Of a stretch of 32,000 nt of DNA, positions 1 through 32,000 are shown piece after piece. Below the pieces are notes generated by a model. That model worked only from the letters and a program-made list of their open reading frames with translations. It ran no database searches and was not told the origin of the DNA. A program made the position numbers and the translations under genes. The DNA is taken from NCBI GenBank assembly GCA_943370175.1, contig CALRPU020000010.1, positions 61,984-93,983 of the forward strand, read 5' to 3'. Each line of letters starts with the position of its first letter. Position 1 is the stretch's first letter. The DNA comes from Hydrogenophaga intermedia (GTDB lineage Bacteria > Pseudomonadota > Gammaproteobacteria > Burkholderiales > Burkholderiaceae_C).

Positions 1-570
1 CAGCAGCAGGTTGCCGCCGCCCACGCCCTTGACCAGCGGCGTGGTTTCCTGGGCCACGAACTCGCCGTCCATCACCGGCACGCGCCAGTAGCGCACGCCC
101 TGGATCACCTTGGACGATTGCCAGCCGTCGCCGAAGAAGCGCAGGTTCTTGCCCAGCGCCATCGGTTCGCCAGCGGACAGTGGCAGTCCGGCGTACACCG
201 CGGTGGTGGGGCAGGTCAGCACGCACTGGCCGACGCGGCGTTCGATCTGCTTGGCCAGCTCCTTGCTGGACACCGCGAAGAACAACAGCGCCACGCCCGG
301 GCGACCGTCGGGTGTTTCGTCCGGGGCCAGCACGCGTTCGATGCCGGCCTCGCAGCCGCAGGCGATCACCGAGGTGGCAAAGCCGGTGGCCGCCACGCCG
401 GCGTGCATCGCCCAGGTGGGGTGATGGGCGGTGACGATCAAGCGCGTTGCACGCATCGGGAAGGCTTCGGCGAAGGTCGCGTCAATCGCGACGCCGTTGA
501 GCACGCAGGGTGCCGCCGGCGTGGGCGTGTCAGCGTTCGCCGCCGCGCGGGCGCTCACGGTGTCGGCCAT
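1..570 (-). CDS. fhcD: Formylmethanofuran--H4MPT N-formyltransferase (Fhc complex subunit D), N-terminal 190 codons; the 3' end lies beyond the window start
   Basis: My own minus-strand translation from the ATG at 570-568 gives MADTVSARAAANADTPTPAAPCVLNGVAIDATFAEAFPMRATRLIVTAHHPTWAMHAGVAATGFATSVIACGCEAGIERVL... This has Ftr/FhcD-type N-terminal motifs (IDxTFAEAF, GFATSVIxCxCEAGIE). The start forms an ATGA overlap with the fhcA stop, and the frame stays open to position 1. It is absent from the ORF track because it is truncated. Confidence 0.85.
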   Translation of the reverse strand, partial: MADTVSARAAANADTPTPAAPCVLNGVAIDATFAEAFPMRATRLIVTAHHPTWAMHAGVAATGFATSVIACGCEAGIERVLAPDETPDGRPGVALLFFAVSSKELAKQIERRVGQCVLTCPTTAVYAGLPLSAGEPMALGKNLRFFGDGWQSSKVIQGVRYWRVPVMDGEFVAQETTPLVKGVGGGNLLL

Positions 571-2252
571 CAGGCGGCCCTCGGAAAGCACTCGGCGGGC
601 AGCAGGCGCCCGCCATTGCAGCAGCGGCACAGCTCGTCGTGGCCGATGACCTGGTAGCGGGGCGCGTCGCGCAGGTGGCGCTCGGCGAAGCGGCGCACGG
701 TGGCGGCGATGCCGGCGTCGACCTGCGGCGTGGCGAAGTGGGTGCCGCCGGTGGGCACGGCCACCACGCGGCCCTCGCGCACCACCACCTGGCCGTCCTT
801 GAGCACCCAGGCCGGAGTGCTGAACATGGTCTCGGCGTCGCCGCCTTCCCGGTAGACCGCGATGTCGGCGCCGGCGCCGTCGCCCAGGTGGCCGCGGTCG
901 CTCAGGCCGAGCAGCCGCGCCGGGGCGCTGCGGGTGAGGATGGCGATTTCGTACAGCGTCAGCTCGCGGCGGATGTCTTTCAGCGCCGACTGCGCGGCCA
1001 CGTCCGGGTGCAGCCGGGCGAGCTGTTCGTCGCGGAAGGTCTTGTCCATCAGCAGGCGGATCAGGTGCGGGTAGCTGGTGAAGGGCGCGCCATTCGGGTG
1101 GTCGGTGGTCAGCACGATGCGCCAGGGGTCCTCGACCAGCAGGAACAGCTCCAGCCCGATGGCCCATTGCAGCGCGTTGACGTAACTGGTCTCGCGGTAC
1201 TTGAAGGGCACCACGCCGCAGCCGGCATCGCATTCGATGTCGCCGCCCAACCATTTGCGCGGGCTGCCCAGGTCGGCGTTGGCGTGCTGGCGCATGGTGT
1301 CGCCGCTGGCCGTGACCGTCTGGTTGAACAGGATTTGCCCGACGTCGATGGACACGTTGGGCGTGGCGTTGACCTTCTCTGCCAGCCGCAGCGCGGCCGA
1401 CGAGAACTTCTTGGGCCCGTCCTGGCCATAGGAGTGAAACTGCACGTGGGTCAAATGACCGCGAAAGCCGTCCAGCGCGTCGATGGTGGCGATCGTGGAG
1501 TCGATGTTGCCGGGCACGCCCAGGTTGCTGCTGTGGATGTGCAGCGGGTGGGCCAGGCCCAGCTCGTGGATGGCGCGCGCCAGCGAGCCCAGGATCTGCC
1601 GCGGCGTGAGTTCCCAGTGGCGGTGGGGCTCGTCCACGTCCAGCTTTCGCTGGTTGAACTTGAAGGCCGAGATGCCACCCGGGTTCACCACCTTCACGCC
1701 CATCGCCTTGGTGGCGTGTACCACGTGGCCGACGTAGTCGCGCATCAGCTCAGGCGGCGCGCCGCTGTGCAGCAGCCTCAGGAACAGCTCGTCGTTGCCC
1801 AGCATGACGTAAGCGCCGTGGTCCAGGATCGGCACGTCGCCCATTTCCAGGTGCGTGTGGCGGGCGTTGACCGCGGCCATCGCGGGCTCGAAAGCGGCGG
1901 TGTAGCCCATCTCCGCGTAGCGGTAGCCGGTGGCCAGCGTGCCGGGCACGCAGTCGCCGCAGCTGGGCAACTCCAGCGCGTTGCCGCTGAGTGGAAAGGG
2001 GTCGAGCCCGCGCCGGTGGTCTTCGGGCAGCAGCAGCCGCGCGAGGTTCATCTTGCCGCCGCCGATGTGGCTGTGCATGTCGATGCCGCCGGCCATGACG
2101 ATGCAGCCGCGGGCGTCGATGTCCTGGTCCACCGGGGCCAAAGGGTCCAGCGCCACGATGCGCCCGTCGCGCACGGTGACGTCGCGCGTGTCGCCGTTGA
2201 CGCCGTGCACCGGGTCGATGACGCGGCCGCCGCGCAGTCGCAAGGTGCTCAT
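570..2252 (-). CDS. fhcA: Formylmethanofuran dehydrogenase subunit A homolog (formyltransferase/hydrolase complex subunit A), amidohydrolase fold
   Basis: The 560-aa ORF MSTLRLRGGRVIDPVHGVNGD...GGIDMHSHIGGGKMN... has the FwdA/FhcA amidohydrolase signature. It sits between fhcB and fhcD with 4-nt overlaps at both ends. Confidence 0.95.
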   Translation of the reverse strand: MSTLRLRGGRVIDPVHGVNGDTRDVTVRDGRIVALDPLAPVDQDIDARGCIVMAGGIDMHSHIGGGKMNLARLLLPEDHRRGLDPFPLSGNALELPSCGDCVPGTLATGYRYAEMGYTAAFEPAMAAVNARHTHLEMGDVPILDHGAYVMLGNDELFLRLLHSGAPPELMRDYVGHVVHATKAMGVKVVNPGGISAFKFNQRKLDVDEPHRHWELTPRQILGSLARAIHELGLAHPLHIHSSNLGVPGNIDSTIATIDALDGFRGHLTHVQFHSYGQDGPKKFSSAALRLAEKVNATPNVSIDVGQILFNQTVTASGDTMRQHANADLGSPRKWLGGDIECDAGCGVVPFKYRETSYVNALQWAIGLELFLLVEDPWRIVLTTDHPNGAPFTSYPHLIRLLMDKTFRDEQLARLHPDVAAQSALKDIRRELTLYEIAILTRSAPARLLGLSDRGHLGDGAGADIAVYREGGDAETMFSTPAWVLKDGQVVVREGRVVAVPTGGTHFATPQVDAGIAATVRRFAERHLRDAPRYQVIGHDELCRCCNGGRLLPAECFPRAA

Positions 2253-3571
2253 GGCGCGACCTCGCTCAAGGCCGCGGCCGTTGGGGGCGCGCTCAAGGGC
2301 GGCATCGCGCTCAACAACCGTTGCAGCACCGTGGCCACGCCCGGCAAACCGTCATCGCGAACGGCCACCAGGGGCAGCACGATGGAGCCATCGGTGCGGA
2401 ACAGGTGGCCCGCGGCGTTCCAGCCGGGGGTGGCCACCGGGATGAACACGGTGGGCGGCGCGCCGCTTGCCGCCGCCAGCCGCGGGCCCATGCCCGGTGG
2501 CCCGAGCACGATGCGTGGCAACGCGGTCGGTGGCGGCAGGCGCTCGGCGTCGAAGCTGGCGATCCACAACAGGCCGTCGACCGCGCCTTGGCCGATCAGG
2601 CGCTCGGTGGCCATCGCGTGGGGCTCGTGCTGCAGGCCCTGGCGGCTGACCCGCGTGCGCAGCGGCAGGCCCGACAACCAGGTCAAGGTCTGGTTGACGC
2701 TGTACGCGCCGTCGCTGCCGCCCAGCGACATCACCGCCGCGCGCGTGCGGCGGTTGAGCGTGCCCACCACGCGGTTGAGCATTTCAATGGACAAGGCCGC
2801 TGGCGCGCGGAGCGCCGAGGCCTCGTAGACGAAGACGGCATACCGCGCGGCGCGCAGTTGCCGAGCCAGCTCGGCCAGCGCGGGGTCGGCGCCGGGCACA
2901 CGGCGCTCGTCGACCAGGGCCGACAGCTGTTGCAGGTCGCCCGCCAGGTCCACGCGCGCCGGCATGGCCTGCACCGACGTCACACCGCTCAGACCCGACG
3001 GCGCCTCGGTGCCGAGGAAGACCACCGCGGCGCAGGGGCTGGCGGTCTCCCCCAGGCCGGCGCGGCGGAAAAACTCGGGGTAGCGATCAATGCCGTTGCT
3101 GCCCACCATCACCAGCAGGTCGCAGCGGCTGCGCAGTTCGCCCAGCGTGGTCGTGAATTGGCCGCGGTCCTGCAGGGCGCGCACGCCCTGCATCAGCGGC
3201 TCGCCGTCGGCGTGGTCGCAGATGGCGTCGCAGCGGGCGGCCAGCGGGAACAAAGCGCGGGCCCCGGCGATGTCCGTGCCCAGGCCGGCGAACAGCGGCT
3301 GGCGCCAGAGCGACAGCCGGGCGGCGGCGTTGGCGATGGCCTCGTCCAGGTCGGTGGGTCGGCCGTCCACGGTGGGCTCAGCCGGGCCGCCACCGAGCGC
3401 GGCCAGGCGGTGGCGTGCCTTGACGCAGGGGCCGCCCCGCTCGCCCAAGCCGCCCACGTCGGGCCGCAGGTCATCGCACAGCAGGCTGCAAAACGGGCAG
3501 GTCCAGCCGCTGTCGTCGGGCGGCGGCCCGGCGGCGGTCAACCCAGGGTCGGCGGAAACAGTGAAAGTCAT
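2249..3571 (-). CDS. fhcB: Formylmethanofuran dehydrogenase subunit B homolog (Fhc complex subunit B)
   Basis: The N-terminus MTFTVSADPGLTAAGPPPDDSGWTCPFCSLLCDDL carries the FwdB/FhcB Cys cluster, and the stop forms an ATGA overlap with fhcA. I chose the ATG at 3571, 207 nt inside the track ORF 2249..3778. The upstream extension is Arg/Pro-rich and looks non-coding. The start is uncertain because no SD precedes it. Confidence 0.88.
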   Translation of the reverse strand: MTFTVSADPGLTAAGPPPDDSGWTCPFCSLLCDDLRPDVGGLGERGGPCVKARHRLAALGGGPAEPTVDGRPTDLDEAIANAAARLSLWRQPLFAGLGTDIAGARALFPLAARCDAICDHADGEPLMQGVRALQDRGQFTTTLGELRSRCDLLVMVGSNGIDRYPEFFRRAGLGETASPCAAVVFLGTEAPSGLSGVTSVQAMPARVDLAGDLQQLSALVDERRVPGADPALAELARQLRAARYAVFVYEASALRAPAALSIEMLNRVVGTLNRRTRAAVMSLGGSDGAYSVNQTLTWLSGLPLRTRVSRQGLQHEPHAMATERLIGQGAVDGLLWIASFDAERLPPPTALPRIVLGPPGMGPRLAAASGAPPTVFIPVATPGWNAAGHLFRTDGSIVLPLVAVRDDGLPGVATVLQRLLSAMPPLSAPPTAAALSEVAP

Positions 3572-3585
3572 CGTCACGGCGGAAG

Positions 3586-3600
3586 GCAAGGCATGTGCCA
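3586..3600 (-). promoter_or_regulatory. Candidate sigma-54 (-24/-12) promoter for fhcB-fhcA-fhcD
   Basis: The reverse complement reads TGGCAC-ATGCC-TTGC, an exact match to TGGCAC-N5-TTGC. It is the only exact match I found by eye on either strand. It lies in the 483-bp non-coding gap upstream of fhcB, and a sigma-54 activator is encoded in the window. Confidence 0.55.
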
Positions 3601-3729
3601 CGAAGGCGGCACCGGCCGAGGCGACGCGCCCCGGGTGTCGCTGCATTCTGGACCGCGGCGGGCGACCGCAGGGCCATCGCTGGCGCGACCGCGGGTTTCC
3701 CTGGGGCCGCTCGCCGCCTGTGCCGTCCT

Positions 3730-3746
3730 TGCCACACTGTGCGGCA
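3730..3746. promoter_or_regulatory. 17-bp near-palindrome TGCCACAC-T-GTGCGGCA, candidate activator binding site (UAS 1)
   Basis: 7 of 8 arm positions pair. It lies about 130 bp upstream of the -24 element at 3600 and is enclosed by a perfect 8-bp inverted repeat, GCCGTCCT (3722-3729) / AGGACGGC (3759-3766). Confidence 0.4.
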
Positions 3747-3770
3747 CAGGGCTTGCCAGGACGGCCGTCG

Positions 3771-3787
3771 TGCAACACTGTGTGGCG
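3771..3787. promoter_or_regulatory. Second copy of the 17-bp motif, TGCAACAC-T-GTGTGGCG (UAS 2)
   Basis: 14/17 positions are identical to the site at 3730-3746, and the two share the core ACACTGTG. Centres are 41 bp apart, about four helical turns. Confidence 0.4.
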
Positions 3788-4054
3788 CTGGGCCGCGCGG
3801 CCAATTGACGGTGACGACCCGCCTCACCGTGTCAACCTGTGGTGACACCCGGCCGCCGGCCGCGGGGCGCGGCGGTGGCACGGAACGTGATGGAGTCCAG
3901 GCAGACAGGGGACGTGGAATGAACCAACGTGGCGGACGGCAAGCGAGCAATGAGGCGGGTTGACGGCGTGGCCATGGCGGGACTGCGGGCGCGGCTCGGG
4001 CCGGTCTGCCGCGGTGGTGGCGGTGGCGCGGTCGTGGTCGCGTGGTCGGCTGGC

Positions 4055-4813
4055 TCAACCCGGGTCGTCGAGCCGGCCGTCGTGCAAAGCGCTGGCCACC
4101 AGCCAGGCATGGGCGCCCGCCGCGGCGGCCTGGCGCAGGTCGCTGGGCTGGCGGACGCCGCCGGCGCCGATCAGGCGGCGGCCGGGGGCGCGGTCGCGCA
4201 CCGTGCCGAAGGTGTCCAGGTCGGGGCCGCTGTCCGCGCCGACGCGGTCCAGCGTCATCACGATCAGCGTGGCCGGCCAGAGGTCGGCCCGCGCCCAGCA
4301 GCCGGCGGGGTCGAGCGCGCGCTGCTGACGGCAGTCCAGCGACAGGACCGCCTCAGGCTGGTTGCCAAGCGCGGCGAGGTCGCCGATGCGCTGGATCGAT
4401 TCGCTGCCATGGACCGGGCGCAGCGCCACGCCATCGGCCGGTTGGATGCCCTGCGCCGCCGCTGTCGCTGCCGCCGCGTTGGCAAAGCCGCCGTCCAGCC
4501 ACAAGCTCAGGCCTGGCCAGTCCGCGGCCAGGGCCTGGGTCAGTGCGTGCAGCAACCCATGCTGCACCCCGCGGCCCAGGATGCCGTCCAGGTCGGCGAC
4601 GTACAGCACCGGTTGCAGTTGCTGGCAGGCCGGGTGTGCCAGCAGCGCCCGGGCCAGCGTGATGGGGTCGTGGCCCGGGGCGAGCATGGACCGCATCGGC
4701 CGATAGTGGCCGCGTTCGCCCCGCACGGCGCGCACCACCTGACCGGCCTGCAGGTCAAGCACGGGGATGACTGGCGTGGGCCGGGCTGAGGACGTCAAGG
4801 GCATGAAAAGCAT
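4055..4813 (-). CDS. HisA/HisF-family (beta/alpha)8-barrel protein of the type found in H4MPT/methanofuran gene islands
   Basis: TPVIPVLDLQAGQVVRAV...VADLDGI...SLDCR...IGAGGVRQPSDL is the HisA/HisF-like phosphate-binding barrel pattern. An alternative start is the ATG at 4804 (MPLTSS...). Confidence 0.72.
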   Translation of the reverse strand: MLFMPLTSSARPTPVIPVLDLQAGQVVRAVRGERGHYRPMRSMLAPGHDPITLARALLAHPACQQLQPVLYVADLDGILGRGVQHGLLHALTQALAADWPGLSLWLDGGFANAAAATAAAQGIQPADGVALRPVHGSESIQRIGDLAALGNQPEAVLSLDCRQQRALDPAGCWARADLWPATLIVMTLDRVGADSGPDLDTFGTVRDRAPGRRLIGAGGVRQPSDLRQAAAAGAHAWLVASALHDGRLDDPG

Positions 4814-5792
4814 TCTCGTCTACGAGCACCTCAGCGGCGGCGGCCCGATGGCCAGTGAGGCCGAGGCGGCGGAGCTGCTGCCTCAGGGCGTGGCCATGCG
4901 CGACGCCGTGGTGGCCGACCTGATCGACGTGCCTGGGTTGCGGGTGGAATGCGCGGTCTGCGCGCGTGCCGGCTCGGGCGCGCCGCGCGGCGCGCGCCCG
5001 GTGGTCGCCGAGCCCGGCGAGCCGCCCGCGGTGTTCCTGCGCCGGCAGGCGCGGGGCATCGACCTGGTGTGGGCCATCGCGCCCGAGGGCGATGGCGTGC
5101 TGGCCGACTTGCAGCGCGCCGTTGGCGACGAACGTTGGGTGGGGTGCAACCTGGCTTCGATCACGACGGCGTCGAGCAAAGCCGCCACGCTGAAGGCGTT
5201 GCAGGCCCGCCGCGTCCCCACGCCGCTGGACCACGCGGCGCGCGCGCGGCGCTGGGTGGTCAAACCCGATGACGGTGCGGGCGCCATCGACACCCGGGTC
5301 TTCCCGTCACACGCCGATGCGCGCGCCTGGGCCGAGGCGCGCGGCGCCGCTGGCCAGCGCATGGTGGTCGAGCCCTGGGTGGACGGCGAGGCGCTGTCGG
5401 TGTCGCTGATGGTCGGGCCGGGCTGGGTGCAGGCCCTGGCCTTCAATCGCCAGCGGCTGGAGGAAGGGCCCGATGGCCTGCTGCATTTTGCTGGCGTCGA
5501 CGTGGCCGCCATGGACCCGCAAACCGACCCGCGCGCCCTGCGCCTGCACCTGCTGGCGCTGGACGTGGTGCGGGCGGTGCCTGGCCTGTGCGGCTTTGTC
5601 GGCGTGGACGTGGTGTGGCACGCCGAGGATGGCCCGGTGGCCATCGAGCTGAACCCGCGCCTCACGTCGGCCTATGTGGGCCTGTCGCGCACGCTCGGCC
5701 GCAACCTGGCCGCCGAGGCGCTTCGCGCGCACGACTTGGCGCGCGCGGCTTCCCGGACCGACGGCAACGGCGAGGTCGCCCATGCCCGCTGA
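4803..5792 (+). CDS. ATP-grasp ligase, MfnD-like (tyramine--L-glutamate ligase family; methanofuran biosynthesis)
   Basis: The start MKSILVYEHLSGGG is typical of this ATP-grasp clade, and the C-terminal GFVGVDVV...PVAIELNPRLT is an ATP-grasp motif. The ATG at 4803 lies inside the track ORF 4767..5792. Confidence 0.62.
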   Translation: MKSILVYEHLSGGGPMASEAEAAELLPQGVAMRDAVVADLIDVPGLRVECAVCARAGSGAPRGARPVVAEPGEPPAVFLRRQARGIDLVWAIAPEGDGVLADLQRAVGDERWVGCNLASITTASSKAATLKALQARRVPTPLDHAARARRWVVKPDDGAGAIDTRVFPSHADARAWAEARGAAGQRMVVEPWVDGEALSVSLMVGPGWVQALAFNRQRLEEGPDGLLHFAGVDVAAMDPQTDPRALRLHLLALDVVRAVPGLCGFVGVDVVWHAEDGPVAIELNPRLTSAYVGLSRTLGRNLAAEALRAHDLARAASRTDGNGEVAHAR

Positions 5793-6951
5793 CGAGCCCC
5801 CTGACCTCACCTGGGGCTGGGACCTGGGCGGCGCCCACCTGAAGGCCTGCCGGTTGGAGCGGGGGGTCGTGGTGGACGTGGCGCAATGGGCATGCCCCCT
5901 GTGGCAGGGGCTGCAGCACCTGGACGCGGCACTGGCCCAGGCGCGCGCACGCTGGCCCGACTTGAACGGGGCGCCCGGGCGGCGCGCGCGGCAGGCGGCC
6001 ACGATGACGGGCGAGATGGTCGACCTGTTCCGCGACCGCGAGGACGGTGTGCTGCGCCTGGCCGCCCACCTCGACCAGGCCCTTGGCGGCGGCTTGCATT
6101 GGTTTGCCGGTCGCGGGCTCGGGTCGGCCGTCGGTCTGGCGTTGCCCTGGCAAGCCGCGTCGCGCTGGGTGGGGCCTGCGGCGGTGCCCGCGCACTGGGA
6201 GGCCATCGCCTCGGCCAACTGGCGCGCCACCGCCGAGTGGCTGGCGCTGGCCCTGGACCGCCGGGCGGCGGCCCCGGCGGGCGCCGTGCTGGTGGACATC
6301 GGCAGCACCACCAGCGACCTCATTGCGCTGCGCGGTGGCCGCCCGCTGGGCCGGGGGCAAACCGATGCCCAGCGCCTGGCCAGTGGCGAGCTGGTCTACC
6401 AGGGGGTGGTGCGCACGCCGCTGTGTGCGCTGACGCAGCGCGTGGTATTTCAGGGTCAGGCCACGGGCGTGATGAACGAATGGTTTGCCACCACCGCCGA
6501 CGTGCACCGCTTGCTCGGCACGCTCAACCCCGCCCACGACCAACAGCCCACCGCCGACAACGCGGGCAAGGACCTGCCCGCCACGCGCCAGCGGCTGGCC
6601 CGGATGATCGGCCGCGACGCGCGCGACGGCCACGACGGCGACTGGCTGGCCTTGGCTGCCCAATGGCGCGACGCCCAGCGGTCGGCCCTGCAAGATGCCG
6701 TGACCCGCGTGGTGGCCGATGCGGGCCTGACGGGCGCGCCCACGCTGGTCAGCGCGGGCTGCGGCGAAGTCTTGGTGCCGGCGTTGGCGCAGGCCCTGGG
6801 TTGGCCGGTTCTACGTTTCGCCGACCAGGTGCCCTGGGCGACCAAGGCGTCGGACGCGCTGATGGGCTGGGTTCAGGTGGCGGCGCCGGCGGTGGCCGTG
6901 GCGCTGCTCGCGGGCGGACCGCATCAGGACGAGGATTCAATGAACGATTGA
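5782..6951 (+). CDS. Hydantoinase/oxoprolinase-like H4MPT-linked C1-transfer pathway protein (MfnF-like)
   Basis: WGWDLGGAHLKA...TMTGEMVDLF...VDIGSTTSDLI matches the ASKHA/hydantoinase-A-like pattern of the family found in these islands. The ATG at 5782 overlaps the previous gene by 11 nt. Confidence 0.62.
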   Translation: MPADEPPDLTWGWDLGGAHLKACRLERGVVVDVAQWACPLWQGLQHLDAALAQARARWPDLNGAPGRRARQAATMTGEMVDLFRDREDGVLRLAAHLDQALGGGLHWFAGRGLGSAVGLALPWQAASRWVGPAAVPAHWEAIASANWRATAEWLALALDRRAAAPAGAVLVDIGSTTSDLIALRGGRPLGRGQTDAQRLASGELVYQGVVRTPLCALTQRVVFQGQATGVMNEWFATTADVHRLLGTLNPAHDQQPTADNAGKDLPATRQRLARMIGRDARDGHDGDWLALAAQWRDAQRSALQDAVTRVVADAGLTGAPTLVSAGCGEVLVPALAQALGWPVLRFADQVPWATKASDALMGWVQVAAPAVAVALLAGGPHQDEDSMND

Positions 6952-7014
6952 GCGCGACGGTGGCCGGCGTTCGACGCCCGGGCCGCGACAGCCGCGCCGA
7001 CCAGGAGACAGCAC

Positions 7015-7662
7015 ATGTGGGTGGTCAAGATCGGAGGCAGCCTGTCGCGCGACCCGCGCCTGCCGCAGTGCCTGGGCATGCTGGCCACGCTCGGCGGCGG
7101 GCGGGTGACGGTGGTGCCGGGCGGTGGTGCCTTCGCCGACGAAGCGCGGCAGGCGCAGGCCCATTGGGGCATCGACGACGTGACCGCGCACAACATGGCG
7201 GTGCTCGCCATGGCCCAGGTCGCTCAGCTGCTGCACGCCATCGAGCCGCGGCTGGTGCTGGTGGGCGACGACGCCGGCATCCGCGAGGCGATGCACGCGG
7301 GCCGCCCCTCGCTGTGGATGCCGCTGAGCTTGTTGCGCGAGCAGTCCGACGAGCTGACCAGCTGGGACGTCACCAGCGACAGCCTGGCCTTGTGGCTGGC
7401 CCGAAGGCTGCACGCCGAGCGGCTGGTGGTGCTGAAGACCTGCCCCGTCGACCCGGCACTCGGGCTGGCCGAGCTGTCGGCGCGTGGCGTGATCGACCGC
7501 CGCTTTCCGCAGTGGGCGCACGACGCCGGCTTTCCCATCGAGGTGCTGGCCTGCGACGACCTGGACCGGGTTCAGCGCGGGCTGATGGGTCAGCACCGCC
7601 AGCCGCGCTGGGCCGAGCGCGCGCGGGACACGACGGCGCGCAGCAAATTGGCGGCGCGCTGA
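7015..7662 (+). CDS. Amino-acid-kinase-fold (aspartate/glutamate/uridylate kinase family) protein, MfnE-like
   Basis: MWVVKIGGSL...VVPGGGAFAD...TSDSLA is the amino acid kinase fold signature. An AGGAGA RBS lies 8 nt upstream of the ATG. Confidence 0.72.
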   Translation: MWVVKIGGSLSRDPRLPQCLGMLATLGGGRVTVVPGGGAFADEARQAQAHWGIDDVTAHNMAVLAMAQVAQLLHAIEPRLVLVGDDAGIREAMHAGRPSLWMPLSLLREQSDELTSWDVTSDSLALWLARRLHAERLVVLKTCPVDPALGLAELSARGVIDRRFPQWAHDAGFPIEVLACDDLDRVQRGLMGQHRQPRWAERARDTTARSKLAAR

Positions 7663-7677
7663 TCGCCGCCGGGCGGC

Positions 7678-8619
7678 TCAGGCGTCGCCGGCTTTCACCG
7701 CCAGGCGCTGGGTCCACTGGCGGTCGTTGGTGTCGGTCACCTCGGCCAGCAGCTCGCCCTCGGCCTGGGCGAGGAAGTTGAAGCGCAGGCTCGGGTTCTC
7801 GCTGAGGCTGAAATCGACGTCCGCCTGCAGCACCGGCTTGCCCGCATAAGTCACCACCACCTTGCGCACGAAGACCGGCGCCGGGGCCAGCCGGGTCAGC
7901 TGGTCGATGGCCAGGCCCGAGACGTTGGGGTGGCTGATCATCAGCTGCGCCAGCGCCGGCTTGCCCGGCACCACCGGCCCGTCCACCCGCAGGCGCATGC
8001 GGCCCAGCCGCGCCATCGCCTCGGCCAGGTCCTTGCCCGCGGGCGCCGAGCAGCCGCCCGAGGCCTTCAGGAAGCGGCTGACCATGGCCAGGCGCCCGTC
8101 CTGCAGTTCGGCCACGGCGCGCACGGTGGTGTATTCCTCCACCCTCACGCGGGTCTCGATGTCGGCGCGGCCACTGTCGGGGGTGAAGGCGAACACCGCG
8201 CCCATCGGCGAGGGGTTGTTGTCGATGACCAGGTGGATCTTGCGGATCCAGCGCGTGGGCGACTGCGCCACCTGGGCCCGCACCGCCACCGGCACCACGG
8301 CGGCGTCCTCGGCCCGCACGGGGGTGTCGAGCACGAGCAGGTCGGTCGCGTTGTCCAGAATCGCGCGGTCGCCGAACAGCGACTGGCGCAGCTGGGCCCA
8401 GTGCTGTTCGGGCGTCGGCTTCGGGGCGGCCTGTGCCTGGGCACGGGCGGGTGCCAGCGCCAAGCCCAGTCCCATCGCCGCGCAGCCCGCCACCCCGGCA
8501 GCGCCGATCAGGTGCAGGCAGTCGCGCCGCTGAAAGCCGGTGTCGCCCTGAGCTCTGATCGCCGGGTTCAAGCCGACCGCGGTGGCCGGGCGTTCGGGGT
8601 GCGAATGGCGATGGGTCAT
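7678..8619 (-). CDS. Exported fused SoxY-SoxZ-like carrier protein (quinoprotein dehydrogenase-associated SoxYZ-like carrier type)
   Basis: A twin-arginine signal (FQRRDCLHLIGAAGVAG...APARA) is present. A SoxY-like domain ends in SGGCSAP, which parallels the SoxY GGCGG carrier-Cys motif. A SoxZ-like beta domain follows (ISHPNVSGL...VTYAGKPV...). I chose the ATG at 8619 with a GGAG RBS; the track ORF extends to 8655. Confidence 0.72.
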   Translation of the reverse strand: MTHRHSHPERPATAVGLNPAIRAQGDTGFQRRDCLHLIGAAGVAGCAAMGLGLALAPARAQAQAAPKPTPEQHWAQLRQSLFGDRAILDNATDLLVLDTPVRAEDAAVVPVAVRAQVAQSPTRWIRKIHLVIDNNPSPMGAVFAFTPDSGRADIETRVRVEEYTTVRAVAELQDGRLAMVSRFLKASGGCSAPAGKDLAEAMARLGRMRLRVDGPVVPGKPALAQLMISHPNVSGLAIDQLTRLAPAPVFVRKVVVTYAGKPVLQADVDFSLSENPSLRFNFLAQAEGELLAEVTDTNDRQWTQRLAVKAGDA

Positions 8620-8719
8620 GGGGGCTCCAGTGGTGCGGGTCGGCCCGCCCGGCATCGGGCGCGCCGACGCGTGATCAGCTGGTCAGCATAGGAGCCGACC
8701 GACCCTTTGTCGATCAGGG

Positions 8720-9505
8720 TCAACCAAGCTGACACACCCGCCGCGTTGCCTCGCACAGGTGGTGCAGGCGCGCCGGGTCCAGTGCGCCGCTGCGGTCGCC
8801 GGCGCACACGGCGCTGCGGAAGCCGGCGAAGTCGGGCGCCAGGCTGCGCAGCGCGGGCAGTTCGTCCTGGCGCAGGGCGCCGGCCAGGCCGGCCAGGCAG
8901 CGCCCCTCGTGCTGCACCATGGCGATGAACTGGGCCAGCGCGGCGGCGTCCACACGGTCCAGCAGGCTGCCTTGGCCCTTGGCCGCCGTGTCCAGCATCA
9001 GCGCCGGAAAACGCCGCAGCGCCAGCGCGCGCGCCACTTGGGCGCGGTTGACGCCGGCGTCGGCCAGCAGCACGGGCACGATGGCCGCCGGGTGGGCGGC
9101 CAGCGCGTCCAGCAGCGCCAGCGCGCCGGGCTGCTGGTCGATGCCCACCTTGACGTAGTCGACGCCGCTGGCGGCCACCGCGTCCACCCGCGCCAGCACC
9201 GCGCCCAGCGGGGCGCTGGGCAGGTCGCCGGTGGTCGCGCTGATGAGGGCCTTCGGCGCGTGCTCACGCAGCCACGGCACGATCTCCCGCGCCACCGCGT
9301 CGGGCAGGCTGCCCAAGGCGCCGGCGCTCGGCTCTTTCAGGTCGATGAAGTCGACCCCGGCGGCCGCGGCGAGGCGCGCCTCGTCGAGGTTGCGCACACT
9401 GACGAGCAGCCGCAGCGGGCGCGCGAGGCGTTGAGCGGCCGCCGCCGCCGCTGTGGAGGCCGATGCCGATGCCGAAGCGTCCCCCGCGGGAATCGGCGCG
9501 CTCAC
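8720..9505 (-). CDS. mfnB: (5-formylfuran-3-yl)methyl phosphate synthase (methanofuran biosynthesis, DUF556 family)
   Basis: LLVSVRNLDEA...GVDFIDLKEPSAGALG...VDYVKVG...MLDTAAKGQGSLLD...LAGLAGAL...AGFRSAVC aligns along its length with archaeal MfnB as I recall it. I chose the GTG at 9505, which forms a GTGA overlap with the DUF447 stop. That start is uncertain. Confidence 0.82.
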   Translation of the reverse strand: MSAPIPAGDASASASASTAAAAAAQRLARPLRLLVSVRNLDEARLAAAAGVDFIDLKEPSAGALGSLPDAVAREIVPWLREHAPKALISATTGDLPSAPLGAVLARVDAVAASGVDYVKVGIDQQPGALALLDALAAHPAAIVPVLLADAGVNRAQVARALALRRFPALMLDTAAKGQGSLLDRVDAAALAQFIAMVQHEGRCLAGLAGALRQDELPALRSLAPDFAGFRSAVCAGDRSGALDPARLHHLCEATRRVCQLG

Positions 9506-10077
9506 GAGGCGGCCCCGGCGCGGTGGGCGGCCACCGCCTCGTTGAGCCAGTCCCAGGCCTCGCGCTCGGCGTCGCCGGCGGTGCGGTCGATGGCGATCTG
9601 CAGGTGGGCCCATTCGCGGTCGACGCGCTCGGCGCTGAGCAGGTGCAGCCGGCTCACCAACACCGCGCCCTCCACCACGGCGGCCTGAGCGCGGTTCATG
9701 CCGCCGAAAGGGGCATTGGCCACGGTGGCGGTGCGCCGCAGGGTCAGCGTTGGGCGCTGGGCGTCATGGTCGTGGTGCTCGAGGCGCAGCGGGGCGTGCA
9801 CCAGCGCGCAGTCCAGCCGCACGCCGTCGGCCGGGTCGTCGAGCGCCACAGTGGGCCACTGGCGGCGCCCGGTCACGCAGCCGGCGAACACGCGCACGTC
9901 GGTGATCAGGTTCAACACGGCGCGGCCGGTGGCCTCGATGTTGGCCAGCGTGGTCGACGGGCGAAAGGGCATCAGCAGCACCTGATCGCCGCGCAGCCGC
10001 ACGCCCATCGGGGCGATGTGCACGGCGCCGTCGGCAGCGCGGGTGGTGACGACGGTCTCGAAGATGGGCTCGGTCAT
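9502..10077 (-). CDS. DUF447-family (FMN-binding split-barrel-like) protein associated with H4MPT gene islands
   Basis: The 191-aa ORF begins MTEPIFETVVTTRAADGAVHIAPMGV... The size, N-terminus and conserved position between the DHPS-like gene and mfnB fit this family. Confidence 0.68.
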   Translation of the reverse strand: MTEPIFETVVTTRAADGAVHIAPMGVRLRGDQVLLMPFRPSTTLANIEATGRAVLNLITDVRVFAGCVTGRRQWPTVALDDPADGVRLDCALVHAPLRLEHHDHDAQRPTLTLRRTATVANAPFGGMNRAQAAVVEGAVLVSRLHLLSAERVDREWAHLQIAIDRTAGDAEREAWDWLNEAVAAHRAGAAS

Positions 10078-10099
10078 GACAGGCGGTGGGGCGGTCGGG

Positions 10100-11647
10100 T
10101 CAGGCCGCGGCGGGCGGCTCGGTGCTCGCCTGCGCGCCGGGGCTTGGGTTGGGGGCCGACGTTGGGGACGGCGTCGGCGTCGGTGTCGGTGTCGAACCCA
10201 GGTCCGGGTTCATCGGCCGCATTGCAGTCTTGTGGGTCAGCGTGGTGCCGGGGGCGCACCAGGCCTGGTCATCGCCGGTGCCGCCGGGCGCGGGATCCGC
10301 CGCCACGCCCCAGTCCAGCGGCTGGTCCTGCACGTAGCGCTTGCCGAGCTGCCAGGCGATGTGCGCGCGCGCCGCTTCCACGCCCATGTAGTAGGCGTGC
10401 GCGGCGTCGTGTTCCAGGCCGAGCTGCGGCCACAGGGCGTAGGGGTCCTGCACCAGGCGCAGGCCATCGCGGTTGTAGACATGCAGCCCGGCCTCGGACA
10501 CCTGGATGCGGAAATTCGGGTCCTTGACGCCCGCCGCCACCGTGGCGATCTCGTCGGCGCTGTCCGGGAAGGGCCGCTTGGCGTGCACCGTCATCAGCCC
10601 GTCCGACAGGCCCTTGGGCAGCACGCGGTGTCGCTGCGCGGCGTGCATCACGCGGCGCGCCAGGTCGGCTTCGCGCACCGCGCGGCGGGCGTGCGGGCTG
10701 ACCTGCGTGGTCAGCACCGCGCCCACGTCCAATTCGGCCGCGATGCCGAACAGCATGGCGTTGATCCCGCTGGTGTCGGCTTCGGTCAGCTCGGTCAGGT
10801 TGCCCACGCCCAGCATGATCGGCGCGGTGGGGAAGCGCTCGCGCAGCCGGTGGTAGCGCACCAGCGAGGCCAGCACGCCAAAGGGAATCGGGTCGAGGAT
10901 CGCGTCCGCATAGAAGGCGCGGCCACGCGCCTGGAACTGCTCGACCAGTTGCCACAGGCTGGCCTCGTCCTGCGGCTGTCGCGGGATCAGGATCGGCGTG
11001 GACGCGACCTCGTCGGCGATCCACGCGGTGTCCAGCGTCAGGCTCAGCAGGTAGTCGGCGCCGGCGTGGCCGCCGCGCAGCAACTCCTGGGCGTTCAAGG
11101 AGTCGACGCTGACGCGATGGCCGGCCTGCTTCAGCGCCCGCACCGCGTCTTCCAGGTGGTCGAACGGGGTGTCGGGCAGCGCGCCCAGGTCGATGACGTC
11201 GGCGCCATCGCGACGCAGCAGGTCGGCCCGGGCCACGATGGCGGGCACGTCCAGCCGTGGCGCATCGACGATCTCGGCAAAGATCAGCACCGATTGCTCG
11301 TCCAGGCTGATCGGCCGGGCCTGCCGCTTGAAGTGGGCGGGCAGGTCCTTCAGTTCTTCCGGGCCGCGCTGCACCGGCATGCCGTAGTGGGCGCTGAGCG
11401 CGTCCAGGTCGGCGCGGCAGCGGCCGGGCAGGATCAAACGGTCGGCGTCAACGGGCCGGGGCACGCGGCGCTGGATCAGCTCGCCTGTCATCAGCGCGGC
11501 CACTTGCACGCCGATCTCCCGCACCGCCCAGGTGAAGGGGGCCGCGCCCTGCTCGGTGTCCATGCCCTCGAGCACGCGTTTCAGCGCCGGTTCGGCCAGT
11601 CGGCCGGTCAGGAAGAGGATGCGTTCCACGGGGGCGGGCAAACTCAC
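10100..11647 (-). CDS. Dihydropteroate synthase-like protein of H4MPT biosynthesis islands, with a Pro/Thr-rich C-terminal tail
   Basis: GADVIDLGA...SVDS...LGVGNLTELTEADTSGINA is a pterin-binding DHPS-type barrel pattern preceded by an N-terminal extra domain. The last ~68 aa are low complexity (TPTPTPTPSPTSAPNPSP). Confidence 0.8.
   Translation of the reverse strand: MSLPAPVERILFLTGRLAEPALKRVLEGMDTEQGAAPFTWAVREIGVQVAALMTGELIQRRVPRPVDADRLILPGRCRADLDALSAHYGMPVQRGPEELKDLPAHFKRQARPISLDEQSVLIFAEIVDAPRLDVPAIVARADLLRRDGADVIDLGALPDTPFDHLEDAVRALKQAGHRVSVDSLNAQELLRGGHAGADYLLSLTLDTAWIADEVASTPILIPRQPQDEASLWQLVEQFQARGRAFYADAILDPIPFGVLASLVRYHRLRERFPTAPIMLGVGNLTELTEADTSGINAMLFGIAAELDVGAVLTTQVSPHARRAVREADLARRVMHAAQRHRVLPKGLSDGLMTVHAKRPFPDSADEIATVAAGVKDPNFRIQVSEAGLHVYNRDGLRLVQDPYALWPQLGLEHDAAHAYYMGVEAARAHIAWQLGKRYVQDQPLDWGVAADPAPGGTGDDQAWCAPGTTLTHKTAMRPMNPDLGSTPTPTPTPSPTSAPNPSPGAQASTEPPAAA
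10170..10193. repeat. Hexanucleotide tandem repeat (GGCGTC x2, GGTGTC x2)
   Basis: Read directly from the sequence. On the minus strand it encodes the TPTPTPTP run in the tail of the DHPS-like protein. Confidence 0.85.
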
Positions 11648-11653
11648 ACCGGC

Positions 11654-12217
11654 TCAGGCGAGCCAAGCCAGGCCCAGCGCAGCGAGCCGCGCGCTGAGCG
11701 CTGCTTCCAGCTCGGCGGGCGAGGCCACGACCTGGCAGAACTCGATCTGCCGCAGGCGCTCGACGTTGTCCAGTTCGAGGCGCCGCGGGCGCAGCGTGAC
11801 CCAGTCGTGCGGCGCGCGGGTCACCACCACGGGTTCGGTGTCGCAGGCGAACACCAGGCCGGGGATGCCCAGCTTGCCAGCCTGCGCGAACATGTTCGTG
11901 GGCAGGGTGTCGCTCAGGCCCAGCGCGCACTTGGCCACGGTGTTGCTCGTGGCCGGGGCCACCACCACCGTGTGGTAGGTCTGTTCGTACAGGCTGCCCA
12001 CCGGCACCGCGCTGGCGGTCTTGTCGCGGTAGACGCGAAACCGCGGCTTCAGCGCGTCGAGCTTGTGGCCGTACATTGGCAGCACTTCTTCGGCTGCGGC
12101 CGACAGGTACAGGTCGACGTCGGGCAGGCGGGCCGCGATGGCCAGCGATTCGTCCAGGAAGTGGCCGGAGCCGGTCACGGCCCAGGCAAAGCGGCGCGCG
12201 GCCGGGGGAGGGGTCAT
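11654..12217 (-). CDS. Flavoprotein of the AfpA/DmrB type (probable dihydromethanopterin reductase)
   Basis: FAWAVTGSGHFLDES...VVVAPATSNTVAKCALGLSDTL is the flavoprotein (PF02441-like) signature. It is the first gene of the minus-strand cofactor operon. I chose the ATG at 12217, inside track ORF 11654..12400. Confidence 0.7.
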   Translation of the reverse strand: MTPPPAARRFAWAVTGSGHFLDESLAIAARLPDVDLYLSAAAEEVLPMYGHKLDALKPRFRVYRDKTASAVPVGSLYEQTYHTVVVAPATSNTVAKCALGLSDTLPTNMFAQAGKLGIPGLVFACDTEPVVVTRAPHDWVTLRPRRLELDNVERLRQIEFCQVVASPAELEAALSARLAALGLAWLA

Positions 12218-12404
12218 GTCGTCGGGCAAGGGGTCTGGGGTCGGCCGTGGGGTCACACAGGGCGCGCGGTGCGGCGCAGGCGGTGCTGGCAATTGTCGGG
12301 CCCGGCCCGCCGCGCGGCGGGCCTGGGGGCATGGCCGGCGCAGGCGGCCTGTCGCAAACGCCGGGTGGCAACCGCCCGTTCGCGACCGCCCACCGCGCAC
12401 GGGC

Positions 12405-14468
12405 TCAGCCCGCCTGGGTCACGGGAATGTGCAACTTGTGCATGCGCCGGTACAGGGTGTTGCGGCTCACGGCCAGGTCCTTGGCCACCTGGCTGACGTT
12501 CCAGCGGTGCGATTCCAGCAGGTCCAGCAGGTCCTGGCGCTCCTGGGCCTGGGCCGGCCCCAGCGCGGGCGCGTCGTCTTGGGCTTCGACGGGGTCGTGC
12601 GCAGCCAACGGCCCGCTGCCGGGCACCCGTGCCCGCGCGCCTTGCAGCGAGGGCAGGTGCTCCGGGGTCAGCGTGCCGCCGTCGGCCAGGGCCACGCCGC
12701 TGCGCAGCACGTGGCGCAGTTGCCGCACGTTGCCGGGCCAGGGGTGGTGCATCAGCAGGTCCCAGGCGGCGGGGCTCACGGGGGCGTCGGGGGCGCCCTC
12801 GGCGGTCAGCAGGTCGCGGATCAGCTGGGCCCGGTCGCTGCGTTCGCGCAGCGCCGGCAGGTTCAGCTCGATGCCGGCCAGGCGGTAGTACAGGTCTTCG
12901 CGGAAGCGGCCTTCGGCCACCAGTTGCGGCAGGTGACGGTGGCTGGCGCTGAGCAGCTGGAAGTCCACCGGGTGCGCCTCGTCCGTGCCCAGCGGGGTGA
13001 CCATGCGCTCGTCGAGCACGCGCAGCAGCCGCGCCTGCAGTGCCAGCGGCATGTCGCCGATTTCGTCGAGGAACAGCGTGCCGCCGTCGGCCTGCGCGAT
13101 CTTGCCGCGCCGCCCGCGCCGCTCGGCCCCGGTGAAGGCCCCGGCGCGGTAGCCGAACAACTCCGCCTCGATCAGGTTCTCGGGCAAGCTGGCGCAGTTG
13201 ATGGCGACGAAGGGGCCGTCGTGACGTGGGCTGCCGGCGTGAACCGAGTGGGCAAACACCTCCTTGCCGACCCCCGTTTCGCCGCACAGCAGCAGCGGCG
13301 TGCCGCGCGCGATGACGCGCCGCGCGGTGGCCAGGTGGGTTTGCAGCCGCGGGTCGCCGTAGGTGGCGGTGGGCGGTGCTGCGCGGTGGGCAGCACTGGA
13401 CGCGGTGCCGGACACCACCAGCGCGGTCGGGCTGGCGTGGCCTCCGCCCAGGGCCGTGGCCCCCGCGCGGCCGTTGAGCATCGACCGGCGCCCGGGCGTC
13501 GCCGCTGGGTCGTCGGCGCTGCGCAGCGCGCTCGGCTCGTCGTGCGCGGGTTGGCGCGCCACCGCAAAAAAGCGGTGTGCCGCGTTGGCGCGGTAGGTCA
13601 CCACCGGGTGGAAGCTCGCGCGCTGGCTGCGCTCCAGGATGTCGTCCAGCGTGGTCTGAAAGATCTCGTCCAGCCGGCGTCGGCGCACCTCGCGCACGGA
13701 GTTCAGGCCCAGCTGGAACAACGCACTGCGGTTGGCGGCCAGCACCTGGCCCTCGTGGTCGACGATCAGCTTGCCTTCGTGCAGCGTGTAGACAAACTCG
13801 GGGCGGCTGTGGAAGTGGATCGGGTGGGCGTCGCGGAAGCGGTGGTCGATCAGCCGGTTTTCGATCATCCGGGCCGTCATGCCCAGCAGCACCAACAGGT
13901 GCTGCTGCGACATCTGCGAGCGGCTGGTGACGTCCAGCACCGCGCACATTTCGCCCGCCGGGTCGTAGACCGGCACGGCCGAACAAGTCAGTTGCGCATA
14001 CTGGGTAAAAAAGTGCTCATCCAGGCGCACCGCGATCGGCGCGGCCGCCGCCACGCAGGTGCCCATGCCGTTGGTGCCGGCCTCGGCCTCGCTCCAGACC
14101 GCGCCCACCTGCAGGCCCAGGGGTGCGGCGTTGCGCTCGAATTCCGGCGAACTGACCATGTGCAGGATGACGCCGGCGGTGTTGGTCAGCACCACGGCCG
14201 ATTCCGGGTCGCCCAGCTGCTGGTACAGCGTGGTCATTTCGTAGCGCGCGCAGTCGATCACGTCGGCCATGCGGGCGTGGTGGCTGGACAGCTCGTCGCG
14301 GCTGAGCACCGGCGGGCGCCGCGGCTGGCGCGGGTCCAGCCGGTACTGGTTCAGGCACCGGGCCCAGGAATGCGCGACGACGTCGCTGGTGGTGTCGCTG
14401 GCGCCGCGTGCAACCACGTCAAGAATCCGGTCGGCATGCCGATGGGGTTCATGCAGCGAGGTGGACAT
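12405..14468 (-). CDS. Sigma-54-dependent transcriptional activator, AcoR-like (N-terminal GAF-type sensor, AAA+ domain, C-terminal HTH)
   Basis: It carries Walker A GETGVGKE, the sigma-54 contact loop GAFTGA, Walker B GGTLFLDEIGDM, PWPGNVRQL, and the C-terminal HTH NVSQVAKDLAVSRNTLYRRMHKL. The N-terminal region has GAF-like sequence (GTNGMGTC...VPVYD..GE..AVLDV). Confidence 0.92.
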   Translation of the reverse strand: MSTSLHEPHRHADRILDVVARGASDTTSDVVAHSWARCLNQYRLDPRQPRRPPVLSRDELSSHHARMADVIDCARYEMTTLYQQLGDPESAVVLTNTAGVILHMVSSPEFERNAAPLGLQVGAVWSEAEAGTNGMGTCVAAAAPIAVRLDEHFFTQYAQLTCSAVPVYDPAGEMCAVLDVTSRSQMSQQHLLVLLGMTARMIENRLIDHRFRDAHPIHFHSRPEFVYTLHEGKLIVDHEGQVLAANRSALFQLGLNSVREVRRRRLDEIFQTTLDDILERSQRASFHPVVTYRANAAHRFFAVARQPAHDEPSALRSADDPAATPGRRSMLNGRAGATALGGGHASPTALVVSGTASSAAHRAAPPTATYGDPRLQTHLATARRVIARGTPLLLCGETGVGKEVFAHSVHAGSPRHDGPFVAINCASLPENLIEAELFGYRAGAFTGAERRGRRGKIAQADGGTLFLDEIGDMPLALQARLLRVLDERMVTPLGTDEAHPVDFQLLSASHRHLPQLVAEGRFREDLYYRLAGIELNLPALRERSDRAQLIRDLLTAEGAPDAPVSPAAWDLLMHHPWPGNVRQLRHVLRSGVALADGGTLTPEHLPSLQGARARVPGSGPLAAHDPVEAQDDAPALGPAQAQERQDLLDLLESHRWNVSQVAKDLAVSRNTLYRRMHKLHIPVTQAG

Positions 14469-14470
14469 CG

Positions 14471-14490
14471 GGGAACTCCTGGGAACTCAG
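14471..14490. repeat. Direct tandem 10-mer GGGAACTCCT / GGGAACTCAG
   Basis: Read directly from the sequence. It lies immediately upstream of the activator start codon on the minus strand. One copy supplies the AGGAG RBS. Confidence 0.8.
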
Positions 14491-14632
14491 ACCATTCAAG
14501 CGGCGCAGTGTGGCCCAAAATGCCCCTGGTGCCTTGCGCAATTGCCCTGATGCGGGCGCGAGGCAAGGCGGCTGCGGGTTATCCCGTAAACGTGCCGACA
14601 GCGCACCACCCGCGCGCCGCCAGCCACGCCGA

Positions 14633-14647
14633 TGGCCCACAAGTTGC
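14633..14647 (+). promoter_or_regulatory. Candidate sigma-54 (-24/-12) promoter for the folB-like/mptG/mtdB/mch operon
   Basis: TGGCCC-ACAAG-TTGC matches 9 of 10 consensus positions, with the GG and GC correctly spaced. The leader would be about 45 nt, running to a strong GAGGAGGAG RBS and the ATG at 14705. Confidence 0.45.
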
Positions 14648-14704
14648 GAACATGCACGCCCAACCAACCCGAGATTCCGGGCCCACGCCCCGAGGAGGAG
14701 ACCG

Positions 14705-15244
14705 ATGAACACCCCCCGCTTGAGCCAGCCGGCCGACCTGGGCGCCCCGGGCGCTGCGTCGGCGGCCGCCGAGCCGCTGGACCTGATCTTCATCGAAGGC
14801 TTCCGCGGCAACACCGTCATCGGCATCCACGACAGCGAACTGCACCGCCCGCAGCCCCTGGTCATCGACGTGTGCGCCGGCCTGCCCCGCGCGGGCGCCT
14901 GCGACACCGATCAGATCGTCGACACCATCGACTACGGCGTGCTGCGTGAGCGCCTGGGACGCTTGATGGCGGAACATGGTGTGACGCTGCTGGAAGCGCT
15001 GGCGGAACAGATTGCCCACATCGCCATCGATGAGTTCGGCGCGCACTGGGTGCGCGTCAAGGTGGTCAAGCCCCGCAAGTTTGACGACGTCGAGGCGGTG
15101 GGCGTGCAGATCGAGCGTCGCCGCCCGGCCGTGGCCAAGGCCGCCGGCCCGACGGCCAGCGCGGCGGTCGCCTCGGCGGCCAGCGGCAGCGGCGCGGCCG
15201 TGCTCCGCCTGATCGGCAACGGCATGGTGCCGGCCGCCCTTTGA
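14705..15244 (+). CDS. Dihydroneopterin aldolase (FolB) family protein, pterin branch of H4MPT biosynthesis
   Basis: LIFIEGFRGNTVIGIHDSELHRPQPLVIDV...DTIDYGVL...VRVKVVKPRKF is the FolB fold pattern. A strong RBS precedes the ATG at 14705, which lies inside track ORF 14408..15244. The C-terminal tail is Ala/Ser-rich. Confidence 0.8.
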   Translation: MNTPRLSQPADLGAPGAASAAAEPLDLIFIEGFRGNTVIGIHDSELHRPQPLVIDVCAGLPRAGACDTDQIVDTIDYGVLRERLGRLMAEHGVTLLEALAEQIAHIAIDEFGAHWVRVKVVKPRKFDDVEAVGVQIERRRPAVAKAAGPTASAAVASAASGSGAAVLRLIGNGMVPAAL

Positions 15245-15273
15245 CCCCAGGCCGCGTCGCCAACCCCGCCCGG

Positions 15274-16386
15274 ATGAATCACCACCACGCCGCCGGTCTG
15301 GTCCCCCGCGAACTGGCGATCGACGCGCCCGACGCTGCGGCATGGCACGGCGTGCGCGTGCAGGCCCCTGGGCGATTGCACCTGGGCTTCCTCGACCCCG
15401 CCGCCAGCCTCGGGCGGCGGTTCGGCAGCCTGGGCCTCGTCGTCGACGGCTTGGAAACCGTGGTGGAGCTGCAGCGGGCCGACGGCAACGCCGACCCCCG
15501 CGCGGGCGACAGCGCGGCCGCAGACACCAGTGAGGCGCTGGCCGAGCTGCCGAGGGCGCGGGCCCACCTCGAGGCGATGCGCCGCGCGCTGGACGCCGAC
15601 GGCGCGTGCCTCGGCCCGGTTCACCTGCGCTTGAGGTCCGTGCTGCCCGCGCATGCGGGCCTGGGGTCGGGCACGCAGCTGGCGCTGGCGGTGGGCCGCG
15701 CGGCCTGCGCGCTGGCCGGTCGCGACTGGCCCGCCACGCGCCTCGCGTCGGTCACGGGGCGTGGCTTGCGTTCGGGCGTCGGCATCGCCGGCTTCGAGCA
15801 GGGGGGGCTGCTGCTGGACGGCGGGCCGCGCGCCGATGGTCAGCCCGCGGCCTTGCTGTCGCGCATCGATTTGCCCGACGCCTGGCGCGTGCTGCTGGTG
15901 CTGGACCCGCGCCAGCGCGGTCTGAGCGGCCCCGCCGAACGCGCGGCCTTGGCCACGTTGCCGCCGTTGCCGCGCGAGTCCGCCGCCGAGATTTGCCACG
16001 AGGTGCTGATGCGCGTGCTGCCCGGTGCGGCCGGGGCCGAGTTCACGCCTTTCGCCGCCGGGTTGTCGCGCATGCAGCGCATCCTCGGCCAGCACTTCGC
16101 GCCGGCCCAACAGGGCTTGGCCTACACCAGCGCCGCGGTGGCCCGGCTTTTGGACTGGGTGGGCGCCCAGGCCGGTGCGGCCACGGGGCAAAGCTCCTGG
16201 GGACCCACCGGGTTTGCGGTGCTGCCGTCCGAATCGGTTGCATGGTCGCTGGTGGATGCGGCGCGGGCGGCGGGCCTCGTCGACCCGGCGCTCGACCTGC
16301 GCGTGGTCACGGCGCGTCGCCACGGTGCCCAGGTGGCGGTGTTGCCCGTGGCGCCCAAGGTGCCCGCCGATTGCGCCTCGGCGTGA
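15274..16386 (+). CDS. mptG: Beta-ribofuranosylaminobenzene 5'-phosphate synthase (GHMP-kinase fold)
   Basis: VQAPGRLHLGFLD...LPAHAGLGSGTQLALAV...SGVGIAGFEQGG is the beta-RFAP synthase pattern. The start is ambiguous between the TTG at 15241, which overlaps the folB-like stop, and the ATG at 15274. Confidence 0.8.
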   Translation: MNHHHAAGLVPRELAIDAPDAAAWHGVRVQAPGRLHLGFLDPAASLGRRFGSLGLVVDGLETVVELQRADGNADPRAGDSAAADTSEALAELPRARAHLEAMRRALDADGACLGPVHLRLRSVLPAHAGLGSGTQLALAVGRAACALAGRDWPATRLASVTGRGLRSGVGIAGFEQGGLLLDGGPRADGQPAALLSRIDLPDAWRVLLVLDPRQRGLSGPAERAALATLPPLPRESAAEICHEVLMRVLPGAAGAEFTPFAAGLSRMQRILGQHFAPAQQGLAYTSAAVARLLDWVGAQAGAATGQSSWGPTGFAVLPSESVAWSLVDAARAAGLVDPALDLRVVTARRHGAQVAVLPVAPKVPADCASA

Positions 16387-16414
16387 TCCCCCTCCTTCCC
16401 TGAACCCCAAGCCC

Positions 16415-17317
16415 ATGGAACGTCCCTACATCCTTCACATGTTCACTCCGGGGGCGCAGATGAGCCCCTTCGACGTCAACATGGCGGCCGACGCCGGCTA
16501 CCAGGTCATCACGCCGTACTGCGGCGTGGGGCTGGACGCGGTCATGGGGCTGACCCAGGACGCGATTTTTTCCCGCGGACCCAAGGGCGTGGCACGCACG
16601 GGCATCTTCATCGGCGGTCGCGATGTGCTGCTGGCCGCCGACATGCTGGAACGCGCGCAGCAGTCGATGGTGCCGCCGTTCGCGGTGTCGTTGTTCGCCG
16701 ACCCCAGCGGCTCCTACACCACCGCCGCCGGGCTCGTGGCCTGCACCGAGGCCGCGCTGCGCCGCCACCACCAGACCGACCTGGCCGGCAAGCGCGTGCT
16801 GCTGTTGGGCGGCACGGGCACGGTGGGGCGCATTGCGGCGGTGTTGTGCGCGCAGCTCGGTGCGACCGCCTGGTTGTCCAGCCACAAGGGCCAGGCCGCC
16901 GCGCAGGCCGCGGCCGAGCAGACCGGTCAGCGTTTCGGCGTGAATCTTCACGGGGTGTCGGGCCAGGGCCAGGCCGACGTGCACGCGGCACTGGCCGACG
17001 CGGACGTCGTGATGGGCGTGGCCGCCGCCGGTGTCCAGGTGATGACCGCCGCCGACCGCGCGGTCGCCCAGCGCCTGCTGGTGGCCGCTGACGTCAACGC
17101 CGTGCCGCCGGAGGGCCTGGCCGGTGTGGGCGTGATGGACAACGGCAAGCCGTTGCCCGATGGCCGCGCCGTCGGCATTGGTGCGCTGGCCATCGGCAAC
17201 ATCAAGTATCAGGTGCAGCACCGCCTGCTGATGCGCATGCGCGCCGCCGACACGCCGGTGGCCTACAGCTTTCCCGACGCCTTCGCGGTGGCCCGTGAGG
17301 TGCTCGCTGAAGGCTGA
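16415..17317 (+). CDS. mtdB: NAD(P)-dependent methylene-H4MPT dehydrogenase (MtdA/MtdB family, MtdB by context)
   Basis: MERPYILHMFTPGAQMSPFDVNMAADAGY...IFIGGRD...DPSGSYTTAAG...LLGGTGTVG. The gene lies adjacent to mch in the H4MPT island. I chose the ATG at 16415, inside track ORF 16025..17317. Confidence 0.85.
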   Translation: MERPYILHMFTPGAQMSPFDVNMAADAGYQVITPYCGVGLDAVMGLTQDAIFSRGPKGVARTGIFIGGRDVLLAADMLERAQQSMVPPFAVSLFADPSGSYTTAAGLVACTEAALRRHHQTDLAGKRVLLLGGTGTVGRIAAVLCAQLGATAWLSSHKGQAAAQAAAEQTGQRFGVNLHGVSGQGQADVHAALADADVVMGVAAAGVQVMTAADRAVAQRLLVAADVNAVPPEGLAGVGVMDNGKPLPDGRAVGIGALAIGNIKYQVQHRLLMRMRAADTPVAYSFPDAFAVAREVLAEG

Positions 17318-18599
17318 TGCCGGCGCGAGCGCCCCACTCGGCGGTGGCCATGGCACGCTGGTGGTGGCGGGCCTGAGTGCGCGTTGGCTCGTCGAAGACG
17401 CGGTGCGCGCCGGCTGGCGCGTGGTGGCGCTCGACCTGTTCGGCGACGCCGACACGCGCCGGCTCGCCGCCCGCTGGGCGCCCATCGGCACCCCCGAGCG
17501 CTTGTCCATCGACGGCGCGCAATTGCGGCACGAGCTTGCGCGGGCCGCGGCCCTTGACGGCGCCTTGGCGTGGGTGGCCGGCGGCGGCACCGAGGCGGAC
17601 CTGAGCCTGCTCGACGCCGGCGGCGGGGCCCTGCCGCGCTGGGGCATGGCCCGCGAGACCATCGCCGCATTGCGCGATCCCTCGTGCTTTTTCGGCCTGC
17701 TCGACCGCCTGGGCCTGCCGCACCCGCCGTGGCGCCGCACGGCACCGGACGCGATGCAGGGCTGGGTGGTCAAGCACCCGGGCGGCAGCGGCGGCTGGCA
17801 CATCCGCGACGCGTCGGCGATCAACCCTAGCCCGGCCGATCCGCGCCAATACTTTCAGCGCCAGGTGCCCGGACGATCGATGTCCGCGCTGTGCCTGGCC
17901 GACGGGGCGCGGGGCCGGGTGATGGGCCTGTCCGCACAGCGCGCGCTTCCCTGGCCACCACCGCCGGCCGCGCCGCGCCATCCATGGGTGTGGCAAGGGG
18001 TGGTGGGGCCCGTGCACCAGCCCGCCTTGCAGGCGCGCGTGGCGCAGGCGCTGGCGGCGCTGGTGCCGGCCCTGGGCCTGTCGGGGCTGTTCAGCCTCGA
18101 CTTCATGGCCGATGGCGACGAGGCCTGCTTCCTGGAGTTGAACCCGCGCCCCTCGGCGAGCCTGCAGGTGCACCCGCCGCCCGGGCCGCACGGGTGGCTC
18201 GGCGCCCACCGCGAGGCGCTGGCCGGCCGGCTGCCCGCGCCATCCGGGCTGCTGCCGACCGCGTGCTGTGGCGTCGCCACCCTGTGGGCCCCCTGCGACC
18301 TGCGCTTGAGCACCGGCATCGCCGCCGCCTTGGCCGCCGACCCCGCCGTCTGCGACCTGCCCCACGCGGGCAGCGCTTTCAACGCCGGCGAGCCGGTGTG
18401 CAGCTTGCGCAGCACGCTGTCGACGGACGACCACGGCAGCGCCGACGCGCCAGCGCAGGTCGAAACCCGCTTGCAGCAACTGCTGTCTCCCTGGCGGCGG
18501 CGCTTGATGAATGATGCCGTCGTCGCCGCACGCGCGCCGACGCTCCTCTCCCGATCCACCGAACCGACCGTGCCCCGGCACGAGGAAGCCGCCCCATGA
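17295..18599 (+). CDS. ATP-grasp family protein of H4MPT-linked gene islands (function unassigned)
   Basis: LVVAGLSARWLVEDAVRAGWRVVALDLFGD...GLFSLDFMADGDEACFLELNPRPSAS is an ATP-grasp C-terminal motif. The GTG start at 17295 overlaps mtdB by 23 nt, and the true start may be a downstream GTG. Confidence 0.62.
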   Translation: MRCSLKADAGASAPLGGGHGTLVVAGLSARWLVEDAVRAGWRVVALDLFGDADTRRLAARWAPIGTPERLSIDGAQLRHELARAAALDGALAWVAGGGTEADLSLLDAGGGALPRWGMARETIAALRDPSCFFGLLDRLGLPHPPWRRTAPDAMQGWVVKHPGGSGGWHIRDASAINPSPADPRQYFQRQVPGRSMSALCLADGARGRVMGLSAQRALPWPPPPAAPRHPWVWQGVVGPVHQPALQARVAQALAALVPALGLSGLFSLDFMADGDEACFLELNPRPSASLQVHPPPGPHGWLGAHREALAGRLPAPSGLLPTACCGVATLWAPCDLRLSTGIAAALAADPAVCDLPHAGSAFNAGEPVCSLRSTLSTDDHGSADAPAQVETRLQQLLSPWRRRLMNDAVVAARAPTLLSRSTEPTVPRHEEAAP

Positions 18600-19639
18600 G
18601 CGACACGCCCACCCAGACCCTCATCGAGGGGTCCACCGACCCCGCCCGGCCCGAGTTCGCCGCGCTCAGCGTCAACCAGCTGGCGGCCACCGCCCTGAGT
18701 CGTCTGGTCAACGAGGCGGACCGCCTGCGCGTGTCGGTCCAGCGCGACGAGCGCGGGGTCACGCTGATCGACGCTGGCATCGCCGTGCAGGGCAGCGTCG
18801 AGGCGGGTCTGCTGGTGGCCGAGGTGTGCCTGGGCGGCCTGGGCTCGGTGGCGCTGGCCGCGGGCGCACGCCAAGGCTGGCCCAGCTGGCTGCAGGTGAG
18901 CAGCTCGCAGCCGGTGCTGGCCTGCCTGGGCAGCCAATACGCGGGCTGGAGCTTGTCGGCCACGAAAGAAGAAACCGGCGGCCGCCGGTTCTTCGCGCTG
19001 GGCTCCGGGCCGGCGCGGGCGCTGGCCTGCAAGGAGCCGCTGTTCGCCGAACTGGGCTACCGCGACCGCGCCCCGCACGGCGTGATCGTGCTGGAGGTCG
19101 ACCGCCTGCCGCCGCCCATCGTCATCGACAAGCTGCTGCGCGATTGCGCGCTGCCCCCCGAGGGCCTGAGCATCGTGCTGACCCCCACCACCAGCCTGGC
19201 CGGCACCACGCAGGTGGTGGCGCGGGTGCTGGAGGTGGCGCTGCACCGTGCGCACGCGCTGGGCTTCGAGCTGGCCCACATCGTTGAGGGCAGCGCGGTC
19301 GCGCCGCTGCCGGTGCCCACGCCCGACGGCGTGCAGGCCATGGGGCGCACCAACGACGCCATCCTCTACGGCGGCCAGGTGCACCTCAGCGTGCGCGGCG
19401 AAGCGGCCGCCGCGCAGGCCCTGGCCAAGGCCTTGCCGTCGCTCAATTCCAAGGATTTCGGGCGCTCCTTTGCCGACTTGTTCACCGACGCGGGCCACGA
19501 CTTCTACAAGCTGGATGGCGCCCTGTTCGCCCCGGCCGAGGTGTGGGTCAGCCACCTGGACTCCGGCCGCACCTGGCACGCCGGCCGACTGGACATGGCC
19601 CTGCTGCACCGGCTGTGGGGCGAAGAAGCCAGCGCGTGA
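18596..19639 (+). CDS. mch: Methenyl-H4MPT cyclohydrolase
   Basis: SVNQLA...GVTLIDAGI...GSVEAGLLVAEVCLGGLG...ACLGSQYAGW...LGSGPARA is the Mch family pattern. The start forms an ATGA overlap with the preceding gene. Confidence 0.92.
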   Translation: MSDTPTQTLIEGSTDPARPEFAALSVNQLAATALSRLVNEADRLRVSVQRDERGVTLIDAGIAVQGSVEAGLLVAEVCLGGLGSVALAAGARQGWPSWLQVSSSQPVLACLGSQYAGWSLSATKEETGGRRFFALGSGPARALACKEPLFAELGYRDRAPHGVIVLEVDRLPPPIVIDKLLRDCALPPEGLSIVLTPTTSLAGTTQVVARVLEVALHRAHALGFELAHIVEGSAVAPLPVPTPDGVQAMGRTNDAILYGGQVHLSVRGEAAAAQALAKALPSLNSKDFGRSFADLFTDAGHDFYKLDGALFAPAEVWVSHLDSGRTWHAGRLDMALLHRLWGEEASA

Positions 19640-19655
19640 GCGCCGGGGCACGGTG

Positions 19656-20654
19656 ATGGGGGCTGCGGTGCAACGCGTTCCGCTGCGGCCAGCCCGCGTG
19701 GCGATCATGACCGACGAGGTCGGCTGGCACACCCGCCAGTTGCAGCAGGCCTTGCGCCAGCGCGGCGTGGAGGGCCGCTGCGTCGACCTGGCCGATGGCC
19801 GCGTCGACACCACCGCCAGTTGGCATGGCCTGGTGTTGCCGGGCTTCAGCCGGCACGGGCCCGGTGGGGGCCTGCCTGACGCCGTCATCGTGCGTGGCAT
19901 CGCCGGCGGCAGTTTCGAACAGGTCACCCGCCGGCTCGGCCTGCTGCACGCCCTGCGCGACCTGGGCGTTCCGGTCTACAACGACGCGCGCGCCATCGAG
20001 CGCAGCGTCGACAAGGCCATGACCAGTTTGCTGCTGCACCAGGCCGGCGTGCCCACGCCGCCGTGCTGGGCGATGGAGTCGGCCGAGGACGCCCAGCGCC
20101 TGGTGATGCGCGAAAGCGCGGCCCGGCGCGCGCTGGTGCTCAAGCCGCTGTTCGGCTCACAGGGCAAGGGCCTGCTGCGGGTGGGCTGGGTGGCGGGCCG
20201 CCATGTGCCGCTGCCCGACCTGAAACGCGGGCACGGCCGCTACGCCTACCTGCAACGCTTCATTCCCCCCGCCCGGCCAGCGAGCGAGGGTCCCGGCCAC
20301 GACTGGCGGGTGCTGGTGGTGGGCGGGCGGGCCGTGGCCGCCATGCGCCGCGTCAGCGCGCACTGGGTGCACAACGTGGCGCAGGGCGGTCAGTGCGTCG
20401 CCCAGTCGCTGCACGAGGCCGAGGGCCCGGCCCTGGCGCGTTGCGCGGTCGCCGCCGCCGCGGCCTTGCAGATGGACTACGCCGGCGTCGACCTGATGGC
20501 CGCCGCCGACGGCCTGCAGGTCATCGAGGTCAACGGCGTGGCCGCGTGGCAAGGCCTGCAGCGCGTGACACCACAGCGCATCGCGCCGATGCTGGTCGAC
20601 GACCTGCTGCAGCGCGTGGCCGCGCCGCTGCGCGCCGGTGGGCGGCGGGCCTGA
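19656..20654 (+). CDS. RimK-type ATP-grasp ligase, probable H4MPT:alpha-L-glutamate ligase (MptN-like)
   Basis: VYNDARAIERSVDKAMTSLLLHQAGVPTP...VLKPLFGSQGKGL...DWRVLVVGGRAVAAMRR...WVHNVAQGG...DYAGVDLM is the RimK family pattern. Alternative starts are the GTG at 19698 and the ATG at 19707. Confidence 0.75.
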   Translation: MGAAVQRVPLRPARVAIMTDEVGWHTRQLQQALRQRGVEGRCVDLADGRVDTTASWHGLVLPGFSRHGPGGGLPDAVIVRGIAGGSFEQVTRRLGLLHALRDLGVPVYNDARAIERSVDKAMTSLLLHQAGVPTPPCWAMESAEDAQRLVMRESAARRALVLKPLFGSQGKGLLRVGWVAGRHVPLPDLKRGHGRYAYLQRFIPPARPASEGPGHDWRVLVVGGRAVAAMRRVSAHWVHNVAQGGQCVAQSLHEAEGPALARCAVAAAAALQMDYAGVDLMAAADGLQVIEVNGVAAWQGLQRVTPQRIAPMLVDDLLQRVAAPLRAGGRRA

Positions 20655-20712
20655 GGGGCTTGGCCCGCGCCCGGTCGATGCCGTGACCCATGCCCCCCAC
20701 CATGACCTCACC

Positions 20713-21672
20713 ATGACCGCACTGGACACGCGCCTTCGCCGCGCCTTCCTGTGGGCCTGCGCCTTGGACGTGAGCACGCGCAAGGCCGGCAACGTCAGCC
20801 TTGATTCGGCGGGCCACGGCATGGCAGCCCAGCATTTCCTGGACAGCGCCGCGGCCTCGGTCGGTCCCCTGTGCCAGCGCGATCGGCGTGTGGGCGAGCG
20901 CATCGAGGCGGCCGTTCACGCGACCTGGGCGGTGGCACAGTGCAACACCAACCTGGGCATCCTGTTGCTGTGCACGCCACTGATCGTTGCAGCCCAGACG
21001 GCCGCCGCCGCGCTGCCGCGCGGCGCGGACCTGCGCCTGGCCGACCTGCACGCGGCCCTCGGCCACGTGCTGGACGGCCTGGACCGCGACGATGCGCGCG
21101 CGGCCTACCGCGCCATCGCCCGGGCCAACCCGGGCGGGCTGGGCCGCGCACAAGACCAGGACGTCGGCGCCGAGCCTCAGGTCGGACTGCGCGAGGCCAT
21201 GCGGCTGGCCGCGCACCGGGACCTGATTGCACGGCAATACGCTGAGGGGTTTCCCGAGGTGTTCGGCCCGGCGCTGCAGGCGTTTGCGGCGCCGTTGGCC
21301 CCGGTGTCGCCGCAGCGCGACGGCGAATCGCAACAAGGCGTTCATCTGGCGCAGCAGGCCATGCTCAGTTGTTACCTCAGCGTGTTGTCACGTCACCCCG
21401 ATTCACACATTGTTCGCAAGCACGGCGATGCGTCGGCGCACATTGTCATGACCGAGGCGCGCGCGTGGCACGACGCCCTGGGCGCAGGGCGGTCACTGCA
21501 GGACGACCCGGCCTATGCCGCGTGGGACAGTTCGCTCAAGGCCCGCTCGCTCAATCCGGGAACCAGCGCCGACATCTGCGTTGCCACAGCCATGCTTGCG
21601 TGCATTGCACTGCCACACGCTCAAGCTTGGGCCGGCGATGACGTTAATCCGAGGGTTGCCACGAGGGGTTGA
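20713..21672 (+). CDS. Triphosphoribosyl-dephospho-CoA synthase (CitG/MdcB) family protein of H4MPT islands
   Basis: FLWACALDVSTRKAGNVS...NTNLGILLL...ANPGGLG...DSHIVRKHG...LNPGTSADI is the CitG-like pattern. I chose the ATG at 20713, inside track ORF 20638..21672. Confidence 0.75.
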   Translation: MTALDTRLRRAFLWACALDVSTRKAGNVSLDSAGHGMAAQHFLDSAAASVGPLCQRDRRVGERIEAAVHATWAVAQCNTNLGILLLCTPLIVAAQTAAAALPRGADLRLADLHAALGHVLDGLDRDDARAAYRAIARANPGGLGRAQDQDVGAEPQVGLREAMRLAAHRDLIARQYAEGFPEVFGPALQAFAAPLAPVSPQRDGESQQGVHLAQQAMLSCYLSVLSRHPDSHIVRKHGDASAHIVMTEARAWHDALGAGRSLQDDPAYAAWDSSLKARSLNPGTSADICVATAMLACIALPHAQAWAGDDVNPRVATRG

Positions 21673-21801
21673 GACCCTTGGTCCTCAGTGTTTGTTCGGG
21701 GGTCTTGCTGGCACGGAATATGTACCGTTGGTGGCTGCGCAGGGGGTCATTGACCCGCGCTGAACCCTTCAAAGACAACACAGACAGATCGGAGAAATTT
21801 C

Positions 21802-22311
21802 ATGGCAAAGATTGACCGCATGCTGGTGGGCGAGTCGCTGGTTGGTGACGGCAACGAAGTTGCTCACATCGACCTGATCATCGGCCCGCGCGGCACGCCG
21901 GCCGAGTCCGCGTTCGCCAACGCGCTGACCAACAACAAGGACGGCTTCACCTCGCTGCTGGCCGTGGTCGCTCCGAACCTGCTGACCAAGCCCGCCACGG
22001 TGATGTTCAACAAGGTGACGATCAAGGGCGCCAAGCAGGCCGTGCAGATGTTCGGCCCCGCCCAGCGCGGCGTGGCGATGGCCGTGGCCGATTGCGTCGA
22101 AGACGGCACCATCCCGATGGACGAGGCCGATGACCTGTTCATCAGCGTTGGCGTGTTCATTCACTGGATGGCCGAAGACGACAAGAAGATCCAGGACTAC
22201 AACTACCAGGCCGTCAAGGAATCCATCAAGCGCGCCGTCAATCGCGAACCCAGCGCCGCCACGGTCGTGGCGAAGAAGGGCAGCGCTGCCCACCCGTTCG
22301 CCGCCAAGTAA
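21802..22311 (+). CDS. fae: Formaldehyde-activating enzyme (5,6,7,8-tetrahydromethanopterin hydro-lyase)
   Basis: [31 protein letters not shown]...[10 protein letters not shown] is unmistakably Fae. A GGAGA RBS is present. Local GC is lower and codon bias is strong, consistent with very high expression. Confidence 0.96.
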
Positions 22312-22321
22312 TCACAGAACA

Positions 22322-22341
22322 GACCCGCCCACGAGCGGGTC
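22322..22341 (+). terminator. Stem-loop downstream of fae (GACCCGC-ccacga-GCGGGTC); possible attenuator or partial terminator
   Basis: A perfect 7-bp GC-rich inverted repeat with a 6-nt loop lies 10 nt after the fae stop. No clear U-tract follows, so intrinsic termination is uncertain. Confidence 0.35.
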
Positions 22342-22433
22342 GTCATCATTGGGGGTCATGGCACAACAGCCCGGGTCCCTGGTGCCCAGAGGTGTCCGCA
22401 AGGACAGAGTTGTAACCATCGTAGGAGACAGGT

Positions 22434-24248
22434 ATGAAAAGCTCACGGACCCAGTGGGGTCTGCGCTCGGTGTGTGCTGCCGTCATGGTGCTGCCCACCC
22501 TGGCGTTTGCCAACGCAGATGTCGAGAAGAACATCGCCAACTCGAAGAATTGGGCGACCCAGGCGGGTGACATGTTCAACCAGCGTTACAGCAAGTTGAA
22601 CCAGATCAACACCAAGAACGTCAACAAGATGCAGGTCGCGTGGACATTCTCCACCGGCGTGCTGCGCGGCCACGAGGGTTCGCCCCTGGTGATCGATGGC
22701 ACGATGTACCTGCACTCGCCGTTCCCGAACAAGGTGTTCGCGATCGACCTCGACACCCAGAAGATCCTCTGGAAGTACGAGCCCAAGCAAGACCCGGCCG
22801 TGATCCCCCAGATGTGCTGCGACACGGTGAACCGCGGTCTGGCCTATGCCGAAGGCAAGGTCATCCTGCAGCAGGCCGATTCCAACCTCGTGGCGCTCGA
22901 CGCCAAGAGCGGCAAGGTCGTCTGGTCGGTCAAGAACGGCGACCCCAAGCTCGGTGCCGTCAACACCAACGCCCCCCACGTCTTCAAGGACAAGGTCATC
23001 ACTGGCATCTCCGGCGGTGAGTGGGGCGTGCGTGGCTTCATCGCCGCCTACAACCTGAAGGACGGCAAGCCGGCCTGGAAGGGCTACAGCGTCGGTCCCG
23101 ACAACGAGATGCTGATCGACCCCGACAAGACGATGACCTGGACCAACGGCGCCATGGCGCCGGTGGGCAAGGACTCGTCGCTGAAGACCTGGAAGGGCGA
23201 CCAGTGGAAGATCGGTGGCGGCACGACCTGGGGCTGGTACAGCTACGACAAGGCCGCCAACCTGATGTACTACGGCACCGGCAACCCGTCGACCTGGAAC
23301 CCCTCGCAGCGCCCGGGTGACAACAAGTGGTCCATGACCATTTTTGCCCGCGACGTGGACACTGGCATGGCCAAGTGGGTCTACCAGATGACCCCGTTCG
23401 ATGAGTGGGACTTCGACGGCATCAACGAGATGATCCTCGCGGACATCGACGTGAAGGGCAAGCCGACCAAGGCGCTGGTGCACTTCGACCGCAACGGCTT
23501 CGCGTACACGATGGACCGCATCTCCGGTGCGCTGCTCGTGGCCGAGAAGTTCGACCCGAAGGTGAACTGGGCCACGCACGTGGACATGAAGACCGGCCGC
23601 CCGCAGGTCGTGTCGAAGTACTCCACCGCGCAGAACGGTCCGGACGTCAACACCAAGGGCATCTGCCCGGCGGCGTTGGGGTCGAAGGACCAGCAGCCGG
23701 CCTCGTTCGACCCGAACACCAAGCTCTTCTACGTGCCGACGAACCACGTCTGCATGGACTATGAGCCGTTCAAGGTCGAGTACACCGCGGGCCAGCCGTA
23801 CGTGGGCGCCACGCTGTCGATGTTCCCGGCCCCGGGCAGCCACGGCGGCATGGGCAACTACATCACCTGGGACGCGGGCACCGGCAAGATCGTGCAGAGC
23901 AAGGCCGAGAAGTTCTCGGTGTGGAGCGGCTCGCTCAACACCGCGGGCGGCCTGAGCTGCTACGGGACGCTGGAGGGCTACCTGAAGTGCGTCGATGCGA
24001 AGGACATCAACAAGGAACTGTTCAAGTTCAAGACCCCGTCCGGGATCATCGGCAACGTGTTCACTTATGAGCACAAGGGCAAGCAGTACATGGGCGTCTT
24101 CTCGGGCATTGGTGGCTGGGCCGGCATCGGCATGGCCGCTGGCCTCGAGAAGGACACCGATGGCCTGGGCGCCGTGGGCGGCTACAAGGAGCTGAACCAG
24201 TACACCGAACTGGGCGGTTCGCTGACGGTCTTCGCTCTGCCCAACTGA
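22434..24248 (+). CDS. xoxF: PQQ-dependent methanol dehydrogenase, XoxF type (lanthanide-dependent)
   Basis: A signal peptide is present, and the sequence matches the MxaF/XoxF family end to end ([18 protein letters not shown], vicinal CC in [30 protein letters not shown]...). DEWDFDG carries the extra Asp (D-x-D) diagnostic of Ln-binding XoxF, where MxaF has D-x-A. An AGGAGA RBS precedes the start. Confidence 0.93.
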
Positions 24249-24276
24249 GCCTGACCGGCCCATGCAGTGATGAAAG

Positions 24277-24311
24277 CCGAGGGGTGGCGCGGTCACCGTG
24301 CCGCCCCTCGG
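24277..24311 (+). terminator. Long GC-rich stem-loop downstream of xoxF (about 16 bp stem with two G-U pairs and a 3-nt loop)
   Basis: CCGAGGGGTGGCGCGG-tca-CCGTGCCGCCCCTCGG was read directly. It sits in the 215-bp xoxF-cytochrome spacer. No U-tract follows, so it is more likely an mRNA-stabilising or partial-termination element. Confidence 0.4.
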
Positions 24312-24463
24312 GAGAGGGTCACTCGGCACGCCTCGGGGCAAACCCCCGGGCAAACCCGAGTGTCCCGTGTCAGCGAAAGCGCGTTCATGGTTCACCAGCG
24401 GTCACCGCAAGGCCGACCCCCAGCGCTCTTTCTCTGGCACTCATTTTTGGATTGAGATTTCCC

Positions 24464-24862
24464 ATGCTGTTGCACACGTTCCTGAAAGCGTCCCTGGTTC
24501 TGGCTGCGGCCGGACTGACCGTGTCCCACGCCGCCGCGCAGGACAAGCTCTACACCGTCCAAGAGGGCTACAAGGTCGACGCGAACACCATGAAAGGCTT
24601 TCGCACCTGGCGCGCCGCGGCCTGCGACCGTTGTCACGGCGCCAACCAGGAAGGCATGGTCGGCCCCTCGCTCGTGGCGAGCCTGAAGACCTTGACCAAG
24701 GACGAATTCGTCAAGGTGGTCAAGGAAGGTCGCCTGGACAAGGGCATGCAAAGCTTTGGCACCAGCCCCCAGGTGATGGAGAACATGGACGCGCTGTACG
24801 CCTACCTGAAGGGCCGCTCCGACGGCGCCATCACCCGCGCCAAGGTGGAAGAGATCAAATGA
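24464..24862 (+). CDS. xoxG: Exported mono-haem c-type cytochrome (XoxG / PedF c550-like electron acceptor)
   Basis: A signal peptide (MLLHTFLKASLVLAAAGLTVSHAAA) and a single CDRCH haem-binding motif are present. The gene sits between xoxF and xoxJ. I chose the ATG at 24464, inside track ORF 24284..24862. At 132 aa it is shorter than classical cytochrome cL. Confidence 0.75.
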   Translation: MLLHTFLKASLVLAAAGLTVSHAAAQDKLYTVQEGYKVDANTMKGFRTWRAAACDRCHGANQEGMVGPSLVASLKTLTKDEFVKVVKEGRLDKGMQSFGTSPQVMENMDALYAYLKGRSDGAITRAKVEEIK

Positions 24863-25788
24863 CGCGCGTGCACCGGCCGGGGGGCGCAGTCATCCCTGGC
24901 GGCCGCGGGCAGGCCGACCGTCGTTGGGCCGTGGCGCTGGGCGCCGGCGTGGTGGTGGCGGGTCTGTTGACGGGTGTGACGCCGGCGAAGGCGCAGCAGG
25001 ATGCCCCGGCCGAACGCAAGGCCCTGAAGGTCTGCCAGGACCCGAACAACCTGCCGTTCTCCAACACCAAGGGCGAGGGCATCGAGAACAAGATCGCCGA
25101 GGTGTTTGGCAAGGCGATGGGTCTGCCCGTCACGTACTACTCGTTCCCGCAGCGACTGGCCTTCATCCGCAACACCTTGCGCTTCAAGGTGCCCGGCTCG
25201 GATTACCCCTGCGACATCGTCATGGGCGTGCCGGTGGGTTTCGACCAGGTGTCGGTCACCAAGCCGTACTACCGGTCGACCTATGCGATGGTCATCGCCA
25301 AGACCGGTCCGCTGGCCAAGGTGACCACCATCGACGACCTGCTGAAGCTCGACCCGGCGGTGCTCAAGGCCCTGCGCATCGGCATCTACGACCGCTCGCC
25401 GGGCTCCGACTGGCTGGTCAAGCGCGGGTTGGTGGAGCAGGGCGTGCCCTACCAGACCATGAACGCCGACCCCGAGCAATACCCGGGCGACATCATCGAA
25501 CGCGACCTCGCGGCCGGCAAGCTGGACGCCGCCATCGTGTGGGGGCCGATCGGCGGGTTCTTTGCCAAGCGGGTCACCGCGCGTCCGCTGGCGGTGCTGC
25601 CGATGAAGTCCGAGCCGGGCATCAAGTTCGACTTCCAGATGGCCATGGGCGTGCGCTATGGCGAGCGCGAATGGAAGCAGAAGATCGAGGACCTGCTGGT
25701 CAGTGAACGTCCCGCCATCCAGGCCATCCTGCGGGAGTACGGCGTGCCGCTGGTGGACGACGCTGGCAACGTGTTGCGGCCCGACTGA
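24859..25788 (+). CDS. xoxJ: Quinoprotein dehydrogenase-associated periplasmic substrate-binding-like protein (XoxJ/MoxJ family)
   Basis: LKVCQDPNNLPFSN..GEGIENKIAEVF...DIVMGVP...YYRSTYAMV is the MoxJ/XoxJ pattern. The start forms an ATGA overlap with the cytochrome gene, and a signal-like N-terminus is present. Confidence 0.8.
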   Translation: MTRVHRPGGAVIPGGRGQADRRWAVALGAGVVVAGLLTGVTPAKAQQDAPAERKALKVCQDPNNLPFSNTKGEGIENKIAEVFGKAMGLPVTYYSFPQRLAFIRNTLRFKVPGSDYPCDIVMGVPVGFDQVSVTKPYYRSTYAMVIAKTGPLAKVTTIDDLLKLDPAVLKALRIGIYDRSPGSDWLVKRGLVEQGVPYQTMNADPEQYPGDIIERDLAAGKLDAAIVWGPIGGFFAKRVTARPLAVLPMKSEPGIKFDFQMAMGVRYGEREWKQKIEDLLVSERPAIQAILREYGVPLVDDAGNVLRPD

Positions 25789-25827
25789 GCGAGCCCAGCC
25801 CCCTTTGCCTTTCACCCGAGGTCTGCA

Positions 25828-26862
25828 GTGAAGTTGCTGCTGGCGTTCGTCCTGTCTGCCCTGGGCCTGTTTCTGCCCGGCGCCGCGCGCGCGGCCACCC
25901 CTGCCACGATGGACCGCGCGGCCTTTGTCGCGTTGAGTTCCAGCGTGCTGAAGATCGAGGTGGTTCGCCAGCAGGGCGGCTATTCGCTGGGCTCCGGCGT
26001 GGTGGTCGCCCCCGAGCGTGTGGTGACCAACTGCCACGTCACCCGAGACGCCCGAACCATCACAGTGCTGCGCCACGGCCAGCGCTGGCCCGCGCAGGCG
26101 CAGTCGGTGGACGCGCGCCATGACCTGTGCCTGCTCGATGTGCCTGGCATCCGCGACGGCGTGGTACCGCGCGGCAGCAGCGCCAGCCTGTTGACCACGC
26201 AGGCGGTGCACGCCATCGGCTACACCGGCGGCATGGGCATCCAGAGCAGCGAGGGCGAAGTGGTGGCGCTGCACACGATGGACGACGCCAACGTGGTTCA
26301 GAGCACCAACTGGTTCAGCTCCGGCGCCAGTGGCGGTGGCCTGTTCGACGACGAACTGAAGCTGGTCGGCATCCTGACCTTCCGGATGCGTGGCGGCGAG
26401 GCGCATTATTTTTCGGCGCCGGTCGACTGGGTTGCGCCGATGTTGGCCGCCGACGCCGCGTTCCGACCGGTCGCGCCCCTGGCCGCGGCGGAACTGGCCT
26501 TCTGGCAGCAGCCGCTGGACGCGCAGCCGGAGTTTCTGCAGGCCGCCACGCTCAGCCGAGACCGCCAGTGGCCCCAGCTCAAGGCCCTGGCGCAACGCTG
26601 GCTGGGCAAGGCCCAGCGCGAGCCGCAGGCCTGGTTCGCGCAGGGCCAGGCCGACGAGGGGCTGGCCAGCACGCGGGAAGCCTTGCAGTCCTACGAACGC
26701 AGCGTCAAGCTGGAACCCCGTTTCGCCGCCGCCTGGCTGCGCCTGGGCCTGTTGCGGGCCCAGCTGGGCATGGCCGCCGCGGCCGGCGAGGCACTGGCCG
26801 TGCTGGAGACCCTCAACACCGATTTGGCGCGTCAATTGGCGCAAAGGCTGAACCGGCCCTGA
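25828..26862 (+). CDS. Exported trypsin-like (S1) serine protease fused to C-terminal TPR repeats
   Basis: A signal peptide MKLLLAFVLSALGLFLPGAARA is present. The catalytic triad context is TNCHV (His), RHDLCLLDV (Asp) and SGASGGGLFD (Ser). The C-terminal ~100 aa are TPR-like (AWFAQGQADEGL...YERSVKLEPRFAAAWLRLGLL). The start is a GTG with a GAGG RBS. Confidence 0.75.
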   Translation: MKLLLAFVLSALGLFLPGAARAATPATMDRAAFVALSSSVLKIEVVRQQGGYSLGSGVVVAPERVVTNCHVTRDARTITVLRHGQRWPAQAQSVDARHDLCLLDVPGIRDGVVPRGSSASLLTTQAVHAIGYTGGMGIQSSEGEVVALHTMDDANVVQSTNWFSSGASGGGLFDDELKLVGILTFRMRGGEAHYFSAPVDWVAPMLAADAAFRPVAPLAAAELAFWQQPLDAQPEFLQAATLSRDRQWPQLKALAQRWLGKAQREPQAWFAQGQADEGLASTREALQSYERSVKLEPRFAAAWLRLGLLRAQLGMAAAAGEALAVLETLNTDLARQLAQRLNRP

Positions 26863-26919
26863 GCCTTGCGCGCGCAGGGCCTGCGCGGCTGGTCGCTCAC
26901 TCACCCCACCGGACTCCCG

Positions 26920-27681
26920 ATGACCCTGAACCTTCCTTTCGCGATCGGCCGCGCCTTGGCAATGAGCGCGGCGTTGTGCGCCGGTGCCGTTGCCCAGGCC
27001 CAGCCCCAGGCGGCGCCCCCGCCGGGCACCGACCTGCCCGGCCAGAACGTGCAGAACAAGCAGGACTACTCCGCGGCCGAGCGGCTGCTGTTCATGGGCG
27101 ACGCGATGACGCGGTTGAAAGCGCCCACGACCCTGAGCTACAGCTTTCGCAAGTCAGGCACCCTCGAAGAGTCCTTCGAGGACAAAGTCAGCATCCGCTA
27201 CTTCAAGCCGGGCAAGGGCAAGTGCTGCTCGGTGAGCGGCCAGTTTCTCAGCGGCGCCCGCAAAGTGGAGTTGCCGGAGGTGGAGGGTGCCGAAGCCAAC
27301 CCGGTGCTGCTGTACTTCCTGGAACACGACGTCCGTGAGATGCAGCGCTTGACCAAGGGCGCACCGAATTACTACCGCAAGCGCATCCGGCTCGCGGCCT
27401 ATGAATCGGCCCGCATCAGTGAGGTGCAGCTGAGCTACAAGGGCAAGTCGGTCAAGGGACAGCAGGTCGAGCTCCAGCCCTACGAGGGCGACCCGGCGCG
27501 CAGCCGCTTCGAAAAGCACGCCCGCAAGACCTACCAGTTCCTGCTGTCCGATGCCGTCCCCGGTGGCGTCTTTGGCCTGCGCACCGTGATGCGCGCCGAA
27601 GCCGCCGATGCCCCGCCCATGATCGTCGAGGAACTGTTCATCGACGGCGCCGACGCGCCCAAGAACAGCGCTGCGAGCTGA
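26920..27681 (+). CDS. Exported hypothetical protein (253 aa) with a single vicinal Cys-Cys pair; no family recognised
   Basis: A signal peptide (MTLNLPFAIGRALAMSAALCAGAVAQA) is followed by a balanced, K/E/Y/F-containing composition, unlike the Arg/Pro-rich antisense ORFs. The only mature-region cysteines are in KGKCCSVSG. The ATG at 26920 has a weak RBS. Confidence 0.6.
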   Translation: MTLNLPFAIGRALAMSAALCAGAVAQAQPQAAPPPGTDLPGQNVQNKQDYSAAERLLFMGDAMTRLKAPTTLSYSFRKSGTLEESFEDKVSIRYFKPGKGKCCSVSGQFLSGARKVELPEVEGAEANPVLLYFLEHDVREMQRLTKGAPNYYRKRIRLAAYESARISEVQLSYKGKSVKGQQVELQPYEGDPARSRFEKHARKTYQFLLSDAVPGGVFGLRTVMRAEAADAPPMIVEELFIDGADAPKNSAAS

Positions 27682-27694
27682 TCGGAGAACCGCC

Positions 27695-28096
27695 ATGCCC
27701 TTGCCCAAGCTGATTCCATCCCGCTTTGCCATCGCCCTGCGCACCGCGGTGCTGCTGGCCGCCAGCGCGTGTGCTGCCAGCGCGCACGCCGACCTGCCGG
27801 CCCACAACTACCCGACCATCGACCGCGTTCGCTTCGTCATGGAATGCATGCGCGACCACCCAGGCTCGGCCTACGAGATGACCAACAAGTGCTCGTGCGC
27901 CTTGGACCGCATCGCCGACAAGATGACCTACGACGAGTACGTCATGGGTTCGACTGCCCTGAACGCGAACAGCATCGGCGGTGAGCGGGGGTCCTACATC
28001 CGCGACGCCGAGTCCTTGCAAAACGAGATCAAGCGCTACCGGTCCTTGTTGAGCGACAGCAAGAAAGCCTGCTTCATCAATTCCGCCCCACGCTGA
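27695..28096 (+). CDS. Small exported hypothetical protein (133 aa) with four cysteines; no family recognised
   Basis: A GGAGA RBS and a signal peptide (...LLAASACAASAHA) are present. The mature part contains ECM, KCSC and ACF cysteines. Its stop abuts the ATG of the MBL gene. Confidence 0.6.
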   Translation: MPLPKLIPSRFAIALRTAVLLAASACAASAHADLPAHNYPTIDRVRFVMECMRDHPGSAYEMTNKCSCALDRIADKMTYDEYVMGSTALNANSIGGERGSYIRDAESLQNEIKRYRSLLSDSKKACFINSAPR

Positions 28097-28132
28097 ATGC
28101 GGCGTGCCATGCGGCTGCCCATGCGGCTGCGC
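28097..28132 (+). repeat. Three tandem 12-mers ATGCGGCGTGCC / ATGCGGCTGCCC / ATGCGGCTGCGC at the 5' end of the MBL gene
   Basis: Read directly from the sequence. They create three in-frame ATG codons 12 nt apart, encoding MRRA-MRLP-MRLR. Confidence 0.85.
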
Positions 28133-29146
28133 AGGCGCTTGCTGGCGGCTTGGGGCGTTGCCACGCGCCTGGGCCGGCCGACCTGGGCGCTGTCGGCTGC
28201 CTTGGCCCTGAGTTGGGCTGCGCTGTGCGCTGACGCGGTGGCGGGCCAAGGGCTTGCCGCAGTTGATTCGCCAGCGCCCCTGGCGCTGGCCCTGATCGCG
28301 CCCGGCGTGTACCTGCACCAGGGCCCGGTGGCCGAATGGGCCGAGGCCGCCCGGGACGACGTGGCCAACCTGGGGGTCGTGGTGGGCGAGCACTGCGTGG
28401 CCGTGATCGACAGCGGTGGCAGCCCGGCCATGGGTCAGCGCTTGCGCGCGGCATTGCGCCGGCTGACGCCGCTGCCGGTGTGCCACGTGATCACCACCCA
28501 TGCCCACCCGGACCACCTGTTCGGCCGAGCGGCCTTCCGCGGCAGCGGCCCCGACGGCGCCGACCCGGCGTTCGTCGTGCATGCCCGCTTTGACGCCGCG
28601 TTGGCGGCCCGCGCCCCGCGCTTTCTGACCCGCCTGCAGCAGCAGATCGACCCGGCGGCCACGGCCGATGCCCTGCTGCTGCCCGCAAGCACCCCCGTGG
28701 CCGACCAGCGACGCATCGACCTGGGCGGCCGCAGCCTGTTGATTCAAGCGTGGCCCACGGCCCACACCGACAACGACCTCAGCGTGCTGGACGAGGCCAC
28801 CGGCACCGCCTTCCTGGGTGACCTGTGGTTCGTTGGCCACCTGCCCGTGGTCGATGGTTCGCTGCGCGGCTGGGTGAGCGCGATGGACCGGCTCGCGGCC
28901 CAGGGCCTCCGGCTGGCCGTGCCCGGCCACGGGGCGCCGTCGAGCGCCTGGCCCGCGGCCGCTTCGGCCCAGCAGGCTTACCTGCGGCGCCTGCTGGCCG
29001 AGACGCGCGCCGCCCTGAAGCGCGGCTGGACCCTGCGCCAGACCGTGGAGGCCATCGCGCTGACCGAGCCGGGGTGGCAGCTGGGCGAGGCCTTCCACCG
29101 CCGCAACGTCACCGCGGCCTACGCCGAACTGGAGTGGGAGGACTGA
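28097..29146 (+). CDS. Exported metallo-beta-lactamase-fold zinc hydrolase (quinoprotein relay system zinc metallohydrolase type)
   Basis: The metal motif is ITTHAHPDHLFG (HxHxDH), with later AHTDND and VPGHG ligand contexts. The N-terminal signal is Arg-rich. The gene lies downstream of xoxFGJ. Confidence 0.8.
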   Translation: MRRAMRLPMRLRRRLLAAWGVATRLGRPTWALSAALALSWAALCADAVAGQGLAAVDSPAPLALALIAPGVYLHQGPVAEWAEAARDDVANLGVVVGEHCVAVIDSGGSPAMGQRLRAALRRLTPLPVCHVITTHAHPDHLFGRAAFRGSGPDGADPAFVVHARFDAALAARAPRFLTRLQQQIDPAATADALLLPASTPVADQRRIDLGGRSLLIQAWPTAHTDNDLSVLDEATGTAFLGDLWFVGHLPVVDGSLRGWVSAMDRLAAQGLRLAVPGHGAPSSAWPAAASAQQAYLRRLLAETRAALKRGWTLRQTVEAIALTEPGWQLGEAFHRRNVTAAYAELEWED

Positions 29147-30150
29147 CGCCGCAGCGCGCGCCGCCCGGCGGCGGCCATCGCGGCCAGGGGCTCGACCAGC
29201 AACAGCAGCAGGGCCAGGCCAGCGAGCAGGGGCCGCACGTCCAGGTGAGCCGCCAGCGGCTTGGCCAGGGTCGGCGACATCAGCGCCGTGTTCAATCCGG
29301 CGGCGTCTTGCAGGTGCAGGTAGGCCAGGCCGGTGTCCTTGGCCAGGATGCGCAGGTAGGCCTCGCGCAGGGCCGACAGGTGCTCGCTGCCTGGCGTGGC
29401 CCCGGGCAGGCCGGCGACCGGGCCGCTGTCGTCCTCGACCATGCGCTCGCCGCCCAGGCTGCCGCCGCGGCCCTGGCTGCGCGGGTCGGTCTGCATGACC
29501 TCGTCGGCCCGCCAGACGCCCATCGGCCGGCCGCTGGGATCGACCTTCGGGATCGGCGAGGGCGTGAGTTCGCCCACCCCGACGATCAGCCCGCTGACCT
29601 CGCCCGCCTTGCCGTTGAATTGGGGTCGGTGCCGCGGGTTGACCGGCGGTGCTTCCTGGCCGTCCGTGACGAAGACCAGCGATGGCGACTCGGGCAGTGC
29701 CTTCGCGATGCCGATGCCGCTGAAGATGCCCTTGGCGATCTCGCTGTTGCCGGTCCAGGCCATGCGGCCGTCGATGTGGTCGAGCGTGCTGCGCAGCTCG
29801 CTGAGGTTGGCGCACACCTCGACGGGCGCGAACAGCAGGAAGGAGCGGTACTCGGTGAACAGCCCCCAGCCCACTTTCGACCCGCACGGCAGGGCCAGCA
29901 AGGCGTCGCGCAGCAGCTGCTTGGCCAGGCCCAGGCGTGAGATCGGCTTGCCCTGCCACTGCTGGTCGGCCACGCCCATGCTCTGGGTCACGTCCAGCAC
30001 GATCACATGGTCGACCAGGGGCCGCGGCATGGGCCAGCGCGGCTGGAACAGGCAGGCCAGCAGCAGCGCGGCGGCGGCCATCAGGCGCAGGCGCTGGGCC
30101 GGCGGGCGCCAGCCGGGCAGCGTCCGTTGTGCGGACCGGCCGACCGTCAT
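29119..30150 (-). CDS. von Willebrand factor A domain protein, MxaL-like
   Basis: HVIVLDVTQSMG...GNSEIAKG...LVFVTDGQE is the VWA MIDAS context. N- and C-terminal hydrophobic segments are present. It is the last gene of a C-K-L-like series, and its start forms an ATGA overlap with the upstream gene. Confidence 0.65.
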   Translation of the reverse strand: MTVGRSAQRTLPGWRPPAQRLRLMAAAALLLACLFQPRWPMPRPLVDHVIVLDVTQSMGVADQQWQGKPISRLGLAKQLLRDALLALPCGSKVGWGLFTEYRSFLLFAPVEVCANLSELRSTLDHIDGRMAWTGNSEIAKGIFSGIGIAKALPESPSLVFVTDGQEAPPVNPRHRPQFNGKAGEVSGLIVGVGELTPSPIPKVDPSGRPMGVWRADEVMQTDPRSQGRGGSLGGERMVEDDSGPVAGLPGATPGSEHLSALREAYLRILAKDTGLAYLHLQDAAGLNTALMSPTLAKPLAAHLDVRPLLAGLALLLLLVEPLAAMAAAGRRALRRQSSHSSSA

Positions 30151-30704
30151 GGCAGGCCGGGCGACACGCCGCGCATCGTGGTGGCGGCGCGCTCGGCCGC
30201 CTCGGGGGTGCCCCCGGGGTCCTGGTCCTGGTCGTCGGGGTCGGGCAACAGGCGCTGAGCCCGCTCCAGGTTGTAGCGGGCGTCCCAGTGCCCGGGGTGC
30301 TCGCGCAGCACCTCGCGGTAGATCTCCTTGGCCAGCTCGATCAACGGGATGGCCTGGCCGGGCTGCTGCCCGCTGCGCAAGTCGGTGGCCTGCTGCAACA
30401 GCACCGTGGCGGCGTTGTAGCGGGCCGCCTGACCCAGCCGGGCGTCACCCTGAAGCGCGCGGTAAAGCTTCAGCGCCGGCTCGAGCTGCCCGTCCGCGGC
30501 CAGCGCGTGGGCGTGGGCAAAGCGCAGGGCGGGCGGTTGGTCGTCCAGCGCGGCCACGCGCTCAGGGGGCAGGGCAGGCGCTGCGATCAGCGCATTCAGC
30601 GCGCGGGCGCGCTGCAGCTGCACCGCATCCCAGCCGGCCAGGGCCCCCAGCACGGCCAGCGCCCCCAGCACCGCGCGGGTGCGACCACGGGTGGCCAGGG
30701 TCAT
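30147..30704 (-). CDS. TPR-like membrane-anchored protein, MxaK-like
   Basis: The 185-aa product from the ATG at 30704 begins MTLATRGRTRAVLGALAVLGALAGW... (TM anchor) and continues with TPR-like helices (LKLYRALQGDARLGQAARYNAATVLLQQA...). ATGA overlaps occur on both sides. The track ORF 30147..31748 is over-extended. Confidence 0.55.
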   Translation of the reverse strand: MTLATRGRTRAVLGALAVLGALAGWDAVQLQRARALNALIAAPALPPERVAALDDQPPALRFAHAHALAADGQLEPALKLYRALQGDARLGQAARYNAATVLLQQATDLRSGQQPGQAIPLIELAKEIYREVLREHPGHWDARYNLERAQRLLPDPDDQDQDPGGTPEAAERAATTMRGVSPGLP

Positions 30705-31759
30705 CGGCGCAGCTCCAGCAGGTTGGCCGCCAGCAGCAGCAGCACGCAGGCCAGGGCCAGGCCGTAACCCCAGGCGGCCAGTTCGCGGCGAGGCACGGTG
30801 TCGGTGTAGGTGATGGGCAGGTTCTCCAGTCGGTTCACGTCGTCGATGGCGGTCTTCAGGGCCTCGGTGTTCTCGGCCTCGTAGGCCCGGTAGGGCACGC
30901 CCAGCGATTGGAAGTAGCGGTGCAGGAAATACTCGGGCACGGTGTCGCGTTGCGCCGGGGCGTCGCTGGCGTCGGCCATCAAGCCGGGGCTGGAGGAGCT
31001 GCGGATGTAGATCCAGTACAGCGACACGCGGTGGCGCTTGACCAGCCGCGCCACACGCTCCTGCACGTCGGGGTCGATGTGGTCGCCGCCATCGGACACC
31101 AGCATGACGATGCGGCTGCCGGTGTAGGGGCGGCCCTCGAAGGTGTCCAGCGCCGACTGCAGCGCCAGGCCGATGTCGGTTTCCGACAAGCCGCGGCCGA
31201 TGTTGCCGGCGGTGATCGCGGCCTGGATGACCTCGGCCTTCTGCGTGAAATCGAGGATGCGCATGGGCAAGGTGCTGAAGGCCACCATCGCGAAGCGGTC
31301 GGCCGGGCGTTTGGCTGCGAACTCCCCCAGCAGCTGCCGCGCAACCTGGCCTTTGGAGTTCTGGTTGCGGCGCTGTTGCAGGCTCAGGTAGTAGGTCAGC
31401 GCCTCGGGCCCCGTGCCTTTGGGCGCGTCGGCCCGGCCGGCGCCGGCGAACCCTTGGTCCATGCTGCGGCTGCGGTCCAGCACCAGCACGATTTCCGCCC
31501 CAGTGCCCGTGCGCTCCACCAGGATTTCGGGCCGGTGCGGCCCGGCCAGCGCCAGCACCAGCGCGGCGCAGGCGATCACGGCGGCCGCGCGCAAGGCCGT
31601 GGCCAGTGCATCGGACACCGCGTCCGCGGGCAGCAGGCCCAGCCAGGAATGCGCCAGGCCGTCGGACCGGCGGGGCAGCAGGGGCAGCAGGGCGAGTGGC
31701 AACAGCAGCAGCACGGCCGGGTGCTCGAAGCCCAGCAGGCCGGCCCACGGCGTGATCAT
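30701..31759 (-). CDS. von Willebrand factor A domain membrane protein, MxaC-like (BatA-type)
   Basis: The N-terminal TM region begins MITPWAGLLGFEHPAVLLLLPLALLPLL. The VWA MIDAS context is IVLVLDRSRSMD...MLVSDGGD, and a C-terminal TM segment is present. I chose the ATG at 31759, which forms an ATGA overlap with the upstream gene. Confidence 0.7.
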   Translation of the reverse strand: MITPWAGLLGFEHPAVLLLLPLALLPLLPRRSDGLAHSWLGLLPADAVSDALATALRAAAVIACAALVLALAGPHRPEILVERTGTGAEIVLVLDRSRSMDQGFAGAGRADAPKGTGPEALTYYLSLQQRRNQNSKGQVARQLLGEFAAKRPADRFAMVAFSTLPMRILDFTQKAEVIQAAITAGNIGRGLSETDIGLALQSALDTFEGRPYTGSRIVMLVSDGGDHIDPDVQERVARLVKRHRVSLYWIYIRSSSSPGLMADASDAPAQRDTVPEYFLHRYFQSLGVPYRAYEAENTEALKTAIDDVNRLENLPITYTDTVPRRELAAWGYGLALACVLLLLAANLLELRR

Positions 31760-32000
31760 GCCGACCCCCGTTCGATGTCCCTTGCGTCGCGGCACAGGCG
31801 GCGAAGCCAGGCGAGGGTGTCGTCGCCGTGGGAGGTTGTGCGCGTGGCTGGGTCGGTGACCTGGAAGAACTGCGCCTGCGAGCGCTCGAAGAAGCTCACC
31901 AGCCGATCCCGCAAGGGCGCGAAGCGCGGCTGTGCTTGAAGAAAGTCGTCCAGCCCGTGGCCGAACACGACGCGGCCATGGCTGTCATTGAGCGCCTGGT
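31756..32000 (-). CDS. C-terminal fragment of the gene preceding the mxaC-like gene (occupies the MxaA/MxaS position); product not identifiable from the fragment
   Basis: The minus-strand frame is open from 32000 to the stop at 31756 (...QALNDSHGRVVFGHGLDDFLQAQPRFAPLRDRLVSFFERSQAQFFQV...). The stop overlaps the mxaC-like ATG. The identity rests on synteny only. Confidence 0.4.
   Translation of the reverse strand, partial: QALNDSHGRVVFGHGLDDFLQAQPRFAPLRDRLVSFFERSQAQFFQVTDPATRTTSHGDDTLAWLRRLCRDARDIERGSA

What the first reader, a model, noticed from the sequence alone, without database searches (positions are those of the whole stretch)
3586..3600. Exact sigma-54 -24/-12 element only ~15 nt from the fhcB ATG: near-leaderless fhcBAD mRNA?
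- The reverse complement of 3586-3600 is TGGCAC-ATGCC-TTGC, a full match to the sigma-54 core consensus with correct spacing. It is the only exact match I could find by eye on either strand.
- It lies in the 483-bp non-coding gap upstream of fhcB, and a sigma-54 activator gene is 9 kb away.
- The -12 GC is about 15 nt from the fhcB ATG at 3571. The predicted transcription start would therefore fall 3-4 nt before the ATG.
- The intervening sequence (CCTTCCGCCGTGACG-ATG) has no Shine-Dalgarno.
- Either the formyltransferase/hydrolase operon is made as a leaderless-type transcript from a sigma-54 promoter, which is an unusual combination, or the start codon or promoter call is wrong.
Basis: partly seen in the sequence, partly recalled or inferred. 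Interest (0 to 1): 0.62.

Follow-up and report, generated by a model that had tools for sequence, protein, structure and literature searches.

The report
Sigma-54 promoter making leaderless fhcB mRNA
The formaldehyde-oxidation operon fhcBADC starts its first gene only about 15 bases after a textbook sigma-54 promoter and has no ribosome-binding site; about 80 related bacteria keep this layout, which implies an activator-dependent, essentially leaderless mRNA, a combination I found described in no paper.

Summary
TGGCACATGCCTTGC lies at 3600..3586 (minus strand). It is the only exact TGGCAC-N5-TTGC in the window, and its -12 C is 15 nt from the fhcB ATG (3571).

One exact match in 32 kb is not significant by itself (0.16 expected). 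Conservation settles it:
- 79 of 83 informative fhcB loci from Burkholderiales and Rhodocyclales carry the element with an in-frame start 12-18 nt after the -12 C. Modes are 14 and 15; 74 starts are ATG.
- The distance from ATG to the conserved WTCPFC motif varies from 2 to 24 codons. The start codon follows the promoter, not the protein core.
- Anti-Shine-Dalgarno pairing upstream of fhcB equals intergenic background, whereas fhcA has a strong site.
- rpoN is present. A GAF-type activator is syntenic in several genera. An ACA-N3-TGT palindrome is about 90-fold enriched upstream.
- In Paraburkholderia phymatum, which has the same geometry, fhcA falls 3.5 log2 units in an rpoN mutant (PMC5979394).

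The upstream ATG 3646 is not conserved as coding.

"Leaderless" (0-4 nt leader) is therefore inferred.

Earlier notes of this scan report similar geometry on other DNA.

The parts
3586..3600 (-). Sigma-54 core promoter TGGCAC-ATGCC-TTGC. The -24 GG is at 3599-3598 and the -12 GC at 3587-3586.
   Evidence: An orthologous element is present in 79 of 83 informative fhcB loci.
3571..3574 (-). Predicted transcription start zone. Candidates are A3574 (d=12), G3572 (d=14) and A3571 (d=15, the A of the ATG). The leader would be 0-3 nt.
   Evidence: Inferred from -24/-12 geometry. C. jejuni dRNA-seq places the -12 C about 10-15 nt before +1 (PMC3847290). applies a first-purine rule across loci.
2249..3571 (-). 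fhcB, a formylmethanofuran-dehydrogenase subunit B homologue of 440 aa. The start is ATG 3571-3569 and no Shine-Dalgarno precedes it.
   Evidence: SD test.
570..2252 (-). fhcA. It overlaps the fhcB stop by 4 nt (ATGA) and has its own SD.
   Evidence: fhcA SD energies have a mean of -7.0 kcal/mol in 78 loci.
1..573 (-). fhcD, 5' part, cut by the window edge. The start near 570-576 is approximate. fhcC follows in the 88%-identical relative L090.
3771..3787 (.). Distal upstream palindrome gccACACAGTGTtgc (core 3775-3783). It is a candidate activator-binding site (UAS).
   Evidence: ACA-N3-TGT is found in 65 of 81 loci, at 4.6 per kb against 0.05 per kb background.
3730..3746 (.). Proximal upstream palindrome ccgCACAGTGTGgca (core 3734-3742, one mismatch). 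It is the second candidate UAS, 41 bp from the first.
3876..3889 (-). Conserved element 2, CACGTTCCGTGCCA. Its reverse complement is TGGCACGGAACGTG. Function unknown.
   Evidence: 36 of 81 loci. In L031 it lies in forward orientation 13 nt before the ATG.
12405..14468 (-). GAF-type sigma-54 enhancer-binding protein (GAF, AAA+ Sigma54_activat, HTH_8). It is the candidate activator of the fhcB promoter.
   Evidence: Orthologues of 60-69% identity lie on the fhcB contig about 7 kb away in Rubrivivax and 16 kb away in Ralstonia. The Ramlibacter orthologue (69%) has coordinates that fit about 7 kb if it is on the same contig.
14633..14647 (+). Second sigma-54-type promoter of the island, TGGCCC-ACAAG-TTGC. 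It has an ordinary ~45-nt leader (d=59) and the SD GAGGAGGAG. A related half-palindrome GCGCAGTGTGGC lies at about 14503-14514.
   Evidence: SD energy is -11.6 kcal/mol.
4055..4813 (-). Upstream HisA/HisF-like gene on the same strand. No terminator-like or sigma-70-like site lies in the 483-nt gap.

Best explanation
The element at 3586-3600 is a functional sigma-54 (RpoN) promoter for fhcBADC.

Proposed mechanism:
- An enhancer-binding protein binds the ACACAGTGT-type palindromes upstream. The most likely candidate is the GAF-AAA+-HTH protein encoded at 12405-14468. On an inducing signal, probably formaldehyde or a C1-derived metabolite, it remodels the closed complex.
- Transcription then starts 12-15 nt after the -12 C, at or 1-3 nt before the A of the fhcB ATG.
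- The mRNA therefore has no usable leader and no Shine-Dalgarno. FhcB would be initiated in the leaderless mode, by recognition of a 5'-terminal AUG. fhcA, fhcD and fhcC follow by ordinary SD-dependent or coupled initiation.
- One consequence is that fhcB is translated efficiently only from transcripts that start at this promoter. An internal SD-less AUG on read-through RNA from the upstream gene would be a poor start.

Shown:
- The motif, its conservation, the fixed promoter-to-ATG distance, and the lack of SD selection.
- Presence of rpoN, synteny of the activator, and enrichment of the palindrome.
- Published RpoN dependence of fhcA in P. phymatum.

Inferred:
- The exact TSS and the leaderless mode of translation.
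- The identity of the activator and its ligand, and the insulation from read-through.
For: Promoter and start geometry:
- Exact consensus at the right place and strand.
- 79 of 83 informative fhcB loci have TGGCA(C/T)-N5-TTGC with an in-frame start at d = 12 (4 loci), 13 (8), 14 (26), 15 (34), 16 (5), 17 (1) or 18 (1). They include Ramlibacter, Rubrivivax, Methylibium, Piscinibacter, Rhizobacter, Paraburkholderia, Caballeronia, Cupriavidus, Ralstonia, Variovorax, Azohydromonas, Caldimonas and Thauera. 74 starts are ATG and 5 are GTG.
- The spacer is not conserved: 76 of 79 sequence contexts are unique. The N-terminal length before WTCPFC varies from 2 to 24 residues.
- P. phymatum (two copies, d=13 and 14), Aquabacterium olei (d=15) and Azoarcus KH32C (d=14) show the same layout. 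The last two starts are RefSeq-annotated.

No ribosome-binding site:
- Anti-SD pairing before fhcB has a mean of -2.66 kcal/mol against -2.83 for background (p=0.98). fhcA has -7.0 (p=7e-26).
- Other sigma-54-driven genes of the same genome have d=31-59 and SD energies of -5.8 to -11.6.

Start-site context:
- Positions -1 and -2 are almost never A or T, and +4 is A in 62 of 79 loci.
- If the first purine at d>=12 is the start, the leader is 0 nt in 41 of 81 loci and at most 4 nt in all.
- The first 36 nt are weakly structured, -5.4 against -12.8 kcal/mol for internal windows.

Sigma-54 system:
- rpoN is intact in the genome.
- No sigma-70-like promoter, terminator or Rfam RNA lies in the gap.
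- The GAF-type activator is syntenic.
- The ACA-N3-TGT palindrome is about 90-fold enriched, most often 64-65 nt upstream of the -24 T.

Literature:
- Bphy_6505 (fhcA) has log2FC -3.5 in the rpoN mutant and is listed among genes positively controlled by RpoN (PMC5979394 Table 3).
- In C. jejuni the sigma-54 motif ends 8-13 nt before the TSS (PMC3847290).
Against: - No TSS, RNA-seq or proteomic data for this or any orthologous fhcB could be examined.
- With the canonical spacing (C at -12 or -13), the modal d of 14-15 gives a 1-3 nt leader rather than a strict 5'-AUG. Short extensions reduce leaderless translation in E. coli (my recollection of Krishnan et al. 2010; the paper appeared only as a reference title and was not read).
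- Five Ramlibacter loci use GTG, which is a poor leaderless start in E. coli.
- The P. phymatum data come from nodules, and the rpoN effect could be indirect.
- The activator assignment rests on synteny and a shared motif only. In the window the palindromes lie unusually far away (145-186 nt from the -24 T; their centres are roughly 165-205 nt from the predicted start).
- About 11% of loci have a chance-level SD-like match in the spacer.
Confidence: 0.78

Rival explanations
1. The sigma-54 promoter is real, but most translated fhcB mRNA is a leadered transcript. It would come from another promoter farther upstream or from read-through from the HisA/HisF-like gene. Translation would start at the SD-less ATG by a non-canonical internal mechanism such as S1-dependent or standby binding, or start-codon accessibility.
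For: - No terminator-like site lies between the upstream gene and fhcB.
- A weak sigma-54-like site (3661-3676, 8 of 10 consensus positions) lies 76 nt upstream.
- The region after the ATG is weakly structured, which also favours SD-independent internal initiation.
Against: - This does not explain why the ATG keeps a fixed 12-18 nt distance from the -12 element while its distance to the protein core varies 12-fold.
- It does not explain the 94% ATG starts.
- No sigma-70-like promoter lies in the gap.
- Sites scoring 8 of 10 occur once per 2.4 kb of strand by chance.
Confidence: 0.12
2. The start codon is mis-called. FhcB would begin at the in-frame ATG 3646 (or GTG 3778), and the motif would lie inside coding sequence and be a chance match or an intragenic sigma-54 site.
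For: - The frame is open up to 3778.
- ATG 3646 lies 16 nt after the weak sigma-54-like site at 3661-3676.
- Intragenic sigma-54 sites are known in E. coli (my recollection; no paper on this was read here).
Against: - Homology to all relatives begins at residues 8-23 of the 3571 protein.
- d is not a multiple of 3 in 44 of 79 loci.
- 12 of 81 loci have an in-frame stop between the -24 element and the ATG, and 47 of 81 have no upstream in-frame ATG.
- The record's own gene call and the RefSeq calls in relatives use the d=14-15 ATG.
- Open frames without stops are expected in DNA of 69% G+C.
Confidence: 0.03
3. The conserved element binds sigma-54 holoenzyme but acts mainly as a brake: a stable closed complex sitting on the start codon. 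Productive transcription would come from elsewhere.
For: - Sigma-54 holoenzyme forms stable closed complexes without an activator (established knowledge).
- The site overlaps the translation start region.
Against: - fhcA expression falls rather than rises in the P. phymatum rpoN mutant.
- A conserved activator gene and upstream palindromes accompany the site.
- No alternative promoter was detected.
Confidence: 0.04

Closest known systems
Classical enhancer-dependent sigma-54 promoters (glnAp2, nifH, Pu, hyc/hyp with the GAF-type activator FhlA, aco with AcoR)
   Same: - The -24 GG and -12 GC match TGGCAC-N5-TTGC.
- Palindromic sites lie upstream.
- An AAA+ activator with a GAF sensor and an HTH_8 domain is encoded nearby.
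- rpoN is present.
   Different: - The sigma-54 genes I compared in this same genome have leaders of tens of nucleotides with a Shine-Dalgarno (d=31-59). That known sigma-54 promoters in general do so is my recollection.
- Here the start codon lies at about +1 to +4 and there is no SD. This placement is conserved across an order.
Leaderless mRNAs from sigma-70-type promoters (lambda cI, Tn1721 tetR, many genes of Actinobacteria, Deinococcus-Thermus, Caulobacter, S. meliloti)
   Same: - A 5'-terminal or near-terminal AUG, no SD, and a strong preference for AUG.
- The promoter element sits at a fixed short distance from the ORF. PMC12340547 describes a -10 box adjacent to ORFs.
   Different: - The promoter here is of the -24/-12 type and activator-dependent.
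- The phyla rich in leaderless mRNAs largely lack sigma-54.
- None of the TSS-mapping papers I could search links leaderless genes to sigma-54.
E. coli astC sigma-54 promoter (Zhao et al. 2010, PMC2831329)
   Same: The sigma-54 motif is listed at -35 to -18 from the translation start. That is a very short leader.
   Different: - The -12 C there is about 21 nt from the start, leaving a leader of roughly 9 nt.
- It is a single-species case and is not discussed as leaderless.
fhcCDAB of Methylorubrum extorquens (Fhc complex, PDB 6S6Y)
   Same: The same enzyme complex, formyltransferase/hydrolase of the H4MPT formaldehyde-oxidation pathway.
   Different: - The gene order differs, so fhcB is not the promoter-proximal gene.
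- M. extorquens FhcB lacks the N-terminal Cys-rich segment; the alignment starts at residue 68 of the window protein.
- Azospirillum fhcB is internal to its operon, whose first gene has a normal SD.

Membership tests
Sigma-54 (RpoN)-dependent promoter | GG and GC dinucleotides 10 nt apart within TGGCAC-N5-TTGC | tested here: met
   Exact 10/10 consensus at 3586-3600. Orthologous sites score 8-10 of 10 in 79 loci.
Sigma-54 (RpoN)-dependent promoter | The organism encodes sigma-54 | tested here: met
   TIGR02395 match of 443 bits (cut-off 277) at G000:C3:63341-64846, with no internal stops.
Sigma-54 (RpoN)-dependent promoter | A cognate enhancer-binding protein and upstream activator sites | tested here: inconclusive
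   - A GAF/AAA+/HTH_8 protein is encoded 8.8 kb away and is syntenic in other genera.
- The ACA-N3-TGT palindrome is about 90-fold enriched upstream.
- Binding was not tested.
Sigma-54 (RpoN)-dependent promoter | Expression depends on rpoN | not testable with these tools
   Published for an orthologue only: P. phymatum Bphy_6505 (fhcA) has log2FC -3.5 in the rpoN mutant (PMC5979394). That operon has the same promoter geometry.
Leaderless mRNA (5' UTR of 0-5 nt) | The primary 5' end lies at or within 5 nt of the start codon | not testable with these tools
- This is inferred from the -12 C to ATG distance of 12-18 nt and the usual position of +1.
Leaderless mRNA (5' UTR of 0-5 nt) | No Shine-Dalgarno sequence upstream of the start | tested here: met
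   Anti-SD duplex energy equals background in 79 loci (p=0.98). fhcA and other sigma-54 genes have clear SDs.
Leaderless mRNA (5' UTR of 0-5 nt) | AUG strongly preferred as the start codon | tested here: met
   74 of 79 starts are ATG in genomes of about 65-70% G+C. Five Ramlibacter loci use GTG.
Leaderless mRNA (5' UTR of 0-5 nt) | The start codon is correctly assigned | tested here: met
   - It is the only start position shared by all loci.
- Upstream extension is blocked or unsupported in most loci.
- RefSeq calls agree.
- The record's own 440-aa product uses it.
FhcB / formylmethanofuran dehydrogenase subunit B | Homology to FwdB/FmdB/FhcB and an operon with fhcA, fhcD and fhcC | tested here: met
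   - TIGR03129 match with E=4.9e-42, although this is below the equivalog cut-off.
- PDB 6S6Y_B and 5T5I_B are hit.
- The neighbours are fhcA and fhcD, and fhcC follows in L090.

The most novel reading that the evidence does not exclude
Sigma-54-initiated leaderless mRNAs are a general, overlooked expression class in Betaproteobacteria, not a peculiarity of fhcB.
- Start codons placed at +1 to +4 of -24/-12 promoters would make translation of the first gene strictly dependent on activator-driven initiation. Read-through RNA would not be translated.
- They might also allow 70S-type initiation when canonical initiation is impaired, for example under formaldehyde stress.
- Hints: in this genome, ATGs that open long ORFs peak 12-15 nt after sigma-54-like sites.
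- A second operon, headed by an ABC-transporter ATPase, keeps d=14-17 in three genomes.
- Earlier scan notes report the same geometry at mptG and in phages.
Probability: 0.3. Interest if true: 0.78.

Novelty: new variant of a known kind. Interest (0 to 1): 0.64.

Why it matters
Sigma-54 promoters are the tightest on/off switches in bacteria, and leaderless mRNAs use a distinct route of translation initiation based on a 5'-terminal AUG. The two are usually studied in different phyla.
- A layout kept in about 80 genomes suggests that joining them is selected. It couples activator-dependent transcription directly to translatability of the first cistron.
- It gives a directly testable model for how formaldehyde oxidation through the H4MPT pathway is induced in Burkholderiales and Rhodocyclales. 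I found no paper on regulation of this pathway in these bacteria.
- It offers a compact, tightly regulated expression part (a promoter with no 5' UTR) for engineering these bacteria.
- It is a warning for gene callers. SD-based start prediction has no signal here, yet the promoter pins down the start codon.

Tried and rejected
No reads could be laid and no TSS was mapped.
- Barrios et al. 1999, the sigma-54 promoter compilation, is not held. For the -12-to-TSS distance I used C. jejuni dRNA-seq figures and textbook numbering.
- Literature searches for leaderless plus sigma-54 or RpoN, fhcB plus promoter, and H4MPT or tetrahydromethanopterin plus sigma-54 found no description of this arrangement. 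The only relevant hit was the P. phymatum rpoN transcriptome.
- A one-mismatch motif count in the window gave 3 matches against 4.4 expected, which is uninformative.
- No Rfam RNA, sigma-70-like promoter or terminator-like site lies in 3400-4200.
- Upstream start ATG 3646: rejected.
- Weak sigma-54-like site at 3661-3676, with ATG 3646 at d=16 and a palindrome at -69. A decayed twin promoter is possible, but sites of this score occur once per 2.4 kb, so I treat it as chance.
- A genome-wide regulon search for the palindrome next to sigma-54 sites found essentially only the fhcB promoter.
- The Methylophilaceae-like relatives L006-L008, L004 (another genus of the same family), and Azospirillum lack the arrangement. 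It is therefore not universal to fhcB.
- Several first-guess ORFs in the window (4755-5234, 5307-6323 and others) gave no family hits. They are probably spurious frames of GC-rich DNA.

Full report
**Observation.**
- On the minus strand, 3600..3586 reads TGGCAC-ATGCC-TTGC. It is followed by cttccgccgtgacg and the ATG at 3571-3569.
- It is the only exact TGGCAC-N5-TTGC in the window.
- The frame of the downstream ORF is open up to GTG 3778. In-frame start candidates lie at 3778, 3775, 3646, 3601, 3589, 3577, 3571 and 3541.
- The ORF is fhcB. It matches TIGR03129 and solved FwdB and FhcB structures. fhcA follows with a 4-nt overlap, then fhcD. In an 88%-identical relative, fhcC comes next.
- The gap to the upstream HisA/HisF-like gene (4055-4813) is 483 nt.
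- A GAF/AAA+/HTH_8 sigma-54 activator is encoded at 12405-14468.
- rpoN is intact elsewhere in the genome.

**Is it more than chance?**
- An exact match somewhere in 32 kb is expected 0.16 times, so the match alone proves nothing.
- The genome has only 15 exact matches. That makes one on the right strand of this gap unlikely, at about 7e-4.
- The decisive evidence is comparative. I collected fhcB loci from relatives, from one genome per species of GTDB (80 loci) and from a metagenome contig.
- In 79 of 83 informative loci, a TGGCA(C/T)-N5-TTGC element lies directly upstream of fhcB.
- The genera include Ramlibacter, Rubrivivax, Methylibium, Piscinibacter, Rhizobacter, Ideonella, Azohydromonas, Caldimonas, Variovorax, Paraburkholderia, Caballeronia, Cupriavidus, Ralstonia and Thauera.

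**The start codon tracks the promoter.**
- The distance d from the -12 C to the A (or G) of an in-frame start codon is 12 (4 loci), 13 (8), 14 (26), 15 (34), 16 (5), 17 (1) or 18 (1).
- The codon is ATG in 74 loci and GTG in 5, all Ramlibacter.
- The spacer sequence is not conserved; 76 of 79 contexts are unique.
- The number of residues between the start and the invariant WTCPFC motif ranges from 2 to 24.
- d differs between lineages: 12 in Cupriavidus and Ralstonia, 13 in Paraburkholderia and Caballeronia, 14 in Thauera and Ramlibacter, and 15 in most of the Rubrivivax, Methylibium and Piscinibacter group.
- d is often not a multiple of three, so the motif cannot be conserved coding sequence.
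- In 12 of 81 loci an in-frame stop lies between the -24 element and the ATG. In 47 of 81 no in-frame ATG exists farther upstream.
- RefSeq annotation places the start at d=15 in Aquabacterium olei and at d=14 in Azoarcus sp. KH32C, independently of my scan.
- The window's own recorded product is the 440-aa protein that starts at 3571.
- The alternative start at 3646 is therefore rejected.

**No ribosome-binding site.**
- The best pairing of the 16 nt before the start with the anti-SD (CACCUCCUUU) averages -2.66 kcal/mol in 79 loci. Intergenic background from the same loci averages -2.83 (p=0.98).
- The next gene, fhcA, averages -7.0 (p=7e-26).
- Other strong sigma-54 sites of this genome precede transporter and receptor genes with d=31-59 and GGAG-type SDs of -5.8 to -11.6 kcal/mol.
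- The island's second sigma-54-type promoter is at 14633-14647. It has d=59 and the SD GAGGAGGAG.
- fhcB is thus atypical among sigma-54 genes of its own genome.

**Where would transcription start?**
- By the convention that gives these promoters their name, the GC lies at about -12 to -14. In my recollection of the textbook cases, +1 is 12 nt after the C in K. pneumoniae nifH and 13 nt after it in S. meliloti nifH.
- In C. jejuni dRNA-seq, the motif ...tTGCTt ends 8-13 nt before the TSS. That places the C roughly 10-15 nt before +1 (PMC3847290).
- The fhcB start codons at d=12-18 therefore fall at about +1 to +4.
- Positions -1 and -2 relative to the ATG are almost never A or T (C or G in 76 and 71 of 79 loci). 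Position +4 is A in 62 of 79.
- If RNA polymerase starts at the first purine at or after d=12, the leader is 0 nt in 41 of 81 loci, 1-2 nt in 31, and 3-4 nt in 9.
- For the window, the candidates are A3574, G3572 and A3571.
- The usual definition of leaderless is at most 5 nt (Beck and Moll 2018, as cited in PMC12754779). By that definition these are leaderless mRNAs.
- The first 36 nt from the ATG are much less structured than internal windows, -5.4 against -12.8 kcal/mol. This fits an accessible 5' end but is not specific to leaderless genes.

**Activator and enhancer.**
- An ACA-N3-TGT palindrome occurs in 65 of 81 upstream regions. Its extended form is GC(C/G)ACAC(A/T)GTGT(G/T)GC. The density is 4.6 per kb against 0.05 per kb in the flanking DNA.
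- It most often lies exactly 64-65 nt upstream of the T of TGGCAC.
- The window has two copies (cores 3775-3783 and 3734-3742), 41 bp apart and farther away, at -183 and about -142 from the -24 T.
- A related half-site, GCGCAGTGTGGC, precedes the second promoter of the island next to the activator gene.
- Full-length orthologues of the activator (60-69% identity) lie on the fhcB contig about 7 kb away in Rubrivivax gelatinosus and 16 kb away in Ralstonia pickettii. The Ramlibacter alkalitolerans orthologue has coordinates that fit about 7 kb if it is on the same contig.
- Thauera has only 40%-identical relatives and also lacks the palindrome.
- This co-variation supports the assignment of the activator to the site, but it is not proof. 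The ligand is a guess: formaldehyde or a related C1 signal.

**Experimental support from the literature.**
- In Paraburkholderia phymatum STM815, Bphy_6505 (annotated formylmethanofuran dehydrogenase subunit A, that is fhcA) is listed among genes positively controlled by RpoN. Its log2 fold change is -3.5 in rpoN-mutant nodules against wild-type nodules (PMC5979394 Table 3).
- Bphy_6505 and Bphy_6506 are induced in symbiosis (PMC5748707).
- Plasmid pBPHY01 carries two fhcB copies.
- The plus-strand copy fits the ascending order 6505 (fhcA), 6506 (fhcD). It has CGGCAC-GGACC-TTGC with an in-frame ATG at d=14.
- The other copy has TGGCAC-ATGAG-TTGC with d=13.
- I found no paper that maps a TSS for any of these operons. 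I also found none that links leaderless mRNAs with sigma-54 or describes regulation of the H4MPT genes by sigma-54.

**Limits.**
- The arrangement is not universal. It is missing in lower-GC relatives of other families of the same order (L006-L008), in one genus of the same family (L004), and in Azospirillum, where fhcB is an internal gene.
- Exceptions within the set are L016 (132 nt from the -12 C to the WTCPFC codon, with no start at d=10-20), L046 (the ATG at d=15 is out of frame, possibly an assembly error) and L031 (see below).
- No RNA data could be consulted. The TSS, the mode of translation initiation and the activator-DNA contact are inferences.

**Comparison with what is known.**
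- The promoter is an ordinary member of the sigma-54 class by sequence, and the mRNA would be an ordinary leaderless mRNA by its 5' end. What is unusual is the combination and its conservation.
- The closest published hint I met is E. coli astC, whose sigma-54 motif is listed at -35 to -18 from the start codon. That leaves a leader of roughly 9 nt (PMC2831329).
- Earlier notes of this scan (AI notes, mostly unchecked) report the same geometry at fhcB or mptG in other genomes. They also report paired sigma-54 promoters in a Thiobacillus-type H4MPT cluster, and sigma-54 promoters 13 nt before SD-less ATGs in phages.
- So the scan has met this before on other DNA. My 80-locus survey is consistent with those notes but does not test those particular genomes.

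**Verdict.**
- I put 0.9 on a functional sigma-54 promoter. I put 0.78 on the full statement: sigma-54-dependent, leader of 0-4 nt, leaderless-type initiation of FhcB.
- It is a new variant of known kinds. It would be moderately surprising to specialists and is easy to test.

Noticed in passing
window 3876-3889 (- strand); 36 of 81 fhcB loci; L031: A second conserved upstream element, CACG-N3-C(G/A)TGCCA. Its reverse complement, TGGCAYG-N3-CGTG, looks like a perfect -24 half of a sigma-54 site without a -12 GC. It lies 100-350 nt upstream of the real -24 element. In L031 it sits in forward orientation 13 nt before the fhcB ATG, in place of the canonical promoter. Function unknown.
   Followed up: partly
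G000:C12:119945-121010 (- strand); L095; L096: A second candidate leaderless sigma-54 operon. TGGCACGGCGCTTGCG lies 14 nt before the SD-less ATG of an ABC-transporter ATPase, with TTTTGTAC(A/G)CAA direct repeats upstream. Orthologues in two other genomes keep a sigma-54 motif at d=15 and d=17.
   Followed up: partly
whole genome G000: Among 334 sigma-54-like sites (at least 9 of 10 consensus positions), ATGs that open ORFs of 150 aa or more peak at d=12-15 (3, 2, 6 and 4 sites, against about 1.4 per position elsewhere). Candidates include a NasT-like ANTAR regulator (C2:62086-62721, d=15) and an exported 601-aa protein (C32:45837-47642, d=14). Some of these sites are surely chance.
   Followed up: partly
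G000:C5:110546-111974 (- strand): mpl (MHIHILGICGTFMGG...) has no SD. An in-frame stop lies 9 nt upstream, and a TAGAAT hexamer ends 6 nt before the ATG. It looks like a sigma-70-type leaderless gene, so leaderless expression is probably not rare in this organism. The same 16-mer, CGGCACGCCCCTTGCC, also precedes another gene at C25:36503.
   Followed up: no
window 3661-3676 (- strand) and ATG 3646: A weak sigma-54-like site, TGGCCCTGCGGTCGCC (8 of 10), has the proximal palindrome at the canonical -69 and the in-frame ATG 3646 at d=16. It could be a decayed twin of the promoter-ATG module, or chance, since sites of this score occur once per 2.4 kb.
   Followed up: partly
window 14503-14706 (+ strand): The promoter of the folB-like/mptG/mtdB/mch operon is TGGCCC-ACAAG-TTGC at 14633-14647. 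It has a related half-palindrome, GCGCAGTGTGGC, about 120 nt upstream, a normal leader (d=59) and a strong SD. It is probably controlled by the same activator as fhcB.
   Followed up: partly
window 2249-3571 (FhcB protein): Betaproteobacterial FhcB keeps the N-terminal Cys-rich WTCPFCxLLC segment that aligns with the archaeal FwdB N-terminus (5T5I_B, residues 8 onward). M. extorquens FhcB (6S6Y_B) aligns only from residue 68 and lacks that segment.
   Followed up: no

Follow-up and report, generated by a model that had tools for sequence, protein, structure and literature searches.

The 32,000-nucleotide stretch of DNA that was analysed (the window) carries an H4MPT/methanofuran-linked formaldehyde-oxidation island and, within it, the gene for a sigma-54 enhancer-binding protein, here called REG. 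This gene opens the string REG-dmrB-DHPSlike-DUF447-mfnB and is divergent from folB-mptG-mtdB-mch-fae-xoxF. The minus-strand flank runs on through methanofuran-type genes to fhcB/fhcA, and the plus-strand flank reaches an xoxF-like PQQ dehydrogenase gene. The gene content of both strands thus confirms the first-pass annotation, which had placed H4MPT/methanofuran operons on both sides of the regulator. Neither aco nor eut genes were found in the 32-kb window, and E1/E2/E3-type genes were likewise missing from it. The genes in question are:

570–3571, minus strand: candidate target operon of fhcB (2249–3571) and fhcA (570–2252), extending beyond the window edge
8720–12217, minus strand: genes 3' of REG in the same orientation, namely dmrB-like flavoprotein (11654 to ~12217), DHPS-like (10100–11647), DUF447 (9502–10077) and MfnB (8720–9613)
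12405–14468, minus strand: REG, 687 aa (stop-free ORF and Pfam)
14705–22311, plus strand: candidate target operon of folB, GHMP/mptG-like, mtdB, ATP-grasp, mch, RimK-like, CitG-like and fae; the xoxF-like gene is next, at 22434

The H4MPT pathway is the main formaldehyde oxidation route in many methylotrophs, and it is also found in non-methylotrophs that meet formaldehyde via demethylations or via methanol from pectin or lignin. Research on its enzymes and cofactor genes goes back 25 years. A 2022 review (PMC8879981) names no transcription factor as acting on genes of the pathway. Our literature search for a link between sigma-54 and H4MPT returned nothing relevant, although a passing mention in older papers is possible.

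Architecture of the regulator

The ATG of REG is preceded at a distance of 8 nt by an AGGAG, and the starts of the orthologs coincide with it. The protein is divided as follows:

13554–14387, minus strand: sensor, residues ~28–305, GAF then PAS-like, of the DhaR(N) type (Pfam, phmmer, AF2/Foldseek)
13365–13553, minus strand: low-complexity linker, residues 306–368 (63 aa, 59% Ala/Pro/Ser/Gly)
12648–13355, minus strand: AAA+ sigma-54 interaction domain and lid, residues 372–607 (Pfam, motifs)
12435–12542, minus strand: C-terminal Fis-type HTH (HTH_8), residues 643–678 (Pfam, E 6.2e-9)

The Pfam domains are GAF (residues 73–205), Sigma54_activat (PF00158, residues 372–535, E 5.9e-62), AAA_lid_14 (557–607) and HTH_8. 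The Walker A motif GETGVGKE occupies residues 396–403, the GAFTGA loop residues 443–448 and the Walker B motif DEIGDM residues 468–473. In the ortholog alignment G443, F445 and G447 of the loop are invariant, and A444 and T446 are nearly so. REG therefore combines an AAA+ domain carrying both Walker motifs with an intact GAFTGA and a C-terminal HTH, and the domain and motif positions bear out the earlier statement that it has every hallmark of a bacterial enhancer-binding protein. The same genome contains rpoN (G000:C3) and at least eight further sigma-54 activators.

The sensory N-terminus had been described as an AcoR-like GAF domain. This description holds, as Pfam finds the GAF domain and precomputed annotation records PF26965 (MimR_N) together with PF01590 (GAF) for REG and its orthologs, while the fold is that of a DhaR-like GAF-PAS module. 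The AF2 model of the sensor has a pLDDT of 94.7 and its best Foldseek matches are DhaR(N) (E 7.5e-17). A phmmer search matched residues 28–294 to PDB entry 4LRX with an E-value of 1.8e-6; no other solved structure emerged from the sequence search. Sensors of this type are common to 4812 representative clusters. The linker, on the other hand, had been called unusual at about 90 aa, which was an overstatement. It measures 63 aa, its length among orthologs ranges from 32 to 91 aa, and it is a variable feature rather than a special one.

Predicted sigma-54 promoters and upstream palindromes

The following elements of the window resemble sigma-54 promoters or enhancer sites:

3586–3600, minus strand: P_fhcB, exact TGGCAC-N5-TTGC (TGGCACATGCCTTGC), ending ~15 nt before the fhcB ATG (3571)
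3730–3787, minus strand: two ACAC(A/T)GTG-type palindromes (ACA-N3-TGT class), candidate enhancer (UAS), 130–185 nt upstream of P_fhcB
12289–12303, minus strand: GGGCCCGACAATTGC, a weak match to a -24/-12 element within the 187-nt REG-dmrB spacer, not conserved elsewhere
14506–14514, plus strand: half-site CAGTGTGGC, ~120 nt upstream of P_folB, possibly an enhancer or a site of autoregulation
14633–14648, plus strand: P_folB, TGGCCC-N5-TTGCG with 1 mismatch (TGGCCCACAAGTTGC), facing away from REG; the folB ATG (14705) follows after 57 nt
21709–21724, plus strand: P_fae, TGGCACGGAATATGT / TGGCACGGAATATGTA; the fae ATG follows after 93 nt

The number of -24/-12 sites with at most one mismatch in the window alone is 3, compared with 4.4 expected, so there is no excess over shuffled sequence. 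The significance of these sites comes from their position and their conservation in relatives. A -24/-12 element lies upstream of folB in 11 loci, the window included, upstream of mptG in 7 loci of relatives with a split operon, and upstream of fhcB in 5 loci, being kept in L115, L121, L122 and L125. The sigma-54-type promoters proposed at the outset for two operons, folB and fhcB, are therefore conserved across genomes. As P_fhcB ends some 15 nt from the fhcB start codon, the mRNA should have next to no leader, which is unusual.

The weaker third candidate, upstream of fae, is conserved as well: its counterpart, TGGCAYGGAAYRTGAT-like, is kept in 17 of the 17 compared loci other than the genome G008 described below. 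REG was located in 16 of these 17 loci, and the contig of the remaining one (L124) ends where REG would be. P_fae combines a consensus -24 element with a non-canonical -12 element, TGT or TGA replacing TGC. Such -12 elements are rare among classical sigma-54 promoters. Another apparently conserved promoter, GGCATCGTGTTTGCA upstream of the DHPS-like gene, was rejected because it represents GIVFAC codons within dmrB.

Across loci, the mptG and fhcB elements are preceded, at about 60–180 nt, by ACA-N3-TGT palindromes. There are 12 of them in 4.2 kb of promoter-upstream sequence versus 1.1 expected, and they are present at five of six mptG promoters and at all five fhcB promoters. The folB promoters have half-sites only. 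The 9-mer of the CAGTGTGGC type is also found twice upstream of P_fhcB, but with 109 copies of CAGTGTKKC in the genome it is a weak motif and not diagnostic alone. In a genome-wide scan for a -24/-12 element with an upstream ACA-N3-TGT palindrome, fhcB alone stood out, the other 11 matches being coding-like.

Distribution of the regulator and its loss in one genome

Of 150 genomes from the same family, 11 have an ortholog of the REG sensor (62–83% identity); the next best match is at 39%. All 11 carriers have mch. REG is thus found in 11 of 13 mch-containing genomes versus none of the 137 that lack mch, with the reservation that the compared genomes are relatives and such counts, like the binomial p-value, overstate independence. 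In one genome of the same genus (G081), REG, mch and fhcB are all absent together. For the order-level profile, the sensor alone served as the query, as a full-length cut-off of E ≤ 1e-140 missed orthologs whose match is broken up by the variable linker. A locus search with the whole protein retrieved mostly paralogs through generic AAA+ motifs, L002 being the sole ortholog there. Outside the family, a sensor of at least 41% identity is found in 25 of 66 mch-containing Burkholderiales, and at least 11 of those 25 are on the mch contig at a distance of 4–24 kb. Most mch-containing families of the order (f3, f21, f31 and others) have no REG. The circuit is lineage-specific.

The gene order REG-dmrB-DHPSlike-DUF447-mfnB, divergent from folB, is preserved in all checkable loci, including those of Paraburkholderia and Ramlibacter. 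Carriers of the regulator include Paraburkholderia xenovorans LB400, Rubrivivax gelatinosus and Piscinibacter sakaiensis 201-F6, the last with an 82% ortholog. Orthologs situated away from H4MPT islands would have pointed to an unrelated regulon; they are syntenic wherever the contig permits the check, and the profile against mch agrees with this in that REG is confined to mch-containing genomes of the family sample. In a FastTree tree, the 13 H4MPT-linked REG proteins form one clade with a support of 100. The nearest sister clades flank genes of xoxF-type or ethanol-type PQQ alcohol dehydrogenases.

Genome G008 has retained the island, but the regulator is cleanly absent from its place between dmrB and folB. 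Neither a -24/-12 site nor a palindrome was found in this genome at folB, mptG, fae or fhcB. G008 thus resembles a natural knock-out, in which promoters and palindromes appear to have been lost together with the regulator.

Proposed role and possible signals

Synteny, co-occurrence with mch and the conserved promoter elements support the original proposal of a dedicated C1-pathway regulator, and REG is most likely a sigma-54-dependent activator dedicated to the H4MPT/methanofuran-linked island. REG dimers would bind the ACA-N3-TGT palindromes via the C-terminal HTH, and a signal at the GAF-PAS module would relieve the inhibition of the AAA+ domain. The AAA+ hexamer could then, via its GAFTGA loops, remodel the sigma-54 holoenzyme into the open complex. 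The genes for cofactor synthesis (folB, mptG, glutamate ligases) would thereby be switched on jointly with those that capture formaldehyde (fae), carry out the oxidation (mtdB, mch) and release formate (fhc). Judging from the sequence comparisons, REG most likely switches the island on in many Burkholderiales, a mode of control of the H4MPT pathway for which our literature search gave no description. A sensor-activator with four predicted sigma-54 promoters would explain how a costly pathway is kept silent until needed in this order, and so in Piscinibacter/Ideonella, Rubrivivax, Ramlibacter and Paraburkholderia, among other genera that matter for applications.

Three other explanations of the locus have to be weighed. 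It is improbable that REG governs cofactor biosynthesis alone, that is its own operon and folB/mptG, while fae and fhc are served by another enhancer-binding protein or sigma factor. The physical coupling of REG to dmrB, DHPS-like, mfnB and folB would fit such a division, as would the folB half-sites that differ from the mptG and fhcB motifs, the non-canonical fae element and the presence of other sigma-54 activators. However, the fhcB and fae elements are lost along with REG in G008, and one palindrome class serves both mptG and fhcB. Furthermore, the fhcB site is kept in G428 and G201, which both have REG-like genes, and is absent in 7 of 10 tested mch-containing genomes, where the sensor match is at most 39% save for G157 (46%). 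Still less probable is the notion that the -24/-12 matches and the palindromes are chance resemblances without function in GC-rich DNA, with REG idle or acting elsewhere. The window counts equal to the shuffled expectation and a genome-wide scan without further convincing sites would favor it. Against it, the elements keep their place and direction in many intergenic regions that have diverged, and in the REG-less genome they have all been lost jointly. Finally, we find it hardly credible that REG, as a regulator of the AcoR/EatR type, serves an unrelated regulon for acetoin, ethanol or ethanolamine and has no functional tie to the island around it. It does share its domain family with those regulators, and orthologs are named 'acetoin dehydrogenase operon activator' or 'EatR' in the JGI and NCBI databases. 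But the window has no aco or eut genes, the co-occurrence with mch is strict, synteny contradicts the notion and REG reaches none of the NCBIfam equivalog cut-offs. Moreover, a Ramlibacter protein that is 66% identical to REG and named EatR by NCBI sits in the same H4MPT island, which shows that this name has been over-propagated. Both names are probably wrong for these genes.

With REG as the activator of the island, free formaldehyde is our leading guess for its signal, held tentatively and by analogy; most of the remaining probability goes to a close C1 proxy, for instance methanol, or to a partner enzyme. The guess rests on the sensing of small carbonyls by EatR and other relatives, and on the PQQ alcohol dehydrogenases beside the sister clades, the products of which are aldehydes. 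There is a considerable possibility that REG activates the island in response to something else, be it formate, an alcohol such as methanol, a pterin or methylene-H4MPT intermediate, or the state of a partner enzyme of the pathway. The closest solved relative of the sensor, DhaR(N) of E. coli, senses the proteins DhaK and DhaL rather than a small molecule and was crystallised with both (PDB 4LRX, 4LRY, 4LRZ), and methanol is equally plausible given the sister clades beside xoxF clusters. Against this, EatR answers to an aldehyde product and not to the substrate, and REG is linked to formaldehyde-consuming genes also in islands without an adjacent xoxF (L114–L120). As to a protein partner, REG shares the GAF-PAS-AAA+-HTH order with DhaR, but their identity is merely ~15%. 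The match of REG to the DhaR equivalog NF008485 scores 268.7 bits versus a cut-off of 551 and is confined to residues 375–685, i.e. to the AAA+/HTH part. DhaR is sigma-70 dependent and has no functional GAFTGA.

The known systems closest in function differ from REG in their targets. In Pseudomonas aeruginosa, EatR (PA4021) together with RpoN responds to acetaldehyde, a toxic intermediate and not a growth substrate (Lundgren et al. 2016, reviewed in PMC5821096). EatR and REG are alike in having an AcoR-type sensor, an AAA+ domain with GAFTGA and a Fis-type HTH and in lying divergent beside the target operon, but EatR targets eutBC and an aldehyde dehydrogenase, whereas REG lies in the H4MPT island with no eut genes near. 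The Pseudomonas homologs that we retrieved, which may or may not include EatR, are ~41–42% identical to REG and fall outside its clade. AcoR (acetoin) and MimR/AcxR (acetone) are sigma-54 dependent and have the N-terminal family PF26965 + PF01590 in common with REG, but their regulons (acoABCL, mimABCD, acetone carboxylase) differ from that of REG. Their effectors are small carbonyl compounds. FhlA of E. coli, a GAF-type sigma-54 activator, resembles REG in sensing a C1 compound, formate, and turning on its disposal. Unlike REG, it has a tandem GAF of another subfamily and targets formate hydrogenlyase, and its NCBIfam model scores 168.5 versus 830 bits on REG, in the AAA+/HTH part alone.

The formaldehyde-responsive regulators FrmR, HxlR, NmlR/AdhR, FlhRS and EfgA/TtmR match formaldehyde removal to load (PMC8879981). 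None of them is a sigma-54 activator, acts directly on H4MPT genes or has sequence kinship to REG; in particular, REG gave no Pfam or NCBIfam match to the CsoR/RcnR or MarR/DUF24 families of FrmR- and HxlR-type sensors. As a possible new sensor of formaldehyde or of C1 compounds, REG is a concrete candidate that would be of use in biosensors and synthetic methylotrophy. Three cysteines of its sensor, Cys38, Cys138 and Cys162, are family-wide. Cys73 is clade-specific: all 12 close orthologs have it, and each of the 40 other members of the sensor family that were sampled has Ile or Val in its place. A direct receptor of a new class, in which covalent or tight binding of formaldehyde would switch the GAF-PAS module with the participation of Cys73 and perhaps of Cys38, Cys138 and Cys162, is conceivable, though we regard it as unlikely. 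If this were true, REG would become the first known case of a transcription factor acting directly on H4MPT pathway genes, and it would provide a ready-made, formaldehyde-inducible and tightly off sigma-54 switch. Elsewhere in the same genome, paralogs of REG adjoin genes for an aldehyde:ferredoxin oxidoreductase and an FMO/BVMO-like monooxygenase.

Architecture and neighbourhood of REG

Within the window, whose G+C content is about 72%, codon-position G+C singles out a single gene at 12405–14468 on the reverse strand, and its stop-free translation gives the 687 residues of REG, the sigma-54 enhancer-binding protein (bEBP) studied here. Every bEBP hallmark that the first-pass annotation had listed was found, and the GAF sensory N-terminus it had proposed was recovered by Pfam, with a PAS-like domain also present.

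Residues 73–205, GAF (Pfam)
Residues 372–535, Sigma54_activat (Pfam, E 5.9e-62)
Residues 396–403, GETGVGKE
Residues 443–448, GAFTGA
Residues 468–473, DEIGDM
Residues 557–607, AAA_lid_14 (Pfam)
Residues 643–678, C-terminal HTH_8 (Pfam)

The linker between the sensor and the AAA+ domain had been described as unusually long, at about 90 residues. The low-complexity stretch is in fact 63 residues long in REG and 32–91 in its orthologs; judged by sequence, it is floppy and fast-evolving and is no distinguishing feature. The source genome encodes rpoN and two full-length REG paralogs of 40–43% identity. These lie in L132 (G000:C1:262000-279999) and L133 (G000:C21:50000-67999); one adjoins a tungsten-type aldehyde:ferredoxin oxidoreductase accompanied by cytochrome c and flavoprotein reductase genes, and the other an FMO/Baeyer-Villiger-like monooxygenase.

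A neighbour map built from Pfam and NCBIfam scans confirmed the H4MPT/methanofuran genes claimed for both sides of REG.

570–2252, reverse, fhcA
2249–3571, reverse, fhcB
between fhcB and the SoxYZ-like gene, reverse, HisA-like gene
4767–7662, forward, methanofuran-type ATP-grasp, hydantoinase-like and kinase genes
7678–8655, reverse, SoxYZ-like gene
8720–9613, reverse, mfnB
9502–10077, reverse, DUF447 gene
10100–11647, reverse, DHPS-like gene
11654 to ~12217, reverse, dmrB-like flavoprotein gene
12405–14468, reverse, REG
14705–15244, forward, folB
between folB and mch, forward, GHMP/mptG-like, mtdB and ATP-grasp genes
18596–19639, forward, mch
between mch and fae, forward, RimK-like ligase and CitG-like genes
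21802–22311, forward, fae
after fae, forward, xoxF-type PQQ dehydrogenase and accessory genes

REG therefore heads a cofactor-biosynthesis string, with the main oxidation operon running divergently. The probable start of the dmrB-like gene is 12217 rather than 12400; the 61 upstream codons of its long reading frame have no match in the Ramlibacter ortholog. Such a start leaves a 187-nt spacer between REG and dmrB (12217–12405), within which a weak -24/-12-like sequence, GGGCCCGACAATTGC, lies at 12289–12303. A small protein of no family (27695–28096, 133 residues) has homologs that in other lineages are often the gene nearest the regulator, either in the interval from fae to folB or oriented divergently to the regulator (L002 8737–9018, L126 8721–9023, L128 9320–9601, L129 11858–12136).

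Inheritance with the H4MPT island

We used the REG sensor alone to query 150 genomes from the same GTDB family. Eleven matched at 62–83% identity and the next best match was at 39%, a sharp gap. Thirteen of the 150 have the mch gene (PF02289), among them all 11 that carry REG, so that the phylogenetic profile proposed by the first-pass annotation gives REG in 11/13 mch-positive versus 0/137 mch-less genomes; in a genome of the same genus (G081), REG, mch and fhcB are all absent together. Synteny of the orthologs with H4MPT genes, a test named beforehand, held everywhere it could be checked: REG lies 3–6 kb from mch wherever contigs permit, and all fetched loci share the order REG-dmrB-DHPSlike-DUF447-mfnB with folB divergent. 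The two mch-positive family genomes without REG are G043, which is 78% complete and whose contig stops exactly at the expected REG start, and G008, a complete genome. In G008 (L123, C11:110000–129999; L131, C10:50131–54426) the whole island is kept and REG is simply absent between dmrB and folB.

Outside the family, the layout is kept at 52–56% identity in Paraburkholderia (L002, L126) and in another family (L127). Among 66 mch-positive Burkholderiales, the sensor-only query gave bimodal identities, with 25 genomes at ≥41% (E ≤ 1e-66) and the others at ≤39%; in at least 11 of the 25 the gene is on the mch contig, 4–24 kb away. Whole families of mch-positive Burkholderiales lack such a sensor gene, and the circuit is thus lineage-specific.

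In a FastTree phylogeny of 54 family members, 13 H4MPT-linked REG proteins form one clade with support of 100, and two more distant H4MPT-linked proteins (L128, L129) cluster with proteins flanking xoxF clusters. The nearest non-H4MPT relatives (39–48% identity) adjoin xoxF-type PQQ dehydrogenase clusters (L130, L003, L004, L006, L007, L011, L019, L037), which hold genes for MoxJ-like, SoxYZ-like and MBL proteins together with homologs of the window's orf26866 and orf27695. At L130 (G314:C1:2233000–2252999), TGGCACGCTACATGC precedes xoxF in a genome without mch. These neighbourhoods suggest that C1-linked sigma-54 activators form a broader clade.

Database names would point to an ethanolamine or acetoin regulon. 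The Ramlibacter monticola ortholog, 66% identical, is called 'sigma-54-dependent transcriptional regulator EatR' by NCBI. Its locus (L125, JAEQNE010000002.1, 578275–596248) is a copy of the window island with no eut genes in it, and REG reached no equivalog cut-off in the NCBIfam scan. Hence 'EatR' and 'acetoin operon activator' are family-level propagation; the former is probably over-propagated on the L125 protein, and the names give no evidence for such a regulon.

Predicted promoters and candidate enhancers

By themselves, the -24/-12 matches of the window do not exceed the frequency seen in shuffled sequence. The sigma-54 promoters predicted by the first-pass annotation at two operons are position-conserved in relatives. 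Eleven loci, this window included, have an element before folB that shows correct GG-N10-GC spacing and no more than two mismatches, and upstream of fhcB an exact or near-exact TGGCAC-N5-TTGC is found in 5, with the start codon always within ~30–80 nt. Seven loci, from genomes where mptG begins a separate operon, have a GGAAC-N6-TTGCT-type element before mptG. The third candidate, before fae, which had been rated weaker, is the best conserved of all. TGGCAYGGAAYRTGAT-like sequences lie 75–120 nt before the fae ATG in 17 compared loci other than those of G008, at 21709–21724 in the window and at the equivalent position in the 16 others. The -24 is a perfect TGGCAC, and the -12 reads GTGAT or ATGTA, with TGA/TGT for TGC, in nearly all genomes. 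It is unusual for a sigma-54 promoter to conserve a non-canonical -12, which might tune basal fae expression.

In the window interval 3571–3600, the exact fhcB element (3586–3600) stops ~15 nt short of the ATG and no Shine-Dalgarno sequence is present; the same tight spacing recurs in L115 and L125, and this would imply a nearly leaderless sigma-54 transcript.

The REG-less G008 has no -24/-12 element at folB, mptG, fae or fhcB and no ACA-N3-TGT palindrome anywhere in its 20-kb island. It is a natural rewiring to another promoter type. We also checked fhcB in ten more mch-positive genomes that had been selected, ahead of the sensor search, as genomes with no full-length ortholog. In seven, no -24/-12 site precedes fhcB, and two of the three with such a site (G428, G201) carry a REG-like gene, the G428 site having a perfect GTGACA-GAG-TGTCAC 113 nt upstream.

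ACA-N3-TGT palindromes, typically GACAGTCTGTC or CACACAGTGTG, number 12 in the 4.2 kb lying 30–220 nt upstream of predicted promoters, versus 1.1 predicted from the rest of the loci. The genomes are related, and the p-value for this difference therefore overstates their independence. They are found at 5/6 mptG and 5/5 fhcB promoters, with centres 60–110 nt from the -24 element outside this window. Here, two candidate enhancers lie at 3730–3787, 130–185 nt upstream of the fhcB promoter. The folB promoters have half-sites only, of the (G/C)ATTxTGT(G/C) type, next to the start of REG itself, and these might serve autoregulation.

In L113–L122, a conserved TGACA-N3-TGTGCC lies ~250–370 nt upstream of fae, in the 3' end of the CitG-like coding sequence, and in many relatives 160–250 nt separate it from the fae -24 element downstream. 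Either a fae enhancer or simple codon conservation could account for it. It is absent from this window, where CTCAGTGTTTG directly precedes the fae -24.

Proposed regulon and signal

As an enhancer-binding protein REG is of the standard AcoR/EatR type, and its proposed regulon is new and biologically coherent. Its architecture, rpoN, the conserved promoter/palindrome layout, strict co-inheritance and the joint loss of REG and promoters make it likely that REG activates folB(-mptG-mtdB-mch), fae(-xoxF) and fhcBA via sigma-54 promoters. The HTH would bind the ACA-N3-TGT palindromes, REG would oligomerise once the GAF-PAS module received its signal, and it would then spend ATP to open the promoters of these three operons.

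No sigma-54/bEBP circuit for the H4MPT pathway was known to the first-pass annotation, and a full-text literature search found nothing relevant, with a passing mention possible in older papers (2005 gene-island, 2004 LB400). A 2022 review of formaldehyde regulation names FlhRS, EfgA/TtmR, HxlR, AdhR/NmlR and FrmR, and no sigma-54 activator or H4MPT gene regulator (PMC8879981). The present analysis adds a phylogenetic profile at sensor level, a natural control without REG, the conservation of the non-canonical fae promoter, statistics on the palindromes, sister clades linked to xoxF, a sensor model and a clade-specific cysteine. REG would be the first transcription factor dedicated to the H4MPT pathway, and possibly a formaldehyde sensor of a new type, which makes it worth experimental work.

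The sensor, residues ~28–305, is a tandem of GAF and PAS-like domains. The only solved structure related to it by sequence is that of the E. coli DhaR N-terminus (4LRX, E 1.8e-6). An AlphaFold2 model from 52 homologs is confident (pLDDT 94.7), and its top fold matches are three DhaR(N) entries (E ~1e-16).

The effectors of AcoR, MimR and AcxR are acetoin/acetaldehyde or acetone. For EatR, a characterised relative, the effector is acetaldehyde, not ethanolamine (PMC5821096), which we count in favour of formaldehyde as the REG signal. By such analogy formaldehyde is a possible signal, to which we give slightly less than an even chance; it is favoured by the paralogs beside the aldehyde:ferredoxin oxidoreductase and the FMO/BVMO-type monooxygenase, and by the nearest non-H4MPT relatives, whose neighbours are PQQ dehydrogenases of the xoxF or ethanol type, enzymes that yield aldehydes. 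Against formaldehyde, DhaR, the structural template of the sensor, senses proteins, and the genomic context is equally compatible with methanol or a pathway intermediate.

Cys38, Cys138 and Cys162 are conserved family-wide. At position 73, the 12 closest REG orthologs all have Cys, and each of 40 other sampled family members has Ile or Val; this alignment pattern makes Cys73 the one candidate lead that stands out on the question of the signal.
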